Of a DNA stretch of 64,000 nucleotides, positions 1 through 64,000 are shown piece by piece. Source of the DNA: a virus. Its lineage: Duplodnaviria > Heunggongvirae > Uroviricota > Caudoviricetes. Location of the stretch: the IMG/VR virus record IMGVR_UViG_3300021140_000485; one strand, 5' to 3'. A program made the translations under genes and the position numbers. Position 1 is the first letter of the stretch. The number at the start of each line of letters is the position of its first letter. The notes under the pieces were generated by a model. The model made no database searches. It had not been told where the DNA came from and saw nothing but the letters and a program-made list of their open reading frames with translations.

Positions 1-57
1 TAAAGAGTAAACTTTTTAAAAAGTGGAAATTGTGTCATTTATTTTTAAATATGTTAA

Positions 58-582
58 TTATTCAGCAGATTCAGTAACCATTTCTTCAACTACTTCCATC
101 ATCTGAATGTCCATAGATAAAGTAACGTTCTCACTTAGCAATACACCACCTGTTTCCAATGGTGCGTTCCACGTAAGACCGAAATCATTTCTATTGATTG
201 TACCTGTGATTTCCCATCCGTGTTTTGTATTTCCCCACGGGTCAACACTCATACCGTTATACTCAGTGTGAAGCCAAATTTCTTTGGTGATTCCTTTGAT
301 TGTAACACTTCCTGTAATTGTTGTCATATCTTCAATCATCTTACCTGCGAAAGTGATTGTAGGGTACTCCTCTGAGTTAAAGAAGTCCGCCGATTTAAGA
401 TGGTTATCTCTGTCAACATTCCCTGTGTTGATTGTGTTAGTGTTAATAGAGACGAATACACTTCCGTCTTCTTGTACACCACCACCAAAGGTACTGAAAT
501 TACCTTTAACCGTAGAAATCATTAAGTGTTTTACTTTGAACCCAACTTCTGAGTGGGCACTATCAATTGTCATTCTTTTCAT
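58..582 (-). CDS. YceI-like periplasmic (polyisoprenoid-binding) protein. The start is trimmed to the internal MKRM, because the upstream 51 codons of the ORF run through the 62-bp intergenic repeat.
   Basis: The 175-aa product has an N-terminal hydrophobic signal-like segment and a YceI-family beta-barrel composition. ATG at 582. Confidence 0.65.
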   Translation of the reverse strand: MKRMTIDSAHSEVGFKVKHLMISTVKGNFSTFGGGVQEDGSVFVSINTNTINTGNVDRDNHLKSADFFNSEEYPTITFAGKMIEDMTTITGSVTIKGITKEIWLHTEYNGMSVDPWGNTKHGWEITGTINRNDFGLTWNAPLETGGVLLSENVTLSMDIQMMEVVEEMVTESAE

Positions 583-645
583 AATATATTTTGTTTTGTT
601 AAAATATAGATATAATATTGGGTTAGGTAAACCCCCATTTAATAG

Positions 646-707
646 AATATGAAACCTGAGAATGAATGTAGGTGTGGTGTGTGAGGATTTATCCCGAACC
701 TCACCCA
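646..707. repeat. Copy A of a 62-bp intergenic element, 61/62 identical to 3611..3672. It contains the hairpin arms GTGAGG / CCTCAC when read on the minus strand.
   Basis: Direct sequence comparison. It lies 60 nt upstream of the minus-strand YceI-like gene. Confidence 0.85.
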
Positions 708-748
708 CATAGAGTGAGTGAACTGTATTGTCCATTACTCTTTTTTAA

Positions 749-1390
749 TTATACGTTCTCTCTAATTATTTTACATGGGTTACCGTATGCAACCACATTG
801 TCAGGGATATCTTTAGTTACAACTGAACCTGCACCTATAATAGAGTTCTTACCTATTTTAACTCTGTGTAATATGTTTGTCCCCATACCTATTGTTGTAC
901 CTTCCCCTATGGTTACGTTTCCCGCAATGTTGGTGCCAGGATTAATGGAACAATAGTCACCTATGATTGTGTGATGACCAATAGATACGTGTCTGTTGAT
1001 TGATACAAAATCCCCCACTGTGGTATGTGCTGCAATTGAAACCTTTGAGTTAATTAGAACCCCACGTCCGAGTTCACTCATGTGTGATATGTCCAAACCA
1101 TCGTGTATAACATTAATGAACTTATTAATGTCAGGATTTATTGTCTCTATAATCTTTATCTTATGTTGAGGTTGGTATACTCCGAGAACAATCTTATCGT
1201 AGTTGTTTAAATCCACATCATCAAACAATTCTATATTGAAACCATCATGTGTGAATGTATTAATAATCGGTAACCCCAAATTGTTGTATATGTGAATGTC
1301 AGGCATTCTTCTGTTTATTGAATATAAATTATCCAATATCATTGTTATTATACTATCCCCCTTACCGAGAATTAATAATTTTGTTTCCAT
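749..1390 (-). CDS. Hexapeptide-repeat (left-handed beta-helix) sugar N/O-acetyltransferase, NeuD/PglD-like.
   Basis: The C-terminal half is built of [LIV]GxxxxI hexapeptide repeats ('VSIGHHTIIGDYCSINPGTNIAGNVTIGEGTTIGMGTNI') and the N-terminal part is Rossmann-like, as in NeuD. Confidence 0.8.
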   Translation of the reverse strand: METKLLILGKGDSIITMILDNLYSINRRMPDIHIYNNLGLPIINTFTHDGFNIELFDDVDLNNYDKIVLGVYQPQHKIKIIETINPDINKFINVIHDGLDISHMSELGRGVLINSKVSIAAHTTVGDFVSINRHVSIGHHTIIGDYCSINPGTNIAGNVTIGEGTTIGMGTNILHRVKIGKNSIIGAGSVVTKDIPDNVVAYGNPCKIIRENV

Positions 1391-2189
1391 ATCCCTTTTC
1401 TCTTAATTCCGCAGATGTATAATGTTCCATATCAAATTCATCCATCAATCTGTGGGCTCTTTTTAATAACTGCATGTTGGTGGTTTTTTCCTTACCCCTA
1501 TAATATAAATTATCTTCCAAACCTATTCTGATTCCATCAAAATCCAATAACCCATAGGTCATACTCTTTAACTGTTGTGAACCTATTCCACCCAAACACG
1601 TAAATGAGTTCGTTGGTAAGTTATTTTTAATTGTTGATAACGTACCAAATTCACATTGACCATTGTAGATATTTCCCAAAATCATATTGATGTGGTGTGG
1701 AGACTTTAATATGTTCTTTGAAATAAGATAGTTTGTATAGTTTAACATACCCGTATCAAAACATTCTATCTCAGGTTGTACCCCGTATTTGTCCATCTCA
1801 TTAATTAAAGACAATATCATCTCAGGTTGGTTAACCGATGTTCCTGATGGGAAGTTTAATGATGACATTGTTAGTGAACCCATGTCAGGATATAATTGTA
1901 GAACCTCCGCTCTTTGTGATAGTTCAGGGAAATTCCTACCTGTTAATGAAACGCAAATCAATAACTCAGGACAATACTTCTTTATCCCCTCTATTATCTT
2001 CTGATATACTTCCTTCTTGTATGTATTTTCTAACGTAACCTCATCCCTTGCATGAAGATGAACAATGGATATACCAATCTCATTTGCACCTATTACCTCA
2101 TCCACAATCTCACTTGGAGTTAATGGAGCAAACGAATTAATCCTCGTTGTCTGAGTACCTGTTGGAGTAAAATTAATTATTTTCTTCAT
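1362..2189 (-). CDS. BKACE / DUF849 family enzyme (3-keto-5-aminohexanoate cleavage enzyme-like beta-keto acid cleavage).
   Basis: The N-terminal signature 'PTGT....PLTPSEI....A...G.SIVHLHARD' matches the Kce family TIM-barrel. Confidence 0.75.
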   Translation of the reverse strand: MKKIINFTPTGTQTTRINSFAPLTPSEIVDEVIGANEIGISIVHLHARDEVTLENTYKKEVYQKIIEGIKKYCPELLICVSLTGRNFPELSQRAEVLQLYPDMGSLTMSSLNFPSGTSVNQPEMILSLINEMDKYGVQPEIECFDTGMLNYTNYLISKNILKSPHHINMILGNIYNGQCEFGTLSTIKNNLPTNSFTCLGGIGSQQLKSMTYGLLDFDGIRIGLEDNLYYRGKEKTTNMQLLKRAHRLMDEFDMEHYTSAELREKGYGNKIINSR

Positions 2190-3141
2190 AAATTAGGTGA
2201 GATTTTAATTTAAAAATCTCTTTGAAAGTATCATCAAAATGTTTTTCGTATATTATTTTTTCTGAATTATCAATTCTGATGGTTTTTACCTCATCCATAG
2301 GATACAAATTTTCAATATACCAATGGTTAGGTTTTACATTCAAGGTATGCACTTCGGAATTATTTATAATAACAATTACAGTTTCCTCTTCAATTTTTTG
2401 TGAATTGTAGAAAAGTTTGATTTTGTTGTCTTTTTTATCATAAAAAAGAGTATAATGTAAATTTCTTTCGTAAAAATGTTCTCCCTTTTTGAAAAAACCA
2501 TTGAGTTCAGATTCTTTTCTAAACAAAACATTTGTGTGATTTTTGAACTCTGTTTTGGTAATATATTCCAAATTTACATTCTGTCCAAAATCTCTCATCC
2601 TTTTTTCAATCTCATCACGATTATAATCGGTGAACAATCGTGGTAATTTGTCAACCCTTACAGACTTTAAAGACCCAAACATAAACCCATCACTGTCACC
2701 AGTTGTTGTGTAAAGAATTGAGTCATAATTTTCTAATAACTCATTGTGTTGTTTTAAAATTTCTAAATCAAGGACCTCACAATCATACTCAATGTGATGT
2801 ATATTTTTATATCCAAAATTGATTGCAATTTGTGATGCGATTGAAAACATTCTGTAGATTGCAAACCCATAAAAGTTTTTTATGAAAAAAATGGATTTTA
2901 TGATTTTGTCACCAAAAGAAAAAAAGAAACCAGGAGGTAATAAATCTACGTCCTCAGAAGTATCATTCAAATAGTCGTAGAAATAAAAATTACATTTTTT
3001 TTGAATATGAAAAGGAATATGAGTGTGAGATAATAAGGCAATGTGATATCCACTTTTTGAAACAGAATCAATACACCTCTCAAGAGCTCTTTCTTGTTCT
3101 TCCGATGGACAATGAGCCGTTATAAAAATCAAATCTTTCAT
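2173..3141 (-). CDS. Hypothetical protein. It may be a nucleotide-sugar transferase-like protein within the glycan-modification cluster.
   Basis: 322-aa ORF that is Phe/Tyr-rich. There is no firm motif; its context is the acetyltransferase and BKACE genes. Confidence 0.5.
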   Translation of the reverse strand: MKDLIFITAHCPSEEQERALERCIDSVSKSGYHIALLSHTHIPFHIQKKCNFYFYDYLNDTSEDVDLLPPGFFFSFGDKIIKSIFFIKNFYGFAIYRMFSIASQIAINFGYKNIHHIEYDCEVLDLEILKQHNELLENYDSILYTTTGDSDGFMFGSLKSVRVDKLPRLFTDYNRDEIEKRMRDFGQNVNLEYITKTEFKNHTNVLFRKESELNGFFKKGEHFYERNLHYTLFYDKKDNKIKLFYNSQKIEEETVIVIINNSEVHTLNVKPNHWYIENLYPMDEVKTIRIDNSEKIIYEKHFDDTFKEIFKLKSHLIYEENN

Positions 3142-3176
3142 TCAATAAAAAATAACAAAATAACAAATTCTGTAAA

Positions 3177-3212
3177 TAAAAAACCCCCACTTTATGTGAG
3201 GGTCTATTTTAT
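3177..3212 (-). terminator. Intrinsic terminator of the conserved family: 'AAAACCCCCAC-tttat-GTGAGGG' followed by a T-run on the minus strand.
   Basis: GC stem with one conserved C·A mismatch, followed by U-run. It lies at the 3' end of gene 3209..3583. Confidence 0.6.
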
Positions 3213-3583
3213 TGTTTGTTAAACGTGAGTGTTATATCACCACCACTTTCAAATTCATTCCACGCTAAGAGTGTTTCTCCACCGTTTTGTGTCTGAGTCC
3301 ACGTCTTACCGTTTGCGTCCGCAATCATCTCAATAGTTTGGTCATTGTCCGCCATCCATCCACGGTCCACATACACTCCCGCCTCAGGACCAAATGAAAG
3401 GTTACCTTGCATATACCATACATTCTCCTGAACCCAAAATAAAAGACTCTTGGTGTTGTGTACCTCTGTTGATGACCACGACACTTGTGAATTCGGTCCA
3501 ATTGTTTGATTGCCAGGTCCAACACCATCAATAGTTAAATTGTATTCAGTGTTGTTGTTAATTGTAATATTTGCTTGCCACAT
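3209..3583 (-). CDS. Hypothetical small beta-rich (lectin-like?) protein.
   Basis: 124 aa, rich in N/T/G/W. Preceded on the minus strand by copy B of the 62-bp element. Confidence 0.55.
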   Translation of the reverse strand: MWQANITINNNTEYNLTIDGVGPGNQTIGPNSQVSWSSTEVHNTKSLLFWVQENVWYMQGNLSFGPEAGVYVDRGWMADNDQTIEMIADANGKTWTQTQNGGETLLAWNEFESGGDITLTFNKQ

Positions 3584-3610
3584 AATAATTTTTATTTATA
3601 AATAGTTTGG

Positions 3611-3672
3611 AATATGAAACCTGAGAATGAATGTAGGTGTGGTGTGTGAGGGTTTATCCCGAACCTCACCCA
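3611..3672. repeat. Copy B of the 62-bp intergenic element.
   Basis: 61/62 identity to 646..707. It lies 28 nt upstream of the start of gene 3209..3583. Confidence 0.85.
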
Positions 3673-3718
3673 TCGAAATGAATGAGTTGGTTTCATATTT
3701 ATCACATATTTATCACAT

Positions 3719-4090
3719 ATGAAGTATATCATCACCGAAAGTAAATTAAACGAATATATCCTTAGTGTCATTGAAGAAATGTTCCCTGTTGATGATATTA
3801 ATTATACTGAAGCGTATGACGATGATGGGAATCCTGACGATACTGCCTATGTGTTTTATCTTGGGGATTATGAAAATGATGAAGTTATCTTCAGATGGTA
3901 TAGTAAGGATTATTGGGATGGTCCAGACGAAAGTACAGTTGATTATAGGATTAGACAATCCCCACTTTTAGTTTTTGAATCCAATAATACCTTTTATGAA
4001 ATAAATTCTATGTTCCAAAATTTATGGAAACCCGTATTTATTAAATGGTTTTACGAATCATTTTCATTACCAATTAAAACAATACTTTAA
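3719..4090 (+). CDS. Hypothetical protein of the leader family ('MKYIITESKLNEY').
   Basis: Paralogous N-terminus with the adjacent gene. Acidic and aromatic-rich. Confidence 0.6.
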   Translation: MKYIITESKLNEYILSVIEEMFPVDDINYTEAYDDDGNPDDTAYVFYLGDYENDEVIFRWYSKDYWDGPDESTVDYRIRQSPLLVFESNNTFYEINSMFQNLWKPVFIKWFYESFSLPIKTIL

Positions 4091-4091
4091 T

Positions 4092-4451
4092 ATGAATTAC
4101 CTCATCACCGAATCTCAGCTTGAATCTTTGGTAGAACAAAAATCCCCGAACAAAAACTTTGATAGATACAAAAAGATTATTATGAAAATGTTCCCTGAGA
4201 TTACTATGATGTTCTTAGGTGATAGTGTGGAAGGTTGGAGTTCATCTGATAATAAAGCATATCAAAAACAAATTATTAAAGTTGTATTTGACCCACGTAA
4301 AATCACTCAAGGTGAATACTTTGATGGATATTCTTATGACGCATATGAATCGTGTCGAAAAGTCCGTAAATTTATGATGTATGACCTTAATATGGACTTT
4401 GGTCGGCAGTGGGATTTAGATTGTTATCAAATCACTCTTAAAAAACTCTAA
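4092..4451 (+). CDS. Hypothetical protein of the leader family ('MNYLITESQLESL').
   Basis: Tandem paralogue of 3719..4090 with different codons but the same N-terminal peptide. Confidence 0.6.
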   Translation: MNYLITESQLESLVEQKSPNKNFDRYKKIIMKMFPEITMMFLGDSVEGWSSSDNKAYQKQIIKVVFDPRKITQGEYFDGYSYDAYESCRKVRKFMMYDLNMDFGRQWDLDCYQITLKKL

Positions 4452-4661
4452 TCTTTCTGATGCCGGGACCGAATCTTCCCCTACCCCTTCTTTGGTTATA
4501 ATCCCCACAATATCTGATAACCTTACGTTCATCGTTACCTTATTGTCAGTTAATCCTACATATAATTCAGGGTTGCCAGGAACTACATAAAAATCCTTTA
4601 TGGTCCATTCCTTTTCGTTGTAACTAATCTTCTTACTTATGATTGGAAATGCGTCTCTCAT
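4416..4661 (-). CDS. Hypothetical protein.
   Basis: 81-aa ORF that overlaps the 3' end of the plus-strand gene. Weak support. Confidence 0.35.
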   Translation of the reverse strand: MRDAFPIISKKISYNEKEWTIKDFYVVPGNPELYVGLTDNKVTMNVRLSDIVGIITKEGVGEDSVPASERLEFFKSDLITI

Positions 4662-4666
4662 AAAGA

Positions 4667-4822
4667 TTAAATATCTTTCTTGAGTCTAAATGTACACGCA
4701 GGTTTTCCATTAATTAGTGGCATTCCGTGTTCATCGTATGTGATTGACTTAACCACAACCTTTTTGTTCTTAAATCTACCCATAAGAACCGTGTCCCCCA
4801 CTTTGATGTCAATCTTAATCAT
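4667..4822 (-). CDS. Small KOW-like protein (51 aa), not in the ORF track.
   Basis: Manual translation gives 'MIKIDIKVGDTVLMGRFKNKKVVVKSI...', which resembles a KOW motif. Confidence 0.35.
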   Translation of the reverse strand: MIKIDIKVGDTVLMGRFKNKKVVVKSITYDEHGMPLINGKPACTFRLKKDI

Positions 4823-4825
4823 TGA

Positions 4826-5254
4826 TTAAACTGTTGGTCCACATCCAGGATTTTTGTTTGGTGAGGTACATTTAACACCCGTGTAAAAGTCAAACTTCTG
4901 TGGTTGGACTCTTATGTTATCCCACTCACCGAAATACTCTTTAAACTTACCGTTCTTAATCCTCTCCCTTATCTCATCTAATTGTGGTGTGTATTTGTTT
5001 TGTTGTTTGGCACCATACATAACACTCTCTATCTTTGCTTTGAAGAACGCTCCTGTGGGTCCGAGTTCTACAGGTGTTGATTGTGAAGTATCTTTGGTAT
5101 CATAAAACTTACCGTTCTCACCTTTAACATAGTAACCTAAAAGACTATCAATATCTTTTTCTAATCCACTTAAAACAGTTACAGGGTCTTTACCTTGTTC
5201 AGATATTACACCCATAACTTCCTTAATTCTTGATATTTGTTCTTGTAGGTTCAT
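4826..5254 (-). CDS. Hypothetical protein with the leader 'MNLQEQISRIKEVMGVISEQ'.
   Basis: Its first 28 nt are identical to those of the next gene. Confidence 0.65.
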   Translation of the reverse strand: MNLQEQISRIKEVMGVISEQGKDPVTVLSGLEKDIDSLLGYYVKGENGKFYDTKDTSQSTPVELGPTGAFFKAKIESVMYGAKQQNKYTPQLDEIRERIKNGKFKEYFGEWDNIRVQPQKFDFYTGVKCTSPNKNPGCGPTV

Positions 5255-5255
5255 A

Positions 5256-5693
5256 TTAACAATCTCCTATACCATAAAAAATGCAGTCAATAAGTTCTGC
5301 ATCATTTTTATCCCATATGTAAACCATAGAATCATTATCATTCATTCTATCCCTACATAATCTATGGTGTCCATCTATTACAATTAGTTTTCCCTTGTGT
5401 TTGTATAAATGAATATCTTTTTTATCATATGTTTCATCGGACATATCATTTACGTAGTCCATATTAATATCCTTTTGAACACTATAAACTTTCTTTGTTG
5501 GTGACAATCTTTGTTTTTTTGGGTTAAGTGTGTGTATTAATTCATCACTATCATTTACCACCATATCAAAAATGTTTGTGGATTCTAAATCTTTTTTTAA
5601 TTCAGGTTCGTACATAATTCCACAGTCTTTATGACTTTCGGTTATCATCCCCATCATTGATTGTATTCTTGATATTTGTTCTTGTAGGTTCAT
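5256..5693 (-). CDS. ParB/Srx-like nuclease-domain protein with the leader 'MNLQEQISRIQSMMGMITES'.
   Basis: The motif 'LIVIDGHHRL' is the DGHHR signature of ParB-like nuclease domains. Confidence 0.65.
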   Translation of the reverse strand: MNLQEQISRIQSMMGMITESHKDCGIMYEPELKKDLESTNIFDMVVNDSDELIHTLNPKKQRLSPTKKVYSVQKDINMDYVNDMSDETYDKKDIHLYKHKGKLIVIDGHHRLCRDRMNDNDSMVYIWDKNDAELIDCIFYGIGDC

Positions 5694-6478
5694 TACTTTT
5701 TATTCTTAACACAGTTAGGATATCTTTTACCAAACATCGTCTTCATACCTTTTTGAGTATATCCTTTCCAACATCTTTCAGTAATCTCGGTCTCACTTAA
5801 CGAACCTTTTAATTCATCTGCTTGTCGAGCTCGTAATTTCATCAAATACATTCGTTCAATCCACTCATCAGGCTCTTTTTGAAGTTCATCCTTCTTAAAT
5901 AAAGTATTTGGAATAATAAAGTCAATCATTTCGTCTTTGGTAATACCTTCAGGTTTTGTTGGTGGTGGAACACACACACTATTCATTTCTTGGTCTACAG
6001 ATATCTCATCAACATCAATATCATCCCTACCAACTATTTTATTTACCTCATCCAATTGTGTATCTTCAAACCACTGAAGCATCAAGTGAGTCAAATAAGT
6101 CCCTCTAAGTGATAGAATATTTAAAGTTTCTTTGAACTTACCTTTTGGTATAAATAACGTTCCTGATATAAATGCTCGTTCCATCATTTTTCTTGGGTCA
6201 TCCCACACACTTTCATCGTTGTGGAAAAATAATGCCAATTCCATTATAATTTTCCCGTCCTTACACCATTCCAAATCGTATCTTGTCTCATAATGTTTTA
6301 TAAGATATACATTGGAACCCTCAACATACTTATTCAGAATGTTATAAACCACTTTTTCTATATTAGGCGTAGGCTTAGTATATTTGGACCTAATCTGTTC
6401 CATCAATATTTCTTTAACACAATTCGTCAAGTTCATAATAATAAATACTTGGTTAATATTTATATTAACAATAGCCAC
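5693..6478 (-). CDS. Hypothetical protein.
   Basis: 261-aa ORF with a basic Cys-containing C-terminal tail. Confidence 0.55.
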   Translation of the reverse strand: MAIVNININQVFIIMNLTNCVKEILMEQIRSKYTKPTPNIEKVVYNILNKYVEGSNVYLIKHYETRYDLEWCKDGKIIMELALFFHNDESVWDDPRKMMERAFISGTLFIPKGKFKETLNILSLRGTYLTHLMLQWFEDTQLDEVNKIVGRDDIDVDEISVDQEMNSVCVPPPTKPEGITKDEMIDFIIPNTLFKKDELQKEPDEWIERMYLMKLRARQADELKGSLSETEITERCWKGYTQKGMKTMFGKRYPNCVKNKK

Positions 6479-6502
6479 CCTGTTATCAGGGCAATTTAGG
6501 AC

Positions 6503-6549
6503 CGTTACCGTTTCGGTAACAAAAAAAAGGGGAATTCGCTACTCCCCTT
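6503..6549 (-). terminator. Tandem hairpin terminator (GTTACCG-ttt-CGGTAAC and GGGGA-n9-TCCCC), with A/T-runs on both sides.
   Basis: Perfect inverted repeats. Lies at the 3' end of gene 6551..7174. Confidence 0.6.
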
Positions 6550-6550
6550 T

Positions 6551-7174
6551 TTATTTTAAACTCTCAGGTAAATAAAGTAATGTTGGGTTTTTCTTTTGAA
6601 TATCAACATCAGGATATCTTTCCTTGAATTTCATTGTATTGAAGGGTTGTGTGATGATGTGTACCCCACTCCTTGTTTTAATGTATGTCATAAATGTATC
6701 CCTACCATCTTCCTTATGTAACTCATTAATGAATTCTCTCATAGAAGTGTAATAACTGTTATGTGCAAAGTTATCAAGACTTACATTGTCAATATCAATA
6801 ACCCAACGTTTCTCTTGTGTTTTAATTTGACCAACAACAGAATCAAACAGGTGTTGTTGTTTTAGGTTTCCGTCCTGAATTCTTTGAGCAAGGGCGACCA
6901 TCATATTCAATGATACATCTTTGTGGTTTTGCTTTTGAACGTGAATATATGCACGAGCTTTGAACATCTCACAGAGTTGTTTAATCTCTTCATATCGTTT
7001 TTCAAGATACTCAATACTACTAACACAATATGTTTTAATAGTCCTAACCGATTGGTGATTATCTCTTTCACCTTCAGGTTGGTCTTTCTTTCTCTTGAAG
7101 ACATAGAGCATATAAAAATCACCCTCGTTTTCGAAGTTAAGTAGTTGTTTTATTTGTAGTATATTATCTATCAT
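6551..7174 (-). CDS. Hypothetical protein.
   Basis: 207-aa ORF. Confidence 0.55.
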   Translation of the reverse strand: MIDNILQIKQLLNFENEGDFYMLYVFKRKKDQPEGERDNHQSVRTIKTYCVSSIEYLEKRYEEIKQLCEMFKARAYIHVQKQNHKDVSLNMMVALAQRIQDGNLKQQHLFDSVVGQIKTQEKRWVIDIDNVSLDNFAHNSYYTSMREFINELHKEDGRDTFMTYIKTRSGVHIITQPFNTMKFKERYPDVDIQKKNPTLLYLPESLK

Positions 7175-7177
7175 AAA

Positions 7178-7420
7178 TTATTTTATAAATGTATTATAAA
7201 TTGCGGAGTTGGCAATAAAAAATGCACACCAACCTAAAATACTCATAACCACCACATATCCAACATAAAGTTCATCTTTATTGTCGAATTGAAATTTTAA
7301 ATATTCTTTGAATGATTTCATATCAACAAGTTTACTGACGGTCCAATGCATCAACAAAACCTCCAATACACCAACTAAAATTAAAATAAACAATACCATC
7401 ATTTCCATATTTTTTTCCAT
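7178..7420 (-). CDS. Small membrane protein (two predicted TM helices).
   Basis: Hydrophobic segments 'VLFILILVGVLEVLL' and 'VVVMSILGWCAFFIA'. Confidence 0.5.
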   Translation of the reverse strand: MEKNMEMMVLFILILVGVLEVLLMHWTVSKLVDMKSFKEYLKFQFDNKDELYVGYVVVMSILGWCAFFIANSAIYNTFIK

Positions 7421-7680
7421 CGGTTTTTAATTTCATCACCGTAACAAATAACAACCCCCAGTAAAAATATACCAAGAACCGTCCCTATAATTGTGTAAAA
7501 GTGTTCAGGTCTCATAATCTATAATTTAAAAAAGTTTATCGTACAACCATCTGAATACATAATCGACTCCTCTAAAGATAACGTAAACAAGACAATAAAG
7601 TAGGAGGAGGTAGATTAAAATCATACCACAAAGATATAATCTTATTTTGATATAACCAACACGACCACTATTTATTTTTA

Positions 7681-7953
7681 ATGGATAACGCAATCGTCAT
7701 AAAAAAACTACTACTAGCCCTTTTGAGGAGACAGTACCCCGAAATTGTTGATGTCGTAGTTAGTGTTAGAAAGGACCCTATGTTAGAATATCGCACAGAT
7801 TATTTTATCTACATTGGAGTCGCTTATAAGGACTTGTTAAATATCAATGCAAGTAAAATGATGAACGATGCCAGAGAAATTGTTTACGATGTTGCAGGAG
7901 GAAGAAATAGTTTTAATAGCGTTTCAATTCAAACCTATGACCCGAATAATTAA
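7681..7953 (+). CDS. Hypothetical protein.
   Basis: 90-aa ORF on the minority strand. Confidence 0.45.
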   Translation: MDNAIVIKKLLLALLRRQYPEIVDVVVSVRKDPMLEYRTDYFIYIGVAYKDLLNINASKMMNDAREIVYDVAGGRNSFNSVSIQTYDPNN

Positions 7954-8381
7954 GTTGTTGAATTAATCGACTCAGCAATCATCTTTTTAAATTTTGTCGT
8001 ACTCCATCCGTGAGAACGATTTAAATAATGAATGTCAATTGGAAGTTCCTTACCAGTAAAGTCTTTATCTTTGTAATCATCACCCAGGAATCTCACACCA
8101 GGACTTACTTTCAAAATAAGTTCAACCAATTCTTTTTCTGTTGTGTAGGTTGAGACCTCATTAACGTATTTAAGTGATAACAACATTTTGACTCTCTCCT
8201 CAACACTTAGGATTGGTTTTAACTTCTCAGGTCTTTCGATGGTTGGGTCAGTGTGCAACAACACGTGGACCCAATAACAATGTTCTTTCATCTCTTTGAA
8301 CATCTCGATATATCCAGGATGGATAACATCAAAATTACCAGCAATCACACCAATACTATACTTCTCACTATTTGGTTTCAT
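7950..8381 (-). CDS. Cytidylyltransferase-like nucleotidyltransferase (TagD / RfaE-domain-II fold).
   Basis: 'GVIAGNFDVIHPGY' matches the (T/H)xGH nucleotidyltransferase motif, with HPGY as a variant. 143 aa. Confidence 0.65.
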   Translation of the reverse strand: MKPNSEKYSIGVIAGNFDVIHPGYIEMFKEMKEHCYWVHVLLHTDPTIERPEKLKPILSVEERVKMLLSLKYVNEVSTYTTEKELVELILKVSPGVRFLGDDYKDKDFTGKELPIDIHYLNRSHGWSTTKFKKMIAESINSTT

Positions 8382-8390
8382 AAAATAAAA

Positions 8391-8789
8391 TTAAAAATGG
8401 TTCCTATAAAAATAAATTATGTCAGGAAACCTCTCAAATATCTTTGCCGTGACATCACATAACCACAGGTCTAAATTATAATCTATCGAGTAAATTGATG
8501 GTAACACATACCAAGCACCACCAATTTCTTTTTTACCGTCTTTAGTCTTAATCAAAGTGTATGATGCTTTCATTTTCTCATCCGACAAGGTACACTTGAA
8601 CTCACTATCACCTTGAGCAATTAATTCACAGAGATAGTCAGCACCTGATATCATCTCGAGTTCGTCAATATCACCTTCCCATTTGGGAATGTCCACAAAC
8701 CATCTGCTTTCAGGGGTTTTATAAAATCTATATGTTACTTCCATATTCTTGAGATTTGTTTTCTCAGAGGGGTTTTTATAATTATACAT
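8391..8789 (-). CDS. Hypothetical protein.
   Basis: 132-aa ORF. Confidence 0.5.
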   Translation of the reverse strand: MYNYKNPSEKTNLKNMEVTYRFYKTPESRWFVDIPKWEGDIDELEMISGADYLCELIAQGDSEFKCTLSDEKMKASYTLIKTKDGKKEIGGAWYVLPSIYSIDYNLDLWLCDVTAKIFERFPDIIYFYRNHF

Positions 8790-8866
8790 TATTAAAAAAA
8801 AAGTTTCAACTTGTTTGGGTAGATTAAACGGTAAAAACTTATATTTGTGGGTATTTATCTTTAACT

Positions 8867-9760
8867 ATGAGTGATTACAGACAATATATTACGGAATCCG
8901 TAAATTTGCGTGACTATTTAACAGATTCTGATTACGAGATTATATTTTATGATATGTTGAGGGATTTTGCCTTCGAGAGAAATCCAAAGTTATCTCGTAG
9001 AATCAATATGTCATATCTAATGACTAATTTTTTAGATAGTTTTATTAAACACTATAATTTGGATAAGAATAAAACACGTTATAGTCCAAGAGGTATTCCT
9101 GCAATTTATGGTCGTGAACTTTATGACGCAGGTTTATATGAAGTATCAATTTATTCACCTGAGAAAAAATTTACAGACACGTTCAAAAGATATTTAAATT
9201 GGTCAATATCAAAAATGAATATACCTAAAGAAGTTAATTACACCGTAACTGAAGAAATACCTAATAATGTAGAATTCCGTACATTTATAAATTATGAAGA
9301 TATTGTTAAATCAGGCCAAGTAAATCCCGAAATTTTAAAATACACGTCTCGTTCATATTCATCTCCATTTAACAAATTAGTTAGTGACTTGAAGTCTGAG
9401 CTAAACCTAAAGAAGGGTAACCCAACTGAAGGAGGTATACAATTTAACGTATACGAAACAGAATATACTGGCCGTCAGGAGTGGACTCAAAAATTCCTTA
9501 AACAACTTAGAAAATTTGTCAAGTCAAACGAGTTTTTAAAAGACAAGGTTAAAGCAATTAAACTAAAAGAAAACAACTACAGAATGGACCTCGACATAAT
9601 TTTAAATAACCCTGACCAATACACATCTTGGCATAGTCGTAGTGAAAATAGAGAAAAATTACAAAATATTTTCACCGTTATTAAAGATTACATTGAAGGT
9701 GAAGGATATAGTTTATCAGTATTTGAAATAGATTCACCTACTATGAGAAAACACTTTTAA
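8867..9760 (+). CDS. Hypothetical protein. Its N-terminus carries 'YITES'.
   Basis: 297-aa ORF, followed by a bidirectional terminator. Confidence 0.55.
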   Translation: MSDYRQYITESVNLRDYLTDSDYEIIFYDMLRDFAFERNPKLSRRINMSYLMTNFLDSFIKHYNLDKNKTRYSPRGIPAIYGRELYDAGLYEVSIYSPEKKFTDTFKRYLNWSISKMNIPKEVNYTVTEEIPNNVEFRTFINYEDIVKSGQVNPEILKYTSRSYSSPFNKLVSDLKSELNLKKGNPTEGGIQFNVYETEYTGRQEWTQKFLKQLRKFVKSNEFLKDKVKAIKLKENNYRMDLDIILNNPDQYTSWHSRSENREKLQNIFTVIKDYIEGEGYSLSVFEIDSPTMRKHF

Positions 9761-9762
9761 AT

Positions 9763-9795
9763 AAAAACCCCCACTTTAAGTGAGGGTTTTTTGTT
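9763..9795. terminator. Bidirectional intrinsic terminator of the conserved family ('AAAAACCCCCAC-tttaa-GTGAGGGTTTTTT').
   Basis: Lies between convergent genes, with U-runs on both strands. Confidence 0.7.
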
Positions 9796-10017
9796 TTACC
9801 AAGATTCAACATCAGTTAAATCAATTTCAACCTTAGCCAGGTGACTATAAACCACAAGACCATTTCCAATTCCTGTTGGAGTTATTTTCCAAGTGAATGT
9901 ACCATATTCTCCATAAATCGCTTTAATGTGTGATAACCATTCGTCATACATTTCCTGTTGTTTCTCATTAAGTTCCTCGTGAATTACAGTTTTTCTTATT
10001 TTATTCTCTTCCATCAC
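9796..10017 (-). CDS. Hypothetical protein.
   Basis: 73-aa ORF, 4-nt overlap with the RNA ligase gene. Confidence 0.45.
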   Translation of the reverse strand: MMEENKIRKTVIHEELNEKQQEMYDEWLSHIKAIYGEYGTFTWKITPTGIGNGLVVYSHLAKVEIDLTDVESW

Positions 10018-11027
10018 TTCTCGTTTAATAAGAATTTATTACTGATTGCTTTGAAACTTATTTTGGTATCGTAAGACCTAACCACAACACCTTCACGTTC
10101 AGTATTCCTGTTTAATACGGAACTACCTTCAGCATATTTTAACATACCTTCAACAGAATTTGGTAACAAGAAGTCCATCTCCAAGAAAGGAACATAATCA
10201 AAACCACAATTCTCCATAAGGTCAACAAACTTTGGCATAGTATATCTAACACCATTATCAATGTCAAAGGCGTTGAAGAACTTTACCATCTGACCTTTAA
10301 TTTTGTATGGGTTACCCTGAATACCTTCACCAATTAATTCACCTTGTAAACAAACGTTTTTGCCCAATGAACTTAACTTTTCTTCTATGTTCATTTCACG
10401 AGCAACTTTCCAAAAAGTATTACCTTCAGTTTCTAAAAGTTCCAAATTACGAGAACAAACACCAAACTCACCTTTTCTAAAGTAGAATGTTGCAGATGAA
10501 CCATCCAACTTTTCAGTTACGTAAAATTTGTGTTCACTCCTGTAACACATCGCAGAGTATTCAACAGAGATGTTCTGAACCCTTTCCTCATCAGTTTTGT
10601 GTAAGAACGATGGGAACGGACCTTTGACTTTACCAGCAAGTTCTGCGGGGATTGGTGGTTCGTATTTAACGATACCCAATCTCTCGGTAACATCAAGACC
10701 CTCATAAGCTGTCCAACCAAAGTCCCCGAAGACACTCATAGGTAAGATTAAACCTTGTGAAACTTGTCCACGAAGTTTAATGGTTTTTAAACGGAAACCT
10801 TCTTGGTCACCCATTTTTTTGTAAGACGATTTACGCAAGAACTCGAAATCTTCTTTGATTGGTAGGAATGAATCAATCTCACAGTATACACACAAGTCAC
10901 CAGGTTCGTATTCACCTTTCTTGGTAACAACCTTCCAACCTCCTACAACGGCAACTTCAATCGCATCGGCTCCGACGATTTCTTGGATGTCAGTAACTTT
11001 TCTAATAGACGCTAATTTTCTTTCCAT
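10014..11027 (-). CDS. ATP-dependent RNA ligase, DraRnl/Rnl5-like (N-terminal OB-like domain plus nucleotidyltransferase).
   Basis: Adenylation motif I 'TEKLDGSS' (KxDG) and covalent nucleotidyltransferase motifs are present. The N-terminus 'GADAIEVAVVGGWKVVTKKGEY' resembles DraRnl. Confidence 0.75.
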   Translation of the reverse strand: MERKLASIRKVTDIQEIVGADAIEVAVVGGWKVVTKKGEYEPGDLCVYCEIDSFLPIKEDFEFLRKSSYKKMGDQEGFRLKTIKLRGQVSQGLILPMSVFGDFGWTAYEGLDVTERLGIVKYEPPIPAELAGKVKGPFPSFLHKTDEERVQNISVEYSAMCYRSEHKFYVTEKLDGSSATFYFRKGEFGVCSRNLELLETEGNTFWKVAREMNIEEKLSSLGKNVCLQGELIGEGIQGNPYKIKGQMVKFFNAFDIDNGVRYTMPKFVDLMENCGFDYVPFLEMDFLLPNSVEGMLKYAEGSSVLNRNTEREGVVVRSYDTKISFKAISNKFLLNEK

Positions 11028-11053
11028 ATGTTTTTTTTACAAACATACGGATT

Positions 11054-11743
11054 TTATCTGATTTTACCAACACTAAACCCGTCGCTATCTACAACAATCC
11101 CTGTTCTTTTGAAGAAATTTTCATAGAAGTAGTCATTTAATTCATCTTGTATCTCCATACTAACTTCCCATCCAATCTCCTCATCATTAACAACATCTTT
11201 CAAATTTCTAGGTTCATAGTCACCTGTCATAACTAAACTAACAGTACCATCTACGATTGCCCAAAAATCAATTCGTTTTAAATCTTCATTTACGTGGTAG
11301 TTTTTTATTTTGAAGTCAAAGTTGTATCCACCACTTTCTACGTGATGTTTTGATAACAAAAAGTCTAAATTATTTTTAATTATATTATCAAAACCACCCA
11401 ACACATTTCTAATTAAAATATGACGAGCTTTTTCAAGAGTCATCCCATTTTTACCAATAAAAAACTCTTTGAATGTGTCATCCAATAAAGGTCGTTTAGT
11501 TAAAACTCTTTTAACAGTCTCATCGAATGATGTGTCTTCATTGATTGGATTTGGTTGGTTATCGTGCCAACACTTATGACAAATGTATGTGTCATCACCA
11601 CCTTCAGATATCTTCCAAGACCACCCACAATTATCACATATAACCTCACCATTCTCAACTTTTTCGGTAAGTAATGTCATAACTTGTTTTATACGTGAAA
11701 TGTCTTCAGATAGTCTCATATTAATAAATATCCCTATCACCAA
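11054..11743 (-). CDS. Zinc-ribbon protein with the leader 'MRLSEDISRIKQVMTLLTEK'. The likely start is the internal Met at 11719.
   Basis: CxxC...CxxC ('CDNCGW...ICHKCW'). Confidence 0.55.
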   Translation of the reverse strand: MVIGIFINMRLSEDISRIKQVMTLLTEKVENGEVICDNCGWSWKISEGGDDTYICHKCWHDNQPNPINEDTSFDETVKRVLTKRPLLDDTFKEFFIGKNGMTLEKARHILIRNVLGGFDNIIKNNLDFLLSKHHVESGGYNFDFKIKNYHVNEDLKRIDFWAIVDGTVSLVMTGDYEPRNLKDVVNDEEIGWEVSMEIQDELNDYFYENFFKRTGIVVDSDGFSVGKIR

Positions 11744-12456
11744 TAACCAACATCTTTCTTAAAATGCTCAATGTTGTGTCTGTTAAAATAGTTGCTTATT
11801 ACCAATCTAATCATTCCAAAATACCCCATCTTTAGAAATCTACGATTATCTTGCCCAACATAGTGTTTTGATATTTGGAACTTTTTTGGACTGTATTGTT
11901 TACTGAGATGATAATCTTCTGAGTGTTGGAGTGTTTCATCGAACCCATCTGTACTGAAGAACGCACTACGAGTTGTCATAAAATAAGTCCCTAACGCAAA
12001 CGGAACTTTCTTTTTCATAATGTGATTAATCCTGTTGAAAATCTTAAATATCATTTCACATTTAACATCACCATTTATACACCTAACATTACAAGTCAAC
12101 AAATCAAGGTTGTTATCCTCCATTTGTTTTAACGTGTCTTTTATTTGATTTGGGTTTAATAACGTTGAGTCAGCATCAAGGAATAAAATATATGGTGTAG
12201 TACTTCTCATCGCACCTTGATTTCTCCCGTAAGCTACAGGACCACCATTAATCAACTCAATTTTGATTGTTGGCTCATAATAAGTTTTTAAAGACTTAAC
12301 TAAGTCTCTTGTACCATCGGTGCTCTTAGCGTCTGCGACAATAACTTTAGTTCCCCAAATCCCATTTTGTGAAGCGATACTTGTAATTGTAGCATCAATA
12401 TACTTCCATTCATTATAGGATGGTATCACAATTGTTAGTTTATCTTTAATACTCAT
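11737..12456 (-). CDS. Family-2 glycosyltransferase.
   Basis: 'LTIVIPSYNE', 'VIVADAKSTDGT' and 'LFLDADS' (DxD) are GT-A fold motifs. Confidence 0.8.
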   Translation of the reverse strand: MSIKDKLTIVIPSYNEWKYIDATITSIASQNGIWGTKVIVADAKSTDGTRDLVKSLKTYYEPTIKIELINGGPVAYGRNQGAMRSTTPYILFLDADSTLLNPNQIKDTLKQMEDNNLDLLTCNVRCINGDVKCEMIFKIFNRINHIMKKKVPFALGTYFMTTRSAFFSTDGFDETLQHSEDYHLSKQYSPKKFQISKHYVGQDNRRFLKMGYFGMIRLVISNYFNRHNIEHFKKDVGYW

Positions 12457-13135
12457 TCAATTCAAATTTTCCGTTATTATAAATAATGTAGGATTTGTTT
12501 TCAATCCAATCACCACAGTTAAGATAATGAACATCACTCACCATCTTATCAGATGGTTGATGTATGTGTCCACAAATCACTGTATCACATCCTCTTTTTT
12601 TCGCTTGGTAAGCCAATTGTTTCTCAAAGGATGTCATAAATTGTACCGCCTCTTTAACACTGTCTTTAAGGTATTTAGATAATGAAAACTTCATACCCAT
12701 ACCTTTTAGTTTTCTATCGACATAAATTGCTAAGTCATATCCCATTGAACCGATAACACCTAACCATTTCCACTTGACAACACCGTCATATAAATCACCG
12801 TGTGTTACAAAAACATTTTCACCAAACTTATATTCGTTGACGATTTTTATGTTACCGAAATCAATATCATCATACGACCTTAAGAAGTCATCGTGATTAC
12901 CTGATACGTAAATAACCTCAGTCCCATTCTTTGAGTAAGATAATATCTTTCTAATCACGTTTGTGTATGATTGTTTCCAATAAAATCTTTTTTTAAGTAA
13001 CCATCCATCTATAATGTCCCCCACCAAAAAAAGATATTTTGGTTCATACTTTTTAAGGACTTCAATTAGTTCTTCAGCGTTTACTCCTCGAGCACCCAAG
13101 TGAACATCTGAGATAAACAACGCATCAATTTTCAT
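12446..13135 (-). CDS. Calcineurin-like metallophosphoesterase (LpxH-like pyrophosphatase architecture).
   Basis: 'ISDVHLG' and 'LVGDIIDGW', plus later GNHD/GH motifs. Confidence 0.7.
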   Translation of the reverse strand: MKIDALFISDVHLGARGVNAEELIEVLKKYEPKYLFLVGDIIDGWLLKKRFYWKQSYTNVIRKILSYSKNGTEVIYVSGNHDDFLRSYDDIDFGNIKIVNEYKFGENVFVTHGDLYDGVVKWKWLGVIGSMGYDLAIYVDRKLKGMGMKFSLSKYLKDSVKEAVQFMTSFEKQLAYQAKKRGCDTVICGHIHQPSDKMVSDVHYLNCGDWIENKSYIIYNNGKFELNEY

Positions 13136-13352
13136 ATAACATTTTCATATATTTTTGTTTAATACCAATAGCTCTCTTTTTGTCAGAAAAGCTAACTTGG
13201 TTCGTCGATACGATACTTATAAAATCTTCAACATCACTGTCTTCAATATTTTCAAATATGAACGCAAGTTCAGTGTCATTCAGTCCATATGACTTTTTTA
13301 AATATTCATCAACAAGGTCGAAAAAAAACTGACTATCTTCTTGACTAACCAT
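13125..13352 (-). CDS. Hypothetical small acidic protein.
   Basis: 75-aa ORF. Confidence 0.4.
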   Translation of the reverse strand: MVSQEDSQFFFDLVDEYLKKSYGLNDTELAFIFENIEDSDVEDFISIVSTNQVSFSDKKRAIGIKQKYMKMLYEN

Positions 13353-13587
13353 TGAGTAATTCTTTTTCTCGTTTATTCATAATCTCCGACAATTTGTTTT
13401 CATAAACTGTATGAAGTTCAAGGTTACACTGATATTGTAAATCATAATCGACTTTTTTATCTCGACTAAGATTTTTATCGTATAGAGTAATCAGTCTGTT
13501 TGCAGAATGAAGTTGTTTGAAATTTTCACAAGAGTTGATTACTTTAATAACCCAGTTCTTTAAATCTCCGTAGTGATTGCTAATCAT
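13345..13587 (-). CDS. Hypothetical small protein.
   Basis: 80-aa ORF. Confidence 0.4.
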   Translation of the reverse strand: MISNHYGDLKNWVIKVINSCENFKQLHSANRLITLYDKNLSRDKKVDYDLQYQCNLELHTVYENKLSEIMNKREKELLNG

Positions 13588-13677
13588 ATTAGTATAAATA
13601 TTAAAATTGTTAGTGGTTCCAGTAAATTAACGTAAGGGTAATATTGAATCATCTTACCTTCTATATGTCCAATCATA

Positions 13678-13953
13678 TCATAAGTTGTTTAAAACCGCCT
13701 CCAACATTTGGATGGCTTCTTTATCCTTCTTGGTCTTAACTTCTTTACTCTTGAGGTATTCCAAAGACGCAATAACCTCATCCTTCTTACTCATATTGGT
13801 ATTCGCCGGCAGGTTATGAGTGTGTCCCATAACCGAACTGTAGGTGCGTTCAGGTAGGTCACCACCTTCATAAAGAACTTTATAAATTGTTGCAGTCATC
13901 ACAGGGTCCTTGATGATTCTGTTAAGGAAATAAAAGGTAAGTAGTTTCTTCAT
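13678..13953 (-). CDS. Hypothetical small protein.
   Basis: 91-aa ORF. Confidence 0.4.
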   Translation of the reverse strand: MKKLLTFYFLNRIIKDPVMTATIYKVLYEGGDLPERTYSSVMGHTHNLPANTNMSKKDEVIASLEYLKSKEVKTKKDKEAIQMLEAVLNNL

Positions 13954-14154
13954 ATTGCTAAGATAGAAAAAATATTTTGATTAACCAAAATTATTCTTAT
14001 TCCCATCTCCAATTATGTTGGTTCTCCACCAATTGTTAAACTTGGATTTTGGGAATACTCGGGCATTTTTTTCTAACACGACACCCAAAAATGATATCAG
14101 AATAACAAACCCATAAAAAAATAAAATATAAACTAACGCGGTATTATTCATTCA

Positions 14155-14556
14155 TTAAAGTTTAATCTCAAATCTATCTCTCATAGATTGTAATTTATCT
14201 TCAGGAACACCGTGAGCGTTTACTCCACCGTGACGATTTTCTACGATGATTGAAAACACCTTGTAATCCCAATCTTTTGCCATATCAATGTAACTCTGCA
14301 TTTCCCACTCCTGTGTAAATGTATTTGATACAACTATCACATTGTTCAACCCTGCGGTGTGATTTAAAATCATTGCAGTATTAACACTGTGTTGACACCA
14401 CTCGTGGGCGTCTCTCAATTTAGAACCATCGAACTTATATTCACCATTGACCATAAAGTATTGGTCAGTCTCAAAGTGAGTTCCCCCCAAGTTTTTTGCC
14501 AATGTTGATTTACCTGAACCAGGGACACCTCTAACTAAGTATAAAATCTTTTCCAT
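14155..14556 (-). CDS. P-loop NTPase / putative (poly)nucleotide kinase.
   Basis: Walker A 'GVPGSGKST'. 133 aa, AAA_33-like. Confidence 0.65.
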   Translation of the reverse strand: MEKILYLVRGVPGSGKSTLAKNLGGTHFETDQYFMVNGEYKFDGSKLRDAHEWCQHSVNTAMILNHTAGLNNVIVVSNTFTQEWEMQSYIDMAKDWDYKVFSIIVENRHGGVNAHGVPEDKLQSMRDRFEIKL

Positions 14557-14578
14557 AGAACAAATATAATAAAAAAAA

Positions 14579-14608
14579 CCTGAGAAGTCTCAGGTTTTTA
14601 CTTTTTTA
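14579..14608 (-). terminator. Intrinsic terminator (CCTGAGA-ag-TCTCAGG followed by a T-run).
   Basis: Perfect 7-bp stem, immediately 3' of the small ORF at 14598..14714 on the minus strand. Confidence 0.6.
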
Positions 14609-14714
14609 CTAATTTCTTAGCCTCTTCTATCATCGCCTCAGTACTGCTGTACTTACACGGACAAGAAGGTCTACCGTTCTCTTTCAAGATTTGTTTTGCC
14701 TGTTCAAGTGTCAT
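14598..14714 (-). CDS. Small protein (38 aa) 'MTLEQAKQILKENGRPSCPCKYSSTEAMIEEAKKLVKK'.
   Basis: Manual translation. Ends at the terminator. Low support. Confidence 0.3.
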   Translation of the reverse strand: MTLEQAKQILKENGRPSCPCKYSSTEAMIEEAKKLVKK

Positions 14715-14847
14715 AACTGTTTCCTTTTAGTTCTTTTATGTATCGATTAATAATATCGTTGTTATTACTAATTCTGTCAAGGGTTTTTTTAACATTTACC
14801 CTGTTTCTTTTTGGTTTCCCCTCTTTTCTTGCCTTTGCCATACTCAT
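14704..14847 (-). CDS. Small basic protein (47 aa) 'MSMAKARKEGKPKRNRVNVKK...'.
   Basis: Manual translation. It overlaps the following small ORF via an ATGA start/stop-type junction. Confidence 0.3.
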   Translation of the reverse strand: MSMAKARKEGKPKRNRVNVKKTLDRISNNNDIINRYIKELKGNSYDT

Positions 14848-14868
14848 AAATATGTTAAAAACAAAAAA

Positions 14869-14896
14869 CCCCACCGTTAAGTGGGGTTCAAGATTA
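14869..14896 (-). terminator. Intrinsic terminator (CCCCAC-cgttaa-GTGGGG, a perfect stem) with a U-run on the minus strand.
   Basis: Lies at the 3' end of the cyclophilin gene. Confidence 0.65.
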
Positions 14897-15343
14897 AATC
14901 AATTCCATAGAATTGATTTGGTCACCTTGTTGGAGTTGGTCAATGATATCAACACCTTCAACAATCTTCCCAAAACAGGTATGATTACCGTCCAAGTGTT
15001 GGGTGTTCTGTCTATTGTGACAGATAAAGAACTGTGAACCTCCTGTGTTACGACCAGCGTGTGCCATTGAAAGAACACCTTTATCGTGGAATTGTTTTGG
15101 CGCTGTTACTTCACATTGGATTGTGTATCCAGGTCCTCCATTTCCAACACCGTTAGGACAACCACCTTGGGCAACAAATCCAGGAATCACTCTATGGAAA
15201 TTAAGTCCGTCATAGAATTTCTTGTTAATCAAACTCTTAAAGTTTTCTACCGTGATTGGAGTTTCGTTGTCATACAACTCCGCAATCATATCACCTTTTG
15301 CTGTTGAGATTTTTACTTTACTCATATATCTTGTTTTTAACAA
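14894..15343 (-). CDS. Cyclophilin-type peptidyl-prolyl cis-trans isomerase.
   Basis: 'FHRVIPGFVAQGG' and 'GGSQFFIC' are cyclophilin signatures. Confidence 0.85.
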   Translation of the reverse strand: MLKTRYMSKVKISTAKGDMIAELYDNETPITVENFKSLINKKFYDGLNFHRVIPGFVAQGGCPNGVGNGGPGYTIQCEVTAPKQFHDKGVLSMAHAGRNTGGSQFFICHNRQNTQHLDGNHTCFGKIVEGVDIIDQLQQGDQINSMELI

Positions 15344-15359
15344 TGATAACTAAAAAATA

Positions 15360-16202
15360 TTAGTGTATCAAGACCTTCTCGGTTTTACCATTATCATAAA
15401 GATAAATTATAATTTCTTCTTTACGAACATTATAAACAGGTCGACCCATCATGTCATACATCCCAATTACTTTTGGTTCAGGTTTGGTAAATGTAATCAC
15501 ACTTGAAAGATTAGAACGCTTACAAACATCTAATTTCCTAAACATGAATGTGTCCTGACTAACACATTTGTTCCACCATTGAGCAACTACTAATACACGA
15601 CCAGTGTCTTTAAATACAAAGTTAAAAAGCCTTGTATCACCATAACCTAAGAAGTCCGCATCTGGAAAATCATATTCCATTCCAATTTGGTAATCACTAA
15701 GTGAGTCCCACTCACTTTGAGTCATTTTAGCCATCCAAGGTCCTGAGTAGAACATTAAGTAGTAGCTCATACAAGTATCTTTTAATGGGTAACCTTTAAT
15801 AGTGCTCATTTCAAATTTATACTGCTTACAACTATTTGGATACACATTCGAACTTACAGTAGCGCCTGGAAACTTAATAATTTCTAAAGGTCGGTAGATG
15901 GCCGTATCACATTTTGTACACCTGTTCCAAACCTTCAAATACATTTTATATTTACCTTTAACATTAAATTGAACTTGAATCAACCCCCTATTATCTCTAA
16001 TAGTATCAGTCTTTTTGGTTTGGAAGTCGTAAACCATAAACATATAATCAACACAAGTGTCATCAAGTACTTGACCACTCACATACCATTTGTAAAGATT
16101 ACGTTGATTTGATTGTTGGAGTTTTAGTGTGCTCCAATCACATTTTGCGTTCGCTGTTGCTAAGGAGACCAAAAGCATTAAAAGCGTAAATAGTTTTTTC
16201 AT
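15360..16202 (-). CDS. Secreted hypothetical protein (signal peptide 'MKKLFTLLMLLVSLATANA').
   Basis: Sec-type signal. Cys/Trp/Tyr-rich 280-aa mature part. Confidence 0.6.
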   Translation of the reverse strand: MKKLFTLLMLLVSLATANAKCDWSTLKLQQSNQRNLYKWYVSGQVLDDTCVDYMFMVYDFQTKKTDTIRDNRGLIQVQFNVKGKYKMYLKVWNRCTKCDTAIYRPLEIIKFPGATVSSNVYPNSCKQYKFEMSTIKGYPLKDTCMSYYLMFYSGPWMAKMTQSEWDSLSDYQIGMEYDFPDADFLGYGDTRLFNFVFKDTGRVLVVAQWWNKCVSQDTFMFRKLDVCKRSNLSSVITFTKPEPKVIGMYDMMGRPVYNVRKEEIIIYLYDNGKTEKVLIH

Positions 16203-16250
16203 AATTTCAAATATAGAACATATATTTCAGAATATTGTCATCATAAAGTA

Positions 16251-16278
16251 AAAACCCCCACCGATTGGTGAGGGTTTC
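16251..16278 (-). terminator. Conserved-family terminator ('AAAACCCCCAC-cgattg-GTGAGGGTTT').
   Basis: Lies at the 3' end of the SPFH gene, with a minus-strand U-run. Confidence 0.6.
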
Positions 16279-16282
16279 AAAG

Positions 16283-17137
16283 TTACTTAATCCCATACAT
16301 TAGATTGGTTCCATTTCCCAGGACCGTGGACGGTACGTTACCTTTCCACTTCTCAATCCATTGTTGTTGAATCAACATAGGAGTTAGTGTTTGTTGTCGT
16401 AGTCGGTTTGCTTCCGCTTCAGCCTTAGCTCTTGTTAACATCGCCTGAGCGTTACCTTCAGCAGTTGCCACTTTAATCTTAGCCTCAGCCTCAGCTTGTT
16501 TTACTTTGTTCTCAGCCGTTAAAGCCGCTTGGACCGCGTTATTCTTAGCTTCAATTGCTTTCTTGAATGTTTCAGGGTAAACCAAGTTAGATGTAAACTG
16601 ACTTAGAATAAACCCTTCAGGTTCAAGTTGTTTTACCAAAACACTTCTAACCTTCAACTCAAACAATTCACGGTTTGAAATCAATTCATCCGCAGTGTAT
16701 GAGTTAGCAACAACTCGGAAAGCATCATACACAGCCGTCTTTAGAAATCCACCTTCAATATCACCCAACTCAACACGATACTTTGAAAAAATGTAAGGTA
16801 CTTTTTCACGTTTAACTGAGTAGTTCAACAATGGTGATACGTGAAACTCGGAACCGTCTTTTGAGTTAACAACAAACGACTCATCGATTTCATTCTCCCT
16901 GTCCAACTTATATTCTTTGTGTTGAACGTATGTTGGGAACTCAACAATTTTTGTACTGATTGGGTTATAAAATACCCACCCTGTTACCTCAGTAACATCA
17001 TCAACACCTTTACCATCTCCATAGAGATTTACCTTAACACCTACGTGTCCTGCATCAATACGTTCACATCCTGCGAACATAGTGAAAATTAATACCAAAG
17101 CAATTACGCTTCCCAAAATTTTAGTTAGATTGCTCAT
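16283..17137 (-). CDS. SPFH/band-7 (prohibitin/HflC-like) membrane protein.
   Basis: N-terminal TM segment, then an SPFH core, then a C-terminal Ala/Glu/Lys-rich coiled coil 'AEAEAKIKVATAEGNAQAM...'. Confidence 0.75.
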   Translation of the reverse strand: MSNLTKILGSVIALVLIFTMFAGCERIDAGHVGVKVNLYGDGKGVDDVTEVTGWVFYNPISTKIVEFPTYVQHKEYKLDRENEIDESFVVNSKDGSEFHVSPLLNYSVKREKVPYIFSKYRVELGDIEGGFLKTAVYDAFRVVANSYTADELISNRELFELKVRSVLVKQLEPEGFILSQFTSNLVYPETFKKAIEAKNNAVQAALTAENKVKQAEAEAKIKVATAEGNAQAMLTRAKAEAEANRLRQQTLTPMLIQQQWIEKWKGNVPSTVLGNGTNLMYGIK

Positions 17138-17366
17138 CTTCTTTTTTGTTTGTTTTAAATAAATTAATTAATGAATCCGCAACATTTTTAATTACATAAA
17201 CTCCGCCAATAAAGGTTGCTAATAAAAATGCGAAGCCAATTATTACAAGTGCACTGTCAGGTTTATTCATAAAAATAAATGAATAGTCCATAATTTCCCA
17301 CATCACCAATACAGTGATTACGATTAATGCTAAATGGAATAACGTTTTTATAAGGATATTTTTCAT
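17121..17366 (-). CDS. Small membrane protein.
   Basis: Two hydrophobic helices. Confidence 0.5.
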   Translation of the reverse strand: MKNILIKTLFHLALIVITVLVMWEIMDYSFIFMNKPDSALVIIGFAFLLATFIGGVYVIKNVADSLINLFKTNKKEDEQSN

Positions 17367-17380
17367 ACTCGTTTTTTTAA

Positions 17381-17406
17381 AAAACCCCCCACCGAAGTGA
17401 GGGGTT
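17381..17406 (-). terminator. Conserved-family terminator ('AAAACCCCCCAC-cgaa-GTGAGGGG'). It sits about 185 nt 3' of the stop of gene 17591..18025.
   Basis: Stem plus minus-strand U-run. The intervening 185 nt contains no convincing ORF. Confidence 0.5.
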
Positions 17407-17590
17407 AGTGTGTTGGCTAGGTTTTCTTCAATAAAGGTTTTAATGAGTTTTAAGGTTTGACTCTCTCAGTGATTTTTGAACAGGTGAACAATCTAATTTT
17501 TGAATACTTTAACGTCATCAATTATCTAATGGATAGTAGAGTTTTTATGTAACTAAATCTCCAAAAACACCAACCAAACACAACTTTCTT

Positions 17591-18025
17591 TTACAACGTT
17601 TTTGTCGCGTTGTATGTGTCTAACTCGTCCTGAAGAGCGTCAATCTCGTCTTCATAAGACTTAACCATTTTGTCTCGGGTGCTAGCGCTGATAACTACAT
17701 TATAGTTCAACAACATTGATTCACCATAACCTCTACGACTAACGTTACCCTCTTGGGTATCCATTTTCTTCAAGGTCTTAACCAAATTTTTCAATTCAGA
17801 CAAACGGAAAATCTTGTCATAAACTTCATTATTCGCCCTGTGGATTGCAGTCTTCAATTCAATCAATTGGTTAGTTTCTTCCAACAAACTCTGCAATTCT
17901 GTCTGTGGGTCATAACTACGGATGGCTCCTTCGATAACTGAGTTATCTTTTTCAATTCGAACAATTCTCTCATTGATACTTTTCACCAATCGAGCTTTTT
18001 GTTTTAGTGCTTGTTTAATCGTCAT
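17591..18025 (-). CDS. Hypothetical coiled-coil protein.
   Basis: 144-aa ORF. Confidence 0.5.
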   Translation of the reverse strand: MTIKQALKQKARLVKSINERIVRIEKDNSVIEGAIRSYDPQTELQSLLEETNQLIELKTAIHRANNEVYDKIFRLSELKNLVKTLKKMDTQEGNVSRRGYGESMLLNYNVVISASTRDKMVKSYEDEIDALQDELDTYNATKTL

Positions 18026-18064
18026 AATCTTCTATTTAAGTTTTACAAATATAAATGTTTTTTA

Positions 18065-18733
18065 TTAACTGTCAACTTCCGTGGGGTCAATTCTTTTTTC
18101 GTGATGGTCTTTAGGAAGTGTTAACCTTACTTTTGGTCGGTCCTTCAACAAAGAACGAATCTCACTTAAATCATAAGGATATAAGTTGTTACCGTCAACC
18201 CCAACGTCCATTGCTCGTCCATCAGCAATCTTAAGATGTGATGGTAAGTGAACGTGTCCGTGTAAGTGAATTACCCCATCATTCATACCATTCCAAGACG
18301 CTATTGGATAGTGTAGACATACGATAGAAATCTTATCTACAATCTTTCCGTTGGGAATCCTCAAATCTAAATGTAAGTAATCAAAACATCCTTTGAACAC
18401 CCTTTGGATGTCTTCTTTATCTCTACGAATGTGGTGGTCGTGGTTACCAAAAACTAAGTAAACGTTTTTACATAAGATTCTGTTACGAAACTCTTCAATC
18501 TTATCGAATCCACCGAAAGACCAGTCACCTAAGTGAATCAATATATCATTCTCACCAATCATCTCATTGATGTTGTTGACCAAGACATCATTCATATGGT
18601 CAAGGGATTTGAAATCTCGAGTTAGATTTTCAGCGCCAACCCATTTTGTAGTTGCGCTACAAATATTACCGTGACCATAGTGAGTATCACTGGTAAAAAA
18701 TAACCGCTGTCCTTTCTCTAATACAAGTTTCAT
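18065..18733 (-). CDS. Calcineurin-like metallophosphoesterase.
   Basis: 'TSDTHYGHGN', 'LGDWSFGG', 'GNHDHH', 'GHVHL'. Confidence 0.75.
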   Translation of the reverse strand: MKLVLEKGQRLFFTSDTHYGHGNICSATTKWVGAENLTRDFKSLDHMNDVLVNNINEMIGENDILIHLGDWSFGGFDKIEEFRNRILCKNVYLVFGNHDHHIRRDKEDIQRVFKGCFDYLHLDLRIPNGKIVDKISIVCLHYPIASWNGMNDGVIHLHGHVHLPSHLKIADGRAMDVGVDGNNLYPYDLSEIRSLLKDRPKVRLTLPKDHHEKRIDPTEVDS

Positions 18734-18772
18734 AGGACAAAGGTAAAATAAAATATAGATTAAATCAAAAAA

Positions 18773-19567
18773 TTACGCGATTTTTTCAAACTTAGATAAA
18801 GTTTCACTTGCTTTAGAACGTGCCATACCTGATGAACCACCAGCATTCAAGTCAGCAAAATAGTTAGACGCGTCTTTTTCATTATCAAATTTAGGAAGTG
18901 AATTTGGTGATTTACCTTTTAACATAAAGGCAATTGCAACTTTGGCAGCTACTCTTGGGTCATCTAATGAATCAGGATTACCTTCAAGGTTTTCACCAAC
19001 AAGACTACCATATTTTTTGTAGTTCGCTCTACCTGTTAGTCCATTGAACCCTCTACCTCTGTATTTGTATCCATCACCAGGTTCAGTGTTACCCAATCTG
19101 ATACCTGATTTGTACCCATACATATATTCAAAAAAGTCCTTATTACTTTTTTTAAGTCTCGTTAACTGTCTATCACTTAACCTTTGGGCTCTTTTACCAA
19201 AAATACTTCTGATTCTATCGTTACTTGTATTACCGTAACCAATTTCAGAACCCATCTGAAAACCAGATTCTTTGGCCAAAACACTTAATATACCAATTTG
19301 AGTATCAACATCAGTAATACCCATTTTATTCATTTCATCTATCACGATTTCTACGTTTCTGCCGGCTTCACCACTATAACTGTGTTTGATTTTACCATTA
19401 TCGGAAACTTCAAGGTCGTCGGTTTTAACCTCATCACCTTTTGGTTTCTCTTCAGGCGCAAATGCTGAAAGGGTTTTTAAAAAATCGGCAAGTCTCCCAA
19501 TAGCTTGTTCATTTAAACCCATAAGTCTAAACTGCTTATTAACTTCTTTCAAAAGTGGTTTTGACAT
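18773..19567 (-). CDS. GH19 (chitinase-like) peptidoglycan hydrolase / endolysin candidate.
   Basis: 'GDGYKYRGRGFNGLTGRANYKKYG' matches the GH19 catalytic-core signature. Confidence 0.75.
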   Translation of the reverse strand: MSKPLLKEVNKQFRLMGLNEQAIGRLADFLKTLSAFAPEEKPKGDEVKTDDLEVSDNGKIKHSYSGEAGRNVEIVIDEMNKMGITDVDTQIGILSVLAKESGFQMGSEIGYGNTSNDRIRSIFGKRAQRLSDRQLTRLKKSNKDFFEYMYGYKSGIRLGNTEPGDGYKYRGRGFNGLTGRANYKKYGSLVGENLEGNPDSLDDPRVAAKVAIAFMLKGKSPNSLPKFDNEKDASNYFADLNAGGSSGMARSKASETLSKFEKIA

Positions 19568-19626
19568 AGTATTTTTATCTATAAATATACAATTACAAAG
19601 TATTTATCATATATCTTTGATTCATT

Positions 19627-19914
19627 ATGGCCGACAGGAATTTTTATATGAGAAGAGTATTGACCAAAATTGTAAAAAATATGGTTAGTAAAAATCCTGC
19701 ATTCAAAAATATTCGTTCAGTTGAAATACAATTCTTACTTAAATCTCCTGTTAGAAGCGCAATGTGTGATTGGGTTTATGGTCTTACTATCAAGACATAT
19801 AACGATGATGTTAACCAACCTCAAATAATTTCTCAAATAAAAGAAAGAATTGATTCTGTTACATCACAACTAACAAAAGACACTTTCTGTCTCACCGACT
19901 ATTACTTCGAGTAG
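19627..19914 (+). CDS. Hypothetical protein.
   Basis: 95-aa ORF. Confidence 0.4.
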   Translation: MADRNFYMRRVLTKIVKNMVSKNPAFKNIRSVEIQFLLKSPVRSAMCDWVYGLTIKTYNDDVNQPQIISQIKERIDSVTSQLTKDTFCLTDYYFE

Positions 19915-21029
19915 TCGTATTTACGAAAAATCCCATCTACCGTATGTAACGCTTGAGCAACCACTTGGTGCATATCATAATAAGCATAGGTCCCAAGTCT
20001 ACCCCCAAATATGTATTTAGATTCAGACTCTGTCAATGATTTATATTTTTCATAAATCTCAACATTTTTACCGTCTCTGATTGGGTAATATGGTTCGTTC
20101 TCACCAGTATACTCACAAGAGTATTCCTTACTGATATAAGTACCTTTTTGATTCTTAGGGTCAAACCATTTATGTTCTAATATTCGAGTATACTTAGTAT
20201 CAGAATCAGTAAAATTCATTACAGGGTTTCCTTGGAAGTTGTCAACTTCTAATTGGTAATTCTCCCATCTAAGACTACGATATTCCAATCGACCAAATTC
20301 GTAATCGTAAAACTTATCAATTGGTCCTGTGTAAATTATCTTATCAGATAAAGACTCAAGGATATCTCTATTCTCAAAAAAATCAAATTCAGTCAGTACT
20401 TCAATACCTGATAGTAGTTTTTCAAAAATTTGGGTATAACCTCCGTCAGGAATTCCTTGGTACTTGTCATTGAAATAATTGTTATTCCAAGTAAATCTAA
20501 CAGGTAATCTTTTAATAATGGATGGTGGTAGTTCAGAACATTTCTTATCCCATTGTTTCTCAGTATAACCTTTAATCAACTTTTCATATATGTCAGTCCC
20601 TACCATTGAAAGAGCTTGTTCTTCCAAATTAGTGATAGGTCCCTTATATTTTTGTTCATCAATCATATACTGTGCCTTTTCAGGTGTGTTAACACCCCAC
20701 AGTTGATTGAATGTCCACATATTGAAAGGTAATGAGTAAATCTCACCCTTATAGTTAGCCAAAGGTGAATTAACAAACTGATTAAAAGTTGCAAATCTGT
20801 TTACGTAGTTCCAAACTCTTTCATCATTAGTATGGAATATGTGAGCACCATACTTGTGAACGTGTATACCGTCTATATTTTCAGTATAACAGTTTCCACC
20901 GATATGATTTCTTTTTTCAACAACTAATACGTTGAATTTCTTACTTAGTTCGTGGGCGCAGATTGCTCCAAAGAGACCTGCCCCCACGATTACAAAGTCA
21001 TAATGTCTATAGGAAGTCAAAAACGACAC
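19902..21029 (-). CDS. glf: UDP-galactopyranose mutase.
   Basis: N-terminal FAD fold 'YDFVIVGAGLFGAICAHEL....VEKRNHIGGNCYT' and length/sequence colinear with Glf. Confidence 0.85.
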   Translation of the reverse strand: MSFLTSYRHYDFVIVGAGLFGAICAHELSKKFNVLVVEKRNHIGGNCYTENIDGIHVHKYGAHIFHTNDERVWNYVNRFATFNQFVNSPLANYKGEIYSLPFNMWTFNQLWGVNTPEKAQYMIDEQKYKGPITNLEEQALSMVGTDIYEKLIKGYTEKQWDKKCSELPPSIIKRLPVRFTWNNNYFNDKYQGIPDGGYTQIFEKLLSGIEVLTEFDFFENRDILESLSDKIIYTGPIDKFYDYEFGRLEYRSLRWENYQLEVDNFQGNPVMNFTDSDTKYTRILEHKWFDPKNQKGTYISKEYSCEYTGENEPYYPIRDGKNVEIYEKYKSLTESESKYIFGGRLGTYAYYDMHQVVAQALHTVDGIFRKYDYSK

Positions 21030-22164
21030 TGTCAGGAGATAATACAGGTTTATTAATCTTGTTCTCTAATCTTTCTTTGAACTCATACAAGAAGTTAGAT
21101 GAATTAGTATAACATCTATCCTCAATCAAGAAACACAAATTAGGATATGGGTTTTCTCTACCTTCATTAATCATTTGTTCAACAACCTCAAGAGCTTCTT
21201 TGTTCCTTTGTCTTTTCTCATAAAAGAATGCCAAATACATCAAGTGTTCATTTCTTGTTGGAGAGAACGGTCCTGCAGATTTGTAGTGTTCTTCCGCTTT
21301 ATCATACTCCCCTCTAAAGTTATATGCTTCACCCAAAAGTATAAATGTTAGATATGACATCTCATCTAATCTTGCAGGTTTACCAGTATTAAACCAGTTG
21401 TGATTAAGTGCTAAAAACTTATTAAAGTAGAAAATCGCTCTACGAGCATATTCGTCTGAGTGGTCCTTTCCAAATGCAAGTTCATCAGGATTTCCATAAC
21501 AATCAGCATAACTCTTACCAACATACCAAAGATGATACATATCCTCATTGATGGTGTTTCCAACAACTTTGTCAATTTCTAATTCCAAAGCATCTCTCAA
21601 AAACTTTCTTGGTGCAAACCAAGTCTGACCATCATTTGTGATTAAGTGTCTAAATCCAAAAGGTAGAACCATTCTTTGGAAATTTTCACCGACTTCAGGT
21701 AAGTGAATTGTTTCGTGTCTTTTATCGTGTTGAAAAAACCAAGGTCTTTTTGCATTCCATAACCAAGTTCTGTAATACTTTGTACCCATTGCCTGAGCTG
21801 TAATGTTGAATGAATCAATTGAAGTGTCTTCCAATACAGTCCAATCAAAGTCCTCATCAACAATTAGTTGTTCATCAGCATCCATTCTCAGAATCCAATC
21901 ACATCCGTGGTCAGCCTTCAAACATTCCTGTAAGGTATGGTCTCTATTCCATCCTGGATATTGCCATTCAATCTCATACAGGAATCCAGGAATCCCTTTT
22001 TCTTTGAAGTAGTTTCTTATAATGTCTTGTGTTCCGTCAGTAGACCCATTGTCCTGTATAACCCAATAATCAATATATTGGAAACAGGAGTCTAACATTC
22101 TTGTGATAGTTCTGGCCTCATTAGCCACCATCGCGTTTAAGCAAATTTTGGTTTTTTTATTCAT
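21007..22164 (-). CDS. Glycosyltransferase (GT-A-like N-terminal domain) with a C-terminal helical-repeat region.
   Basis: 'YWVIQDNGSTDGT' and 'MDADE'. The C-terminus has TPR-like helices. Confidence 0.65.
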   Translation of the reverse strand: MNKKTKICLNAMVANEARTITRMLDSCFQYIDYWVIQDNGSTDGTQDIIRNYFKEKGIPGFLYEIEWQYPGWNRDHTLQECLKADHGCDWILRMDADEQLIVDEDFDWTVLEDTSIDSFNITAQAMGTKYYRTWLWNAKRPWFFQHDKRHETIHLPEVGENFQRMVLPFGFRHLITNDGQTWFAPRKFLRDALELEIDKVVGNTINEDMYHLWYVGKSYADCYGNPDELAFGKDHSDEYARRAIFYFNKFLALNHNWFNTGKPARLDEMSYLTFILLGEAYNFRGEYDKAEEHYKSAGPFSPTRNEHLMYLAFFYEKRQRNKEALEVVEQMINEGRENPYPNLCFLIEDRCYTNSSNFLYEFKERLENKINKPVLSPDSVVFDFL

Positions 22165-23404
22165 AAATGTAATTCATTACTTGTTCTTGTTTATAGTATT
22201 TTTTGATTGGGACACTGTTTTGGAACTTTTGTGAGTGTTGTGTAATCTCATCCCAATTCCAATCAAAATAACCCATTTCTTCAATTCTGTCGTGTATTCT
22301 TTTATCATAGAAGTCCCTGATTAATCTGGCCCTACGATTAATATCTGTTGCATTATTATCAACTGTTGAGTTGTTATTGTTGTATTGTAGATATAACACC
22401 TTCTTTACGTGAATCATCTTGGTTTCTAAAAATGTACGAATAAGAATCTCCAAGTCATCAGCAACAGGTGTTAATTTATTGTGTCCTGAAATATTATGAT
22501 AAACACTTCTCTCCCACATTCTAGCGTGGTTTGGCATTGTGATATTGAATCTAATTGTGAGTGGGTTTACATCAGGGTACCAATGAGCAAGTCTATCAAC
22601 ACCGTCAACATTTACCCAACTGTGTCCAGCATACCCAAAGTCAAAATAGTTATCGTGACGAGCATACCAATTACCAGTCCAATCGTGGTCATAAAACTTA
22701 GGTTCACCGTCCTCGTATATCTCTGAACAATCAGTATAAAGAAATCCCGCGTCAGGGTATTTTAATATTGCATCATTAGCGGTTTCAAGACAAGTTGTAA
22801 CCAAACAATCATCGTGGTCCAATTCAATCAACCAATCACCATCACCTAACATAGCTGCACGATGTTTAGCCAAACCAATATTACCACCCGATAATGGATA
22901 AATCCTGTGAGGTTTTACCCGATAGTCTTTCTCCGCAATTTCAGTTATCATCTCCCAAGTTTCAGGGTCAGGCGAATCATCAACCACAACCCATTCCCAA
23001 TTATCAAAGGTTTGGTTGTTTAAAGACTCATAAGTCCTATAAATCCTTTCTCCTGTTTTGTAGGTTGGTGTGAAAATTGTAAATCTTGGTCTAAAATATT
23101 CACAGTTTCTAAACACAGTCTGACAAACAATTACGTTCGCCAAAATTGCTTCATCAATCGGTTCATCATAGTGAATGTGAAATCTTTTCAAATGATAGTG
23201 TGGGATGTTTACTTCTTCACCAAAACTTATAATTAAGTCAGGTTTATATTTTGTATAATCACCAACGACATCGTTTGTATATGGTAGATTATAAACAACA
23301 ACATCATCAAACAGATGTTCTTCCCAGTATATTTGTGAGATTAAGGTTGTTTCACCTTCCGTACCTAATCCATACACTATTGCTGACGGTTTTTTTGTCT
23401 TCAT
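22157..23404 (-). CDS. Family-2 glycosyltransferase with an N-terminal extension.
   Basis: 'FTIFTPTYKTGERI', 'WVVVDDSPD' and 'IELDHDD' (DxD). Confidence 0.75.
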   Translation of the reverse strand: MKTKKPSAIVYGLGTEGETTLISQIYWEEHLFDDVVVYNLPYTNDVVGDYTKYKPDLIISFGEEVNIPHYHLKRFHIHYDEPIDEAILANVIVCQTVFRNCEYFRPRFTIFTPTYKTGERIYRTYESLNNQTFDNWEWVVVDDSPDPETWEMITEIAEKDYRVKPHRIYPLSGGNIGLAKHRAAMLGDGDWLIELDHDDCLVTTCLETANDAILKYPDAGFLYTDCSEIYEDGEPKFYDHDWTGNWYARHDNYFDFGYAGHSWVNVDGVDRLAHWYPDVNPLTIRFNITMPNHARMWERSVYHNISGHNKLTPVADDLEILIRTFLETKMIHVKKVLYLQYNNNNSTVDNNATDINRRARLIRDFYDKRIHDRIEEMGYFDWNWDEITQHSQKFQNSVPIKKYYKQEQVMNYIYE

Positions 23405-23491
23405 ACGTTCAAAACATAGTTATTTAAAGTGTTGTTGTAAAGTTCATATAAAAGAAAAGGTCCTCTTTCGAGGACCAATTCACCAACCATC

Positions 23492-24232
23492 TTATACCCA
23501 CTCCATCATAATCTGAGACTTCCCGTTCCATTCTTTGATTTGACGTTTCGGAACCCAAAACTCCATCTCTCCGATTTCCTCAACTCGTTTGAGGTATGCC
23601 TCACGGTAAGCTCCGGCTTCAGAAGAGTTCTTGATGTAAGGGATTCTCATATGCTTTGAACAAATCTTACCCATTCCTGTCAACATTGAGAACTCATCAG
23701 TCAAATCTTTACCACAACACATACAAACCTTCATACGGCTTACGGTCATCTTACCTGAGAACTTAACCGCCTTTGGTGAGATAGCCAAAATCTTAGTGAT
23801 ATCCAAGATTGTTGGGTTGAACTCAAGGTTGTAAGTCTCCTTCATTTGTTGACCGATTTTACGTCCAACCTTGATGGTTTCTCCTACGGTTGGAAGTTTG
23901 AAGTTGATAGTCTTAGACTTGTCTTCTTCCTTCTCGATTTGTTTGAGAGCTGCGTTGATTTGTTTGTTGGTCAACGTTCCCCACTTTTGAAGTTTAAGAG
24001 AGATGTCTTTCACGAAGGTGCTCTCACCGTTGTATTCAACGATTTTCTTCAACTCGGGACGTTCCTCAACGTTCAAAGTGGTTACAGGTGCATTGAGACA
24101 TTTCTCAGCGGCTTCGACTTGCTTGGGAGTCAAACGACCCCACTGGTTAAGAGATTCTTTCATTTTAAGGATGAAGCTGTTGTTACCTTGGTAGTTACGA
24201 ACTTTTTCTTGGGTAGTGATGGTGGTTGTCAT
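23492..24232 (-). CDS. Hypothetical protein with two 'WG(R/T)LTxKQ' repeats and a C-terminal Zn-ribbon. The start is set to the internal 'MTTTITTQEK'.
   Basis: Codon usage here is GC-richer and C-ending than in the rest of the window. The upstream 44 codons of the ORF lack coding character. Confidence 0.55.
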   Translation of the reverse strand: MTTTITTQEKVRNYQGNNSFILKMKESLNQWGRLTPKQVEAAEKCLNAPVTTLNVEERPELKKIVEYNGESTFVKDISLKLQKWGTLTNKQINAALKQIEKEEDKSKTINFKLPTVGETIKVGRKIGQQMKETYNLEFNPTILDITKILAISPKAVKFSGKMTVSRMKVCMCCGKDLTDEFSMLTGMGKICSKHMRIPYIKNSSEAGAYREAYLKRVEEIGEMEFWVPKRQIKEWNGKSQIMMEWV

Positions 24233-24333
24233 ATTGGTTGGTTTTAAATTCAATACAAAGATAAGGAAAGTTTTGGTTCCCACAACACAATTCAAAAAAA
24301 AATCCCCTCTTTTTTTAGAGGGGATTGTCACTC

Positions 24334-24798
24334 TTAGTTTTGAGTGAAGGCTTGGTCTGCCCAAGTCTTAGCTCCGAAGAATTCCCAAATCTTCATATCA
24401 CACATATCGGGGAAAGACTCTCTCATTGTACCTACAGTCAACACGTCCAAGAATCCTTTGTCGATACTGTTCCACTTGTTTCCTTTGGTGGTCAATACGT
24501 TCATCCAGTTACCGTATTCGTCCTTCACTTGAACGTTAACAAGTGTGTTCTTCTTGTATCCACTGATAACTCGCTTGGGAGTTCCTTTGGTGTCGTGGAT
24601 ACTGATGAACCCTGCTCGACACTTACCAGCGATACGGAACTCATACTCTTTGTTCTCGTCTTTAAGGTGGTTAGAAACCGATACAGTGTGACGTTTGCTC
24701 TTTACAATGGTTTCGAAACTTCCGTAGAATACGTCTCCTGCCATTACGCCTTCAGTAACTTTGATGATAGATTTTGGGGTGGTGGTTGTGGTTGTCAT
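24334..24798 (-). CDS. Hypothetical protein (N-terminus 'MTTTTTTPKS').
   Basis: 154-aa ORF with the same GC-rich codon usage. Confidence 0.55.
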   Translation of the reverse strand: MTTTTTTPKSIIKVTEGVMAGDVFYGSFETIVKSKRHTVSVSNHLKDENKEYEFRIAGKCRAGFISIHDTKGTPKRVISGYKKNTLVNVQVKDEYGNWMNVLTTKGNKWNSIDKGFLDVLTVGTMRESFPDMCDMKIWEFFGAKTWADQAFTQN

Positions 24799-24863
24799 AT
24801 GTGTGTGTATTTGTTTTTAACACTACAAAGATAGTGATATTATCCAAACTGCCAAAACTTTTT

Positions 24864-25169
24864 TTAAGAATTTCTACAACTTCCGTCACAACCTTGTCCG
24901 GCACCTTCGTAGTAGTTGGTCCTGAAGTCAACGTGGGTTCCTGTTGGTACGTTTGTTTTTCTACCACATTGGATACAAACTTCAAACCCATCGATACTGT
25001 TACCTAAACTTGTAACCATACCGTTCTCGTCTATCTGTAACGTAACGTGTTCATCTCGGTTAGATTTCATTAACTCAATCTCATTCCAATATTTTTGACG
25101 AACATATTCACCGAGAGAATAATCGTTTGGGTGGGAGAGTATTTCTTTTGATGTGATTTTTATTTCCAT
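24864..25169 (-). CDS. Hypothetical Cys-rich small protein (start trimmed to 'MEIKITSKEI').
   Basis: 'CIQCGRK...GCDGSC'. Confidence 0.5.
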   Translation of the reverse strand: MEIKITSKEILSHPNDYSLGEYVRQKYWNEIELMKSNRDEHVTLQIDENGMVTSLGNSIDGFEVCIQCGRKTNVPTGTHVDFRTNYYEGAGQGCDGSCRNS

Positions 25170-25257
25170 AGTTTTTTTTGTAAAAATAGTTTTAAGTTGT
25201 TTGTATGTAAACAAGATACCAGTCTTGTGGTATTTATTAAATATCTTGAGGTAAAAT

Positions 25258-25782
25258 ATGAAATTAGATGACGTTTTAAGAATTTTCAAACATTCAGGTG
25301 GTTACCCAAACCCAAAAGCAACAGATATTTTGGATTTTATGAATCTGAACAAAATCAAGTTCGCCCAAATGGTTGCAGATAGATTTGGTGAATCAGGGGC
25401 CGATAAGTTCTTCGACACCTCAGTAAAACGTTTATCTCAAAAAGATGGTGTATTTAAAATTTACCCATATGCTCAATGGGGACAGGATAACCCAAGTTAT
25501 CTTGATTTGGATTTTAGTAATTCAAATACGGTTTTAGAAGAAGTTGGTAACCCTTACATTGGTATTTTGATTGAAGATTGGCAATTAAAAGATTCTTTAG
25601 TCGAGTTTATGGATGATGAAGGTAATACTCAAACATATACATTAGACGAACTTTTTGAAGTGATATCTGATGAAGAACCTTACCAACTTGATGATGCAAT
25701 AGAAGATTGGATGTCTGTCATACAAAGGTCAATTTCAAATTACTTAGGAGTTCCGGTAGTTTTAGGAAATAGGAAAAAATAA
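25258..25782 (+). CDS. Hypothetical acidic protein.
   Basis: 174-aa ORF with its own perfect terminator. Confidence 0.55.
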   Translation: MKLDDVLRIFKHSGGYPNPKATDILDFMNLNKIKFAQMVADRFGESGADKFFDTSVKRLSQKDGVFKIYPYAQWGQDNPSYLDLDFSNSNTVLEEVGNPYIGILIEDWQLKDSLVEFMDDEGNTQTYTLDELFEVISDEEPYQLDDAIEDWMSVIQRSISNYLGVPVVLGNRKK

Positions 25783-25786
25783 AAAA

Positions 25787-25814
25787 GGTCAGATGATATC
25801 TGACCTTTTCTTTT
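25787..25814 (+). terminator. Intrinsic terminator (GGTCAGAT-gat-ATCTGACC followed by a T-run).
   Basis: Perfect 8-bp stem 4 nt after the stop codon. Confidence 0.75.
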
Positions 25815-25863
25815 GGGACTGACAGGATTTGTCAATCGACTCCACCACCTGGACTACCAGGAT

Positions 25864-26184
25864 TTACTTGGTAACCAAAGCTTCCACTTTGGATTTCATA
25901 TGTTCTGACAATGATACCTCACCAACCGTGGGTGTAATCAATGAAGTCAAAACAATTGAATCAACCAAATATTTGTACGGAATGTGAACCAAGAAGTCGG
26001 TACCATTGAAGAAATCCAAATCTCCTTTGAGTTCCAAACAACCGTGAACCATTTTCAAAAACAACTTAAACTGAATACCGTCAACAAAGGTTTCATTCAA
26101 GAGGGTCCCGAACTTCTCGTTCTCAATCCTAATATTGTATGTAAAATTGATTTTCATACCACAAATATAGAAATAACTTTTCAT
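25864..26184 (-). CDS. Hypothetical protein (start trimmed to 'MKSYF', downstream of the terminator hairpin).
   Basis: The ORF's longer N-terminal extension would run through the 26190..26219 hairpin. Confidence 0.45.
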   Translation of the reverse strand: MKSYFYICGMKINFTYNIRIENEKFGTLLNETFVDGIQFKLFLKMVHGCLELKGDLDFFNGTDFLVHIPYKYLVDSIVLTSLITPTVGEVSLSEHMKSKVEALVTK

Positions 26185-26189
26185 ATAAA

Positions 26190-26219
26190 CAAAAAAACCC
26201 GAAGATTTTTTTCTTCGGG
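26190..26219 (-). terminator. Intrinsic terminator on the minus strand (CCCGAAGA-a7-TCTTCGGG followed by TTTTTTT).
   Basis: Perfect 8-bp stem. It closes the tRNA plus noncoding transcription unit. Confidence 0.7.
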
Positions 26220-27170
26220 TTCTGGCACTTAGGTTGAGAATACACCTTCGATTAAGAATCTTTAGGGACATTATTGTTTCTTCCCGTTTCCACTACCTTT
26301 TGAGTAGTAATTCTTAGTGACGGTTCCTTAGGGGTACCATTCCTTGAGTCGTGCGGTTACTCTCTTTGTACTTGTTACTCTCCGAGGTTGCCACCCCAGT
26401 GAATCCTTGCGGGATTAGAGAACTTTCTCAAGAATCATTTGGGTCTTGGGAACCCATAATGGCAATGAACATCTCATTACTATGTAGTCACCTTTCGCCT
26501 ACGACTGACAGACACTTTTCCTTCGTCTTTTAGTATTTGCATACTTCAAAATGCAAAGTTGTTGGTCTGTGGATGGTGAAAGTAGCGGTCTGCCAACCAG
26601 ACAAGCCATCTTTTGAACGACTCGATACTGAACTACTCTCTGAGATATCCCTACCTCGATACTTCAAGAAATCTTCATAATTAAAATCTTGGTAGATTCT
26701 AACTAAGGTTACCAACAGCACCACCTGTACGATAACATGACTTTCGTCTTTAAGACACCTCTGATATTGAATCCCGTGATTGTAAAGTTGGATGACTTTA
26801 CTTCTCACAACAATTCTACGAGTTATTCTTATTGTTCTTCCGAACTCAACTCAACGACCCACATCGCTGAGTCATCATTCCATTTTGTCTACAGTGTCAC
26901 CCTCGACTACTCAGGAACAATGATATCCCGCTTGCCTACTCGAGCTCTAAGAACCGAAGTTCAAAGAACCGCAGTCTCCGTTAACCTTCGGAGACCACTT
27001 TATCCCACTTTCGTGGTTTATTTATTGACCATAGGCGGCCAATTATCTTATTTACTAACCTGTTGGTTAGAAGGATAATCAAATATGTAAAAGAACGTGT
27101 TTCGTTAATTGTTTCACAAAGTTAAGAAGATTATTTTAATCTGTCAAGCACTTTGTAAAAGTTTTTTTTG
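26220..27170 (-). ncRNA. Candidate structured noncoding RNA or 3' trailer co-transcribed with tRNA-Met. About 950 nt, elevated GC, no ORF longer than 113 aa in any frame.
   Basis: Bounded by the tRNA (5' side on the minus strand) and a strong terminator (3' side). The frame-track ORFs here are short and non-protein-like. Identity unknown. Confidence 0.3.
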
Positions 27171-27244
27171 TTGCGGGAGTCGGACTCGAACCGACGGCCT
27201 CAAGGTTATGAGCCTTGCGAGCTACCAACTGCTACCACCCCGCG
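27171..27244 (-). tRNA. tRNA-Met (anticodon CAU), initiator-like.
   Basis: Reverse complement reads 'CGCGGGGTGGTAGCAGTTGGTAGCTCGCAAGGCTCATAACCTTGAGGCCGTCGGTTCGAGTCCGACTCCCGCAA'. It shows a cloverleaf, a C1·A72 mismatch, a GTCGG/CCGAC T-stem and TTCGAGT T-loop, the anticodon loop CTCATAA, and no encoded CCA. Confidence 0.85.
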
Positions 27245-27474
27245 ATATATTTTAAAGAACGTGATTCGAAAAAAAATCCCAAAACTTATATCCTCTCGAA
27301 CACTCATTTTGGGATTTGGGGTTTGAGGATTCTACTCCTCTTCTTCCGAGTGTCTCACAAACTTACGAACAAATTTTGGACTTGTCAAATTGTTTATGAA
27401 ACTTTTTTTGGGGGTATTATCTACCTTTCGGTAGAGTTTTATAAATATATGCTAAAATTGGAAAAAACCAAGTC

Positions 27475-27894
27475 TTACAGTATATTCATTAACAATTTAT
27501 TTAATTTTTCTCCTGTTTCAAGGTTTTTTACTTGTTTTTTGGTAAAATAACCACATTCGGTGTGTTCCTCACCGTCTTTGGCACTCTCCAAATCAGGTAT
27601 AAGTTCCGTATCGCTATTGTATTCATATAGATACATTAGTCCCTTGAAGTGTTTACCATCACGCGTAAATCTTGGTAACATACCAGTGAACTTTAAGTTA
27701 TCAGGATTCAAATCTAAATCAGTTTCTTCTTTAAATTCTCTAACAGCTGCCACCCTTGTCTCTTCCCCCTCTTCAATTTTTCCCGCAGGAACAGACCACA
27801 TACCAGGGAAACTACCCTTCTTATTTCTCTTACATAGTAAGCATTTGTCACCAACTTTGACTAGTACACCGACGTATCTTTTGTAATCATTCAT
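27475..27894 (-). CDS. Nudix hydrolase.
   Basis: Nudix box 'GKIEEGEETRVAAVREFKEETDL'. Confidence 0.8.
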   Translation of the reverse strand: MNDYKRYVGVLVKVGDKCLLCKRNKKGSFPGMWSVPAGKIEEGEETRVAAVREFKEETDLDLNPDNLKFTGMLPRFTRDGKHFKGLMYLYEYNSDTELIPDLESAKDGEEHTECGYFTKKQVKNLETGEKLNKLLMNIL

Positions 27895-27908
27895 ATTTAT
27901 AGATATCT

Positions 27909-28259
27909 ATGAGAGTAAAAATAGGTGAAAATATATTCAATGTGAAGATTAGACACGACAATAAAGGTCGTGCTATGGGTATGATGGGTCGTAAATTTAC
28001 TGACGAGTATAACGGTATGTTATTCTTTATGGATGAAGACTCAAGTTGTTTTTGGATGAAGAACTGCGTCATTCCTCTTGATATCATATTCATTGATAAT
28101 AGAGTAATAACTAAGATACACCACGACTGTCCTCCTTGTAAAGAAGATGACTGTCCAAGTTATTGTGGAAAGGGTGGAATGATTTTAGAAATTATGGGTG
28201 GTTCTGCAAAAGAACTCGATATCAAAAAAGGTGATGAGATTAAGATTCTTGTTGACTAG
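27909..28259 (+). CDS. DUF192-family protein.
   Basis: 'GMMGRKF....GMLFFMDEDSSCFWMKNCVIPLDIIFID' follows the DUF192/COG1430 pattern. Confidence 0.6.
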   Translation: MRVKIGENIFNVKIRHDNKGRAMGMMGRKFTDEYNGMLFFMDEDSSCFWMKNCVIPLDIIFIDNRVITKIHHDCPPCKEDDCPSYCGKGGMILEIMGGSAKELDIKKGDEIKILVD

Positions 28260-29658
28260 CATCAATCTTCTCTTGTAACTTTCTCAAAAATTCCTCACCA
28301 ATCATTTTAACAAACTTAATGTAAGGAGCGTCCTCTCTTTCAGGGTCGTATCTGTATGAACCTCTTGGTGGTCTTGTACTTCTTCCAAGATAGTTAAGTC
28401 CTGATATGTTGGTAATACATTTGTGTCCACCTGAGTTAGCTTGAATCAAGTCCCAAGCGTTGATACCAATCTTATCTAACATTTGCATTTCTTCTTCAGA
28501 TAGTTGGTCGTATGGTTTTTCCATCATATCCTTAATTTTATCAAGGATTTTTTCACCACCATCCATCATCATCAACTTACCACCATAAATTGCATCGAAG
28601 TCTTTGAATGTAAATCCTACTGATTCAGGTCCAACTGATGATTCACTCACATACTTTATCGTTGATAATGGGATTGTTCTATCTTTAAGTTGTCCCTCCC
28701 ATTTGGCCAGAACCTCTTGTGCAATCTCACCGAGATTAACACCTTTGAGTTCTCTATCTTTTTTGAATGGATTACAAGATGCCTGTACTAACCCTAACGG
28801 CCACATAATAATTAAGAAGTCAGCTTCAGGATTGTTTCTAAAAGGAGTGTATCGGTCATATGACCCAGTACCTTTTAAACTACCCATACCATACTGAACG
28901 ATGATATTACCAATCTTCCTAACATTTGGATGACCTTTCATTGAGTCCATATAGGTCTCAGCGTTTCTTTGAAGGTCCTCAGGTTTTTCTCTTGTATTGG
29001 AACCCATCCAAGATTTGATGTTGTTTAATATTGAAAGTAAGGATGGTTCCGAATCATTAACCAAGTATTCAAGGAACCCTTTCTTGTTTTTGAACGCCAA
29101 CAATAGTTTGTTTGTAACAAATCCTAACAACATTTTGTTACTAGCCAAATCTTTTTCTTTGTTAAGTCTAAACAAATAATTGATTACATCCTTGGTTGTT
29201 AAACCATATTTGGCAAAGTCTGCTGAGTCGACAGTTGATATTAATCTAATGTCATCAGCAGGAAATAATTCTTTTGGTGAGATAATTTGTGAAATGGTTT
29301 CAACGTTTGACCTTGCCTGTCTAAAAGACTTTGAAGCGTCTTTCTCAGCACCGACTTGTTTGTCGTGGTGGTCAGTGTGAATAACAAACATTGGTTTACC
29401 GTGAGCAAAATCAACTAAGACTGGCATTACATCACCAGATGCATCAGGTTTTTTAACTGAGAATTCTTTATCTCCATACTGTATAACCTCACTATCAACA
29501 ACTTTAATACCATTATCTTCAAGGTATTTTTTCATTGCAATTGCAGTTGTTACACCATCCAAATCTTGGTGGAAATATATTTTAGCCTTTGGGTATCTTT
29601 GTGCCAAAGCCTTAATGTCTCTTAAACCTGATTCCTTAATTATTTTTTTCATACACAC
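28240..29658 (-). CDS. DHH-family phosphoesterase (NrnA/RecJ-like DHH plus a C-terminal domain).
   Basis: 'FHQDLDGVTT' (DxD) and 'VIHTDHHDK' (DHH) motifs. 472 aa. Confidence 0.7.
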   Translation of the reverse strand: MCMKKIIKESGLRDIKALAQRYPKAKIYFHQDLDGVTTAIAMKKYLEDNGIKVVDSEVIQYGDKEFSVKKPDASGDVMPVLVDFAHGKPMFVIHTDHHDKQVGAEKDASKSFRQARSNVETISQIISPKELFPADDIRLISTVDSADFAKYGLTTKDVINYLFRLNKEKDLASNKMLLGFVTNKLLLAFKNKKGFLEYLVNDSEPSLLSILNNIKSWMGSNTREKPEDLQRNAETYMDSMKGHPNVRKIGNIIVQYGMGSLKGTGSYDRYTPFRNNPEADFLIIMWPLGLVQASCNPFKKDRELKGVNLGEIAQEVLAKWEGQLKDRTIPLSTIKYVSESSVGPESVGFTFKDFDAIYGGKLMMMDGGEKILDKIKDMMEKPYDQLSEEEMQMLDKIGINAWDLIQANSGGHKCITNISGLNYLGRSTRPPRGSYRYDPEREDAPYIKFVKMIGEEFLRKLQEKIDASQQES

Positions 29659-29661
29659 TAA

Positions 29662-30033
29662 TTACATTGATGGTAACATACTCATAAGAACCACATCGTT
29701 AGCTCTTAACCCATTTTTAGCCTTTAAATTACACAAATGATTGAATTTATACATATGGTTCGCTTGCATCGTCATATCTTCTAATTTACTCAAACTATCA
29801 CCAGGTTTGATTTTATACAACATTATGTTTTGCACACCTTCGTTTTTAATATCTTTAACTAAATCTTCTTTAGTGAAACAATATTTTGCACCGGCTTCAG
29901 TTGGTTTAGGACCTTTTTTAAGAATCTCTTCCGCTTTTTTAACGTAAAAAGATTCAGGTTGTGTCTGTTCACTAACAACCTTACGAATTAAGTTAGTTAA
30001 TTCTGACTCTGTTAATCTAATAACTTTTTTCAT
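29662..30033 (-). CDS. Hypothetical protein. Its N-terminus 'MKKVIRLTESELTNLIRKVVSEQ' belongs to the leader family.
   Basis: 123-aa ORF. Confidence 0.5.
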   Translation of the reverse strand: MKKVIRLTESELTNLIRKVVSEQTQPESFYVKKAEEILKKGPKPTEAGAKYCFTKEDLVKDIKNEGVQNIMLYKIKPGDSLSKLEDMTMQANHMYKFNHLCNLKAKNGLRANDVVLMSMLPSM

Positions 30034-30404
30034 TAGTATTTAAGTGTTAATAGGTATTTTAATTTGTTTATTAATAGTAACATCTCATCTCTCAAGTTGA
30101 GTAAGTCGCTATCAACTTTAGGGTCTAATCTGTCAGTAAGTGAAATTAAAAATTCACACGTACCATCAATAAAGCTTTGTAATGACATTGATTCTAAGTC
30201 TTGAAACATAATTGAGAATGATTCTGTAAATTCAGGTCTACCATATTTACCCATCATACCTTCAACAAAGTCATCAATGAATCCCCCCATTTTATCGTAT
30301 ACTTTACCGTATGCTCTGTGTTTTGCGTCATACATAGTTTGCCAATGTATAAATCTAAATTGGTTTTGTATTTGTACTAATTTTAATATTACTTCTTCTT
30401 TCAT
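30033..30404 (-). CDS. Hypothetical protein.
   Basis: 123-aa ORF. Confidence 0.5.
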   Translation of the reverse strand: MKEEVILKLVQIQNQFRFIHWQTMYDAKHRAYGKVYDKMGGFIDDFVEGMMGKYGRPEFTESFSIMFQDLESMSLQSFIDGTCEFLISLTDRLDPKVDSDLLNLRDEMLLLINKLKYLLTLKY

Positions 30405-30405
30405 T

Positions 30406-31461
30406 TTAAGCCGTCATTGGTCCTTTTATTAATGTATTCATAAACATACCCATTATATCCATTTTTTGTGAACCTAAAGACATTTCGTTACCACCATCTT
30501 TAACTTCATCTGATACTTTTGGGAAATCCTCTTGTAAATATGTTTGTGCTTCAGGAGTTTTTTCATACTTCTCCATCTTGGCTAATAATTCGTCTTCCCC
30601 TCCAACTATTTTTTCAAGTTCATCTGGTCCAACAAAATTTGCAACACCTAAATAATCTAAGAATCCTAAATAGAATTTGGTTTTACCCATCAAAACTCTA
30701 ATCTTCATATTACCTTTTCTCCATAGGTCCGAAACTCTTCCAGCACCTAATCCACCACCATAAAAAAATCTTTGTAAAAAATTTGGTTTGTTTAAAATTG
30801 TGGGGTCCAAGAATTTTTCTCTCTTAACTAACGACTCAAGTCCTTGAATTAGTTCTTGTTGTTGTTTAGCAGATTTAGTAGGTAATCTTTTCGCTAAAGA
30901 AGCCGCCTCAGTTCCAACACCTCTAAAAAGTCTTACCCATTCTTTGATGGTGTTTTTAAATCCTCTTGTGATGGCTCCACCAGGTATACGGTCAATGAAT
31001 TCATCAACTTTTGGTGCCCATTCTCTACCTTTTCTTGCGAAAGTACCAAGAGCACCTTCACTTTTAGCAATTTGATTTAGATATTTTTGCGCTTTAACAG
31101 TATCACCAGCATCAACTGCTTTAGATACCGCTCTCATTAATTGAGGTGTTTTACCCCCAACTTTCATCGCTCCCATAACAGATTTACCTAAAGCATCACC
31201 AATGTAAGGGACAACAGAAATTAACGATAAAAAGGCATAAAGGTTATCGCCTTGTCTGTAATAAGATATTGCGTTTATTAAATCAGCAATTCCTGTTGGG
31301 TCTACAATCCCAACCAAACTTAACACATCATTTTTCCAATTGTCCTCGTTAAGAGTTTTAGTATCAGAAGTTTTTTCCAATACCATAACACTCTTAATGA
31401 TTTCAAGTTGGGATTCCGTTAATATTACTTGAGGCATAAATTCTTTTACAATAAATACCAA
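30406..31461 (-). CDS. Hypothetical protein. It carries 'MPQVILTESQLEIIKSV' near its N-terminus, so the start may be the internal Met at 31437.
   Basis: 351-aa ORF, Gly/Ala/Lys-rich. Confidence 0.55.
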   Translation of the reverse strand: MVFIVKEFMPQVILTESQLEIIKSVMVLEKTSDTKTLNEDNWKNDVLSLVGIVDPTGIADLINAISYYRQGDNLYAFLSLISVVPYIGDALGKSVMGAMKVGGKTPQLMRAVSKAVDAGDTVKAQKYLNQIAKSEGALGTFARKGREWAPKVDEFIDRIPGGAITRGFKNTIKEWVRLFRGVGTEAASLAKRLPTKSAKQQQELIQGLESLVKREKFLDPTILNKPNFLQRFFYGGGLGAGRVSDLWRKGNMKIRVLMGKTKFYLGFLDYLGVANFVGPDELEKIVGGEDELLAKMEKYEKTPEAQTYLQEDFPKVSDEVKDGGNEMSLGSQKMDIMGMFMNTLIKGPMTA

Positions 31462-31465
31462 GAAG

Positions 31466-31492
31466 TTAAAAAGAAAACCCCCACTTTTTTAG
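31466..31492 (-). terminator. Conserved-family terminator ('AAAACCCCCAC-tttttta-GTGAGGGTT').
   Basis: Overlaps the stop of the methyltransferase gene, with a minus-strand U-run. Confidence 0.6.
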
Positions 31493-32358
31493 TGAGGGTT
31501 CTGATTGTTGAAATCGATGACTTGTTGTCTTCGTTGTTCTACGAATAACCCGACTCTGTCTCGAGCCACTTTAGAATAGTTTGGACTCAGTTCAATACCA
31601 ATCCATCTTCTGTCAAGTGTCTCAGCGGCGACCAAACTTGTACCTGAACCTGCGAATGGGTCAAGAACAATGTCATTCTTATACGTAAGAATTTTGATTG
31701 CCTTGGTTGGAATATCCATTGAGAACGTGGCTTTAGTTAGACTTCGTGTGTCAGCAAAGTATTTCCACTGTCCGAAAACCAAATCGATGAACTCACGTTT
31801 TTGTTGTTCCGTATACATCATCTTTGGTCTCATATTACCATCCTTACCTTCTACTTCTCCCATTTCGCCAGTCCATTCAGGTTGACCTTTTACTTTCTTA
31901 ATGTGTTTGTTTTTGTATGCCAAAATAACACATTCTTTTGGGTTATAGATGTAAGGGGCTGAAGGGCTCATCCAAGACCCCCAAGCCGTGGTACGACTTC
32001 TATGTGGTGATTCTTCTTCAAGGTCAACAACTCCGAAGAATTTGTAACCAATCTGTTTCATAATCTGCCACACTTCACTGACCATAAAGATTCTACCTCC
32101 TTTATCCTGACGGTTGATTTCGTATGGGATGTTAAGAGCAATCCTACCATCATCTTTCAATACACGGTATGCTTGTTCCATCCACGAATATGTAAATTTT
32201 ACATATTCCTCCCAAACCATATCATCTTCGTGAACATCATAATCGATACCAACACCATAAGGTGGTGATGTAACAATCAGGTCCACTGAACCTTCAGGCA
32301 TCGAAGCCATCACTTCAATACAATCTCCATTAATTACTCTTCCAATTAAATCTTCCAT
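31489..32358 (-). CDS. DNA methyltransferase (N6-adenine/N4-cytosine, beta-class motif order).
   Basis: Motif IV 'DLIVTSPPYG' near the N-terminus and motif I 'LDPFAGSGTS' near the C-terminus. Confidence 0.8.
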   Translation of the reverse strand: MEDLIGRVINGDCIEVMASMPEGSVDLIVTSPPYGVGIDYDVHEDDMVWEEYVKFTYSWMEQAYRVLKDDGRIALNIPYEINRQDKGGRIFMVSEVWQIMKQIGYKFFGVVDLEEESPHRSRTTAWGSWMSPSAPYIYNPKECVILAYKNKHIKKVKGQPEWTGEMGEVEGKDGNMRPKMMYTEQQKREFIDLVFGQWKYFADTRSLTKATFSMDIPTKAIKILTYKNDIVLDPFAGSGTSLVAAETLDRRWIGIELSPNYSKVARDRVGLFVEQRRQQVIDFNNQNPH

Positions 32359-32359
32359 A

Positions 32360-33529
32360 TTATAATCCTAAAATTTCAAGGGTTTTATTCACTCTACTTT
32401 GTGGTGACAAGTTTCTTTCATAATACTCCCTTGCGTTTTTAGAAATATAACTTAAAAATTCGTGGTCATCAACAACCTCTTTGAATCTTTCCTCAATCAT
32501 TTTTACGTGGTGAGGTCCTGATAGTCGGTCACTGGCAACTCCATTGTGTCTTGGCATATCATCAGGATATGGAACAGAAATGTAATGTACGTTTGGAATT
32601 AACTTTTCGTGCATTTCAACTTGGAACTCAAATCTAATCAATGGCATTCCAATCGCCATACATTCAATGTCTCTATAACAAAGTTCTCCCACTCCTGCCA
32701 TAGACAACGACACTTGGTAATCTATCATATCATTGAAGTATGCTTCAGGGGTTGTTGGTGTTTCGGGACAATACAACAACTCATCCGAGAAATGTTTTAA
32801 AGCGGGTCTTTGTGAAACATTACCTCTGAAATACATTAAAGGTACTTTGTTTTGAACGTGTTTTCTTTTGTGATAAAACTGTTCCAAGTCAATCAAACCA
32901 GATGGGAAATAAATCCAAGGTGAGTATTTGTCATAGTTATTATCAACGTGGTGTTTAATCTTGTAATCAATGAACTGTGAAATCAAAACCTTCTTACATA
33001 AAGGATTGTGTTTCTCATTCATAGTTGCGTAACCCAAGTCATCAGAGACACTCATAATCCAAAACTCACCAGAGTCAGCATCTTCAATAACATATTCACA
33101 CTCCAACAATAAGAATTCTTTGGCAAGACCTTTTTTTAATTTAATTTCTTGTCTGTCAAAGTGAGCATTCTCAAAATGCCTGTTCTCAATAACCTCATAT
33201 CGTTCTGATAGTTCTTGGGTTAACTCATCCCAAAATAAATTGTAATTACGATAGTATCGAGTTTTGTCATTTGTTGGGTTATGGATTATCAGTCTACGAT
33301 GAGGTTTATCACCATTTCCACTTTTATTCTGAACCTCACGGTTGAGATACCATAGAGCTTTATTCAAATCTTGAAGTTCCTTGTCAGTCCCCTTTTTACC
33401 TGCCCTTGAAATATATTTTACAGTATTCCCAAGATTAAATCCTAAGTCCCAAGCTTCAATAACTTTTATTGCTTCATATGGATTATTCTTTCCCCCATAA
33501 TGTTGAGGGTGATTTACTTGTTCACTCAT
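32360..33529 (-). CDS. DUF3310-domain protein with a C-terminal domain of roughly 300 aa and unknown (possibly transferase-like) function.
   Basis: 'HPQHYGGKNNPYEAIKVIEAW.....GNTVKYISRAGKK....AL...WYL' fits the DUF3310 pattern. Confidence 0.65.
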   Translation of the reverse strand: MSEQVNHPQHYGGKNNPYEAIKVIEAWDLGFNLGNTVKYISRAGKKGTDKELQDLNKALWYLNREVQNKSGNGDKPHRRLIIHNPTNDKTRYYRNYNLFWDELTQELSERYEVIENRHFENAHFDRQEIKLKKGLAKEFLLLECEYVIEDADSGEFWIMSVSDDLGYATMNEKHNPLCKKVLISQFIDYKIKHHVDNNYDKYSPWIYFPSGLIDLEQFYHKRKHVQNKVPLMYFRGNVSQRPALKHFSDELLYCPETPTTPEAYFNDMIDYQVSLSMAGVGELCYRDIECMAIGMPLIRFEFQVEMHEKLIPNVHYISVPYPDDMPRHNGVASDRLSGPHHVKMIEERFKEVVDDHEFLSYISKNAREYYERNLSPQSRVNKTLEILGL

Positions 33530-33532
33530 ATA

Positions 33533-34696
33533 TTAATCGTTATAAATTGAACCACTTTTATTTTCAGACTCTTCGAATTGATGTTGTTCCATAATATCTT
33601 TAAGTGGTGATTTTTGAGTATCAACTTTAGTATTCATATTATGAATAATCTTATCAAGAGTTAATGCAAAGTCCAGAGTTTCGGATATGATACCAACAAT
33701 TTTATATGGGTCACCATTTGATGCCGGTCTACGGTCTTCAACATAACCCTTCCATTCTTTTGATGTAGACAATGGAACTCTGATTGATGCACCTCGGTCA
33801 GCAACCCCCCAACTAAACTTGTCAATAGATTGGGTTTCGTGTTTACCAGTCAAACGAAGATTGTTATCAGAACCGTAATTGTTAATGTGTAACTGATGAC
33901 GTGAATCAAAGGCGTTAAAGATGTTTTTGAAGTATTCATCACCACCTTCATTTCTCATCTTGTCATTTGAGAAGTTACAGTGTAATCCTGAACCATTCCA
34001 ATCACCCATCACAGGTTTAGGGTGGAATTCAATCTTAAAACCATAGTCCTCAGACATTTGTTGTAAAATGTATCTCGACATCCACAAATCATCACCGGCC
34101 TTTAATTTACCTTTGGAGAATACCTGGTACTCCCACTGACCCAATAAGACCTCGGCGTTTGTACCTGTAATTTCAATACCTGCCAAGATACAATTTTCCA
34201 TATGAGTATCCACAAATTTTCTACCGTTAACTTGTCCGTTACCTACACCACAATAGTATTTTCCTTGTGGTTCAGGATATCCATTCTCAGGGAAACCCAA
34301 AGGTCTACCATCTTTCATAATGGTATACTCTTGTTCAAAACCAAACCAAAGGTCCTCTTCTTCTTCCCCAACAAGACTTCTTGTATTTGATACGTGTGGA
34401 GTCCCATCGGGATTCATAACCTCACACAACACCAAGAAAGACCATAGACCACCTTCGTTAAGTGAGTTGTGATAAACTCTAACAGGTTTCAAAATACAAT
34501 CAGAAAAATGTCCGTCAGCTTGTTGTGTTGATGAACCATCAAAACTCCACTCAGGGCAATCCTTCAGTGTTATAATATCCCCATATGGAATATTCTGAAG
34601 ACCAGTCTCTTCTTTTTCAATCACCTTAACCTTACTTCTAAGATTAGGTTCTGGCTGATACCCATCCAACCACACATATTCTAATTTAACTTTCAT
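33533..34696 (-). CDS. Glutamine synthetase type-II-like protein.
   Basis: 'LEYVWLDG', 'FDGSSTQQADG..SD..L.PV', 'LVLCEV', 'GVADRGASIRVP' and 'NGDPY' are colinear with the GSII beta-grasp and catalytic domains. Confidence 0.75.
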   Translation of the reverse strand: MKVKLEYVWLDGYQPEPNLRSKVKVIEKEETGLQNIPYGDIITLKDCPEWSFDGSSTQQADGHFSDCILKPVRVYHNSLNEGGLWSFLVLCEVMNPDGTPHVSNTRSLVGEEEEDLWFGFEQEYTIMKDGRPLGFPENGYPEPQGKYYCGVGNGQVNGRKFVDTHMENCILAGIEITGTNAEVLLGQWEYQVFSKGKLKAGDDLWMSRYILQQMSEDYGFKIEFHPKPVMGDWNGSGLHCNFSNDKMRNEGGDEYFKNIFNAFDSRHQLHINNYGSDNNLRLTGKHETQSIDKFSWGVADRGASIRVPLSTSKEWKGYVEDRRPASNGDPYKIVGIISETLDFALTLDKIIHNMNTKVDTQKSPLKDIMEQHQFEESENKSGSIYND

Positions 34697-34701
34697 ATTA
34701 T

Positions 34702-34893
34702 TTAATTTTCTTTTTTTACAACGTAGTAACCTTTGGAATAACTAGACTCCTCAATCAATCCTTCATCCATTAGTTTATTTAATTTAACTTCAGTTTCATT
34801 TTCAGTCTCTTTCAAAATGTATTTTGAAATGTAACTGATGTGAATTGGTTGTCTCAACTTAGAAAGTAGTGTCTTGAGCGTCTTGTCTTCCAT
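34702..34893 (-). CDS. Hypothetical small protein.
   Basis: 63-aa ORF. Confidence 0.4.
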   Translation of the reverse strand: MEDKTLKTLLSKLRQPIHISYISKYILKETENETEVKLNKLMDEGLIEESSYSKGYYVVKKEN

Positions 34894-34895
34894 AA

Positions 34896-35123
34896 TTAAT
34901 AATCTAAAAATTTATCATTGTCTTCCAAAAATTCTAAAAATGGGTGGTCATAATCCATATCAACCCATTTTCCTTTATTTCCATCCCATATCAAATATTC
35001 ATCTGAGATATTTGTTCGGGTATATTTAAGTTCAAAAGTTTTACCCTTATCATCCTTGACCTTATATTGAGTTGTATAAGAGAATGATAGTTCTTCTGGT
35101 GGACCTACAATTGAGTATTTCAT
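34896..35123 (-). CDS. Hypothetical small protein.
   Basis: 75-aa ORF. Confidence 0.4.
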   Translation of the reverse strand: MKYSIVGPPEELSFSYTTQYKVKDDKGKTFELKYTRTNISDEYLIWDGNKGKWVDMDYDHPFLEFLEDNDKFLDY

Positions 35124-35344
35124 TTCTTTTTCTTTTTGTACTTTTTCTCAACACCCTCCGTTTTTTCTTTTTTCTTAACTTCGGTAATGATTGGAGCAAC
35201 TCGTCCATCTTCTTTCCATTCGTTCTTTGGAATGAACTTCCAATAACCCGTTGAAACTCGTTGGTCCGCAACCTTGTCTTCAACGCGCATAATTCGTCCC
35301 ACCTCGTACTGAGATGTTTCTTTGATAGCTTTAATGCATTTCAT
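35120..35344 (-). CDS. Hypothetical small protein with a poly-Lys tail.
   Basis: 74 aa. Preferred over the overlapping ORF 35062..35283. Confidence 0.4.
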   Translation of the reverse strand: MKCIKAIKETSQYEVGRIMRVEDKVADQRVSTGYWKFIPKNEWKEDGRVAPIITEVKKKEKTEGVEKKYKKKKK

Positions 35345-35546
35345 TTTTAGTAGTATTAGATTTTAAGTTAAATGTAGTAATGATTTCTTGTTCTGACAAA
35401 TTCTTCTCATAAAGTTTATAAACTTTGCTTGAAAACTCATCCATAAAGATGATTGCGTCAGCCTTACCATAGAGACCGTCCAAATTGTATTTGTATAAGT
35501 AATGTAAGGTTGTTTGTTCTGAAATGTATCGTCTGTGAAAACCCAT
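35331..35546 (-). CDS. Hypothetical small protein.
   Basis: 71 aa. Preferred over the overlapping ORF 35363..35566. Confidence 0.35.
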   Translation of the reverse strand: MGFHRRYISEQTTLHYLYKYNLDGLYGKADAIIFMDEFSSKVYKLYEKNLSEQEIITTFNLKSNTTKNEMH

Positions 35547-35555
35547 ATCACAAAA

Positions 35556-36341
35556 TTACGAAACAATTTTTAAATTATCAAAATTTTCTAACTTTTCTTT
35601 TGGGACACTTTGAAGAATATATGAAAGAAGTTTTCTTTTCGCCATTGGGATAAGCGTCTCTTCAAAAGGGAAATGTTGTCTTGATTGAAACTCAAACACA
35701 GGTAATTTACTTTGGTACACGTCTTGTTTCCAATTTGTAGATTCATTAATTATTTGATTAACTGTTCTACCATCAGTAACTCCTGAAAAAATAGACTCAA
35801 GATGTAATTTAGAGTCTTTTGACTTTTTTATCTTTCTTATTGAGTACTCCCAAATGTATAACTCTTTTTCAGGTTTACGAGTATAAACTAAGTACCCATA
35901 ACCTTTGTGTAAGTAGTTCTTATTTTTTTTATGTTGTATATCTGTAGATTCGTAAACAATAGACCATATGGATTTACCAATACTGAAAACATCCATAAGT
36001 TTTGAGTTTGAGTAATATAAAGTTTTCTTTAATTCTAAACTTTGGTCTTCATTTAGATTAGGTAATTTTTTTGGGTATAATTCTTTCAATAGAATTTCAT
36101 CATCACAAGTTTCGAATTTTTTATTCGTAAGTAATAATGTATTTTCTCGATTAATTGATTGGACATTAGCTAAATGAAGTGAAATCTCGACAAAATCAGG
36201 GTATATCTTATAATCGTCAAAACTACTCTCACATTTTTGTATGTAATCTAATAGCGTATATTTGTTATACTCAAAATCTATTGGTTCCTGAAACATCCAT
36301 TCAGGACTCAACTTAAATTGTGTTTTTCTCTTTCTTCCCAT
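35556..36341 (-). CDS. Hypothetical protein.
   Basis: 261-aa ORF. Confidence 0.5.
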   Translation of the reverse strand: MGRKRKTQFKLSPEWMFQEPIDFEYNKYTLLDYIQKCESSFDDYKIYPDFVEISLHLANVQSINRENTLLLTNKKFETCDDEILLKELYPKKLPNLNEDQSLELKKTLYYSNSKLMDVFSIGKSIWSIVYESTDIQHKKNKNYLHKGYGYLVYTRKPEKELYIWEYSIRKIKKSKDSKLHLESIFSGVTDGRTVNQIINESTNWKQDVYQSKLPVFEFQSRQHFPFEETLIPMAKRKLLSYILQSVPKEKLENFDNLKIVS

Positions 36342-36371
36342 TTACTAAATGATAATTAAAAAGAAAATTTA

Positions 36372-38123
36372 TTAAAGTTTTATAATGTAATAAGTCTCTC
36401 CTTGGACGGTCTCTTCGTGAACCGCCCCATCATTGTGTGACATCATATCATAACTCTCATTATCGATAACAGTATCTATAAATTTTTCCTTATCAATAAA
36501 ATCATCTAATTCTAATCCGTAATCCTCCGCGTATCCAGTTGGGTTGTATCTAACTTCATCCAACTTACTTTCAATCATATTTTCAATATCATCGTCTGAA
36601 AAATCACCTTCAGGATTTTCTTCTATTTCTTCTTTTTGTTCTTCTAATTCAGTAATATAGTCTTCCAATTGACTAATTCTATCGTCAATTTTATCAACCT
36701 TATCTTCATCATCAATCCCATATTTAATTTTTTCAAGTCTTTCTATCTCCCTTTGTGTTTGTAAAACTCTAGCGTCAATAATTTTAATAGTTTCAACTTG
36801 TTTTGAATCTAATTGTCTTTGGGAATCGTCTAAATAAGCATCAGGCTCTTGGTAAACGTCCTGATTGAAATAATCATCAAACCAATTAAGTATTTCATCC
36901 TCATTAACCGCATTATCCTTAACCCAACTAGCAAACCCATCATACCCTTCAGTATCAACCATATCCTCAACATACTCTCTCAACGCATCATCCATCTCCG
37001 TCTCGGTACCCACAGTATATTCATCACCATATAGTTCAGTTGCAAATTTTTGCATTCCATAGTGTTGGGATTCCAAAGGTATTAAATCGTAAACGTCTTT
37101 ATATTCTTTAAACTCATCTAACTCTTCTTCTAATTGTTCAATCTGAGATAATAAATCATACCTTACAGTATCAGAATTTTCATATTCTTCTTGAAGTTCA
37201 CTTATTCTTTCTAAAATATCCGTTCTTCTTTCTTCATCATCTTCACTCATAGATTCGATTTCTCCCTCTGAAACCAAATAATCAAAAAGTGCGTGTGCCA
37301 TCAATCCTATAGTTGGGCAATCAGGACCTAACTCCCACTCTTTATCAATTCTTCGTTCATTTGCTTCTTCCATAGACAATCTTTTTTCTTGAGCAATCCT
37401 TTTTTCTTGTTCTTTTTTATCAATATCAGTCTTTGTTATGTAGTAATCTAAATTACTCATTTTGTCTTCATATTTTCTCTCAAGAAAACTAATAATAAAC
37501 GAATACACAACATTAAAGTTTGGTATAGAATTTAAAACATCCTCCATACCAACTCTCACATTTTTAACATAAAAATAAGGTTTGGAGTTTCTAACAAAAA
37601 CAATTGTTATTTTTTCCTCAGGATTATTTTTATTAATTAAATAGACAATTTTTTTGTCCCCATATTCCCCATATGTTATGTTAAACGAGTTTTCACTACT
37701 AACGTCGACACATCCTACAGAATCTTTACCATAATAACAAGCGCCTGATTGGGTAGATGGTGAAACAATCAATAATTTATCATCTTCAAATATTATGGAC
37801 TTGTTATTGGTAGTGGTCATATTGTTTAGATATTGACCGGTAAAACTATCTATTTGGTTTTTTAAATCTTCATATGAACCAAACTTATTAATGTCAGTTG
37901 TTTGTAAAACACCTTTAAGTCTTTCAAATTTCTGTGTCAAATCAATAATATTAATTAAGTTAATATTATCCCCTTCTTCAGGGAATTTGTTTGCAACCCA
38001 ATCCCAATACTCAGGTTGGATGTATTTTACTATTGACGATAAGAGTGGTAAACTCAGTTTGTCCTTATATTTTGTTGTAAAATCAGACTTACTTTGTTCT
38101 TTTAATAACTTACGGATTGACAT
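36372..38123 (-). CDS. Large acidic hypothetical protein (Asp/Glu-rich C-terminal half).
   Basis: 583-aa ORF. Confidence 0.6.
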   Translation of the reverse strand: MSIRKLLKEQSKSDFTTKYKDKLSLPLLSSIVKYIQPEYWDWVANKFPEEGDNINLINIIDLTQKFERLKGVLQTTDINKFGSYEDLKNQIDSFTGQYLNNMTTTNNKSIIFEDDKLLIVSPSTQSGACYYGKDSVGCVDVSSENSFNITYGEYGDKKIVYLINKNNPEEKITIVFVRNSKPYFYVKNVRVGMEDVLNSIPNFNVVYSFIISFLERKYEDKMSNLDYYITKTDIDKKEQEKRIAQEKRLSMEEANERRIDKEWELGPDCPTIGLMAHALFDYLVSEGEIESMSEDDEERRTDILERISELQEEYENSDTVRYDLLSQIEQLEEELDEFKEYKDVYDLIPLESQHYGMQKFATELYGDEYTVGTETEMDDALREYVEDMVDTEGYDGFASWVKDNAVNEDEILNWFDDYFNQDVYQEPDAYLDDSQRQLDSKQVETIKIIDARVLQTQREIERLEKIKYGIDDEDKVDKIDDRISQLEDYITELEEQKEEIEENPEGDFSDDDIENMIESKLDEVRYNPTGYAEDYGLELDDFIDKEKFIDTVIDNESYDMMSHNDGAVHEETVQGETYYIIKL

Positions 38124-38210
38124 TATTTTTTATTTGATAAATACTTTGATTGATTTATATTTCTACAAGTTTACTATTTATATGTAATAAAACTCCAATA
38201 CTACAAAATT

Positions 38211-38363
38211 ATGGGATGTGGTTGTAAAAACAAAGCAAACAACAGTACTAACACTCAATCAAGTCAACAACAGACTCAAGCAACCGCTCAAAGAGCTCAG
38301 TATGTTCAAGAGACTGTTAAAGATGCCATTAAGAAAACAGTTGAGAAATATTACAAACGTTAA
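38211..38363 (+). CDS. Small protein (50 aa) 'MGCGCKNKANNSTNTQ...', with its own terminator.
   Basis: Manual translation. A perfect hairpin plus T-run follows the stop after 27 nt. Confidence 0.4.
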   Translation: MGCGCKNKANNSTNTQSSQQQTQATAQRAQYVQETVKDAIKKTVEKYYKR

Positions 38364-38389
38364 GTTGTAATATGTTAGTAAAATTAAAA

Positions 38390-38414
38390 GGGTGAAGAAA
38401 TTCACCCTTTTTTT
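38390..38414 (+). terminator. Intrinsic terminator (GGGTGAA-gaaa-TTCACCC followed by a T-run).
   Basis: Perfect 7-bp stem. Confidence 0.7.
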
Positions 38415-38424
38415 ATATTTATAA

Positions 38425-39447
38425 GTGATGACAGGGAAATTACAAAGATTAATCGACGATGTTAATAATGGTAAATTTGATATTATCAAAGATTTTTTTG
38501 GTGATATGGAAACTTTTTTGGACTATCTTGGTAAAAAAGGTTTGATACACGAATTAGACCTTATTAACAACGAAGAAGAATTCGAATATGAAGTTAACAA
38601 AATAGCCCTCGCAATTAAAGAACATAATCCCGAAAAATTTAGAGAATATGTTTTATCTTCATTAAGTGATGTTACTTATGAAAATGGTGAATACTATGTG
38701 ACTTTGAATGATAAAAGTAGACTCGCGTATCTTTTTTGTGATGATAGAAGAAATGGTATGTCTCAATCAACAATATCAGAGATACTAGATGGTGAATGGG
38801 ATTTTGATTTTTGGGATACTACCGATAATGTTTATAGGGATGTTATTCAAGAACTAAATAAGGATAATCTTACTTATTTATCAAAAAAAATAAGTAACGA
38901 ATTATCTGACGTTAAGGTAGAACCTGAAACAGAATTGTTAGAAGAAATTGCCGAGGAACAAGGTCATCCTGAATATGTAACCTTAACCCCCGAGTTGATT
39001 CACGACAGAATATTCAATGATGAGGATTCAACAGAAAGTATTTTGAATGAAACCGAAAACATTAAATCAGATTTACACTCATTACATAACAGAGCATATG
39101 CAAATGCTTATGAAGATGAGGTGTATAGTGGTATAATGGATGAACTTGAAACATTTTTTGATATGCGCCATTCTGATTGGATAACAGTTCCAAGTAGTGT
39201 AAACCCAAACAAATCTTATACCTATTTCAAAGTTAAAATAAATAATTTTGATTCAGAGATTTCCGATTACCTTAATAACGCGAAGAATCATAATGAACCA
39301 TTAAGTAATTATGGTGACTATCTTAGTATTTTGAGTGAAAATATTAGTTATGGTAGTGCCAATTGTTTGGTATATTACACGCCTGATTATGCGGATTGGC
39401 CAAAAACAAAAGAAAATATTAACGAACTTTTTGGTGACTATTTTTAA
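38425..39447 (+). CDS. Acidic hypothetical protein.
   Basis: 340-aa ORF. Confidence 0.55.
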
Positions 39448-42400
39448 ATAATCCCCTTTAGTTTAGCTTTATCCAAAACTTTTTTAGCTCTCTCTTCAAG
39501 AGATGTTATTCTAACCTCTTGTTCTTTTAACGCTTCAATGTTAACGGCAATCATTTCTTTATAATTCATTGTTAACACTTTACCTTCAGTATAAATAACT
39601 TCAGGAACATAAGGCAAAACTTCTTGAGCAATAAATCCAATAGCTTTTTTGTCATTAGAACTATATTCTTTACCTCTCCATTTAAATGTGACACCTCTAA
39701 TACTTAATATCTTATTTAGAGCATCACCGATAGGTTTAACATCTTTTTTCAGTCTTTCATCTGAAGGACCTGTTGGTCCTTGTGGACCTTGAGCTCCTTG
39801 TGCTCCGAATGTTGAACTAGCACCTCCTTGAGCCCCTGGTGCTCCTTGTGCCCCTGTTGGACCTGGTGTTGCAGAACCTTGAGCACCTGTTGGTCCTTTA
39901 AGACCTGTAGGTCCTTGTGCACCGACGGCTCCCTCAAAACCTTGTGAACCTTGAGCTCCTTGAGCCCCTGTTGCACCTTGTGCACCTTGTGGTCCATTAG
40001 GAGACGTTGGCCCTTGAGCCCCTTGAGCTCCTTGAGCTCCAATAGCACCTGAATTTCCTTGAGCGCCTTGAGCACCTTGAGCGCCGGCTGTACCTGAACC
40101 TTGAGCACCTTGAGGTCCTGTTGGTCCTGTTGCACCTTGAGGTCCTGTTGGTCCTGTTGCACCTTGAGCACCTTGAAATCCTTGACCCCCTGTAGGTCCT
40201 ACGGCTCCTTGTGAACCTTGAGCCCCTTGAGGTCCTGTTGGTCCTGTTGCACCTTGAGCTCCTTGAGCTCCAACAGGTCCTTGAGCACCTGTGGCTCCTT
40301 GGAATCCCTGCTGACCATTAGGTCCTATTCCACCTACGTCCCCTTGAGCACCTTGCGCTCCTTGGAATCCTTGTCCTCCTGTTGCTCCTTGAGACCCTTG
40401 AGCACCTGTTCCTCCTTGAGCTCCCTGAAAACCTTGTCCTCCTTGCGCCCCTTGTGGACCTTGAGCTCCTGTGGCACCTTGAGCACCTTGAGCTCCCTGC
40501 CCACCTTGCGCTCCTTGTGGACCTATTGCTCCTTGGAAACCTTGTGCTCCTTGAAAACCTTGTCCTCCTTGAGCCCCTTGAGTTCCTGTTGCTCCTTGAG
40601 CACCTTGAGCCCCTTGTGCTCCCTGTCCTCCTGTTGCGCCTTGAGCTCCTTGTGCTCCTTGTCCTCCTGTTGCTCCTTGGACTCCTTGTCCACCTGTTGC
40701 TCCTTGCGCACCTTGGTTACCAACAGCACCTTGAGCTCCTTGGAAACCTTGAGCCCCCTGACCTCCTTGTGCACCTTGTACTCCAACAGCACCTTGAGCC
40801 CCTTGTGCTCCTTGGAAACCTTGTCCTCCTTGAGCACCTTGAGTACCTGATATACCTACAGAACCTTGAGAACCTTGAGCCCCTTGTCCTCCTTGAGCAC
40901 CTTGAGTTCCTGATACACCTTGAGCTCCTTGAGCCCCTTGGAAACCTTGACCTCCTTGAGCACCTTGAGTTCCTGTTGTACCTTGAGCCCCTTGAGCTCC
41001 TTGAAAACCTTGTCCTCCTTGAGCTCCTTGGGTTCCTGTTGCTCCTTGAGCTCCTTGAGCTCCTTGAGCTCCTTGGAAACCTTGAGCACCTTGGGTTCCT
41101 GTTGCACCTTGAGCCCCTTGAGCTCCTTGGAAACCTTGACCTCCTTGAGCCCCTTGGGTTCCTGTCGCTCCTTGTGCACCTTGAGCTCCTTGTGCTCCCT
41201 GTCCACCCTGAGCACCCTGAGTTGCTGTCGCTCCTTGCGCTCCTTGAGCTCCTTGAGCTCCTTGACCACCTTGAGCACCTTGGTTACCAACTGCCCCTTG
41301 TGAACCTTGAGCCCCTTGTGCTCCTTGTCCACCTTGGGCTCCCTGATTACCTTTAGCCCCTTGAGCTCCTTGCGCCCCTTGGGCTCCTTGACCACCTTGA
41401 GCACCTTGGTTACCAACTGCCCCTTGTGAACCTTGAGCCCCTTGCGCTCCTTGTCCACCTTGCGCTCCTTGTCCACCTTGAGCACCTTGAGCCCCTTGTG
41501 CTCCTTGAGCACCTTGTCCTCCTTGAGCACCTTGTGTTCCCGTTGCACCTTGAGCACCTTGAGCTCCTTGGAAACCTTGTCCACCTTGAGCACCCTGTGT
41601 TCCTGTTGCTCCTTGAGCCCCTTGTGCTCCTTGGGCTCCTTGTCCACCTTGAGCACCCTGTGTTCCTGTTGCACCTTGAGCACCTTGTGCTCCTTGGGCT
41701 CCTTGTCCACCTTGGGCACCTTGGTTACCCTTTCCACCTTGAGCACCTTGTGCTCCTTGGGCCCCTTGTCCACCTTGAGCACCCTGATTACCTGTCGCAC
41801 CCTGAGCCCCTTGAGCTCCTTGAGCTCCCTGTCCACCTTGTGCACCTTGGTTACCAACCGCTCCTTGTGAACCTTGAGCTCCTTGAGCTCCTTGTCCTCC
41901 TTGGGCGCCTTGGTTACCAACCGCTCCTTGTGAACCTTGAGCTCCTTGAGCACCTTGTCCACCTTGAGCACCTTGATTACCTTTTCCACCTTGAGCGCCT
42001 TGAGCTCCTTGAGCTCCTTGTCCTCCTTGGGCACCTTGGTTACCAACCGCTCCTTGTGAACCTTGAGCTCCTTGAGCTCCTTGTCCACCTTGAGCGCCTT
42101 GATTACCTTTTCCACCTTGGGCGCCTTGAGCACCTTGAGCACCTTGTCCTCCTTGAGCCCCTTGGTTACCTGTTGCCCCTTGAGCTCCTTGTGCGCCTTG
42201 TGAACCTTGCCCTCCTGTTGCTCCTTGGGAACCTTGAGCTCCTTGGGCTCCTTGACTACCAACCGCTCCTTGAGCACCTTGGTTACCAGTATTACCCTGA
42301 GCACCTTGTCCTCCTTGGGCACCTTGATTACCTTGAGCGCCTTGTGGTCCAGCATTTACATTACCTTTCCATCCGGTAGAGTCTATTATTAATCCGTAAT

Positions 42401-42602
42401 TGTTTGTAACTGTATTAGCACTTAAATTTGTATTTTGTACTTGGAATATAGGTGCTGTCTTGGCAATTTTTAGATATGTTGTTGTTTGATTTACAACATA
42501 ATTCAATGTAGAACTAGAATATACCAAATCACTTCGAGTATTCCCCGAATCATAAAATTGTATTGTTATACTTGCAGGTACTATTATTATATTCTCAGCC
42601 AC
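39444..42602 (-). CDS. Collagen-like (Gly-X-Gln triplet) fibre protein with a C-terminal intramolecular-chaperone / peptidase S74 domain. Candidate tail fibre.
   Basis: About 290 uninterrupted G-x-Q triplets. The C-terminus '[12 protein letters not shown]....FKWR......GFIAQEV' matches the SDxRLK auto-cleaving chaperone signature. The N-terminal roughly 90 aa is non-repetitive. Confidence 0.85.
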
Positions 42603-45600
42603 GTAATTTTTCTTCTAATTCAGTTAATGATGTTTTAAGGACATCCATTCTTTTTTGATTTTCTTTTACAAAAGATACTCCAAGAGTAACAAGTAGTTCA
42701 TACTGTAAAGATTTATAACCAAACTTATCTTCCCAAACAATTTCAGGAAAATATTTTTCAACTTGTTGGGCGATAAAACCTATACTTCGTTTTTTAAGTA
42801 AATACTTTTCATTGTCTTTATACAATGAAAGTTGTGGTATATTTTCAACCCAATCAAAAGATACACCATTCATATTAACAACATCAATAGCTCTATCAAA
42901 TTTCTTGATGTTTTCTTTCAATCTTCTATCTGAAGGTGGCCCTTGAGGTCCTTGAGCACCTTGTGCTCCTTGTGGTCCCGTTTTACCAGCATTACCTTGA
43001 GCACCTTGAGCACCTTGTGGTCCTGTAACACTAGCACCTTGAGCTCCTTGAGAACCAGTACCTCCTGCAGGTCCTGTTGCACCTTGAGCTCCTTGGACTC
43101 CTTGTGGACCTGTCCCACCTGTAACAGCTCCTTGAGCGCCTTGTGCTCCTTGTGCCCCTGCAGCTCCTTTTCCTCCTTGAGCACCTTGTGCTCCTGTGGA
43201 ACCCTGAGTTCCGGCCTTTCCTGTTGCACCTGTAGCACCTTTTGGTCCCGATGGTCCTTGAGCTCCTGTTGGTCCTTGAGGTCCTCTTGACCCTTGTACA
43301 CCTTGTCCTCCTGTCTGACCTGCAGCACCTTGAGCCCCCTGTGTCGCACCCGCAGGTCCTTTTGTTCCTCCCGCACCTTGAGCACCTGTAGGACCTGGAC
43401 CTCCTGTAGGACCTGTCGCTCCTTGAGACCCTTGAGAACCTTGAGCTCCAGCGGGTCCTTGAGCACCTTGTGTAACACTCGGATTCCCTTGTGGTCCTTG
43501 TGAACCTGTTGCTCCTGTGGCACCCTGAGCTCCTTGGGTACCTCCTTGAGCACCTGTGGCTCCTTGTGGGCCTTGAGGTCCTTTTGCTCCTTGAGCTCCT
43601 TGAGGACCTCCTTGAGCCCCTATCGGACCTTGGGCTCCTTGAGCTCCTGTAGCACCTGTTGCACCTTGAGTACCTCCTGTAGCACCTTGGAATCCCTGAG
43701 GTCCTGTAGCACCTGTAGCACCCTGAGCCCCTTGAGGTCCTCCTTGTGCACCAACAGGTCCTTGAGCACCTGTAGCACCTGTAGCACCTGGAGCCCCTTG
43801 CGGAGTACCTTGTGGTCCTTGAGCACCTTGAGCTCCTGTTGGTCCTGTAGAGCCTGTTGCTCCTTGGACCGCTCCTTGAGCACCTTGATTACCAACAGCA
43901 CCTGTTTGTCCAGTCGCACCTTGTGCCCCTTGAGCACCTTGAGGTCCTCCTGGATTTCCCTGAGCACCTTGGGCTCCTTGTCCACCTTGAGCACCCTGTG
44001 CACCTGTTGGTCCTCCCTGTGCACCTGTTGGTCCTTGAGCACCTTGGGCTCCTTGAGCACCTTGTCCTCCTTGTACACCTCCTTGAGAACCTGTTGGTCC
44101 TTGAGCTCCTGTCGCACCTGTGGCACCTGTCGCTCCTTGCGTTCCTCCTTGAGCACCTGTTGGTCCTTGAGCCCCTGTTGCACCTGTGGCTCCTGTAGCC
44201 CCTTGAGGTCCTCCTTGTGCACCAACAGGTCCTTGAGCTCCTGTAGCTCCTGTGGCTCCCGTCGCACCCTGAACTCCACCTTGAGCACCTGTTGGTCCTT
44301 GAGCTCCTGTAGCTCCTGTGGCCCCTGTTGCACCCTGAACTCCACCTTGAGCACCTGTAGGTCCTTGTGCACCTGTTGTTCCATTAGCACCCGTTGCCCC
44401 CTGAACTCCACCTTGAGCACCTGTTGGCCCTTGTGCACCTGTTGTTCCATTAGCACCTTGAGCCCCTTGAGGTCCTCCTTGTGCACCTGTTGGTCCTTGG
44501 GCACCTGTTGTACCTTGAGCACCTTGAGCTCCTTGAGAAGCTCCTTGTGCTCCTTGTGAACCAACGGCTCCTTGAGCACCTTGTGCTCCCTGATTTCCCT
44601 GAACTCCACCTTGTGCTCCTGTAGGTCCTTGGGCACCTGTTGTACCTTGAGCACCTTGAGCCCCTTGAGAAGCCCCTTGAGCTCCTTGTGAACCAACGGC
44701 TCCTTGTGCACCCTGTGCTCCCTGATTTCCCTGAACTCCACCTTGTGCTCCTGTAGGTCCTTGTGCACCTGTTGTACCAGCGGCACCTGTTGCCCCCTGA
44801 ACTCCACCTTGAGCACCTGTAGGTCCTTGTGCTCCTGTGGCACCTGTCGCACCTGTTGCCCCTTGGACACCTCCTTGAGCTCCCGTACTACCTTGAGCTC
44901 CTTGAGCACCTGTCGTACCCTGAGCACCCTGAGAAGCACCTTGTGCACCTTGTGAACCAACGGCTCCTTGAGCACCTTGTGCTCCCTGATTTCCTTGGAC
45001 ACCACCTTGAGCTCCCGTAGGTCCTTGGGCACCTGTCGTACCTTGAGCACCTTGAGCACCTTGTGATGCACCTTGAGCTCCTTGTGAACCAACGGCTCCT
45101 TGAGCACCTTGTGCTCCCTGATTTCCTTGGACACCACCTTGAGCACCTGTTGTCCCTTGAGCACCTTGAGCTCCTGTCGCCCCTGTCGCTCCTTGCGTTC
45201 CTCCTTGAGCGCCCGTACTACCTTGGGCACCTTGGGCACCTGTGGCTCCTGTCGCTCCTTGTGTTCCTCCTTGAGCACCTGTACTACCTTGAGCACCTTG
45301 TGCCCCTGTCGTACCTTGAGCACCTTGTGAACCTCCTTGAGCACCTTGTGAACCAACGGCTCCCTGAGCACCTTGGGCTCCTTGTCCTCCTTGTGTCCCA
45401 CCTTGAGCACCTGTACTACCTTGAGCACCTTGAGCACCTGTCGTACCTTGAGCACCTTGTGAACCTCCTTGAGCTCCTTGTGAACCAACGGCTCCTTGAG
45501 CACCTTGTGCTCCCTGATTTCCTTGGACACCACCTTGAGCACCTGCAATACCTTGAGCACCTTGTGCCCCTGTTGTTCCTTGCGCCCCTTGAGACGCTCC

Positions 45601-46017
45601 TTGAGCACCTTGTGCTCCTACTGCTCCTTGAGCACCAGTACTACCTTGTGCTCCTTGAGCTCCTGTACTACCACCCCCACCTTGAGCTCCCGTTGTTCCT
45701 TGTGCCCCAACATTTCCTTGAGCTCCTTGAGCACCTTTAATAGTTGTTTGTGGTCCAATCCATACACCGGCATTATTAATCATATTTTGACCACCAACCC
45801 ATAAACCTGATGGTGAACTTGATATTGTAACACCTGTAGTTGTTATGTCATTATTACTGAAAACTACTAATGATGGACTTGTTGTTGCAGAAAATTTGAC
45901 ATCACCCGGTGCAACCATATTAATTTGGATACTATCCGCAGCAGACGCCCCCTCGTATACTATATGAGGCGATGAGTTTCCTGTAGTTCCACTTGGATAT
46001 ATTATTACGTCTGCCAT
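42595..46017 (-). CDS. Collagen-like fibre protein paralogue 2 with a C-terminal S74 chaperone domain.
   Basis: Gly-X-Y repeats with periodic one-residue insertions ([12 protein letters not shown]). The C-terminus is '[12 protein letters not shown]...VSFDW...GFIAQQV'. Confidence 0.85.
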
Positions 46018-46020
46018 ATA

Positions 46021-49000
46021 TTAATTTCTTTCAACCTTTTCTTCTAAATTTGTTAATAGAGAATCCAAGTCATCAATAAATACTTGTTGCTCTTTTATGG
46101 CTTCTACTAAATAAGCGTTAAGTGAGGTATAGTTTAAACTATAATAACCGCCACCCCTTAATTCAATTATATCTGGTATTACACTTCTAACTTCTTGTGC
46201 AATAAAACCAAACGAGTGTAGTTTACCATCTCGTTTCATTGCCTCATAGTTGGGGTCTAATTCGTTCCAATCAAATTCAACAGGATTTAATTGTAAAACA
46301 CTTTCTAACGAGTTTTCAATAGTAGTAATTTCTTGTTTTAAACTAATATCTGAAGGACAAGTATTAGGAACACCAATAATTAAACAACCTCCTGTGTCTA
46401 GGTCGTAATAAAGTGATGATAAGTCATACCATACGGGAGCAGGTAAAGGAGTTACACAACTAAGATTTGCACAGTCAGTCGCATTTTCAAACACAGATGT
46501 GTTGTTAGTCCAAGTAGTAATATCGTCTGGCGAGTATATGTCCCCATAAAATCCGCGGTTTAATGAACAAGCACTACCCGGGTCACCCGCATAATAACCT
46601 GAATATTGAAAACAAGATGCTGATGGTGGTCCTGCCGGTCCTGGCGCTCCAGGAGCACCCTGAGCACCTTGTGGTCCCGTATCACCTTGAGCTCCCGTAG
46701 CACCTGTTAGTCCGTCGGCACCTGCAGGTCCTGGTGCTCCTTGAGCACCTTGTGTTAACCCTTGTGCACCTTGTGGTCCTTGAGCGCCTTGTGCACCTTG
46801 TGGTCCTTTTGCACCTGTAGGTCCTGGTGCTCCTTGTGCACCTAATGGACCGGCACCTCTAAGTTCCCCTATTCCCCCTTGAGCCCCCTGAGCACCTGAT
46901 GGTACAATTGGTGTAGGTCCTTGAGCACCTTGTGCACCTTGTCCTCCACCTGCTCCTTGAGCTCCTTGGAATCCAAGAGGTCCTTGAGCACCTTGAGTAG
47001 CACCTGTTGGTCCTTGAGCCCCTGTAGCACCTTGTGGTCCAGGAAGTCCAGCAATTCCTTGTGTTCCAACATTTCCTTGAGCACCTGTAGGTCCGGGAGA
47101 ACCTTGAGCACCTGTTGCACCGATATTTCCAATAGGACCAGGACCTGTTCCTTGAGCTCCTTGTGGTCCTTGAACACCAGGAAATCCTGTGTTTCCTTGT
47201 GCACCTGTGGCACCTGTTGCACCTGTTGGTCCAACATCTCCTTGTGAACCTTGAAATCCAAAAGTACCGGTACCACCACCAGCACCTGTATTTCCAACAT
47301 CACCTTGTGCACCTGAAAAACCTGTGGCACCTTGAGCTCCTTGAGAACCTGTAGGCCCAACCGGACCTGTTGCTCCACCCGCTCCTTGAGAACCTTGAGC
47401 TCCTGTAGCACCAGTATTTCCAACATTACCTTGTGAACCTTGAGCTCCTTGAGCCCCTTGTGGTCCTCCTCCTCCCACAGGACCCGCAAAACCTGGAAAT
47501 CCTGTAGAACCTTGAGAACCTTGAGCTCCTTGAGCCCCTTGTGGTCCAACGGCCCCTTGAGAACCCTGAGCTCCTTGAGCTCCTTGAGCACCTATTGTAC
47601 CTGAATTACCTGTTGGCCCAAAGACTCCTACCGTTCCTTGAGCTCCTTGTGCTCCTTGTGGTCCTCCTGAACCTTGTGGACCTCGAGCCCCTTGTGAACC
47701 CTGAGCACCTTGTGCTCCTTGTGCACCCACATTACCTGTAGGTCCAACGGCTCCTTGTGAACCCTGAGCACCTTGTGCTCCTTGTGCACCTTGGTTACCT
47801 GTAGGTCCAACGGCTCCTTGTGAACCTGTATTACCTTGAGCTCCTTGGTTACCGGTATTTCCTTGGGCTCCTGTATGTCCTGTTGAACCTTGTGCTCCTT
47901 GAGCTCCTGTTGCACCTCCATTACCTGTTGGTCCAACCGCTCCTTGGAAACCTGTGTTACCTTGTGCTCCTTGATTACCTGTGTTTCCTTGTGCACCTGT
48001 ATGTCCTGTTGAGCCCTGAGCACCTTGTGCACCTGTTGCCCCACCATTACCTGTAGGCCCTACATTACCTTGTGAACCTTGAGCCCCTTGTGCCCCTTGA
48101 GCCCCTTGAGCCCCTTGTGGTCCTACATTACCTTGTGAACCTTGTGCTCCTTGTGCTCCTTGTGGTCCTGTTGAACCTGTTGGTCCGACATTACCCTGAG
48201 CTCCCTGATTACCTTGAGCACCTGTTGGCCCCACGTTTCCTTGTGCACCTGTGTGTCCTGTTGAACCCTGAGCACCTTGTGCTCCTGTAGCTCCCGCATT
48301 ACCTGTTGGTCCTACGTTACCCTGAGAACCTTGATTTCCTTGTGCACCTGTATTACCAGTATTACCTTGAGCACCTGTATGTCCTGTTGAACCCTGAGCG
48401 CCTTGTGCTCCTGTCGCACCTCCGTTACCTGTTGGTCCGACATTACCCTGAGCGCCCTGATTACCTTGTGAACCTTGTGACCCTGTTGCACCTGTTGGTC
48501 CGACATTACCTTGTGCTCCCTGATTACCTTGTGAACCTTGTGACCCTGTCGCTCCTGTTGGTCCGACATTACCCTGAGCACCTTGATTACCTTGAGAACC
48601 TTGAGCTCCCACATTACCTTGTGCACCAGGATGTCCTGTTGAACCCTGAGCTCCTTGAGCACCTGTCGCACCTCCGTTACCTGTTGGTCCGACATTACCC
48701 TGAGCACCTTGATTACCTTGAGAACCTTGAGCTCCCACATTACCTTGTGCGCCAGGATGTCCTGTTGAACCCTGAGCTCCTTGTGCACCTGTCGCTCCTC
48801 CGTTACCTGTTGGTCCGACATTACCCTGAGCGCCCTGATTACCCTGAGCACCTGTTGGTCCCACGTTTCCTTGTGCACCAGGATGTCCTTGAGAACCTTG
48901 AGCATTTGCTGAACCTTGAGCTCCTTGATTACCCTTTCCACCTTGTGAACCTTGTGAACCCTGAGCACCCGTATTTCCAATGGCTCCTTGAGCTCCTTGA

Positions 49001-49284
49001 TTACCTTGGAATCCTGTTATATTTGTTCCAGGTCCTAACCAAGCACCTGTACCATTTAATACTTGAATTCCTCCAATAGTTAGATTATTAATGATATTAA
49101 TATCATCATACGCTTGGATACCACCCGATGACATTAATAATGTAGAACCCCACTTTATAGAAGTACCAGCACCATAAGGTCTGACCTCTAACCTCAAAGT
49201 TCCCGTATTTTCAAAATCAATATAGGGAATCCTTCCGGGATTCGGGACTAAATTACCAGGTACAATTGTTATATTTTTTGCCAT
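46021..49284 (-). CDS. Collagen-like fibre protein paralogue 3 with a Cys-rich linker and a C-terminal S74 chaperone domain.
   Basis: G-N-x / G-A-Q triplets. The C-terminus is '[13 protein letters not shown]...VEFDWNE...FGFIAQEV'. Confidence 0.85.
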
Positions 49285-49345
49285 CAGGGATTTTTCTACT
49301 CTCTATAAATACAATTCTTATGCTTTTTAGATAAACAAAAAACAA

Positions 49346-49627
49346 TTAAATAATATGTTTTTTGATTATATCAACAGCTTCAGTTAATTCATTATAGTCC
49401 CTATCAGGAGTATACATATGAGGAATGGTTTTTTCTTTAGTTTCTTCAATAATGAGTAATGCTGGTACAAAATCATTTTCTGTTAATTGTGAAAAGATAT
49501 CATACTCTTCTTCATACTCATCAATGTCTCTATCAACGAAGTCAATGTTCTCTTTGACTAACATCTCTTTGAAGTCAGTACAATGAGGACAGCCTTTCAT
49601 TGTATAAACAATAATTGTTTTACTCAT
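49346..49627 (-). CDS. Glutaredoxin/NrdH-like small redoxin (CPHC).
   Basis: 'VYTMKGCPHCTDFKEML'. 93 aa. Confidence 0.65.
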   Translation of the reverse strand: MSKTIIVYTMKGCPHCTDFKEMLVKENIDFVDRDIDEYEEEYDIFSQLTENDFVPALLIIEETKEKTIPHMYTPDRDYNELTEAVDIIKKHII

Positions 49628-49935
49628 TAGTTCATTAGTATTTCAGTTAATTCAGGTGTCGGCACAACTCCTGTTCTTGTCATATCAACTACACCATTTT
49701 TGAAGAGTTTTAAAGTCGGTACCGCTCTGATTCCCATCTCTGTTCTTACGAAGTCGTGGTCTGTGTCAATATCGTATTTGTATACAGGTATTTTTGTTTC
49801 ATTCTCAGATGTGATTTTCTCAAGTGATGATAACAATACTTTACAAGGCCCACACCAAGTTGCGTATAAATCTAAGAGGAAACTTTCCTTGTTATTTATT
49901 TTTTCTTTCAATTGTTCTGTCGTTAACTGTTCCAT
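49627..49935 (-). CDS. trx: Thioredoxin.
   Basis: 'LLDLYATWCGPCKVL'. Confidence 0.85.
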   Translation of the reverse strand: MEQLTTEQLKEKINNKESFLLDLYATWCGPCKVLLSSLEKITSENETKIPVYKYDIDTDHDFVRTEMGIRAVPTLKLFKNGVVDMTRTGVVPTPELTEILMN

Positions 49936-49944
49936 ATTCTATAA

Positions 49945-50253
49945 TTAGTTTTTTTTATTTAAAAGTGACCTTAAATATATTTCCACAACGTTCATTTTTT
50001 CAGGTAAGAAATAACACACAATACTAAATCGTGTATTACTATCCCATTCCTGTACGTGTAGATATATTTGTTCTTTTTTATTCGCCGAGTAAATCATCTC
50101 TCTAAGATTATTTGTAGGGTAACTATCCTTTACGTATACCAATTCAAGCTTGTTGAATTTTTTACCGTCAATATCAACGTTCCCTAAATTAAACTCTGAA
50201 AATATAACCCCCTCTTTTTGTTCAATACTTTCAATATACCTCGGTCTTTCCAT
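49945..50253 (-). CDS. Hypothetical protein.
   Basis: 102-aa ORF. Confidence 0.45.
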   Translation of the reverse strand: MERPRYIESIEQKEGVIFSEFNLGNVDIDGKKFNKLELVYVKDSYPTNNLREMIYSANKKEQIYLHVQEWDSNTRFSIVCYFLPEKMNVVEIYLRSLLNKKN

Positions 50254-50305
50254 AATATTATTTTACTACAAAATATATGAAAATAAAAAAGGGAGTAAAC
50301 CTCCC

Positions 50306-50593
50306 TTAATTTAAAAATATCTTACCGAAAGCATTTTCAATAAATTGTATTTGTTCTCTGTGTTTTTCTTTGTTCTTCTTAGGTCCACCATTCAACTTCA
50401 AACATATATCAATATATTGTGATTGTGTTAAAGTTATTTCTTCACCACTATCAAAGTTTTGTTGTGCAACCTTTTCGATTTCTTTGTAAAACTCTTCTTT
50501 CTTTTCTAAGGGAACAAGACTTTTTAAATCATCTTCATTAGAATTGAAAAACTTCTTAACTCCTGCAATGTAAATTTTTACATCAACACTCAT
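50306..50593 (-). CDS. Hypothetical protein.
   Basis: 95-aa ORF. Confidence 0.45.
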   Translation of the reverse strand: MSVDVKIYIAGVKKFFNSNEDDLKSLVPLEKKEEFYKEIEKVAQQNFDSGEEITLTQSQYIDICLKLNGGPKKNKEKHREQIQFIENAFGKIFLN

Positions 50594-50611
50594 AACAATA
50601 AAATTTAATAA

Positions 50612-51946
50612 TTATCTTCTTCCTTCTAACTCTGTGAAGTCATATAGACCTGGACCAACCTCGAATGCCACATCAGTGATTTCCTTAGGTAATACTATAT
50701 TATTTGAACCCATAATATTCATAATCATAATCTCAGGTAAAGTGGCAACACACGCAGGTATTGACTTAACCTCAGGACAATTTAGAACTGCAAAATATGC
50801 TAATTTTTTAAGTTCACATATCGCATCAGGAACACTAGTTATACACCCATCAAATGTAAGCCTATCTAAGTTTGTGAATCTTGAAATTGTATCAGGAATT
50901 CTAAATGTAATTGGTGTTCTAGTGTTTCTAGTTGAGATATTAATTTTGTGTATGTCGTCAGGTAATGAATCAAATAACTCATCCAAACCATACAACCCAA
51001 TAAACTTACCTACAGAACCAGACTCAAAGTTATCAATAACCAATTCTTTACCTTGGTGTGTTAAACCTTTAGCAAATTCAGGTTTGAAGTAATCTTTAAG
51101 TTCTGCCATAGGACCGTTCAAATACTCAATTAAATTAACACTACGGTCATCCTTATCCATAAACTGATTTGATTGGAAATGGAATTGGTATCTTTCTTTT
51201 GGTAATCCTGTTGTTGGAGATACATTAGTATCATTTGGATTATAGATAACATACAAAGGTCCGTCTTTAATGTATCTATCGAAGTAACTTAAACCAGGTG
51301 CTGAAGTACACCAACGAGTCTCTTGTTGATTACCACCGTAAAAACAAGCGGCTTCTTTACCTCTTTCTCCTTTATCAGATATCTTAATAACTCTCCAATT
51401 TTTACCCTCAAATCCAGATTCAGCACCAGGGTGTACTGGCGCAGCCTTTCTTTCGGCTTTAGTTGTTGTCGCCATAGTTAAGTCAAAGTCCTTAACAGCA
51501 TCGTATAAAGCTTCAGGTGTTAGTTTATTGATATCCCTCATTTCAAGAGGTAACTTACCTTTAAACCTTTTAAACTTGGTCAAATCCTCAGTCACTTTGT
51601 AAAGGTCTTCCATAAACCTTTCTCTCATAACTTTAACTTCTCTCTCGTGACCTTGTTCACCTCTTGGGATTTCAGTCTTAACGTTCATATAACTCTTAAT
51701 TAACCAAGGAGTGTATTCACCAACTTTAACTCGAGATAATTCCTCTTTTGATGCTCTTTCCAAATCAACATCATTTAAACGAGATGTTGGGTCGGCTTGG
51801 ATTAATTCGAAGAACTCTTGTTTGCTCAATGGAGCCTTTAAAGGTTTACCTTCTTTATCTTTTTTAGGTAATACAAACTTATCCATCAAAACTTCAAGTC
51901 TTGATTGTTCCAATATGATTTTCTTAAGTACGTTTGCGAACTTCAT
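50612..51946 (-). CDS. Hypothetical protein with a C-terminal leucine-rich-repeat-like region.
   Basis: The C-terminal roughly 120 aa has an 'L..L.L..C..I..IP..I..L' periodicity. The middle contains 'ETRWCTSAPGLSYFDRY'. Confidence 0.55.
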   Translation of the reverse strand: MKFANVLKKIILEQSRLEVLMDKFVLPKKDKEGKPLKAPLSKQEFFELIQADPTSRLNDVDLERASKEELSRVKVGEYTPWLIKSYMNVKTEIPRGEQGHEREVKVMRERFMEDLYKVTEDLTKFKRFKGKLPLEMRDINKLTPEALYDAVKDFDLTMATTTKAERKAAPVHPGAESGFEGKNWRVIKISDKGERGKEAACFYGGNQQETRWCTSAPGLSYFDRYIKDGPLYVIYNPNDTNVSPTTGLPKERYQFHFQSNQFMDKDDRSVNLIEYLNGPMAELKDYFKPEFAKGLTHQGKELVIDNFESGSVGKFIGLYGLDELFDSLPDDIHKINISTRNTRTPITFRIPDTISRFTNLDRLTFDGCITSVPDAICELKKLAYFAVLNCPEVKSIPACVATLPEIMIMNIMGSNNIVLPKEITDVAFEVGPGLYDFTELEGRR

Positions 51947-51992
51947 TATCTTACAAATTTAATAATAAATATACAATTAACCACAAATTATT

Positions 51993-52877
51993 CTAATAAT
52001 TCATTATAAGAATCTCTTCCCCCATATTTTGAGTTTTACCTTTGGTTGCCGCAGCTGCCTTGGCAAAAAGTTTTTTCTCCCATCGATACTTGTCTTCAGG
52101 GAACCAAGTATGTAGTAATTCAAAATCATAATAGGATAAACTGAATTTACCCTTAACCTCATCTAATACATTTGCCAACCTTTCGTGGTCGTCTCTATCA
52201 AAATCGTGATTTGAGTAGTAGTTCTCAGTTTTCCAATATGGTGGGTCCAAATAAATGTATGTAGTTGGTGAATCATACTTAGCAATTACTTCAGCAAAAT
52301 CCATATTTTCGACCACACTAATTTTCAAGAAATGTTCCACCCACTCAGGCTTAGATAACTTATCCCTAAATGTTAGATACTTTGACTTGTATTTACCTTT
52401 CAAATCAATGAACGAACTTGTTTCTGGTCTACTCCCACTAAACACTTGTGTTAGAACATATGCATATTTTGCCGCAATATTATAATCAGGATTATTAATC
52501 TCTAACCCGTCCGAAAATAATTCTCTCTGGAACTCCACAAATTGTTCTTTATAGATTGTAGGAGTTGTCTCCTCTCCAAGTTGTTGACAAGGAATTGAAT
52601 TAACAGCCTTGAGTAGTTCTTTTGGATTCTTAAGACAAGAAAATAAATTGTGATTCAATGGATTAAAGTCGTTGTAAACAACAGTTTTTAAATTAGGGAA
52701 TTTTTTTAAATCCATATTATAAAAACACCAAAACATTCCTCCGAATGTTTCAACATACGTTTCCATATCTGTTGGATAGAAATCAACTATCCATTTACCA
52801 ATCTTACTTTTACCTCCAATATAACTGAGCATAGAATTCTTTTTTACAAAGATAAGAATTAGATTCTTAAAAAGCAA
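51993..52877 (-). CDS. dam: Dam-family (D12 class) DNA N6-adenine methyltransferase. The likely true start is the internal 'MLSYIGGKS' at 52832.
   Basis: 'SYIGGKSKI' (motif I region) and 'YLDPPYW' (motif IV, DPPY). Confidence 0.8.
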   Translation of the reverse strand: MLFKNLILIFVKKNSMLSYIGGKSKIGKWIVDFYPTDMETYVETFGGMFWCFYNMDLKKFPNLKTVVYNDFNPLNHNLFSCLKNPKELLKAVNSIPCQQLGEETTPTIYKEQFVEFQRELFSDGLEINNPDYNIAAKYAYVLTQVFSGSRPETSSFIDLKGKYKSKYLTFRDKLSKPEWVEHFLKISVVENMDFAEVIAKYDSPTTYIYLDPPYWKTENYYSNHDFDRDDHERLANVLDEVKGKFSLSYYDFELLHTWFPEDKYRWEKKLFAKAAAATKGKTQNMGEEILIMNY

Positions 52878-52909
52878 CCCCCAATGTTAAGTTTTTTCAA
52901 GATATTGAT

Positions 52910-52954
52910 ATATGTTAACACAACCTTATACTTATGTTAAGAGAGTGTTAACAC
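52910..52954. promoter_or_regulatory. Two copies of the palindrome-containing motif TGTTAACAC, 24 bp apart, in the divergent promoter region between the dam gene and gene 52985.
   Basis: Direct reading: 'ataTGTTAACACaacc' and 'gagTGTTAACACtttt'. Confidence 0.4.
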
Positions 52955-52984
52955 TTTTCATAAACCAAAATAAATTAAAATAAA

Positions 52985-53227
52985 ATGAAAAAGTTTTTAT
53001 TGGTTTTAATGATGGGTTTATTATTCACACCATCATTCGCTCAAGGCGGAAAAGGAAAGAAGAAACACAAGACACAACAAAATACAGAAGTTGTGTCAGA
53101 AGTGCGACCAATTCATAGACAACGTTGGGTTGAAAGGGATGGTGAGTATTATGTCATCGTTTCAAGAACCACAATAAGTAAAGAAGATTATCTAAGACTT
53201 AGAGAGCTTCAGAGAAACAATCACTGA
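52985..53227 (+). CDS. Small secreted protein (signal peptide 'MKKFLLVLMMGLLFTPSFAQ').
   Basis: 80 aa, basic. Confidence 0.55.
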   Translation: MKKFLLVLMMGLLFTPSFAQGGKGKKKHKTQQNTEVVSEVRPIHRQRWVERDGEYYVIVSRTTISKEDYLRLRELQRNNH

Positions 53228-53264
53228 TAACAGTTTTTGTATGGGCGACAAGACGCTTTTTGAG

Positions 53265-53296
53265 AAAACCCCATCTTGCTACACGGGGTTTTTTTA
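53265..53296 (+). terminator. Intrinsic terminator (AAAACCCC-n12-GGGGTTTT followed by a T-run).
   Basis: Lies downstream of gene 52985..53227. Confidence 0.5.
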
Positions 53297-53522
53297 CAAT
53301 ATGATTGACTCCACTTACGAGGTTTTTTGAAATTAGATTTACTTGCCTCGTTTGTTTGAATATATTCTTTAATAATTGATTTAATTAAATCTCTCATAAT
53401 AATAAATACTATGGCTTGTCAAGATTGTAAAAAAGGTTCACCAATAAGATTAACTAAAAATCAGTGGTTGTCATTGATTGCCGGAGCATATATGGTTAGT
53501 GCTACGATATACACCACTTATG

Positions 53523-54458
53523 TTATTTTTCGTTGGCTTCTAAAGTAGCCTTATCGAACTTAACACTTAATTTAACATACATATACGCCCCGTTGAATCC
53601 TTTACCTTTTAATCTCAACGGTACGTTACTATCAAACACTTTAGGTGCGGCAACTTTCAATTCACCATCGGGATGTGGGATAGTATAATAATCCTCAGTT
53701 AAATCTTTATAATCCAATACGAGATTATAAATCAAATCATCCCCCATTTTTTGAAATCCTTCTGATTCAACAATTTCTATTTTTAAGATTAAATCTCCAT
53801 ACATACCTTGTTGGAAGTCACCCTTTTGGTCCATCTTGAAGAACTGACCTTCATCAACCCCTTTAGGTAAGTTTACACTTATACTTTCAAATTTCTTTGT
53901 TGTACCAACACCAGAACAATTACTACAGAATCTGGCTAAATTATACCCTTTACCCTGACATTGTGGACAAGCACTTCTAACTTGTTGTTGGAAGAATCCT
54001 GAACCAAGGATTTGAGTGATAGCACCTGTGCCACCACATCCATTACAACCAACTCTATCACCACCAGAACCTGAACAACTATTACAAGCAACATCTCTTT
54101 GGTAACTTAAGTTTTTAGTAACCCCCTTATAAGATTCTAAAACACTGACATCAACCTTTAAAACTTTATCAGGAACTTTTCTATGTCTTGGATTACCTCT
54201 CCCCCCATTTTGAAACATCTCTCTAAAAAAGTCCTCAAATTGAGAACCTGCAAAGGGATTGTTTTGTGAGTTAAGATATGATTCTTTTTTAGACGGATTT
54301 GATAATATATCATACGCCTCGGCGATTTCTTTAAACTTTTCAGCACCTTCAGGGTTTACATCTGGGTGATATTGTTTACTTAATTTCCTATACGCTTTTT
54401 TGATTTCATCGTCAGACGCGTTTTCAGAAACACCTAAAATTTCGAAATAATTTTTCAT
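53523..54458 (-). CDS. DnaJ/Hsp40-like co-chaperone (J domain plus four CxxCxGxG zinc-finger repeats plus a C-terminal domain).
   Basis: 'YHPDVNP' HPD motif. 'CNSCSGSG', 'CNGCGGTG', 'CPQCQGKG', 'CSNCSGVG'. Confidence 0.85.
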   Translation of the reverse strand: MKNYFEILGVSENASDDEIKKAYRKLSKQYHPDVNPEGAEKFKEIAEAYDILSNPSKKESYLNSQNNPFAGSQFEDFFREMFQNGGRGNPRHRKVPDKVLKVDVSVLESYKGVTKNLSYQRDVACNSCSGSGGDRVGCNGCGGTGAITQILGSGFFQQQVRSACPQCQGKGYNLARFCSNCSGVGTTKKFESISVNLPKGVDEGQFFKMDQKGDFQQGMYGDLILKIEIVESEGFQKMGDDLIYNLVLDYKDLTEDYYTIPHPDGELKVAAPKVFDSNVPLRLKGKGFNGAYMYVKLSVKFDKATLEANEK

Positions 54459-54469
54459 TCAGCTATTAT

Positions 54470-55111
54470 ATGAACTTCTATATTGTATTGTTTAAGGATA
54501 AGACTAAGAAAAAGATAATAAAGAAATTTTCTAATTCAAAAAAAGCCGAGGATTTTTATAACGAAATGTTAAAAGAAAATAAAAGTGTTATTTTTGAAAA
54601 GTTATTTGATAACGGGAAACCCTCAAAATACGACATTGGTTTATTGTCAGATAAAAAACCAAAATCAAATCAAATCTATATTCAAGATGAGATTGGTAGA
54701 AATATTAAAGTAACATTTGAGGATGATTCTTTTACCGCAATAAAAATATCACCATACAAAGTTGAAGAAACTATATTCGATATTTCCAATAATAAAAAAA
54801 TATCAATAACCGATTTTGTTTCCTTATTAAAAAAGGACGATAGTTTAAAAGTTATCTATCCTCTTAACAACAAAATTATATTGCAAAATGATGATAACTT
54901 AAAACTATTCTCATTAAAAAGTGAGAGTGAATGTATGAGGTTCATTGAGTGTTTATCTGAACATATCTACACTCAAAAAAGAAAAGATTGTATGTTTGTG
55001 AATGATACTTCCAAACCTCAAAAGAAATATCTAATTAAATTACTTTCAGAATATGGGTTTGATAAAAAAATGTTATACCGTAAACACACTACTTATCCTC
55101 GGTCAACATAA
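54470..55111 (+). CDS. Hypothetical protein.
   Basis: 213-aa ORF. Confidence 0.5.
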   Translation: MNFYIVLFKDKTKKKIIKKFSNSKKAEDFYNEMLKENKSVIFEKLFDNGKPSKYDIGLLSDKKPKSNQIYIQDEIGRNIKVTFEDDSFTAIKISPYKVEETIFDISNNKKISITDFVSLLKKDDSLKVIYPLNNKIILQNDDNLKLFSLKSESECMRFIECLSEHIYTQKRKDCMFVNDTSKPQKKYLIKLLSEYGFDKKMLYRKHTTYPRST

Positions 55112-55319
55112 AATGAAAATCAACCCCTGATATTTCAACAGTAAACTGGTTGTGATGTCTGTCAATTTCCCTGAATTTTCCAATCATTTTACTATAGTCT
55201 TCTTTATTTAATTCAAAAACAACTATTGTGTCACCTTCAGGAAAAAGGTCAACCAAATAATCAGACAGTAATGCCATCTTTCCTAATTCGTCCAGAGAAT
55301 TCTCTTTATCTTGCTCCAT
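55089..55319 (-). CDS. Hypothetical small protein.
   Basis: 76-aa ORF. Confidence 0.4.
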   Translation of the reverse strand: MEQDKENSLDELGKMALLSDYLVDLFPEGDTIVVFELNKEDYSKMIGKFREIDRHHNQFTVEISGVDFHFMLTEDK

Positions 55320-55465
55320 AATGTTTCTTTTGGTTTGACGAATAATTCATCTTTTTTTAGTTTTTTAAGTTCTTCAGCGAACTTAGTCTTTTCGTTGTTT
55401 AACTCGGCTTGGTCTTTATCAATTTCCTTCTTCAGCCAGTTCAACATTTTCTCCTCGTGGCTCAT
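55283..55465 (-). CDS. Hypothetical small protein.
   Basis: 60-aa ORF. Confidence 0.35.
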   Translation of the reverse strand: MSHEEKMLNWLKKEIDKDQAELNNEKTKFAEELKKLKKDELFVKPKETLWSKIKRILWTN

Positions 55466-55856
55466 CTATAATATCAAGTAATTGTGGTTTATCTCCAAAC
55501 TCAAATTGTAAGGTCTTTAAAGTGTCTAAATCTCTCTTAGCAAAAGTTTCTTTAAGTTGTTGTACCGCAAGATTGAATAATTCATCTTTCATTTCACGTT
55601 CCTTATTCAATCTAATAACTTTATTGATACCTGTAATTGTTTTCTCAAAAGATATTTCACTCATTTCACAGACAAAACTAATTCCTTTCATATTTTCCAC
55701 GCCAGAATCAAATGGAACAATACTACAAATCTCTTGAATTGATTTTGGTAATCCCCAATTTGAGGGGAAGGCTAAGTCTATAGACATATAAGTCTCAAGT
55801 TTTCTCATTGAGACAAAGTAACTCCCGAAGGATTCTATGTGTTGGTATAAGTTCAT
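55419..55856 (-). CDS. Hypothetical protein.
   Basis: 145-aa ORF. Confidence 0.5.
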   Translation of the reverse strand: MNLYQHIESFGSYFVSMRKLETYMSIDLAFPSNWGLPKSIQEICSIVPFDSGVENMKGISFVCEMSEISFEKTITGINKVIRLNKEREMKDELFNLAVQQLKETFAKRDLDTLKTLQFEFGDKPQLLDIIDEPRGENVELAEEGN

Positions 55857-55892
55857 ACTTGTAAAATATAGGTTAAAATATAACTAATAGAA

Positions 55893-55947
55893 AGCCCAAA
55901 AAACAATAAGTCCCTGTTAGATAACTTAAGTTCGTTTCCTAACAGGG
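55893..55947 (-). terminator. Intrinsic terminator (CCCTGTTAG-n18-CTAACAGGG, then a T-rich run on the minus strand).
   Basis: Perfect 9-bp stem, 3' of the Hc1-like gene. Confidence 0.55.
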
Positions 55948-56035
55948 CCCCTATTAATCTTACGAGGTTCCTTAAACTAACCAATATTGAAAATATAAAC
56001 ACAAATAAAAAAATAGTGTTAATATTCAACATAAC

Positions 56036-56209
56036 TTAGTCTTTTTTACTCTCATCCAAAATCTCTACGCGAAGTTGTTGTAACAAAGCTTTCAATTCTT
56101 GACAAGTCTTTCTAGCTCTTGTACCGGCACTTTTATTACCTTTGTAGAACTTCTCCGTGTCAAACGATAGAGTTTCGGTTAAATCTTTAATTTGCTTCAA
56201 AGTTTCCAT
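56036..56209 (-). CDS. Histone H1-like nucleoid protein (Hc1-domain), 57 aa, not in the ORF track.
   Basis: Manual translation gives 'METLKQIKDLTETLSFDTEKFYKGNKSAGTRARKTCQELKALLQQLRVEILDESKKD'. The 'KGNKxAGTRxRK..QELKA' core is typical of Bacteroidetes Hc1/histone-H1-like proteins. Confidence 0.6.
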   Translation of the reverse strand: METLKQIKDLTETLSFDTEKFYKGNKSAGTRARKTCQELKALLQQLRVEILDESKKD

Positions 56210-56280
56210 TTTCAATTAAAAATAAAATCTGTTTATTTGTTGGTTTAATTATAATATAGATTAAACCATAATCAACCCAA

Positions 56281-56745
56281 TTATAAATGAATTACAGAAC
56301 GATTAAATAGTTTATAAACCTCTGTTAATATATCCAGGTCAGATTTAACAAAAGTTTTGTCTAAGTCAAATAAGTCTTTTACAAATAAGTTGATTGATTT
56401 TCTGATGTTCTCATCTTTTTGATTATAAAAGCTGTCGTTCATAAACACCTTCATATAATCTTTATGTTCACCATCAGAATCTATGAGAATATTTTCCTTT
56501 TGGAAGTTTTCTAATATTTTGTTCCAACACCAATTAAAGTGATTTGTTATATCTTCTTCAGAAAATTTAATTTTAGTTTCTAATGTGTCGTCACCAAGAT
56601 ATGTTGTTACCACTAATGTGGTTAAAGATTCAACAATATCATTAAATAACTCAACCCTTTCAGGTATCATATTATGGATATTAAACCATATCTCAACGTC
56701 TTCCTTTGGCACAGGTTGGGTTATCCAATTATAAAAATTCTCCAT
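56281..56745 (-). CDS. Hypothetical protein.
   Basis: 154-aa ORF. Confidence 0.5.
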   Translation of the reverse strand: MENFYNWITQPVPKEDVEIWFNIHNMIPERVELFNDIVESLTTLVVTTYLGDDTLETKIKFSEEDITNHFNWCWNKILENFQKENILIDSDGEHKDYMKVFMNDSFYNQKDENIRKSINLFVKDLFDLDKTFVKSDLDILTEVYKLFNRSVIHL

Positions 56746-56791
56746 AGTTTCCTATGGAGAATCATAAAATCAAATTATATTAATTGTAGTG

Positions 56792-58531
56792 TTATTGAGT
56801 TTTTTTGTTATAATCAACAAGACTTTTCATTTTTTGAATCTCTTCAGAAATTAATTTCTCTTGTTTATTTTCTTTACTCTCACCTAATTTTTTGAAGATG
56901 TCTTGTGATTTTTTAGCACCTTTCTTAAGTTTCAAATCACCTTGTTCTGTTGACTCACCAGCTTGGTCCACAGGTTGTGGATATCTCTTATAAGACGCGT
57001 TCATTTGTTCTGCACCATAAACATTATCCTCAAAGTTTTTATACATCTTTTCACCAAGTTCTGATGGAACAACATTACCTAAAGCATTCCCATCTTTGTC
57101 AACTTGAGCATTACCCGTTTTAGATGAACCTTTTAAGTTAGCCTCAATCCACTCATCATTTGGTTTAATCTCGTCATAAACCAAATTAGTCATACCAGGA
57201 TATGCAAAATCGTCAATGTATTCCTCAACAGCATCTGAAGCTTTATAAGCTTTCTTAGGTGTTTCTTTCATTTCACCGTTACCCCTTGGGAATTTCTTAG
57301 GTTCCATATCATATTCACCTTCAGAAGCATCTTTTAAATACTCTTTCATCTTCTTAACAGTGTCTTTGATGTGTTTGTCATTAACCTCTTTGTTTTTCTT
57401 TTCAACCTTATTGAAATCGGGTTCAACTGAAGAACTTTTTTTACTAATATTTGATTGTTCCATTACAATTCTTTCAATTAAATCAATTATTTCATTTTCA
57501 GTCAATTTAACACTTTCATTAACTTTAGCTTTACCTTTACCAGGCCAATCTTTTTTAGCTCTTTTTGCAAAGTATAATTGACTCATTTTTGTCTTATCAG
57601 TATGTGGTACTTTCTTACCATCATCTTTTAATTTCTGAGTCTTGTCTTTCAATTTTTTGATTGCCTTATCTAAATCATCAATTGTCATATCAGAATATTG
57701 ACCAGTTTGTTTAACATCAACATTTCCTTTCCACTTTTCAGTAACTTCATATTTTTTACCGTCAACAGTAAAACTATCTTTACCTTCTTTCTTAGCCTTT
57801 GCTAAAGCCCCTGAGAATGCATTACCTTCTTCAGTCTCTCCTTGTTCACCCATTCTTTGTTTTTTTATATCCGAGTAAACACCAATAACTTTAGATGGTC
57901 TACCATCAAACTCATCTCTATCTTCTTCACCAATATCCATTCTTTTTTTACGTAATTTCAATGGTCCCCATTTGTCACGATATGTGTTAAATATTCTTCT
58001 ACCACTATCACTTTGGTCTCCACTTTGAAACCACCTTTGATTGCCAGCCTTTTCAGTAAATGAATCATAATCATCAAACTCTTCCTCGTCATAATCAAAA
58101 TCAAAACCACCAGTGTACTCTCTATCCCTTTCATCAGTCCAATACTCTTTATCACCTCTGTTTTGACCTAAAAATTTACTTTCATTGAATTCTTTAGCAA
58201 CTTTCTTTTCGTAATTGTATCCTACATTTTTAACCTTGCCTACTTTTTTAGGACTATCAGTTTCAAAATCACCGTAAGGTTTAACCCCTTCAATGTCATC
58301 ATCACCCATAGTGTATTCTTTCATAGGTTTTTTCTTACGTAGAAGTTTGAAGTCCCCAGCATCTATTTTATTATTCTTGTTCTTGTCTAACTCACTTTGT
58401 CTACCGTGTAGTTTTTCAGTGGTTTCAACTTTTTTGGCAATTTCAGAAACAATTTGGTCAGCCTTAGCCTCCAAAGCTTCATTTAATGCTTTTTCAACGA
58501 TGTTGTCAATATATTTTGAAAAATTGTCCAT
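56792..58531 (-). CDS. Large Lys/Glu/Asp-rich hypothetical protein.
   Basis: 579-aa ORF with a highly charged, low-complexity composition. Confidence 0.6.
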   Translation of the reverse strand: MDNFSKYIDNIVEKALNEALEAKADQIVSEIAKKVETTEKLHGRQSELDKNKNNKIDAGDFKLLRKKKPMKEYTMGDDDIEGVKPYGDFETDSPKKVGKVKNVGYNYEKKVAKEFNESKFLGQNRGDKEYWTDERDREYTGGFDFDYDEEEFDDYDSFTEKAGNQRWFQSGDQSDSGRRIFNTYRDKWGPLKLRKKRMDIGEEDRDEFDGRPSKVIGVYSDIKKQRMGEQGETEEGNAFSGALAKAKKEGKDSFTVDGKKYEVTEKWKGNVDVKQTGQYSDMTIDDLDKAIKKLKDKTQKLKDDGKKVPHTDKTKMSQLYFAKRAKKDWPGKGKAKVNESVKLTENEIIDLIERIVMEQSNISKKSSSVEPDFNKVEKKNKEVNDKHIKDTVKKMKEYLKDASEGEYDMEPKKFPRGNGEMKETPKKAYKASDAVEEYIDDFAYPGMTNLVYDEIKPNDEWIEANLKGSSKTGNAQVDKDGNALGNVVPSELGEKMYKNFEDNVYGAEQMNASYKRYPQPVDQAGESTEQGDLKLKKGAKKSQDIFKKLGESKENKQEKLISEEIQKMKSLVDYNKKTQ

Positions 58532-58571
58532 ACGATTTTTAATTATAAATATCCACGATTATGTAATCGTT

Positions 58572-59543
58572 TTATTTTTTGTTTTTAGTTTTTAGATTGT
58601 AATAAAGTATCTTTTTGATTATTTGTTCATCAACACCCAATTTTTGACTAGCCGAATTAATTGCTTCTTTAACTGAACCATTTTCAAAAATTTTAACTGC
58701 ACCTGCCCCTTGATTACAATAGGGAAAGGTCAAACATTTCTTTTTGACCTTAACAAACTTTCCTCCTTTATAAATTGGTTTCTTACCCCCTCTCCAGTTT
58801 TTCTTATTTTTAGCAATAAATGCCGGTGTTGAGTAAGCTCCTACTGAGGCTGACGTAGTTGCTTCTGTTGCTTCAACCTTTTCTATATCACCTTCTTTAC
58901 TCTCAATCTTAGATAATTTTGTATAGTAATGTGGGTCTTCATATAAATGGTCTTTTGCAATCTCCATTGCAATTTTAATACTATCGGTATGTTCTAATTC
59001 AGTTTTAACACCCTTAACAAGTTCTTTCTTTAAGGTTTTAAACACATCTTCAATTTCACCCTTCATTTTACCTTTAGAGTGCATTTTAGCAATATCCTTA
59101 AGTGTTTTACCTTTGGCTAAACCACCAGGTATCTTTTCAGTTTCATTTGTTTCCTCTTTAGTAAATAATGGTGCTGAAAATGGACCTGCAGATGATGCAC
59201 CTGTTGCCTCATCAGCCTCTATTTTATTAACCCTACCATATTTTTTCTTTTTTACAAATGGGTCATTAGACGCCGCATTTGGAACACCGTAACTGTATTG
59301 GTCACCAGTGTCTTTATCGTGTTTTCTAGATTTTTTCTTAAACTCAACAAAATCAGAATCTAATTTCAAATCTTCTTTGAATTTATTTTTAGCATCTTCG
59401 TATTCAGATTCTTTTGTCTCACCCTCCATATTCATAGAATATTTCAAAGCATCCCCAATAGTGTCAGAATTTAATTTGACATTCGGCTGTGATGTATAAG
59501 CCGCCATAATACCTTTTTTAAATAAATCTGAACTACTTCTCAT
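58572..59543 (-). CDS. Lys-rich hypothetical protein.
   Basis: 323-aa ORF. Confidence 0.55.
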   Translation of the reverse strand: MRSSSDLFKKGIMAAYTSQPNVKLNSDTIGDALKYSMNMEGETKESEYEDAKNKFKEDLKLDSDFVEFKKKSRKHDKDTGDQYSYGVPNAASNDPFVKKKKYGRVNKIEADEATGASSAGPFSAPLFTKEETNETEKIPGGLAKGKTLKDIAKMHSKGKMKGEIEDVFKTLKKELVKGVKTELEHTDSIKIAMEIAKDHLYEDPHYYTKLSKIESKEGDIEKVEATEATTSASVGAYSTPAFIAKNKKNWRGGKKPIYKGGKFVKVKKKCLTFPYCNQGAGAVKIFENGSVKEAINSASQKLGVDEQIIKKILYYNLKTKNKK

Positions 59544-59544
59544 C

Positions 59545-59790
59545 TTATGCGTTTCTTAATCTTGGTTCCCAATATGAACGGTTCATCCACATAAATTGGT
59601 AGAACTCTCTAAACATTCTTAAAGTAATATCTTTAATGTCTCCTTGAAGTTTACCTCTTTTTATTTCTTTGGCAATCGTGTCCATCATTTTGTCTTCGAA
59701 TTGCTTAATAGTATTAGTATTCATAAAGCTCTTTATTTCTTTACGAATTAATACCTCTATTTCTTTTACGTCTGAACTTGTTAGTGCCAT
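59545..59790 (-). CDS. Hypothetical small protein.
   Basis: 81-aa ORF. Confidence 0.45.
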   Translation of the reverse strand: MALTSSDVKEIEVLIRKEIKSFMNTNTIKQFEDKMMDTIAKEIKRGKLQGDIKDITLRMFREFYQFMWMNRSYWEPRLRNA

Positions 59791-60218
59791 TACTTTGTTA
59801 TGTATAAATAACTCAAAGTCAGAATTATTGCTCCTGAAATTATCTGAGAAAAAGTTTTTTTTGTTTTAACTTTTCTTAATTCTTTTTGAGTGGTTTTTAT
59901 CTCATCGTTTAAGATTTCATTTTTTCTTTTTTCACTTTCAACTAAGGTAATGTAATTATCCTCTTTTGACTTTAGTTTTTGTATTACTGAATCTTGATAA
60001 GTAACTTTTAATTCTAATTGTGTGATTTGAATATTAGCCAAAGATAATTGAGCAATCGCCGAATCACCCCTCATCAAATCTTTAACAACCTCTCTAGCAA
60101 CTTTAACAGGTAAAACTACTACCTGGCTATCTTTACTTTGAGTAACGGTCTGTGAAAAACTTGGTAAGCTCAGTGTCAGTAAAATTACTAACAGAATTAA
60201 TCTTTTTACCATATTCAT
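59790..60218 (-). CDS. Secreted coiled-coil protein (signal peptide 'MNMVKRLILLVILLTLSLPSFSQ'). Spanin-like partner candidate; no lipobox Cys.
   Basis: Its start lies 86 nt inside the preceding TM/coiled-coil gene, in another frame. Confidence 0.5.
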   Translation of the reverse strand: MNMVKRLILLVILLTLSLPSFSQTVTQSKDSQVVVLPVKVAREVVKDLMRGDSAIAQLSLANIQITQLELKVTYQDSVIQKLKSKEDNYITLVESEKRKNEILNDEIKTTQKELRKVKTKKTFSQIISGAIILTLSYLYITK

Positions 60219-60501
60219 TCCCTACTTTAATTCTAATCTCTTTTATTTGTTGTATACTGTTGTTTGTCTCTTCAATTTTAACTTCATACTTTTCAATCTC
60301 AGTTTGTAGTTTCTCTTGTTTTTTTTCGATATTTTCAATCTTATTATTTAACTCTCTAATTTCAAAACGAGCTTCTTCACTCATCTTACTTAAAGGTGTT
60401 AAAACAAAAATCATCCAATACAATATAAAAAGACACACAACAAATATTAATATAGATTTGTAGTTGTTCTTAATATATGATATGATTAGATTACTCTTCA
60501 T
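60133..60501 (-). CDS. N-terminal TM anchor plus coiled-coil protein (i-spanin-like topology).
   Basis: 'ILIFVVCLFILYWMIFVL' TM segment, then a heptad-rich region. Confidence 0.5.
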   Translation of the reverse strand: MKSNLIISYIKNNYKSILIFVVCLFILYWMIFVLTPLSKMSEEARFEIRELNNKIENIEKKQEKLQTEIEKYEVKIEETNNSIQQIKEIRIKVGNEYGKKINSVSNFTDTELTKFFTDRYSK

Positions 60502-61066
60502 CTTGTGTTGTTTGTTTTCTTGAAGCTAAAACCCTCGACCACTTAACTTTAAATTTATCGTAAAAACTTTTTAACTTATTAATTGTTTCTAAAGTCTCAT
60601 CATCAACTTTCAACATATTCCCGTTGATGTAAGTACCACTACTTTCACCAATAGTATAAATAAAATCAATATCTTTATCGATAATTTTACCTGACCATTC
60701 AACAGTAGTTGGGTATAGGTTTAATTGATTAAAATCTGAAAGGTCTGAAACCTCTTCAGAGAAGTCATCCATAGTCTCTTGGAAAGCAACTTTATCGTCA
60801 GTTGTAATGTCTGTATCAGATTTTTCTTTTCCGTGAATGGCTAGTATCCCACCTGATATTCTATATTTTTGGACATACTCATCGTCAGCCTCTTTTTCTT
60901 TACCATTCTCAGCAGTATCGTATTCATCCTGTTCGATTTCATCTTCGATACTCTTACCAATATTCATTGGTCCAAGTTTTTCGGCGTTTAATTGTTCCAT
61001 CACCAATCTTGATGTCTTTAACAAGTCTTTAATTTCGTCGTACCTATTGTTCGCTAAGTTGTTCAT
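60491..61066 (-). CDS. Acidic hypothetical protein.
   Basis: 191-aa ORF. Confidence 0.5.
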   Translation of the reverse strand: MNNLANNRYDEIKDLLKTSRLVMEQLNAEKLGPMNIGKSIEDEIEQDEYDTAENGKEKEADDEYVQKYRISGGILAIHGKEKSDTDITTDDKVAFQETMDDFSEEVSDLSDFNQLNLYPTTVEWSGKIIDKDIDFIYTIGESSGTYINGNMLKVDDETLETINKLKSFYDKFKVKWSRVLASRKQTTQDEE

Positions 61067-61655
61067 CTTCTATTTGTTTTTTGAATGATGTGAAAGGAAA
61101 TGCAGGACTTAAATCTGTAAATCTTTGGTCATAATTACTTCTTGAAACTATTCCCTTGAAGTTTTCGATGCCATCGAATTTTGTATTATGCCCTACGAAT
61201 TTATTTGGTATTGAAAATTTCTCACACAACATTTTACAAAGTTCAACAGATTTCTCGATTTGAACATCCGTGTATGGTTGCCAAAAGAAATAGTCTCTCC
61301 ACTTCTTTTCATATACATTATCTTTATAAATATTACCAATCCAATTCAAGTAGTGTTCAGAAAGAGGTTTTTTATTTAACCATCCATAGTTTTCAAAACA
61401 AACAATTATATGATTTTTTTTAATCCTATCATTAATTAAAAAATCACTAGTGTAATTCGGTGATAATATCTCTAATACTCTACCTTCTCGAGTTATTAGA
61501 TAGTGAGGTAACTTAGTATAGTTACCCCCCATTCTAAACTTAAGGGAGGTCAAGTATTCACTTGCCTCCCTTGATGTATGACAGAGCACAATCTGTCTTT
61601 TTTCTTTAAGTTTTTTTTGTGTCTTAAATTTACCGTAAACGATTACTTCATCCAT
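61044..61655 (-). CDS. N-acetylmuramoyl-L-alanine amidase-like (Amidase_2/PGRP fold) protein.
   Basis: 'IVLCHTS' plus 'HYLITREGRV' fit the Zn-binding His / substrate region of type-2 amidases. Moderate support. Confidence 0.5.
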   Translation of the reverse strand: MDEVIVYGKFKTQKKLKEKRQIVLCHTSREASEYLTSLKFRMGGNYTKLPHYLITREGRVLEILSPNYTSDFLINDRIKKNHIIVCFENYGWLNKKPLSEHYLNWIGNIYKDNVYEKKWRDYFFWQPYTDVQIEKSVELCKMLCEKFSIPNKFVGHNTKFDGIENFKGIVSRSNYDQRFTDLSPAFPFTSFKKQIEDEQLSEQ

Positions 61656-62328
61656 TTCGTCCTGTATAGGATAGTCGGTTTATATTGTTTTGTTCTTCGG
61701 ATAAATTTTCAAACTTTTTCCTGTTCATTTCATCAAGAAGTTTTTGTAGTCTTTCAATCTCTTCTTGTGACGCTTTTAACCTTTCATTCTCATCTCTTTC
61801 GAATTCTTTCTTAGCAACTTCTTTCGATATTTCGTCAATGTCAACGTCAGGTGGTAAAGTTTTCTTATCCTGTTCCTCAAATTTAACTAACATATGTAAA
61901 AACGAAAGAGAAATTAGTGGTAACATACCACCAGCAAAGAACGCTAAGAATCTTTTATGTGACACAAGGTTACCAGATTCAACTCCAATATATGAAACGA
62001 GAGGGTCTGTCATTTCAACCCAACTCTTGAACATATCTCCATTCATATCAATATACTGATAAGCAAAAAATATGTTACCAATAAATTGTATTAATGTTAC
62101 AATACCAAATGGTAAATAAACTTTTCTACCCATTTGTGCTGATATTGCAGCAAGTGCTGACAACGCAGCAATTTCAATACCTACTGATAGATAGATTGCC
62201 CAAGTAACAGGATTACTTATTCCATACCAAGTAGTAACGTGAGATATTGAAACAAATGCAACTGTTAGAATTGGAATCAAAAATGCAAAGTAGATGATTT
62301 TTTTAAAATTCCTTTGTATCCAATTCAT
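61648..62328 (-). CDS. Multi-pass membrane protein with a C-terminal coiled coil (holin-like or infection-related).
   Basis: 4-5 hydrophobic helices followed by 'EEIERLQKLLDEM'. Confidence 0.55.
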   Translation of the reverse strand: MNWIQRNFKKIIYFAFLIPILTVAFVSISHVTTWYGISNPVTWAIYLSVGIEIAALSALAAISAQMGRKVYLPFGIVTLIQFIGNIFFAYQYIDMNGDMFKSWVEMTDPLVSYIGVESGNLVSHKRFLAFFAGGMLPLISLSFLHMLVKFEEQDKKTLPPDVDIDEISKEVAKKEFERDENERLKASQEEIERLQKLLDEMNRKKFENLSEEQNNINRLSYTGRNG

Positions 62329-62330
62329 AG

Positions 62331-62618
62331 TTATTTCATTTTAGCTTCTAATGACGAAATTTCATTGTCAATTTGAGTTTGTCTATTAACATCTAAAATT
62401 TTTCTATCAGTTGATTGAATCATTCTTTTTTCGGATTTCAACCCTTCAATCTGAAGTCTTAAATTCAATTCTTCTTTAGTGTATGTGGAGTCTTTGATTA
62501 CACCAATCTCTTTTCTAATTTTTGACAACTCACGAGTGTCTCCACAACTTTTGAAGAAACTCAACACCGCAATTACCAAAACAATCACAGTGAAATTCTT
62601 TTTAATAAATTCTTTCAT
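62331..62618 (-). CDS. Small signal-anchored coiled-coil protein.
   Basis: 'FTVIVLVIAVLSFF' TM segment. 95 aa. Confidence 0.5.
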   Translation of the reverse strand: MKEFIKKNFTVIVLVIAVLSFFKSCGDTRELSKIRKEIGVIKDSTYTKEELNLRLQIEGLKSEKRMIQSTDRKILDVNRQTQIDNEISSLEAKMK

Positions 62619-62650
62619 AGTTTTTTTTTATAAATAAATATCCAAAAATC

Positions 62651-63460
62651 TTATAGATAATCAAAAAGTTCACTAGACTCATTACGCAACTTACGTAAAG
62701 CCTTCTCTTTAATTTGTCTAACACGTTCCTTAGTTAATTGGAAGTCATTACCAATATCTTCAAGTGTACGGGTATTTCCTGACAATCCGTAGTAATCTTC
62801 AATGATAATTTTTTCACGGTCATCTAAAACTTCTAAGATACCTTTCAACTTGTCTTTAAGGATGTCTTTTGTATGAAATCCGGAGTCAGGTGCCAAAGCA
62901 TCAGGATTACTCAAAACATCCAACAAAGTATCACCATCTTCATTGAGGGGATTATCATAATTAACCGTATAAGGAAGGGTTACAAACTTTTCGGGTAACT
63001 CAACCCCACTCTTCTCAAGTTCTTTTTTAGCCTTTTGAAGTTCTTGAACAACATTCACAGGAAGACGAATAGTTCTCGCATTCTCGTTAAGTGATTGTAG
63101 GATTGATTGTCTTACCCACCAAACCGCATATGAAATAAACCTTAGCTGTTTGGACCAATCGAAATTTTCAACAGCTTTAAGTAATCCAAGATTACCTTCA
63201 GCAATTAGGTCACAAAGTTCTAATCCTTGATTTTGGTATTGTTTGGCAACAGTAATTACAAATCGGAGATTACCTGTTAACAATTCTTGTTCAATTTGAC
63301 GTTTCTCTGTTAACGTCAAATCATCCGATAACATTCTCTGAGCGAGTTGTTTTTCTCTATCAGGTGTCATAACTTTTATCTTACGAATATCTTTAAGATA
63401 AGTTGCAATCTCTTCTTGATTAATAGGGATACTTAAATTTTTGTCTTTCATATGTCTCAC
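62651..63460 (-). CDS. Sigma-70 family RNA polymerase sigma factor.
   Basis: Region 2 'FISYAVWWVRQSI' and 'LIAEGNLGLLKAVENFD'. Region 4 HTH 'RTLEDIGNDFQLTKERVRQIKEKALRKLR'. Confidence 0.85.
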   Translation of the reverse strand: MRHMKDKNLSIPINQEEIATYLKDIRKIKVMTPDREKQLAQRMLSDDLTLTEKRQIEQELLTGNLRFVITVAKQYQNQGLELCDLIAEGNLGLLKAVENFDWSKQLRFISYAVWWVRQSILQSLNENARTIRLPVNVVQELQKAKKELEKSGVELPEKFVTLPYTVNYDNPLNEDGDTLLDVLSNPDALAPDSGFHTKDILKDKLKGILEVLDDREKIIIEDYYGLSGNTRTLEDIGNDFQLTKERVRQIKEKALRKLRNESSELFDYL

Positions 63461-63999
63461 TTAATGTAGGTTTTTAAAATTTGTTGTTCTTCTTCTGTTA
63501 GTGTTTCAAGTCCTTGGTCGTATATTTTTTCTAAAAGGTCGTCTAATGTAGGTATCTTGATTTTGTTTTTTGAGCGACGAATGATATCAATAATGTCGTC
63601 TTCATCATCATCGTCATCTTCATTTTCAAGAAATTCTAATATTGAAAACCCTTCCGTTCCATTCTTAACATTCGTCATATTAACAGATGACAAATTTAGT
63701 TCCGAATTTGGATTATCGATGTTAAAAAACCACTTTTCGTCATCATCAGGTAAAAAGACTGACATATTGTCAGTTTCACTGACAAAAATTCCATATATGT
63801 TACCGTAAAAAGCATCGTGAACATATGATTTAATCTCATCTTTAGTCATTTCACTCTTGAAATGAAAAAAAAACAAACCTGAATTGTAAAGATAAGAAAA
63901 ATTTTCAGACCCAACGACTGGTGATACCACCATAATAATATCGTTTTTGTGTTTGTCGTTAAAGTCCTTAAAAGAGATAATTAAGTTGTACTTTGTCAT
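63457..63999 (-). CDS. Acidic hypothetical protein with a poly-Asp/Glu stretch.
   Basis: 180-aa ORF with 'EDDDDDEDD'. It may be truncated at the window edge (its start at 63999 is inside the window). Confidence 0.5.
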   Translation of the reverse strand: MTKYNLIISFKDFNDKHKNDIIMVVSPVVGSENFSYLYNSGLFFFHFKSEMTKDEIKSYVHDAFYGNIYGIFVSETDNMSVFLPDDDEKWFFNIDNPNSELNLSSVNMTNVKNGTEGFSILEFLENEDDDDDEDDIIDIIRRSKNKIKIPTLDDLLEKIYDQGLETLTEEEQQILKTYIK

Positions 64000-64000
64000 A

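Follow-up and report, generated by a model that had tools for sequence, protein, structure and literature searches.

The 29-nt sequence ATGAACCTACAAGAACAAATATCAAGAAT shared by the starts of two adjacent genes is probably the conserved core of a short N-terminal leader, which is carried by many unrelated accessory genes in an uncultured group of large phages; this degree of confidence refers to our best explanation as a whole. In the analyzed 64-kb stretch of viral DNA (hereafter, the window), an exact-match search finds this sequence exactly twice: at 5665..5693 (minus strand), as the first 29 nt of geneB (5256..5693, minus strand, 145 aa), and at 5226..5254 (minus strand), as the first 29 nt of geneA (4826..5254, minus strand, 142 aa). 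None of 100 dinucleotide-preserving shuffles contained any match with three or fewer mismatches. The identical 5' coding segment reported in the preliminary description is thus confirmed, with a length of 29 rather than 28 nt.

Beyond the core, the similarity of the two genes fades: the segment detected by the repeat tool spans 76 nt at 74% identity (5179-5254 and 5618-5693). The first 19 residues of the two proteins have MNLQEQISRI(K/Q)xxMG(V/M)I(S/T)E in common, and these 19 codons were delineated as the class I leaders of geneB (5637..5693, minus strand; MNLQEQISRIQSMMGMITE; 33.8 bits with the leader HMM) and geneA (5198..5254, minus strand; MNLQEQISRIKEVMGVISE; 38.3 bits). BLASTP aligned residues 1-38 of the two proteins and found no match at all between their bodies; therefore, the identity is confined to the gene starts and does not extend over the whole genes, the outcome that the preliminary description had set against its own proposal. 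A third, divergent leader-bearing gene is located at 11054..11719 (minus strand; MRLSEDISRIKQVMTLLTE; 14.8 bits) and encodes a Cys-rich, zinc-ribbon-like segment right after the leader.

The leader consensus is MNLQE-x-I-x-RI followed by KEMMG..E or LREE, and it occurs in two co-occurring dialects, MNLQE-x-I-x-RI-[KQR][ES]MMG..E and MNLQE-[SN]-IRRILREE. A degenerate DNA pattern matched at least 120 IMG/VR stretches on contigs of up to 335 kb. In approximately 1.1 Mb of viral contigs from IMG/VR, the leader HMM identified at least 279 leaders, of which 11 occupy internal positions of fused proteins; two-leader fusions are also found occasionally among the homologues (for example, the 243-aa P0014-P0020). 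The bodies behind the leaders fall into approximately 80 unrelated clusters, and the leader genes are organized in tandem, tightly abutting arrays, the longest of which comprises 10 genes. Among the body types are Peptidase_M15_4 (2e-13), PG_binding_1 (6e-10), ParB_N, P-loop kinases, and a PTP-like phosphatase, as well as ART-PolyVal with two matches that are both below threshold (1.9e-5 and 2.6e-4). Several sister N-terminal leaders, including MKKIIRLTESDL... and MKYLITESQL..., coexist with this one.

The leader is absent from 50,697 GenBank phage records, and no cultured phage or virion proteome with the leader was found. Searches of the GenBank phages with the window DNA, the geneA and geneB proteins, both dialects, and the type B leader returned nothing. 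In bacterial genomes (596 Gb), the leader pattern matched 59 stretches, mostly chance single matches such as those in the interiors of ABC-transporter genes, and indicated no host; among the bacterial matches scanned, a true leader was present in one short binned contig only. A 40-aa query of two concatenated leaders against a protein database yielded only 25 candidates and was uninformative.

Conservation of the leader is seen in the peptide and also in the DNA, where it exceeds what the peptide alone would demand. At the peptide level, hydrophobic residues recur at positions 3, 7, 10, 13/14, and 17, with variable positions between them, synonymous variants of the leader are present within arrays, and geneA orthologues retain the leader down to 42% identity. 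At the DNA level, the codon choice is opposite to that of the background (AAC 120:34 in leaders vs AAT 117:33 in the background); the CTA codon accounts for 93 of 154 cases in leaders vs 21 of 254 in the background, and ATA for 144 of 154. The mRNA at the geneA and geneB starts is less structured than shuffled sequences (z of +1.7 and +2.0; less folded than 196-198 of 200 shuffles), and therefore part of the DNA-level conservation could serve translation initiation. Upstream of leader genes, which abut or overlap the preceding stop codon, we observed only a weak purine enrichment. The leader has no credible match in Rfam, promoter-like sites are not enriched (11 found vs 15.2 expected), and no hairpin was located at the leaders. 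An internal Shine-Dalgarno sequence with a second start inside the leader was also considered and rejected, as no Shine-Dalgarno-like codons consistently precede the MM pair.

In the AF2 model of the geneB product, the leader forms a helix at residues 3-13 (pLDDT of about 60) that is detached from the body (pLDDT above 90); amphipathicity is significant for the class II leader only. The motif [LI]xE ending at residues 15-22 was found in 56% of leaders vs 11% of control windows, and is represented by I-T-E19 in geneB and I-S-E19 in geneA. This enrichment may simply reflect a Glu-rich amphipathic helix.

Structure modeling shows an alpha/beta ParB/Srx fold for the body of geneB. A first AF2 model, built on a shallow alignment (pLDDT 58, with meaningless Foldseek matches), was replaced once distant homologues had been added. 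The motif LIVIDGHHRLCRDRM quoted in the preliminary description was confirmed in geneB: the DGHHR residues 107-111 (5361..5375, minus strand) lie where strand 102-107 meets helix 109-117, so that a Gly-x-x-Arg motif stands at a strand end and helix start, as is characteristic of ParB/Srx proteins, and they constitute the same motif as DGHHRW in PDB 1vk1. In 20 geneB homologues, down to 21% identity, H109, H110, and R111 are always present and D107 and G108 almost always; the near-invariant residues of geneB are Q73, D107, G108, H109, H110, R111, and D115. Neither ParB_N, ParBc, nor ParBc_2 of Pfam matched geneB at E<=0.1, and Pfam and PHROGs offered no family for geneA or geneB. Distant geneB homologues gave sub-threshold ParBc_2 matches (E of 0.027 and 9e-4), and the best match of the geneB profile among PDB sequences was 1vk1, at an insignificant E of 0.75.

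The term 'ParB-like nuclease domain' in the preliminary description is thus retained with respect to the ParB/Srx fold, but not with respect to a Pfam ParB family, and the nearest structures to geneB are kinases, NTP-binding proteins, and sulfiredoxin. The function of ParB/Srx-type domains as NTP-regulated DNases is a hypothesis only in the literature (PMC5512222). A partition ParB of the ParABS type was rejected for geneB, a single domain of 145 aa without a helix-turn-helix (HTH) or dimerisation domain and with no ParA-like neighbour nearby. [quoted passage not shown] A geneB-like domain also lies within a 1632-aa portal+MuF protein.

Comparison of the locus across related phage contigs, which had been suggested in the preliminary description, located geneB in three other contigs with homology bounded by leaders. 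The mobile cassette (5218..5698, minus strand) comprises the geneB leader and body and continues 29-36 nt into the next leader; its sequence is 100% identical over 473 nt in contig L003, 98.9% identical over 471 nt in L192, and 96.3% identical over 481 nt in L193. The homology begins at the ATG and ends 29-36 nt inside the following leader, where identity stops between 5226 and 5218, the leader core of geneA being the right-hand limit of the segment common to the other phages. In all four contexts (the window and three contigs), the upstream and downstream neighbours differ and the flanks are unrelated, and the other genes common to these contigs have a protein identity of only 40-50%. Because the nucleotide identity of the cassette is 96-100% vs 40-50% protein identity elsewhere, and because it ends at leaders, geneB is a leader-bounded, recently exchanged cassette. 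These comparisons show that single genes between two successive leaders move among distantly related phages. The proposal of recent recombination with bodies swapped behind a fixed leader, made from the sequence of the two genes, is borne out by these near-identical copies with different neighbours and by the approximately 80 body clusters.

The exchange would take place in co-infected cells, with homologous recombination in the nearly identical DNA of the leaders: one crossover in the geneB leader and one in the leader of the next gene would replace the body and leave the start fixed. Alignment ends cluster between -30 and +60 relative to leader starts. Of the alignments extending as far as a gene start, 89% of those at leader genes vs 55% of those at other genes break at that point, a biased comparison because the presence of leaders was the basis on which loci were chosen and because the alignments run through the conserved leader wherever the crossover fell. 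High-identity homology ends at different points of the leader, from +28 to +49 nt, a pattern that speaks against a fixed crossover site. Because of these variable ends, and because the cassette ends lack attC-like inverted repeats and the neighbours include no integrase, an integron-type site-specific cassette was rejected. The leaders resemble the PeSL elements of the hyperplastic regions of T4-like phages (PMC4122927) in being short conserved sequences at gene boundaries that serve as exchange points. However, PeSLs are intergenic composites of an early promoter and a stem-loop terminator, whereas the leader lies within the coding region, of which it makes up the first 30-57 nt, has a peptide that is conserved as well, and shows neither promoter enrichment nor a hairpin.

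With regard to the role of the peptide, we tentatively favor a common address tag, in the first place one that would load proteins into the virion and be removed by a head protease, by analogy with the capsid targeting sequence (CTS) of T4. The leader peptide would then be a flexible, detachable amphipathic helix followed by Gly and the [LI]-x-Glu motif. In T4, the N-terminal leader directing capsid packaging is the sole common part of Ip1-3 (PMC12373910; PMC3012670; PMC9026906). In both the CTS (carried by IPI-III and Alt) and the MNLQE leader, a short N-terminal peptide is the only similarity among unrelated accessory proteins, and the CTS likewise is 10-20 residues long and belongs to genes in plastic loci that vary between related phages. 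The CTS ends in a motif of the [L/I]-x-Glu type, with head-protease cleavage after Glu, to which the [LI]xE of the leaders may correspond. The two are not similar in sequence: the CTS MKTYQEFIAE and the leader have only a hydrophobic-Q-E-x-I pattern (L/Y-Q-E-x-I) in common. The MNLQE system also operates at a far larger scale: the bodies form approximately 80 clusters, up to 10 genes stand together in an array, and sister leaders exist beside two or more dialects. Its bodies are enzymes that are not notably basic, unlike the T4 internal proteins (pI of 5.25 for the geneB body and 8.5 for the geneA body), and packaging and cleavage are here only predicted. Among the large ORFs examined in the 64-kb window, none was recognized as encoding a head protease, scaffold, portal, or capsid protein.

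Two other systems of head-packaged or delivered proteins are comparable. In the jumbo phage SPN3US, the head-packaged proteins gp53 and gp54 have identical 15-residue N-termini with x-x-Glu cleavage motifs (PMC5694885); however, these are paralogues with related bodies, whereas the leader-tagged bodies are unrelated and far more numerous. The repertoire of polyvalent and MuF-portal effectors (PMC5512222) overlaps that of the leader bodies in ParB/Srx, ART-PolyVal, HExxH metallopeptidase-like, and peptidoglycan-targeting domains and kinases. Polyvalent proteins are single giant polypeptides with several effector domains, whereas here geneA and geneB are separate one-domain genes, each with its own leader. 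By analogy with the T4 CTS and with virion-delivered polyvalent proteins, it is reasonable to suppose that the geneB product is injected; in that case, it would act after delivery as an NTP-binding, phosphotransfer, or possibly DNA-nicking effector of the ParB/Srx type. None of the observations singles out the anti-plasmid role suggested in the preliminary description.

The leader might instead be a shared tag with another purpose: it could dock onto a partner common to the tagged proteins, from the phage or the host, serve as a helix for oligomerisation, time the degradation of the protein, or direct it to another compartment, with the exchange as a by-product of conserved DNA. Any tag function would be compatible with the peptide-level conservation and the detached helix, the bodies are not basic in the manner of T4 internal proteins but acidic or neutral, neither head genes nor a protease were observed in the vicinity, and the coexisting sister leaders, including MKKIIRLTESDL..., hint at several addresses or partners. 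Nevertheless, Peptidase_M15_4 and PG_binding_1 bodies without signal peptides, as well as bodies resembling domains of polyvalent proteins, are easier to explain by virion delivery, and we regard a tag of another kind as rather unlikely. Less probable still is a leader that acts mainly as nucleic acid, either as an unstructured A-rich initiation region for genes lacking a Shine-Dalgarno sequence or as a RegA-like repressor site, with the peptide being incidental. The strongly non-background synonymous codons, the weakly folded mRNA at both starts, and the abutting or overlapping of preceding stops with only weak upstream purine enrichment are in line with such a role, but it accounts poorly for the helical periodicity of conservation with freely changing polar positions, the persistence of synonymous variants within arrays, the survival of internal leaders in fused proteins after loss of the ATG, the same hydrophobic pattern in dialects that are unlike in DNA, and the absence of an Rfam family match.

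A leader that is only a recombination linker, kept because it promotes shuffling or spread by gene conversion, would be a coding analogue of the T4 PeSL, for which there is precedent (PMC4122927). The 96-100% identical cassettes break at leaders, and leaders are slightly more alike within loci than between loci (74% vs 67.5%). Yet second-order selection for shuffling is weak, the leader is kept with orthologous bodies down to 42% identity, its amino-acid pattern is conserved through synonymous change, and leaderless gene boundaries are also frequent breakpoints (55%), which makes this explanation very improbable. Finally, the adjacency, common strand, and similar length of geneA and geneB could point to a recent tandem duplication with divergence or to an assembly artefact. 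Such an origin is refuted by the lack of detectable similarity between the two bodies, by the presence of the leader on approximately 80 unrelated bodies, and by the same arrangement in independent contigs from several samples; geneB has a ParB/Srx fold and geneA has different, sparse homologues, and the probability left to this origin is negligible.

Should the leader prove to be an address tag, a single short motif would be enough to recognize the accessory proteins that a whole group of uncultured large phages delivers or handles together, namely hundreds of unannotated candidates for host takeover and counter-defence; the use of one leader for many unrelated cargos, as in T4, would then have evolved independently at a much larger scale. 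In its broadest and more doubtful form, the proposal is that the MNLQE leader would serve a large uncultured clade of jumbo phages as a general address code, together with the sister leaders MKKIIRLTESDL... and MKYLITESQL... and perhaps the conserved C-terminal CWKGYTQKGMKTMFGKRYPNCV tail, and genes recombined into leader-flanked slots would become tagged, virion-loaded, and injected effectors. The result would be a system of effector cassettes that resembles integrons but needs no integrase, in which polyvalent proteins are unbundled and the cargo consists of dozens of enzymes, among them several ParB/Srx proteins, ADP-ribosyltransferase-like proteins, kinases, phosphatases, and cell-wall hydrolases. 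Whatever the role of the peptide, the data document moves of single genes between phages that share only 40-50% protein identity, in the form of cassettes with 30-60 nt of conserved coding sequence at their borders; this provides a concrete mechanism for the mosaicism of jumbo-phage accessory regions. The leader may also be useful in phage engineering, as a portable tag and a recombination arm.

For geneA, only four homologue clusters were found. The gene upstream of geneB (5693..6478, minus strand) overlaps the geneB ATG with its stop codon (TAATG) and encodes a conserved C-terminal tail (approximately 5696-5790, minus strand; ...ERCWKGYTQKGMKTMFGKRYPNCVKNKK). This tail is matched by T4-like cyanophages both at the DNA level (approximately 80 nt, 5694-5780 of the window) and at the protein level.

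The 29-nt sequence ATGAACCTACAAGAACAAATATCAAGAAT occurs in two exact copies in the window, at 5665-5693 and 5226-5254 on the minus strand, and no match with up to three mismatches was obtained in 100 dinucleotide-preserving shuffles. Both copies are the opening nucleotides of open reading frames, geneB (5256..5693, 145 aa) and geneA (4826..5254, 142 aa), and thus the identical 5' coding segment of two adjacent genes reported in the preliminary description is borne out, with bodies that diverge beyond this leader. Gene 5693..6478, immediately upstream, ends in a stop codon that overlaps the ATG of geneB (TAATG), and one base lies between the stop of geneB and the ATG of geneA. Past the identical core, a weaker similarity extends over 76 nt at 74% identity; at the protein level, the likeness comprises 19 residues, MNLQEQISRI(K/Q)xxMG(V/M)I(S/T)E. 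The BLASTP alignment of the two products is limited to residues 1-38, which excludes a simple duplication. A third, divergent leader (MRLSEDISRIKQVMTLLTE) opens gene 11054..11719.

The swapping of gene bodies behind a fixed leader, also suggested earlier, was observed for geneB, whose cassette is 96.3-100% identical in four contexts with differing neighbors. Three contigs (L002, L004, and L005) encode an identical geneB protein in the same arrangement as in the window, and a fourth, L003, encodes it in a different context. The window and L003 share 473 nt at 100% identity with unrelated flanks on either side; this span begins 5 nt ahead of the geneB ATG and extends to nucleotide 29 of the leader that follows. 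The two have one other gene in common, at 50% protein identity. Two further loci, from IMG/VR, match window positions 5693..5223 at 98.9% identity (L192) and 5693..5218 at 96.3% identity (L193, from a 272.6-kb contig); the genes common to L192 and the window are 40-45% identical as proteins. The upstream gene differs in all four contexts, and so does the downstream gene.

The simplest reading of this arrangement would be a double crossover, with one exchange in the leader of geneB itself and the other in that of the gene that follows; the identical 29 nt noticed initially would then be the footprint of the right-hand crossover. Past nucleotide 29, the geneA leader (TAAGGAAGTT...) is unlike the downstream leader of L003 (ACAATCAATG...). 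Over all loci, alignment ends cluster at -30 to +60 of leader starts, and of the alignments that reach a gene start, 89% break at that point when the gene has a leader versus 55% when it has none. These statistics are suggestive only, because the loci were chosen for containing leaders and because alignments cross any conserved leader, wherever the crossover truly fell. At an identity of at least 93%, homology ends at -6..+8 and +28..+49 relative to the leader start, a spread more readily explained by homologous recombination than by a fixed site-specific junction. An integron identity of the cassettes was rejected, since inverted repeats are absent from the cassette ends and no integrase is present near geneB in the loci compared. 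The shuffling mediated by promoter-early stem-loop (PeSL) elements of T4-like phages (PMC4122927) works alike, but the leader system is devoid of the intergenic promoter-terminator structure and does not qualify as a PeSL element. We consider it highly probable that the leader is a shared tag whose DNA bounds exchanged cassettes.

Homologs of geneB from metagenomes combine the same body with differing leaders: some have MNLQEQISRIQSMMG, some MNLQE[NS]IRRILREE, and one MKKIIKLTESDLHKIVKRVILKE. Some 243-aa homologs contain two leaders, in the order N-terminal leader, unrelated domain of ~100 aa, second leader, and geneB body. A degenerate DNA pattern for M-N-L-Q-E-x-I-x-R-I matched at least 120 IMG/VR viral contig stretches; among the matches listed, several stretches had 3-6 copies, and contigs reached 335 kb. 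A leader HMM detected 279 leaders in 1.1 Mb of fetched IMG/VR loci, nearly all at the start of an open reading frame, whereas 11 are internal in fused proteins and have the Met replaced. In-frame fusions of two leader genes that keep the internal leader, often with its Met replaced (e.g., KSRNLQESIRRILREE), were found in L001 (10001-10732), in proteins P0014-P0020, and in L006, L065, L091, L107, L109, L115, L118, and L123. After removal of the first 20 residues, single-linkage clustering distributed 273 leader-gene bodies among 80 clusters; one 28.9-kb contig carries ten leader genes in a row. The leader was found in none of 50,697 GenBank phage records. Its DNA pattern gave 59 scattered matches in bacterial and archaeal genomes (596 Gb), and among those scanned with the HMM a true leader was confirmed on a single 3.3-kb binned contig. 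The string 'MNLQE' was not found in the searched literature.

Leader positions 3, 7, 10, 13/14, and 17 have recurrent hydrophobic residues, and the intervening positions are free to vary. The two dialects of the leader, class I (...RI[KQR][ES]MMG[LVI]xxE) and class II (...IRRILREE), occur together in 28 of 118 loci. Class I leaders are 74% alike within the same locus versus 67.5% between different loci, and class II leaders 85% versus 83%. Arrays contain synonymous variants of the leader, and it is retained on geneA orthologs at 42% identity. Its codon choice is strongly unlike that in the gene bodies it precedes: AAC dominates for Asn2 (120:34), whereas AAT dominates in the background (117:33); CTA encodes Leu3 in 93 of 154 leaders versus 21 of 254 background codons; and ATA encodes Ile7 in 144 of 154. 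Around the geneB and geneA leaders, the mRNA has less structure than 196-198 of 200 shuffles, and an Rfam search yielded no family match. Translation initiation could account for part of the DNA-level conservation. The sole tRNA of the window (27170-27244, minus strand; anticodon CAT) is called tRNA-Met; it could be a lysidine-modified tRNA-Ile2, because the Ile codon of the leaders is almost exclusively ATA.

Comparison of geneB with Pfam and PHROGs gave no family, and an exhaustive profile search retrieved 24 relatives, which share Q73, H109, H110, and R111 without exception and D107, G108, and D115 almost without exception. An AlphaFold2 model built on the resulting alignment (pLDDT 89.7, pTM 0.80) comprises a leader helix at residues 3-13 with pLDDT ~60, a linker, and a body with pLDDT above 90. 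The model supports placing the body in the ParB/Srx superfamily on the basis of fold alone, because the top ~45 Foldseek matches in PDB, with weak E-values of 0.05-1, all have this fold; they include ParB, Noc, KorB, sulfiredoxin, 1vk1, free serine kinase, PadC, and Osa. At the sequence level, family membership is unsupported: ParBc_2 matched below threshold and in distant homologs only, and the geneB profile matched the 1vk1 sequence with an E-value of 0.75. The 'ParB-like' label of the preliminary description holds for the fold. A role as a partition ParB was rejected, because the protein has a single domain, no HTH, and no ParA neighbor. The closest structures are of proteins that bind nucleotides or catalyze transfer from them; nuclease activity may occur in this superfamily (PMC5512222) and is a hypothesis for geneB.

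The closest known precedent for the leader is the capsid targeting sequence (CTS) of T4, ten residues (MKTYQEFIAE) that the head protease removes by cutting behind Glu (PMC8442874; PMC9026906) and that form the only conserved part of the diverse internal proteins of T-even phages (PMC3012670). Head proteins of giant phages are likewise cleaved after x-x-Glu, and the N-terminal 15 residues are identical in the SPN3US paralogs gp53 and gp54 (PMC5694885). In line with a CTS-like role, [LI]-x-Glu ending at residues 15-22 is present in 56% of leaders versus 11% of control windows, being I-T-E19 in geneB and I-S-E19 in geneA, and the leader appears detachable from the modeled geneB body. Virion loading is also favored by bodies with cell-wall-directed domains and no signal peptide (Peptidase_M15_4, 2e-13; PG_binding_1, 6e-10), by a repertoire otherwise including ART-PolyVal-like, several ParB/Srx, kinase, PTP-like phosphatase, and HExxH proteins that is the same as in virion-delivered polyvalent proteins (PMC5512222), and by P0044, a 1632-aa portal and Mu-F fusion from another phage with a geneB-like ParB/Srx domain at residues 977-1045 (hhalign 95.5%, E 1.5e-8). 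Against it count the absence of a recognizable head protease in the 64-kb window, a negligible sequence similarity to the T4 CTS, the non-basic bodies, and the possible share of translation initiation in the DNA-level conservation. The T-even internal protein loci work alike but differ in sequence and in their basic cargo, and the leader genes do not qualify as such loci; an identification of the leader genes as a polyvalent protein was also rejected. On balance, virion loading specifically is a tentative assignment, somewhat doubtful on this evidence, and we hypothesize that the geneB product may be injected.

Gene 5693..6478 ends in a highly conserved 31-aa tail, EL[TK]E[KR]CW[KAP]GYTQKGMKTMFGK[RK]YPNCVKKxKK followed by the stop (window 5696-5790, minus strand). 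This motif was found in 42 ORF segments of the fetched loci. It forms the extreme C-terminus in 33, and in 20 cases an MNLQE-leader gene comes next within 40 nt; in L006, the CWKGY tail is fused straight onto a leader. It matches 307 GenBank phage records at the protein level, mostly T4-like cyanophages, where it sits within larger proteins such as S-SCSM1 gp29, annotated as 'virion protein'; DNA-level matches have 80-89% identity. The tail may serve as another terminal tag or as a recombination module. Near its start, the gene encodes an in-frame MNLTNCVKEILMEQ (window ~6395-6436, minus strand) that, judged by sequence, resembles a class II leader in decay (MNL...V..IL.E); in public annotations, the start lies further downstream, for a product of 236 aa. 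A strong terminator-like hairpin (6524-6552, minus strand; 12-bp stem, T-run) lies just upstream, and the tail gene, geneB, geneA, and two small downstream genes are probably one transcription unit. Adjoining genes 3719-4090 and 4092-4451 on the plus strand begin with MKYIITESKLNEYI and MNYLITESQLESLV. This N-terminus, MKY[LI]ITES[QK]L, also occurs on many small proteins of related contigs (L007, L053, and others), and MKKIIRLTESDLTRIVKRVI[NK]E recurs on diverse bodies, replacing the MNLQE leader on the geneB homolog P0022; both look like sister leader families.

The window belongs to an uncharacterized large phage with no nucleotide match to known phages. Three consecutive minus-strand genes at 39444-49284 (1052-1140 aa each) combine long collagen triple-helix repeats with a C-terminal Peptidase_S74 intramolecular chaperone domain and are probably alternative tail fibers. 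Also on the minus strand are a gene for a sigma-70 family factor that comprises regions 1.2, 2, and 4 (62651-63460) and auxiliary genes for a glutamine-synthetase-like protein (33533-34696), N4/N6 DNA (31489-32358) and Dam-type (51993-52877) methyltransferases, and an SPFH/Band 7 protein (16283-17137). A further minus-strand gene (50612-51946) encodes a 444-aa protein with leucine-rich repeats (LRR) at residues ~325-425; the top sequence matches in PDB are other LRR proteins, e.g., Leptospira LIC12759 and SHOC-2. Glycosyltransferases are encoded as well. Comparison with L002 also drew attention to a direct repeat of 63 nt at 98% identity, at 645-707 and 3610-3672, ~3 kb apart.

Follow-up and report, generated by a model that had tools for sequence, protein, structure and literature searches.

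The closest described counterpart of the phage locus considered here is the glycosylation of collagen-like proteins on bacterial spore surfaces, in which SgtA of C. difficile transfers O-GlcNAc from UDP-GlcNAc onto Thr within the GPT triplets of the collagen-like protein BclA3 (PMC7157674). Like GT2tpr, one of two glycosyltransferases encoded by the phage, SgtA joins an N-terminal GT-A/GT2 domain to a C-terminal TPR domain; its acceptor is a Thr at position Y of collagen-like triplets, as we propose for the phage, and bacterial loci of the SgtA type also hold homologues of the second phage transferase, GT2b. The two systems differ in that SgtA belongs to spores and GT2tpr to a phage, where it has a UDP-galactopyranose mutase (Glf) as partner, unlike SgtA, and in that the GT2tpr gene of the window (the whole stretch of 64,000 nucleotides that was analysed, from an uncultured freshwater phage) does not lie beside the gene of its presumed substrate. 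SunS, ThuS and Listeria GmaR share with GT2tpr the GT2 and TPR parts and the direct glycosylation of peptides or proteins, but they act on small bacteriocin precursors (SunS and ThuS, S- or O-linked) and on flagellin (GmaR) rather than on collagen-like repeats, and their sequence identity to GT2tpr is 14-15%. Among phages, the mycobacteriophages Che8, Corndog and Myrna are said (Freeman et al. 2023) to glycosylate virion proteins by glycosyltransferases of their own, the genes of which stand apart from the structural ones. Instead of collagen-like fibres, however, it is proteins of the capsid and tail tube that are modified in these phages, the enzymes and sugars are different and no Glf takes part; mycobacteriophage virion glycosylation is a topic referred to in PMC11256854.

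The preliminary description of this DNA had looked for its analogy in the collagen-like fibrils of giant viruses, a comparison that gives way to the closer one with spore-surface collagen and SgtA/BclA3. Mimivirus L230 does resemble our proposal insofar as virus-encoded enzymes modify the virus's own collagen-like proteins (PMC9614988), and some distant phage relatives of the window, in which 2OG oxygenases resembling protein hydroxylases and GT4-OGFOD2 fusions go together with Lys-rich fibres, would follow the same logic of hydroxylation before glycosylation as Mimivirus and animals. The glycosylation of Mimivirus and animals (LH3/GLT25D1) is however hydroxylysine-linked and relies on a lysyl hydroxylase domain and GLT25D1-like enzymes, whereas those of the window are GT2 enzymes for which a Ser/Thr linkage is proposed; nothing homologous to the 2OG oxygenases of those relatives was found in the window, and Lys takes only 0.9% of the Y positions of its fibres.

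Glf as such is already known from phages: about 90 phage records encode it and PHROG family 9677 already gathers the proteins. The sole role proposed for it to date is DNA hypermodification, Glf of Rhizobium phage RL38J1 being the proposed source of UDP-Galf for a DNA that carries hexosylated 5-hydroxycytosine with galactose as the base-proximal sugar (PMC13326640). The Pootjesviridae (RL38J1, P10VF) thus have, like the window, a bona fide tailed-phage UDP-galactopyranose mutase, but theirs occurs with a 5-hydroxy-dCMP synthase and with transferases of a GT-B-like type (PMC13326640), whereas that of the window is coupled in translation to a GT2+TPR enzyme of the peptide type, and no enzyme that would hydroxylate bases was detected in the window.

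Layout of the cassette and its three enzymes

Judged from its composition and from gene matches that go far beyond chance, the window is viral: its fibre proteins match tail-fibre PHROGs, a neighbouring gene matches endolysin PHROGs, tail sheath genes are present in the IMG/VR relatives, and the G+C of the cassette (0.35-0.37) is like that of the adjoining phage DNA. The cassette consists of three successive minus-strand ORFs spanning 19902-23404 in the order GT2b, GT2tpr and Glf; the two overlapping GT2 genes and the Glf gene of the preliminary description were all found there, with support from Pfam. Of the overlaps it had given, 4 nt and 23 nt, the second stands for GT2tpr and Glf when counted from the GTG start (14 nt from an in-frame TTG three codons downstream), whereas for GT2b and GT2tpr the sequence gives 8 nt (ATGAATAA). 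A consensus scan detected on the minus strand a terminator-like hairpin (GGTCCTC-GAAA-GAGGACC plus a T-run, 23459..23476), which separates the upstream DUF6011 gene from the cassette, and a promoter-like site (TTTACA-17-TATGTT, 23413..23441) immediately 5' of the GT2b start. Terminator-like sites are enriched in the hairpin region (14 against 4.8 +/- 2.5 in shuffles); the promoter-like site matches at 9 of 12 positions, and such sites are unenriched relative to shuffles. Together the predicted hairpin and the weak promoter-like site suggest that the cassette may be a transcription unit of its own. The gene order is kept in 27/27 window-like loci having enough flank, among which the cassette is conserved as one unit.

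GT2tpr (385 aa, 21007..22164, minus strand) joins, according to Pfam and AF2, a GT2 domain to a C-terminal helical/TPR part. Glycos_transf_2 (PF00535) matches its N-terminal part at 9.8e-8; the Pfam TPR matches at 274-309 are weak, while consensus-TPR sequences in the PDB match down to 5e-10. In the AF2 model (pLDDT 88) it adopts a GT-A fold with helices across residues 180-334 and an intact catalytic motif, the DxD of which (D95-A-D97) is invariant among 46 homologues. The top fold matches are the peptide glycosyltransferases ThuS/SunS (5e-15 to 4e-13), some six orders of magnitude ahead of the next family (1e-7), and the sequence match to GmaR is weak. Furthermore, GT2tpr aligns by hhalign with a 358-aa GT2+TPR family of Firmicutes (probability 97.6%, E 3e-12, 264 columns), the genes of which adjoin BclA-like genes and which we infer, from length, architecture and gene position, to be the SgtA orthologues (PMC7157674); identity to this family is about 25%, and the phage family carries an insert of about 40 residues. 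GT2tpr therefore looks like a peptide-directed glycosyltransferase of the SgtA, SunS and ThuS kind.

GT2b (22157..23404, minus strand) is predicted from Pfam, motifs and an AF2 model to be a soluble GT-A/GT2 glycosyltransferase of 415 aa, in which an alpha/beta domain of about 100 aa at the N-terminus precedes the Glycos_transf_2 match (PF00535, 8.4e-16, residues 109-223). D142-D143, D196-H-D198-D199 and D316-D317 are invariant among relatives at 47-100% identity, and the model (pLDDT 79) has a GT-A fold with intact catalytic motifs and with K4CP, SpsA, TarP and RmlT as neighbours. These enzymes, with WrtF the nearest solved folds, act on polysaccharides and teichoic acids and not on proteins, which counts against a role on fibres and would suit another reading, namely that the cassette adds galactofuranose, a sugar typical of bacterial O-antigens and capsules, to the O-antigen, capsule or teichoic acid of the host, so as to block superinfection or the re-adsorption of released virions. 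In pelagiphage surveys, the glycosyltransferases seen among tail-fibre genes are so understood by the authors (PMC7029224). We nonetheless judge this quite unlikely. GT2b, GT2tpr and Glf are all predicted to be soluble, hydropathy giving no transmembrane segment in any of them (19-residue maxima of 0.43-1.38 against 2.2-2.5 for the membrane-protein controls of the window), and Pfam finds neither a flippase, a polymerase nor a Gtr/Wzx/Wzy-type partner or other membrane-embedded seroconversion component within the cassette or among its neighbours, so that the seroconversion or superinfection exclusion envisaged earlier as an alternative gains no support. The fold and architecture of GT2tpr moreover indicate peptide acceptors, and a host-glycan role would leave unexplained the link to collagen genes and the sequence co-variation described below.

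The third gene (19902..21029, minus strand) encodes a protein of 375 aa which, from its sequence matches, is a UDP-galactopyranose mutase. It covers positions 1-203 of 203 of the Pfam GLF model (PF03275, 1.9e-75), matches NAD_binding_8 (1.9e-23) and is collinear with E. coli Glf (PDB 1i8t, 2.2e-145) across residues 10-367, which, together with the FAD-binding Rossmann motif GxGxxG (VGAGLFG, residues 14-20), bears out what had first been noticed of it; 12 further solved UGM sequences are matched as well. By hand count on the HMMER alignment with 1i8t, Y151, W156, R170, Y181, R278, Y311, Y346 and D348 (E. coli numbering), which we take to be the substrate-binding positions of UGM, are all identical. 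The predicted activity, as we propose, would be to supply UDP-galactofuranose from UDP-Galp. That this should serve a Galf-containing hypermodification of the phage DNA, as proposed for RL38J1/Pootjesviridae (PMC13326640), would have the precedent of that phage and the many Glf-bearing phage records in its favour, yet appears most improbable to us: no thymidylate-synthase/dCMP-hydroxymethylase homologue was found in the 64-kb window (tblastn, E. coli ThyA as query), and the sole ThyA beside a GT2b homologue (locus L020) retains the canonical Asp169 and Asn177, the 5hodCMP synthase signature tested being Asp169-to-Asn. The proposed DNA glycosyltransferases of RL38J1 match GT-B-type templates (table in PMC13326640), whereas both of the cassette are GT-A/GT2; no GT2b homologue was found in Rhizobium phages, and the Glf of the window is about 44% identical to that of Pootjesviridae.

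Collagen-like genes around the cassette and its relatives

The three giant collagen-like fibre proteins that had been described some 16 kb from the cassette are confirmed as minus-strand ORFs and are our proposed acceptors. Fibre protein 1 (1052 aa, 39444..42602), recognised also by PHROGs, has 197 Gly-X-Y triplets in runs, and fibre proteins 2 (1140 aa, 42595..46017) and 3 (1087 aa, 46021..49284) have 275 and 247 uninterrupted triplets; all three end in a Peptidase_S74 intramolecular-chaperone domain (2.4e-17, 3.9e-13 and 6.2e-14, respectively). The cassette itself sits in a non-structural region. One window-like relative resembles the window in that collagen repeats lie far upstream of its GT2b gene, at a distance of about 19 kb, and in no window-like relative do they occur within 10 kb of the cassette; consequently, the link between cassette and collagen rests here on orthologues of GT2b at 47-64% identity.

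Fifty-eight IMG/VR loci make up this distant set. Collagen-like repeats lie upstream of GT2b in 43 of them (median 873 bp), whereas in a control set of viral Glf loci without GT2b, about 45 in number, such repeats occur within 10 kb in no more than 3. Of the co-variation of cassette and collagen-like genes, suggested as a check in the preliminary description, the distant loci show the linkage of GT2b to collagen, and the window-like ones show none within 10 kb. A 2OG-Fe(II) oxygenase (PF13640, closest PDB sequence the PKHD-type hydroxylase PiuC) and/or DUF6445 is present in the same locus in 54/58, placed between the collagen genes and GT2b wherever the order was checked, and tail sheath or baseplate genes come after the GT2b region. 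A GT2tpr-like gene adjoins a collagen-like gene in eight relatives (L015-L018, L021, L237-L239), unlike in the window. Which accessory enzyme a locus carries varies together with the residue at position Y of its collagen repeats: in the 12 loci with a GT2tpr-like gene Lys makes up 0.0% of Y residues, and in the 26 loci with a GT4-OGFOD2 fusion in its place 4.5-35%. With 0.9% Lys and 23% Thr, the window fits the GT2tpr-like, Lys-poor class.

The same association is found in bacteria. Among the best 80 bacterial GT2b loci, collagen-like genes occur within 10 kb in 47 and within 2 kb in 20 (raw counts), and collagen repeats account for 4.9% of all flanking bases. Many of these collagen genes encode BclA-type spore-surface proteins; in Methylovulum a GT2b homologue is found together with a hydroxylase-like gene and one for a collagen protein, in a Vampirovibrionaceae MAG the gene order is collagen, DUF6445, GT2b, and at three loci (L062, L068, L111) a bacterial GT2+TPR gene adjoins a collagen-like gene. 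Some bacterial homologues, at a Syntrophobacterales locus and at most deltaproteobacterial loci, stand amid housekeeping genes without collagen nearby. The GT2b family is tied to collagen-like genes in phages and bacteria alike, and gene content marks GT2b as the enzyme around which the collagen-associated cassette is built.

It could be objected that the enzymes glycosylate some other protein, be it one of the host, of the capsid or of the tail (sheath or tube), in the manner of mycobacteriophage virion glycosylation, and that the collagen link in relatives reflects mere placement in a variable region of structural genes. GT2tpr looks peptide-directed, but fold and homology do not specify the acceptor peptide, the cassette of the window adjoins no structural gene, and that of the distant relatives lies also beside tail sheath and baseplate genes. 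We hold this reading to be unlikely, as the collagen link recurs in bacterial loci devoid of phage tail genes and as the accessory enzymes co-vary specifically with the Y residues of the collagen repeats.

Proposed glycosylation of the fibres

We consider it reasonably likely, from homology, predicted folds and the gene neighbourhoods, that during infection the cassette acts in the cytoplasm of the host and modifies the collagen-like fibre proteins of the phage itself. What the analysis shows is the identity of Glf, the GT-A folds with their catalytic motifs intact, the domain architectures and the genomic associations; we infer the acceptor, the order of the transferases, the enzyme using UDP-Galf and the benefit. 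GT2tpr is proposed as the initiating O-glycosyltransferase: its TPR domain would grip the fibre polypeptide and its catalytic domain would add the first sugar to Ser/Thr at position Y of Gly-X-Thr triplets. GT2b might then lengthen or further decorate the glycan, while Glf would turn host UDP-galactopyranose into UDP-galactofuranose, to be added by one of the two transferases. Of the fibre glycosylation first suggested for this DNA, the linkage of GT2b to collagen, the peptide-type GT2tpr and the co-variation with Y residues speak for the general idea, and the presence of galactofuranose on the fibres is its weakest link. To our knowledge no protein O-galactofuranosyltransferase has been described. 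In viral contigs, each Glf at least 62% identical to that of the window lies directly 3' of a GT2tpr gene, but Glf is missing from most collagen-linked cassettes; it is an optional add-on, so that the system does not of itself entail galactofuranose. A Galf-containing glycan on collagen-like fibres, in our view the most likely product of the cassette of this phage, is so far undescribed for a phage.

A broader and more doubtful reading, possible though we would not call it probable, is that phages and bacteria share an undescribed collagen-modification toolkit based on GT2b, with two swappable chemistries. One would serve Lys-rich repeats by means of GT4 enzymes with a protein hydroxylase fused to them or encoded alongside, and the other Lys-free repeats bearing Ser/Thr by means of an SgtA-like GT2+TPR enzyme; with Glf recruited into the second, the virion fibres of this phage lineage would bear O-linked galactofuranose. 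If so, a Galf glycoprotein would for the first time be known from a virus, and the glycan would be required for the folding or stability of a proline-poor triple helix. As to the benefit of the proposed fibre glycan, it would probably stabilise and shield a triple helix poor in proline and free of hydroxyproline, and it may also adjust adhesion or host recognition. In this respect, galactosylation of its Thr is required for (Gly-Pro-Thr)10 to form a triple helix, and viral collagen-like proteins are enriched in the triplets Thr-Gly-Ala and Thr-Gly-Pro (PMC11923368). In the window, Thr stands at 27 Y positions of fibre protein 1, 75 of fibre protein 2 and 61 of fibre protein 3.

The cassette and the enzymes it resembles

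The first gene, GT2b (22157-23404, minus strand), encodes a 415-aa protein in which a Glycos_transf_2 domain at residues 109-223 (8.4e-16) follows an N-terminal, unannotated domain of ~100 residues. It is followed by GT2tpr (21007-22164, minus strand), whose 385-aa product combines a short N-terminal GT2 match (9.8e-8) with weak TPR matches near residues 274-309, and by Glf (19902-21029, minus strand), a 375-aa protein whose match to the GLF family spans the entire model (1.9e-75) and which aligns collinearly with E. coli Glf (1i8t; 2.2e-145) across residues 10-367. The two proteins are identical at Y151, W156, R170, Y181, R278, Y311, Y346, and D348 (E. coli numbering), which we take to be substrate-binding residues of bacterial mutases. 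The overlap of GT2b and GT2tpr, put at 4 nt in the preliminary description, has to be corrected to 8 nt shared by the stop of the former and the start of the latter (ATGAATAA); the 23-nt overlap between GT2tpr and Glf holds with a GTG start and becomes 14 nt with an in-frame TTG. Since GT2b is preceded at 23476-23459 by a terminator-like hairpin and at 23441-23413 by a weak promoter-like site, the three genes may form a single transcription unit. Their G+C content is that of the surrounding DNA. A 95-aa ORF on the opposite strand (19627-19914, plus strand), called a gene by metagenome annotators and matching no family, shares 13 nt with the 3' end of Glf.

The architecture of GT2tpr is that of C. 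difficile SgtA (358 aa), in which four TPRs accompany a GT-A domain (residues 1-260). The SgtA gene lies immediately 5' of bclA3, and the enzyme transfers beta-O-GlcNAc in vitro onto Thr (and Ser) in peptides of the Gly-Pro-Thr collagen region of BclA3 (PMC7157674). GT2tpr is collinear with a Clostridium 358-aa protein (25% identity over 262 residues, E 4e-8), and profile-profile comparison of its family with the Firmicute 358-aa family covers both domains (97.6% probability, E 3e-12, 264 columns). Among solved structures, the AlphaFold model of GT2tpr (pLDDT 88) comes closest to ThuS and SunS, which are peptide glycosylases of glycocins (E 5e-15 to 4e-13); TarS/TarP, the family that follows, reaches only ~1e-7. 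A weak sequence match was obtained with the flagellin O-GlcNAc transferase GmaR. All these relatives (SgtA, ThuS, SunS, and GmaR) modify polypeptides directly. The GT2b model (pLDDT 79) matches only generic GT-A enzymes of glycans and teichoic acids, from which its acceptor is not identifiable; as modelled, GT2b would fit the role of an elongating enzyme.

Phage and bacterial loci encoding GT2b

Scanning IMG/VR first with GT2b and next with an alignment built from its relatives yielded 93 loci that fall into two layouts. The window-like layout comprises 35 loci with at least 68% identity in GT2b, and wherever the downstream flank is long enough (27 of 27 loci) GT2b, GT2tpr, and Glf follow one another in the same order; the other layout comprises 58 loci at 47-64% identity. 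As to the co-variation of the cassette with collagen-like genes raised in the preliminary description, collagen-like repeats lie upstream of GT2b in 43 of the 58 distant loci (median 873 bp), and in 23 of the 28 whose upstream flank reaches 3.6 kb or more; none of the 35 window-like loci has such repeats within 10 kb. In a rough control, only 3 of ~45 viral loci with a distant Glf (45-58% identity) and no GT2b had collagen repeats within 10 kb. One window-like contig, IMGVR_UViG_3300032296_004087, tied to collagen repeats through a glutamine-synthetase query, begins inside such repeats, followed at 5.3 kb by the glutamine synthetase gene and at 19.4 kb by GT2b; it shares the long-range layout of the window. 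IMG/VR searches with the C-terminal S74 domain of the fibres and with their 583-aa neighbour retrieved, respectively, no contig in common with the cassette and no relatives.

The cassette of window-like loci is usually preceded by a DUF6011 gene, which in the window (23492-24364, minus strand) encodes 290 aa with a C-terminal zinc-ribbon-like motif. It lies 5' of GT2b in nearly all window-like relatives, and also ahead of GT2b in L240 and L250-L252, loci without GT2tpr and Glf.

In the other layout, 54 of the 58 loci encode a ~195-aa 2OG-Fe(II) oxygenase and/or a ~192-aa DUF6445 protein, located between the collagen genes and GT2b in those loci whose order was checked. The oxygenase matches PF13640, and among PDB sequences PiuC, a PKHD-type hydroxylase, is nearest to it; this protein-hydroxylase affinity led us to reject a TET/JBP-type DNA base hydroxylase identity. 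Downstream of GT2b come further glycosyltransferases (GT2tpr, GT4, a GT4+GT9-like protein, and a GT4-OGFOD2 fusion), and then baseplate and tail sheath genes. One lineage (L021, 6335-8002, and L120) has a 555-aa carbamoyltransferase (Carbam_trans_N and Carbam_trans_C) between GT2b and GT2tpr, which hints at a carbamoylated sugar. Synechococcus phage S-CRM01 has an annotated GT2b homologue among auxiliary genes, with uninformative neighbours. A 1.5-kb contig binned into an Aquiluna MAG (L036) carries the end of a Glf gene and then a GT2b gene 52% identical to that of the window; it is too short to serve as a host pointer, and is more likely a mis-binned phage fragment than a host gene.

The association extends to bacteria. 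One genome per species was scanned with the GT2b alignment and the best 80 loci (31-52% identity) were kept; collagen-like repeats occur within 10 kb in 47 of these and within 2 kb in 20, and make up 4.9% of all bases in the flanks, which is in our judgement far above expectation for bacterial genomes. These loci stem mostly from spore-formers (Paenibacillus, Bacillus, Clostridium, Lysinibacillus, and Thermoactinomyces), and a C-terminal domain of the BclA type is frequent in the adjoining collagen proteins. In Clostridium sp. C2-6-12, a 358-aa GT2+TPR gene stands directly ahead of a BclA-like gene, beside which are also found a GT2-methyltransferase and a GT2b homologue (35% identity, E 4e-48). 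The order in Methylovulum miyakonense is a CBM96-collagen protein, two tail-collar-domain proteins, GNAT, an Asp/Asn-hydroxylase-like protein, and a GT2b homologue, and in a Vampirovibrionaceae MAG it is collagen, DUF6445, and GT2b. The association is not universal: most deltaproteobacterial GT2b loci have no collagen nearby, and in one of them GT2b is surrounded by housekeeping genes.

It had been proposed as an alternative that the cassette modifies host surface glycans. We found no positive support for this: none of GT2b, GT2tpr, and Glf contains a hydrophobic stretch compatible with a membrane span, in which they differ from two membrane-protein controls from the window, so that the cassette lacks membrane components, and the collagen link would be left unexplained. 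We regard modification of the host surface as unlikely.

Collagen-like fibres and the residue at position Y

The three collagen-like proteins announced in the preliminary description (39444-49284, minus strand) are real, with 197-275 triplets apiece, mostly Gly-Ala-Gln, and every one carries at its C-terminus a Peptidase_S74 domain, the intramolecular chaperone characteristic of trimeric phage fibres. Lys is nearly absent, and among the second (X) and third (Y) triplet residues the scarce Pro is found mainly at X (13%, against 2% at Y), Thr being the second commonest Y residue (27, 75, and 61 positions in the three fibres). No 2OG-type hydroxylase homologue is encoded in the window. In a survey of viral and bacterial collagen-like proteins, the triplets Thr-Gly-Ala and Thr-Gly-Pro stood out as anomalously frequent; Ac-(Gly-Pro-Thr)10-NH2 stays a random coil as long as its threonines lack galactose, and the authors of the survey suggested that glycosylated Thr can take the place of hydroxylated proline in stabilising the triple helix (PMC11923368).

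Among phage loci with at least 30 collagen triplets, the Y residue follows the enzymes encoded alongside. Where a GT2tpr-like gene is present (12 loci), Lys accounts for 0.0% of the Y residues and Ser plus Thr for 10-84%; where the GT4-OGFOD2 fusion is present and GT2tpr is not (26 loci), Lys accounts for 4.5-35%. The loci are partly non-independent and represent by our estimate roughly five lineages per side. The Lys-rich class recalls animal collagen and Mimivirus L230, in which hydroxylase-linked chemistry takes place on Lys (PMC9614988), and the GT2tpr class recalls the O-linkage of SgtA to Ser/Thr. With 0.9% Lys and 23% Thr at Y, the window belongs to the GT2tpr, or Ser-Thr, class. The pattern is what one expects were the repeats the substrate of the enzymes; that the cassette glycosylates some protein other than the fibres seems to us rather unlikely.

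The fusion itself (570 aa, GT4 and an OGFOD2-like 2OG-oxygenase, directly after GT2b in L022-L029 and L243-L265) was seen only beside collagen repeats that are Lys-rich at Y, and could correspond, in phages, to the bifunctional hydroxylase-glycosyltransferases LH3 and L230. The fibre genes of the window form a sharp G+C island (0.43-0.56 against ~0.33 elsewhere), presumably due to the GGN-GCN-CAR codons of the Gly-Ala-Gln repeats, and the region contains long spurious ORFs in other frames and on the opposite strand.

Role of Glf and the wider gene set

Every viral Glf at least 62% identical to that of the window directly follows a GT2tpr gene, and the divergent trio of L020 keeps the order, with a 418-aa FAD protein, a distant relative of Glf, in third place after GT2b and a GT2tpr-like gene. 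GT2b and GT2tpr occur without Glf in several lineages (L015-L018, L238, and L239), and Glf is missing from most collagen-linked cassettes; Glf is therefore an accessory that alters the sugar and not the core of the system. As to the user of UDP-Galf, glycans are the acceptors of the known Galf transferases, which would speak for the elongating enzyme; translational coupling points to GT2tpr. Arguing entirely from comparative evidence, we lean towards the fibres as the target, with galactofuranose in their glycan.

Glf might also serve DNA hypermodification, the cassette then making a galactofuranose-containing base modification. A genuine precedent exists: the DNA of Rhizobium phage RL38J1 carries hexosylated 5-hydroxycytosine with a base-proximal galactose, for which the phage's Glf was proposed to supply UDP-Galf; such a system needs a thymidylate-synthase homologue with Asp169Asn, and the proposed transferases matched GT-B-type templates (PMC13326640). 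There is no ThyA homologue in the 64-kb window, the ThyA adjoining the L020 cassette is canonical and without the 5-hydroxy-dCMP-synthase signature, and no GT2b homologue was found in Rhizobium phages, all of which makes DNA modification very improbable.

SgtA-type glycosylation of collagen-like regions is already known in bacteria, as is virus-encoded collagen modification in Mimivirus, and phage Glf is already annotated (~90 records; PHROG family 9677). Collagen-like fibres are common on phages; to our knowledge, triple-helix folding without hydroxyproline, and its modification, are largely unexplored in them, and phage-encoded virion glycosylation is known only from mycobacteriophages. We found no paper in the literature on phage glycosyltransferases tied to collagen-like fibres; glycosyltransferases among tail-fibre genes have been read by the authors concerned as O-antigen modifiers (PMC7029224). 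Should the cassette glycosylate the fibres, the modification would be widespread, the GT2b and GT2tpr families counting ~900 and ~1,900 sequence clusters in metagenomes, with consequences for how abundant freshwater phages recognise their hosts, for the stability of their particles, and for their antigenicity. It would also tie phage fibres in evolution to the BclA glycoproteins of spore surfaces, offer enzymes for glycosylated recombinant bacterial collagens, and provide a testable rule, namely that the Y-position residue is predicted by which modification enzymes are present.

Freshwater metagenomes (e.g., Lake Mendota) contain genes identical to those of the window, on contigs that reach ~95 kb. 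Megablast of 44 kb of the window gave no DNA-level similarity to GenBank phages, which therefore include no cultured close relative. The auxiliary genes around, among them glutamine synthetase, DnaJ (full-length with zinc-finger domain; 53523-54458, minus strand), a sigma-70-family factor (62651-63460, minus strand), thioredoxin, NUDIX, and RNA ligase, are of the kind expected in a large lytic phage with many such genes. A SPFH/Band_7 protein overlapping a small membrane protein (16283-17366, minus strand), a single tRNA-Met (27170-27244, minus strand), and a small Hc1 histone-like gene near 55.9 kb are also encoded. Close relatives of the glutamine synthetase (Gln-synt_N and Gln-synt_C; 33533-34696, minus strand) are very common in IMG/VR, with at least ~600 pattern matches, and among the matches listed many contigs have collagen-like genes within 10 kb. 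A third GT2 glycosyltransferase (239 aa, PF00535 1.5e-24) belongs to a pair of genes at 11737-12456 and 12446-13135 (both minus strand) in which it overlaps a Metallophos phosphoesterase gene; two window-like relatives have a homologue of ~40% identity ~9-11 kb downstream of Glf. Finally, a hexapeptide-repeat acyltransferase (213 aa), a BKACE-family enzyme (275 aa), and a CTP_transf_like nucleotidyltransferase (143 aa), encoded at 749-2189 (minus strand) and ~7500-8000, look like sugar or small-molecule enzymes.

Follow-up and report, generated by a model that had tools for sequence, protein, structure and literature searches.

The minus strand of the window (the whole 64-kb stretch of viral DNA that was analysed) very probably encodes, at 27041..26231, a complete GOLLD RNA that belongs to the env-38 subtype, in the genome of a large phage that probably infects Bacteroidota. 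A GOLLD gene placed downstream of a Met-tRNA, and the subtype itself, for which a cage has been solved, are already known, and in these respects the locus is a further member of the family. What may be new is the leader: nearly all listed members of the subtype share a boxA of the type used in rRNA (rrn) operons.

Identity and extent of the RNA

An Rfam scan of the whole window at the gathering threshold returned two matches only, a tRNA and GOLLD (RF02032), and gave no match to ROOL. The GOLLD match, at 26640..26231 on the minus strand, reaches 307.5 bits (E = 4e-87), where the gathering score is 150, and covers positions 1–416 of the 416 in the model. The Rfam model describes the conserved 3' half alone, the 5' half lying outside it, and the structured RNA proper extends over about 27041..26231 on the minus strand, or 811 nt. 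It is formed by two domains on that strand: a 5' domain (26641..27040), recognized outside the Rfam model by alignment with the 5' region of env-38 and by matches to huge phages, and the conserved 3' domain (26231..26640), recognized by the Rfam match and by conserved loops with GC-centred palindromes.

The env-38 sequence used for comparison was taken from the supplement of PMC12286853, and the version aligned had 814 nt against about 831. Alignment of 27041..26231 with this sequence runs end to end, with 64.8% identity over 782 positions and long identical blocks in the 5' domain. Residue numbers of env-38 could be mapped only approximately (about 17 nt short), so that the loop names L21a and L21b used below are approximate. 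The 5' domain of about 400 nt also matches records LR745206 and LR756502, from uncultured huge phages of about 640 kb, at 69–72% identity; in both of them the Rfam 3' domain follows directly after the 5' domain, and in one a tRNA-Met(CAU) lies ahead. A preliminary description of this DNA had offered a long structured non-coding RNA as one of several options for the stretch, and had proposed an Rfam scan and a covariation analysis with the corresponding regions of related phages. The scan names the RNA as GOLLD, and together with the env-38 alignment and the covariation described below it bears that option out.

Relatives and common secondary structure

The env-38 subtype was traced through one 18-nt motif of the 5' domain to at least 120 viral contigs of IMG/VR, and by nhmmer nearly all of these loci hold a full-length GOLLD copy of about 800 nt. 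The closest copies among the matches listed form the L010 clade and are 86.5% identical to the window RNA. A megablast comparison of positions 20000..40000 of the window with the phage collection found no near-identical genome. For the analysis of covariation, 57 copies with less than 88% mutual identity were taken from the matches listed, and the structure was derived with RNAalifold. It comprises 188 pairs in 40 helices, and both-sided changes are seen in 153 of the 188 pairs. Standard pairs make up 96.2% of the cells, compared with 75.4% after shuffling and 39–44% when the partners are slid by 1–3 columns; the covariation score is 0.636 against 0.09–0.14 in the controls, and none of 500 shuffles was as high as the observed value. 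Support for the helices is as good in the 5' half, which the Rfam model leaves out, as in the 3' half, and helices 2–22 of the alignment covary. A two-domain secondary structure is common to the window RNA and the 57 diverged copies.

The window RNA retains the loops that do not vary within the family (GAAA, CAAAA and GUGGUG). The L21a-type loop reads CGCAA in 41 and UCGAA in 12 of the 57 copies, and CGCAA in the window, while the centre of the L21b-type loop is GC in 55 of the 57, the loop reading GGCA in the window. The split between CGCAA and UCGAA agrees with the GC/CG switch that is tied to the inter-subunit kissing bridge in PMC12286853.

The other options of the preliminary description, namely a protein-coding block in decay, an array of degenerate tRNAs and an intron-like element, retain a negligible probability. 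Short ORFs are present, as a decayed block would have them, and upstream of the tRNA, at 27340..27325, there is a hairpin resembling a T-arm, which can be aligned with the T-arms of real tRNAs at other loci. The ORFs are modest, and the statement that about 950 nt lack a credible one holds: the longest between 27170 and the terminator have 113 aa (plus strand) and 92 aa (minus strand), the next small gene starts from near 26160, and Pfam gave no match for the two longest internal ORFs or for the downstream ORF. No further tRNA (ARAGORN, Rfam) and no intron family was detected, even at the permissive thresholds applied to the leaders. Decay is not compatible with the compensatory pair changes found along the full length of the RNA in 57 sequences, and for practical purposes covariation and the Rfam match refute these three options. 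The elevated G+C reported for the stretch is confirmed relative to its immediate flanks (0.39–0.44 across 26200..27250 vs 0.30–0.35); coding stretches at 23500..24700 reach the same values, and the rise is thus real but not distinctive.

The adjoining tRNA-Met

ARAGORN identifies a single tRNA in the 64-kb window, a tRNA-Met with a CAU anticodon at 27170..27244 on the minus strand, which the Rfam tRNA family matches with 37 bits. The preliminary description was accurate as to its being the only tRNA, its anticodon and its C1.A72 mismatch, which can be seen in the sequence. The initiator-like character also claimed there is a reasonable description. In addition to the mismatch, the tRNA is identical at 63 of 78 aligned positions to E. 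coli tRNA-fMet, as against 48 of 79 for the elongator. A hallmark of initiators is a run of three G:C pairs at the base of the anticodon stem (29–31:39–41). The anticodon stem here, CAAGG/CCUUG, has two of the three, with A:U at 29:41, and because one hallmark G:C pair is missing the gene is better called initiator-like than a strict tRNA-fMet. The D stem has one extra U, which is common to the closest relatives among the matches listed.

The tRNA lies 128 nt upstream of GOLLD, and the gap contains a small hairpin together with promoter-like and boxA-like sequences. There is no tRNA within 300 nt upstream in 101 of the 118 GOLLD loci listed, and a tRNA-Met in 14. A tRNA-Met neighbour characterizes the clade of the window plus some others.

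Putative promoters, terminator and transcription units

Promoters of the Bacteroidota type have the consensus -33 TTG / -7 TAnnTTTG. The arrangement TTG-N20-TAnnTTTG was observed 10 times in the window, where 2.0 occurrences are expected, and none of 100 shuffles gave 10. One promoter-like site, recognized by its match to the consensus only, is found on the minus strand upstream of the tRNA (TTGACA-N17-TAAGTTTG, 27358..27388); another consensus match, TTGACA-N17-TAACTTTG, lies on the same strand between the tRNA and GOLLD (27117..27147). The position of this inner site is kept in the closest relatives listed (the L010 clade). Two more distant loci, L036 and L001, have a hairpin and a boxA box between tRNA-Met and GOLLD, without the promoter consensus. 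In the family as a whole, the consensus occurs within 110 nt upstream of boxA in 82 of 108 unique loci listed, against a background of 2.2% per searched interval.

At the other end, a strong intrinsic terminator follows GOLLD on the minus strand (26186..26223), with a 12-pair stem (26223..26194), a loop of 6 and a T-run, which fits the terminator described earlier for the end of the stretch. In 63 of the 86 related loci listed, at least five T in a row occur no more than 70 nt from where GOLLD ends.

Between the tRNA and GOLLD, neither a reading of the sequence nor a terminator scan revealed a hairpin followed by a T-run. Because no terminator separates the two, transcription could run on from the tRNA into GOLLD, and to this extent the earlier view that both are co-transcribed can be maintained. 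It is weakened by the promoter consensus between them and by the family data: from the frequency of a promoter consensus ahead of boxA (82 of 108 loci) and of loci without a tRNA (101 of 118), GOLLD of the env-38 subtype would normally form a transcription unit by itself.

Leader hairpins

On the minus strand, between the upstream promoter-like site and the first boxA-like box, the tRNA leader holds a hairpin formed by AAATCCCAAAA and TTTTGGGATTT, with a 20-nt loop and then a U-run (27269..27317). L010, L089, L046, L053 and L080 also have it, with stem changes that compensate one another and with the loop conserved. A permissive Rfam scan of the leaders (27030..27470) returned the tRNA only, leaving this hairpin without a match; candidate roles are those of a boxB-like hairpin, an attenuator or a small RNA.

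A further hairpin, here called P0, is located on the minus strand directly 5' of helix P1 of GOLLD (27041..27080), and consists of a GATTATC / GATAATT closing stem with a variable tip. The closing stem occurs in most related loci listed, with variable inserts and some compensatory variants, and P0 lies outside the env-38 construct that was used for cryo-EM. In many GOLLD leaders a small hairpin also stands immediately ahead of the box: in the family, the 30 nt before it fold with -4.0 kcal/mol vs -1.3 for shuffled sequences, as for example in TCGGAAACGTCCGA. In the window, the tRNA leader has a strong hairpin, and the GOLLD leader has a 4-bp hairpin and no clear one ahead of its box.

A boxA-like element in the leaders

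The boxA consensus GYTCTTTAANA has been derived experimentally (Baniulyte et al., PMC5725501). Both leaders of the window, that of the tRNA and that of GOLLD, contain a GTTCTTT(A/T)A box on the minus strand. Box 1, GTTCTTTAAAA (27250..27260), 5 nt upstream of the tRNA, fits the consensus perfectly; box 2, GTTCTTTTACA (27086..27096), in the GOLLD leader, deviates at one position from the consensus as well as from the strict family motif. The boxes are part of a 17-nt direct repeat, CACGTTCTTTWAMATAT, of which the window has exactly two copies, one just before the tRNA (27263..27247) and one 18 nt past the inner promoter-like site (27099..27083). The GOLLD-leader box of the window comes 20 nt after the -7 box.

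The strict motif GTTCTTT[AG]A is present within 150 nt upstream of GOLLD and on its strand in 106 of 108 unique loci listed, and the remaining sequence of about 1 Mb holds 64 copies on the same strand and 42 on the opposite one. By family medians over the loci listed, the distance from the -7 promoter box to the start of the leader box is 27 nt, and that from there to helix P1 is 78 nt. A pairing of the box with a conserved GGAAGAAC block inside GOLLD was also considered and dropped: the block of L001 is GGAAGACC, and the box there has no matching change.

The same motif was met in host rRNA operons. The 5' ends of 120 Bacteroidota 16S genes were fetched, and 9-mers were counted in 101 leaders without any preset motif. 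In 44 of the 101, GTTCTTTGA was found; it is second among all 9-mers, the first being a k-mer from the start of 16S itself, and thus the most recurrent one that is not 16S sequence. GTTCTTT[AG]A occurs in 49 of the 101, and the box stands 47–267 nt upstream of the 16S 5' end, the usual position of boxA. An extended form, CGTTCTTTGAAAATATTGAA, is frequent in these leaders, and the same extension is seen before GOLLD. The element does not accompany GOLLD everywhere, since in the alphaproteobacterial phages phiCbK, CcrBL9 and Bajun no such box was found within about 1.7 kb upstream of GOLLD; from these three loci, boxA is therefore not a general feature of GOLLD, at any rate in the form of this motif.

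In rrn operons the order of elements, in leader and spacer alike, is boxB hairpin, boxA and boxC, and antitermination works without boxB; long non-coding RNAs are targets of Rho (Dudenhoeffer et al., PMC6614797). In addition, boxA keeps Rho off untranslated CRISPR arrays, and boxes of this kind are also present in Bacteroidetes (Stringer et al., eLife 2020, PMC7665894). Against this background the boxA leader suggests Nus-factor antitermination of the rrn type in the transcription of GOLLD. A search of the literature that stayed outside most subscription journals found no report of GOLLD with boxA, or of antitermination of GOLLD itself.

Proposed organization of the locus and alternatives

The GOLLD unit would consist of a host-type promoter, boxA about 20 nt further on, a small 5' hairpin, the 811-nt RNA and an intrinsic terminator. 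The initiator-like tRNA-Met has a promoter-like site and a boxA-like box of its own, and read-through into GOLLD would be possible, though not required. As in rRNA operons, boxA would recruit NusB/NusE and other Nus factors, and this recruitment would shield the long untranslated transcript from Rho and may aid its folding during transcription. On balance we lean towards the view that GOLLD genes of Bacteroidota phages, and here the neighbouring initiator-like tRNA as well, are built like miniature rRNA operons, with a host-type promoter and, at a set spacing behind it, the boxA of the host rrn operons. The antitermination and RNA-chaperone complex of Nus factors would then be borrowed from the host for the transcription and folding of a ribosome-sized, untranslated cage RNA that Rho might otherwise truncate.

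It is rather unlikely that the GTTCTTT(A/G)A box is instead part of the structure of the GOLLD precursor, a signal for processing by a ribonuclease or a site at which a phage regulator binds the DNA, and that it resembles rrn boxA by convergence or through shared processing. Such a role would suit its place beside the conserved P0 hairpin, where it could mark a maturation site, and rrn leaders are processing substrates too. The env-38 construct, which lacks the box, still assembles (PMC12286853), and so the box is not needed for the cage; the window's own GOLLD-leader box, moreover, deviates from the consensus. This reading must then account for the recurrence of one and the same 9-mer as the leading non-16S motif of Bacteroidota 16S leaders, at the position usual for boxA, and for the fit to an experimentally derived consensus, and the box is strand-specific and stands at a fixed 27 nt past the promoter consensus. 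An untranslated RNA of 0.8 kb also has a clear need for boxA (PMC7665894, PMC6614797), and the antitermination role is preferred.

The extent of the transcription unit raises a related question. If the inner site is not a working promoter, tRNA-Met and GOLLD would be made as a single precursor from the upstream promoter and be separated by RNase P/Z-type cleavage. The two genes are on the same strand, close together and with no hairpin plus T-run between them; L036 and L001 have no promoter consensus in this interval; tRNAs embedded in or adjoining GOLLD are known from the literature (PMC12286853, PMC12990946); and boxA is repeated in the leader and spacer of rRNA operons (PMC6614797), as it would be in such a precursor. 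We nevertheless regard this arrangement as improbable, as a full promoter consensus stands between tRNA and GOLLD and is kept in the closest relatives listed, a promoter is found at a fixed distance from boxA in most family members listed, and most loci listed have no tRNA from which to read through. A hairpin and U-run, moreover, lie between the upstream promoter-like site and the tRNA. Separate units, each with its own promoter-like site and boxA, are the arrangement that we favour.

Comparison with known systems

The nearest known RNA is env-38, of 833 nt compared with 811 nt in the window. The two share the two-domain layout, with about 65% identity end to end, the same helices, the GAAA, CAAAA and GUGGUG loops and the loops with GC palindromes, and both lie downstream of a Met-tRNA. 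They differ by about 35% divergence and by several variable hairpins of other length. The flanks of the window RNA show a putative promoter, a boxA-like box and the P0 hairpin, whereas the env-38 construct is without them. ROOL is similar in being a large ornate RNA of phages and prophages that is found near tRNA genes and forms a protein-free cage (PMC12286853), but its sequence and fold are unrelated to those of GOLLD.

As to the leader, rrn leaders and spacers have the same boxA core, placed soon after the promoter and before a long RNA that is structured and untranslated, and the succession of two boxA elements in the window, one in the tRNA leader and one in the GOLLD leader, resembles that of the rrn leader and spacer (PMC6614797). 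The downstream RNA in the window is, however, a phage RNA, with boxA assigned from its sequence, and the boxB-like hairpin of rrn operons is common in the GOLLD family but weak in the GOLLD leader of the window. The boxA of CRISPR arrays (PMC7665894) provides a precedent in a long untranslated transcript that is not ribosomal, although in a host defence locus rather than a phage RNA gene. In the nut sites of lambda, a phage uses host Nus factors through boxA (PMC6614797); there, boxA is followed by boxB and the phage protein N is needed, whereas order and sequence in the window follow those of host rrn operons, with no known N-like factor.

Predicted cage, possible function and implications

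The env-38 RNA forms an RNA-only 14-mer cage with D7 symmetry, in which residues 1–420 make the cap and 421–833 the ring (Kretsch et al., Nature 2025, PMC12286853, PDB 9MEE); the same paper describes it as found ‘downstream of Met-tRNA’. A decamer has been reported for another GOLLD 3' domain (review, PMC12990946). The loops of the inter-subunit kissing contacts are conserved in the window RNA, and by homology to env-38 a cage is predicted, in which copies of the RNA, each with a 5' ‘cap’ and a 3' ‘ring’ domain, would assemble with one another into a closed protein-free particle (a 14-mer in env-38). Identity to env-38 is only about 65%, and the stoichiometry could differ from that of env-38, as the decamer just mentioned shows for another GOLLD. 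The gene lies next to an initiator-like tRNA and follows signals of the rRNA type, a placement in keeping with the published proposal of a translation-related role in lytic growth.

By itself the locus changes little, being one more GOLLD in a family of hundreds. The flanks are more informative, as structural work has used transcripts cut at the family boundaries. The near-universal leader of promoter, boxA and 5' hairpin offers a testable account of how an untranslated phage RNA of 0.8 kb could escape Rho, and perhaps of its co-transcriptional folding, and it is a reason to probe dependence on Nus factors and constructs that contain P0. Together with the adjoining initiator-like tRNA, the leader would be a further tie of GOLLD to the translation and rRNA machinery of the host. 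The boxA leader offers a model for how GOLLD is made, not for what the cage does. The leader box could also serve as a simple marker of host phylum for uncultivated phages with the env-38 subtype; for the present phage, we infer a host among the Bacteroidota from the promoter type and the boxA type only. Most of the large ORFs of the window gave no match in PHROGs, and the phage context includes three tandem collagen-like tail-fibre genes and a NUDIX hydrolase.

Promoter-like sites

The Bacteroidota-type promoter pattern TTG-N20-TAnnTTTG occurs as a consensus match at 10 positions in the whole window (5007, 7629, 11040, 18738, 26162, 27117, 27358, 35551, 42400 and 52847) against 2.0 expected, an enrichment of about five-fold. 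One of these promoter-like sites lies immediately after the terminator of GOLLD, the large phage RNA (Rfam RF02032), and ahead of the next small gene.

Elements around the tRNA-Met

Between the upstream promoter-like site and boxA of the tRNA-Met, the box in the tRNA leader that resembles boxA of rRNA operons, lies a hairpin with an 11-bp stem and, after it, eight consecutive U (27269..27317, minus strand). It has a counterpart upstream of the tRNA-Met in five related GOLLD-bearing viral loci (L010, L089, L046, L053 and L080), and in these relatives the hairpin is conserved with compensatory changes and has a common loop, GAGTGTTCGAGAG; a match to the hairpin in Rfam was not found. The element resembles a terminator positioned in front of the tRNA; other possible readings are an attenuator, a small RNA and a boxB-like element.

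The tRNA-Met itself (27170..27244, minus strand) obtains a low Rfam tRNA score (37 bits), carries one additional U in its D stem (GGUAGC vs GGAGC) and has AGG/CCU as its anticodon stem; both stem features are common to its closest relatives. At 27325..27340 (minus strand), GAGGAGTAGAATCCTC is similar to the T-arm of a tRNA, and a multiple alignment places it in register with the genuine tRNA T-arms of two related loci (L038 and L001); it may be what is left of a second tRNA. In L003 (LR756504.1, 3018..3459), a huge phage of 636 kb, a tmRNA gene starts at most 12 nt after a tRNA-Met(CAU), which is a further instance of an initiator-type tRNA immediately before a large structured RNA.

Additional boxA-like copies and the 5' end of GOLLD

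In the related loci (L004-L123), 18 more same-strand copies of the boxA core are found 300-600 nt upstream of GOLLD; these may precede tRNAs in the neighbourhood or RNA genes of other kinds, and if so, a wider use of the signal in these phages would be suggested. Two boxA-like core repeats, GGTTCTTTGAAC and GGTTCTTAGAGC, within helix 5 of the GOLLD family alignment in the 5' domain (26946..26972, minus strand), are probably due to chance. Immediately 5' of helix P1 of GOLLD is a hairpin closed by GATTATC/GATAAT and with a highly variable tip (27041..27080, minus strand), which is present in most copies of this GOLLD subtype (loci L004-L123); the cryo-EM construct of the related GOLLD RNA env-38 excludes the corresponding region.

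Tail-fibre genes

Elsewhere in the window, three tandem paralogous genes (39444..49284, minus strand), encoding 1052, 1140 and 1087 aa, give strong matches to families of collagen-like phage tail fibres.

Follow-up and report, generated by a model that had tools for sequence, protein, structure and literature searches.

Three neighbouring genes in a 64,000-nucleotide stretch of Caudoviricetes DNA (IMG/VR record IMGVR_UViG_3300021140_000485; hereafter the window) encode a Nudix hydrolase, a DUF192 protein and a large DHH-family phosphoesterase. Do they form a module directed against the nucleotide signals of host defence, as the original prediction proposed, and what does the phosphoesterase do? 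All three open reading frames were found exactly where they had been placed, and the DUF192 gene is indeed wedged between the other two on the opposite strand (Table 1). They are real genes rather than chance reading frames, because they have thousands of conserved homologues. The DUF192 and DHH genes are convergent and their 3' ends overlap by 20 nt, while a spacer of 14 nt separates the ATG codons of DUF192 and Nudix. The DHH protein (P0001) has the predicted length of 472 aa only when read from a GTG; public gene calls use the ATG at 29652.

Table 1. Features of the locus in the window and domains of the 470-aa DHH protein
Feature	Position	Strand	Remarks
RNA unit next to the three genes	26194-27447	-	
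Terminator-like hairpin of the RNA unit	26194-26223	-	
GOLLD RNA, conserved 3' half	26231-26640	-	Rfam RF02032, 307.5 bits (gathering 150), E 1e-88
tRNA-Met	27170-27244	-	ARAGORN
TATTTAT element of the RNA unit	27441-27447	-	
Nudix hydrolase gene	27475-27894	-	139 aa
TATTTAT promoter-like element before DUF192	27894-27900	+	first T 15 nt before the DUF192 ATG
DUF192 gene	27909-28259	+	116 aa
DHH/DHHA1 phosphoesterase gene, from GTG	28240-29658	-	472 aa
DHH/DHHA1 phosphoesterase gene, from ATG	28240-29652	-	470 aa
p123	29662-30033	-	no family; LysM-like C-terminal motif seen by eye only
DUF5856 protein	30033-30404	-	
p351	30406-31437/31461	-	no family
TATTTAT element	31451-31457	-	20 nt before the p351 ATG (31437)
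Terminator-like hairpin	31474-31502	-	after the methyltransferase gene
DHH domain	residues about 20-160		
Helical insert between DHH and DHHA1	residues about 169-237		
DHHA1 domain	residues 244-425		inner helical insert, about 300-392
GGH motif of DHHA1	residues 408-410		
C-terminal helix	residues 443-469		

The large reading frame encodes a two-domain DHH/DHHA1 phosphoesterase in which every metal-binding and catalytic motif is intact. The residues H28-x-D30-x-D32-G33, D81, D94-H95-H96 and D142, which comprise DHH motifs I (DxD) to IV (D), are invariant in 52 diverse homologues, and S407-G408-G409-H410, the GGGH-type motif of DHHA1, is invariant or nearly so. The two α/β domains and the linker characteristic of the superfamily are present, and the second α/β domain of the predicted model aligns to the DHHA1 domains of solved enzymes. 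Judged by these residues, the enzyme looks catalytically competent. Profile searches gave only 21.1 bits against Pfam DHH (PF01368), below the gathering cutoff of 28.1, and ten long relatives scored likewise (17–28 bits). DHHA1 (PF02272) had no Pfam match at E<=0.01; PHROG, NCBIfam and PADLOC returned no matches for the protein, nor did phmmer against the PDB. Because the sequence match is sub-threshold, the DHH assignment is secure only through motif conservation and the predicted fold. The predicted families of the two smaller proteins were thus recovered with Pfam, and that of the large one by motifs and fold but not at the Pfam threshold. The extra C-terminal domain of 180 aa that had been attributed to it was rejected: the GGH motif lies close to the end of the chain, and both the motif positions and the model place the surplus length in two helical insertions and one C-terminal helix. 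No OB fold, transmembrane segment, PAS or GGDEF domain accompanies the DHH module in Pfam or in the model.

The fold group closest to the window protein contains NrnA, the PAP phosphatase of M. thermolithotrophicus (8a8k) and the Bacteroides Nrn (4py9/3w5w). NrnA-type nanoRNases are stand-alone DHH-DHHA1 enzymes of about 310–340 aa that act on pAp and on RNA of 2–5 nucleotides, whereas the window protein is about 150 residues longer owing to its two helical insertions and C-terminal helix, and is only 12–15% identical to NrnA/pAp phosphatases. Its family also differs from theirs in being viral, in its modular C-terminal fusions and in its weak detection by Pfam. GdpP, DhhP/Pde2, TM1595 and PggH, which are phosphodiesterases of cyclic or linear dinucleotides, share its fold and motifs, with global TM scores of only 0.3–0.4. 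Among them, DhhP is the top Foldseek match of the model (E 1.7e-8) and PggH is the only PDB sequence touched by the family profile (E 0.038), the alignment covering motifs III and IV. GdpP-type enzymes carry N-terminal transmembrane helices, PAS and degenerate GGDEF domains, for which the window protein, whose DHH domain begins near its N-terminus, has no counterpart. The subfamily is unannotated, and it is equidistant from NrnA/pAp phosphatases, from the DhhP/GdpP/PggH-type phosphodiesterases and from archaeal RecJ/GAN.

A rival reading is a replication or recombination factor resembling RecJ, GAN or Cdc45, which would degrade ssDNA exonucleolytically (5'-3' or 3'-5') or associate with the helicase as a subunit. 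Cdc45 and archaeal GAN are marked by a CID insertion and by association with the helicase (CMG); the window protein has helical insertions, which may or may not correspond to the CID. A distant homologue (P0237), with DnaB on one side and RNR on the other, belongs to a PrimPol-gp32-RecA-FEN-DnaB module. It is the only distant homologue adjoining DnaB, and the context in the clade of the window is not a replication module. Bacterial RecJ has, besides its core, an OB fold with which it forms a ring for ssDNA; the window protein has neither an OB nor an S1 domain. Cdc45 has lost the catalytic residues that the window protein retains. We regard such a role as very unlikely.

The reading we favour, tentatively and with somewhat less than even confidence, is that the DHH protein is a short-oligonucleotide phosphodiesterase that has DUF192 as its partner and is encoded inside a wider conserved block. 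It would be an exo-phosphodiesterase of the Mn2+ type acting on short 5'-phosphorylated substrates, namely pAp, linear dinucleotides, nanoRNA or short ssDNA. Stand-alone DHH/DHHA1 enzymes of comparable size without an OB fold all act on such substrates. In the infected cell it may clear or recycle short oligonucleotides. Nucleotide pools would be fed in this way, and the linear products left by the breakdown of cyclic signals would be removed as well. The neighbours with roles in nucleotide metabolism or replication are counted in favour of this reading: a DUF3310 protein (PHROG label "nucleotide kinase") conserved upstream of DHH, DnaB and RNR beside P0237, and PolB, which abuts a DHH-sigma fusion in locus L163.

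The Nudix reading frame matches Pfam NUDIX with 70.1 bits (E 2.5e-19, cutoff 21.1); its Nudix box GKIEEGEETRVAAVREFKEETDL is complete and is retained in 63 relatives. The box is of the GX5EX7REUXEEXGU type, with the catalytic Glu residues conserved and D in place of the penultimate G. In the PDB it comes closest to MutT, Ap4A hydrolase and RppH-like enzymes (E 1e-7 to 1e-5), and no NCBIfam equivalog cutoff is reached; by these matches the protein is a small MutT-like hydrolase. Its likely task is to trim pyrophosphate-linked nucleotides or the 5' ends of RNA, which would place it in the same turnover pathway as DHH. The DUF192 reading frame matches Pfam DUF192 (PF02643 / COG1430) with 85.9 bits (E 2e-24, cutoff 27), and it matches PDB 3m7a (E 6.6e-14). 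Cys74, Cys77 and Cys82 (CxxCxxxxC) are conserved in 84 sequences and absent from 3m7a, and PHROGs, NCBIfam and PADLOC had no match for the protein. Its sequence is that of a phage-specific DUF192 variant with conserved cysteines.

The genomic context shows that the DHH gene sits in a conserved block wider than three genes, and not in a three-gene operon. The order on the minus strand is p351, DUF5856, p123, DHH, Nudix, tRNA-Met and GOLLD RNA, with DUF192 antisense between DHH and Nudix; the upstream part of the block also holds the DUF3310 and methyltransferase genes. Gaps among p351, DUF5856, p123 and DHH are only 0–9 nt and their synteny is conserved in relatives, and the three upstream genes are probably co-transcribed with DHH and Nudix. 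The hairpin after the methyltransferase gene, together with the TATTTAT element that follows it, would mark the start of the transcription unit containing DHH and Nudix. TATTTAT occurs 39 times in the window, 14 of them 7–35 nt upstream of start codons (p 8e-17), and is common to the DHH, tail-fibre and lysin genes. The label "late/structural" for genes driven by this element is drawn only from the tail-fibre and lysin genes, because two neighbouring large reading frames (579 aa and 583 aa) had no tblastn match among phages. The element before DUF192 starts opposite the opening base of the Nudix start codon and extends from there into the spacer between the two genes.

Strand, promoter and co-occurrence all speak against a three-gene operon: DUF192 is antisense and has a TATTTAT of its own, and neither small gene is constant. 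Among 54 dereplicated lineages, DUF192 lies downstream of DHH in 37 (antisense in all but one of them), and Nudix follows DUF192 in 29 and is absent from the other 25, so that DUF192 is the tighter neighbour. In the huge-phage locus L005 a Nudix-like reading frame, itself sub-threshold (E 0.002), stands four genes downstream of DHH. TATTTAT immediately precedes the DUF192 ATG in 32 of 45 lineages and the DHH gene in 17 of 71. DUF192 is probably the real partner of DHH, because it is a conserved convergent neighbour, shares the promoter-like element and is fused to it in frame once; Nudix would be a facultative neighbour. The pairing of Nudix with DHH that had been put forward as a counter-defence pair is accordingly not borne out by the context.

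The in-frame fusion occurs in P0182, from a Tara Oceans scaffold, in which DUF192 is joined to the DHH C-terminus. Compared with its SET-bearing sisters it represents a clean domain swap. C-terminal extensions of at least 90 aa were found in 19 of the 85 full-length cluster representatives of the DHH family. Apart from this single DUF192, the fused domains are M23/PG-binding/GH19 lysins, TseH-like, SET, SAM-lyase/DUF3293 and ECF sigma domains; SAM lyases are a family of anti-restriction enzymes. The domains were classified with domain-limited seeds, and a count of 43 "fused" lysins from a drifting jackhmmer search was set aside. That the fusions are gene-calling artefacts was rejected, as they are continuous table-11 reading frames in the DNA of many loci. 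Some may nevertheless be merged neighbouring genes, because one sigma partner also occurs, in L232, as a separate gene downstream of DHH. The C-terminus of DHH would be a site of recombination and fusion for lysin, sigma, SET, SAM-lyase or DUF192 domains, and the DHH module would therefore be expressed with phage functions at the host interface and sometimes be physically joined to them. Such swappable partners are natural guilt-by-association clues, and a host-interface or counter-defence role fits this part of the context.

Could DHH then be a counter-defence effector after all? Among known phage enzymes, Acb1 is a 2H phosphoesterase and Apyc1 has a metallo-β-lactamase fold; the degradation of nucleotide signals by these enzymes would be analogous to the role proposed for DHH, but their folds differ from it, and none of the searches gave a sequence or structural relation of the DHH protein to either. 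The effector reading holds that DHH, synthesised late, packaged and carried into the cell along with the DNA, hydrolyses host immune or second messengers, namely the cyclic oligonucleotides of CBASS or type III CRISPR, or c-di-AMP. Nudix would take away ADP-ribose-type signals, with DUF192 as an accessory subunit. Such a role against defence is plausible. Iyer et al. (2021, PMC7824862) proposed it for the DHH phosphodiesterases and Nudix proteins of other jumbo phages, and for DHH proteins of giant viruses, as a means of countering nucleotide signalling (SMODS/CBASS, type III CRISPR). The same paper cites the degradation of c-di-AMP or cA4 by GdpP, by DhhP and by a membrane DHH-DHHA1 nuclease of archaea. 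The TATTTAT element that DHH has in common with tail-fibre and lysin genes would fit a protein that is synthesised late and packaged, and the SAM-lyase/DUF3293, ECF sigma, SET, M23 + PG_binding + GH19 and TseH-like fusions resemble the mixture of disparate activities in the injected polyvalent proteins of phages and conjugative elements (Iyer et al. 2017, PMC5512222). However, at least two disparate domains per polypeptide, the feature of polyvalent proteins, are found in the DHH relatives and not in the window protein, which is a single DHH/DHHA1 module, and DHH has 0 occurrences in the polyvalent-protein survey (PMC5512222). In the literature searched, no DHH enzyme of a phage has been shown to act against defence. 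In addition, the whole clade has the gene in a single syntenic position, over 54–100% identity, and in this it is unlike typical anti-defence genes, which are patchy. The lineages that have no Nudix, the distant homologues in replication modules and the separate sigma gene of L232 also weigh against the effector reading, and we consider it rather unlikely.

A bolder version makes DHH the constant enzymatic head of polymorphic host-takeover effectors, expressed late from the TATTTAT promoter class, packaged, and brought in with the DNA, which would destroy the host's cyclic-nucleotide immune or second messengers with DUF192 as a dedicated partner subunit and with lysin, sigma, SET or SAM-lyase domains swapped as C-terminal cargo. 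We hold this to be quite improbable; were it true, it would provide the first DHH-family anti-defence enzyme and the first function for DUF192. For the oligonucleotide phosphodiesterase that we prefer, knowledge of the substrate would also test whether DHH enzymes of phages erase nucleotide immune signals, as predicted in 2021, and would give a first functional handle on DUF192.

Downstream of the Nudix gene lies the RNA unit with tRNA-Met and GOLLD RNA, in which the variable 5' half of GOLLD probably also lies. GOLLD is found on the same strand, 0.65–3.5 kb downstream of DHH, in 23 of 44 lineages; of the 22 lineages with both DUF192 and Nudix, 17 have it there. RppH-type Nudix enzymes act on RNA 5' ends, and DHH and Nudix might mature or turn over GOLLD or its 5' end, or DHH might act at lysis. 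The RNA unit bears the same TATTTAT element, GOLLD expression rises at phage lysis (PMC12286853), and a lysozyme gene adjoins DHH, or lysin domains are fused to it, in 14 of 54 lineages. The synteny is nevertheless limited to one phage clade, many lineages have DHH and no GOLLD, DHH is also present in huge phages and archaeal-type contigs, and no mechanism ties a nanoRNase-type enzyme to this RNA. A role in RNA processing or lysis has, in our estimation, a very slim chance of being correct.

The distribution of the DHH family gives the short-oligonucleotide phosphodiesterase its wider setting. About 4,000 clusters at 90% identity are present in lake and ocean metagenomes, and there are only 382 clusters at 50% identity among 1.84 billion proteins, with no classical DHH proteins retrieved. 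The family has been missed by standard domain libraries despite this abundance: every named source labels its members as hypothetical protein, and cluster look-ups gave no informative names. It is nearly confined to a very abundant clade of aquatic phages with large genomes, on contigs of up to 326 kb, and extends to huge phages and archaeal-type contigs. The predicted hosts of the clade are Bacteroidota. The substrate, once known, would provide a function for a gene conserved in a major clade of large, uncultured aquatic phages, the one that carries the environmental GOLLD RNAs. Against 50,697 phage records, megablast of positions 26000-34000 gave no match and tblastn of the DHH protein matched only 4 uncultured huge phages, retrieving none of the DHH proteins known from jumbo phages in culture (such as Bacillus phage AR9 "NrnB", Erwinia PhiEaH1 and Pseudomonas PaBG). 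The latter are likewise phage-encoded DHH enzymes, with the same published functional hypothesis, but belong to another subfamily (Foldseek TM about 0.3, E 1e-6 to 1e-3, 10–13% identity). An alignment of distant members returned only 3 proteins when used as query, and P0188 and P0159, two distant members each used alone, retrieved nothing from IMG/VR. A scan of a genome collection found one MAG contig labelled Methanosarcinales, in which the neighbours of the gene are without Pfam matches, and a metagenome scan gave mostly the abundant aquatic-phage clade again.

The large ORF encodes a divergent DHH/DHHA1 enzyme of a new subfamily, which is abundant and phage-dominated, has DUF192 as its partner and a C-terminus that can be swapped, and lies beside a GOLLD RNA locus in a large clade of uncultured aquatic phages. 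All three ORFs of the original prediction were found, with DUF192 antisense to both Nudix and the large ORF; at its stop, DUF192 runs 20 nt into the end of the large ORF, and 14 nt separate the DUF192 and Nudix ATGs. Both smaller proteins clear the Pfam threshold of their families. The DHH assignment of the large protein, whose identical public counterparts begin at an ATG two codons on (470 aa), also stands, although by sequence alone it is weak (Pfam 21.1 bits versus a cutoff of 28.1). No DHHA1, PHROG, NCBIfam or PADLOC match was obtained, and phmmer found none in the PDB. At 50% identity, an exhaustive HMMER search returned 382 clusters, 134 of them at E<=1e-30, and classical DHH proteins were absent. 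In an alignment of 52 members (26-64% identity), H28, D30, D32, G33, D81, D94-H95-H96, D142, R267-Y268, N294 and G408-G409-H410 are invariant, and these residues constitute DHH motifs I-IV and the GGH of DHHA1. Foldseek against the whole PDB concurs, at 10-14% identity and with no subfamily clearly nearest. Because of the invariant motifs and this agreement, the protein is predicted to be a catalytically competent member of a separate subfamily. The proposed extra C-terminal domain of 180 aa is absent: the GGH is found at 408-410 of 470, and the additional length consists of two helical insertions (about 169-237 and about 300-392) and a terminal helix.

Features of the window
Feature	Position	Strand	Remarks
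TATTTAT sites	3696, 3707, 8852, 25231, 27894, 38416	+	
TATTTAT sites	58551, 51971, 49311, 38143, 31457, 27447, 19587, 12485, 3604	-	
RNA ligase	10014-11027	-	PHA02142 OB domain
GH19-like protein, probable lysin	18773-19567	-	264 aa; TATTTAT element ahead
UDP-galactopyranose mutase, two family-2 glycosyltransferases	19902-23404	-	one glycosyltransferase with TPR repeats
Terminator-like hairpin after GOLLD	26194-26223		
GOLLD RNA, conserved 3' half	26231-26640	-	Rfam RF02032, full-length match, 307.5 bits, E 1e-88
tRNA-Met	27170-27244	-	directly downstream of Nudix
Nudix	27475-27894	-	Pfam E 2.5e-19, well over threshold
DUF192	27909-28259	+	Pfam E 2e-24, well over threshold
Large ORF (DHH/DHHA1)	28240-29658	-	472 aa from GTG
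p123	29662-30033	-	123 aa; directly upstream of DHH
DNA methyltransferases (two)	31489-32358; 51993-52877		
GlnII-type glutamine synthetase-like gene	33533-34696	-	NCBIfam GlnII 389 bits, under 500 cutoff
Three consecutive large ORFs	39444-49284	-	1052-1140 aa; G+C 0.43-0.56 (genome about 33%)
DUF5661-containing protein	58572-59543	-	323 aa

Gene context was counted in 54 lineages, obtained from 251 related loci dereplicated at 90% identity with at least 1.5 kb required on each side. DUF192 lies directly downstream of DHH in 37 of them, on the opposite strand in 36 of the 37, the two stops usually abutting or overlapping; in one lineage (L229) DUF192 is on the DHH strand and Nudix opposite, the reverse of the usual arrangement, as if the pair had been inverted locally. 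Nudix follows the DUF192 region in 29/54 lineages, and a T4-type lysozyme gene directly precedes DHH in 10/54. Synteny upstream (DUF3310, an N6/N4 methyltransferase, p351, DUF5856) is equally conserved. The most distant members all lack a nearby DUF192 and any clear Nudix; in the huge-phage copy, a Nudix is four genes away and only sub-threshold. The DHH gene is therefore part of a synteny block conserved within one large phage clade, and the self-contained three-gene module once suggested was not borne out. Of these distant members, P0237 is flanked by DnaB and RNR in a PrimPol-gp32-RecA-FEN-DnaB module, and a DHH-sigma fusion adjoins PolB. The DHH protein of the window carries no DNA-binding or sensor domains.

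The subfamily comprises about 4,000 matching clusters (90% identity), mostly of about 470 aa, and wherever a member is named, the source labels it a hypothetical protein. The contigs reach 262-326 kb and some are Tara Oceans scaffolds, with a T9SS Por_Secre_tail protein in one relative hinting at Bacteroidota hosts (1212 aa; L171, 13854-17492). The marine relatives L168-L171 (29-289 kb, two above 260 kb) carry ribosomal protein S21 and thioredoxin/glutaredoxin genes, and two of them a SAM synthetase. Of 50,697 deposited phage genomes just four match, all from uncultured huge phages, and the only true members in BFVD are two uncultured phage proteins; cultured jumbo phages and giant viruses encode DHH proteins that are far removed from the subfamily (TM about 0.3). 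Rare homologues occur on an archaeal-type chromosome stretch (L086-L088, ENA contigs of up to 532 kb), where UDG and Methyltransf_28 are followed by SecE, Spt5/NusG, S10, EF-1alpha and Rpb7, and on one contig (CAZOOV010000009.1) of a MAG labelled Methanosarcinales, with neighbours without Pfam match; both are distant, at 28-29% identity.

The C-terminus is variable, with extensions of at least 90 aa in 19 of 85 full-length cluster representatives; those identified are Peptidase_M23 with two PG_binding_1 and GH19, a TseH-like peptidoglycan hydrolase, a SET domain, a SAM lyase/DUF3293 and an ECF sigma factor. Some of these fusions may be merged neighbours, because in one lineage (L232) the sigma factor stands as a separate gene downstream of DHH. 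The GH19-like protein of the window, encoded apart from DHH, is homologous (E 2e-47) to the C-terminal lysin part fused to DHH in relatives such as L128 and L099. A 936-aa member (P0168) has an N-terminal extension with the DUF5661 domain, also present in a separate protein of the window. In one Tara scaffold, recovered from three samples, the C-terminal half of DHH is fused in frame to a DUF192 domain with 42% identity to that of the window, Cys motif included, and sister phages (79% identity) have a SET domain after the same linker. That DUF192 and the DHH enzyme work together is best supported by this fusion and the conserved adjacency, to which Nudix offers no counterpart. Residues 74-86 of the phage DUF192 form a conserved Cys cluster, CPPCKEDDCPSYC, with C74, C77 and C82 at least 95% conserved in 84 sequences. 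This cluster, a candidate metal site, has no equivalent in the bacterial DUF192 of known structure (3m7a).

The window contains 39 copies of the heptamer TATTTAT, usually with g/a before it and a/c after it, and 14 of them lie 7-35 nt ahead of a start codon (p 8e-17). It precedes five of the six plus-strand genes, DUF192 (27894) among them, and on the minus strand p351 (31457, where a terminator-like hairpin at 31502-31474 comes shortly before it), the GH19-like lysin, the first of the collagen-like tail-fibre genes and the tRNA-Met/GOLLD unit (27447). In related contigs it stands directly before the DUF192 ATG in 32/45 lineages and the DHH ATG in 17/71, and it is probably a conserved phage promoter class. 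The site at 31457 likely drives p351, DUF5856, p123, DHH and Nudix; that at 27447, tRNA-Met and GOLLD up to the hairpin at 26223; and that at 27894, DUF192, converging on the DHH 3' end. From this map, DHH and DUF192 therefore seem to share one promoter class, probably late, with tail-fibre and lysin genes. The variable 5' half of GOLLD probably corresponds to the ORF-poor stretch 26640-27170; GOLLD lies downstream of DHH in 23 of the 44 lineages that had sufficient flank. The GOLLD whose structure was solved by cryo-EM, a 14-mer nanocage with a function as yet unknown, is an environmental one that also follows a Met-tRNA (PMC12286853).

The active site is intact, DUF192 is a conserved partner and Nudix is facultative. 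Our tentative preference is for a metal-dependent exo-phosphodiesterase of short 5'-phosphorylated nucleotides (pAp, dinucleotides, nanoRNA, short ssDNA), which would clear or recycle oligonucleotides during infection. Host takeover or counter-defence, earlier proposed for other jumbo-phage DHH and Nudix proteins (PMC7824862), is kept in play by the fusion partners and the promoter class; however, a typical accessory anti-defence gene would not be expected to keep so fixed a syntenic position, and the literature searched offered no experimental support. We regard this role as plausible but less likely. The RecJ/Cdc45-like and RNA- or lysis-linked roles are less likely than either. The original observation is largely right, apart from the architecture of the large protein. 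Its interpretation is partly supported, with the families correct but neither the three-gene module nor an anti-defence function established.

Regarding other genes, the C-terminal YKIKPGDSLSKL...GLRANDVVLMS of p123 looks LysM-like by eye, with no Pfam match at E<=0.01. Glutamine synthetase-like genes recur near DHH in the marine relatives L168-L171 and also adjoin the archaeal-type homologue (L086). The three large ORFs are taken as collagen-like tail fibres because the first contains collagen triple-helix repeats (E 1e-89) and a Peptidase_S74 intramolecular chaperone, and their anomalous G+C is due to the repeats.
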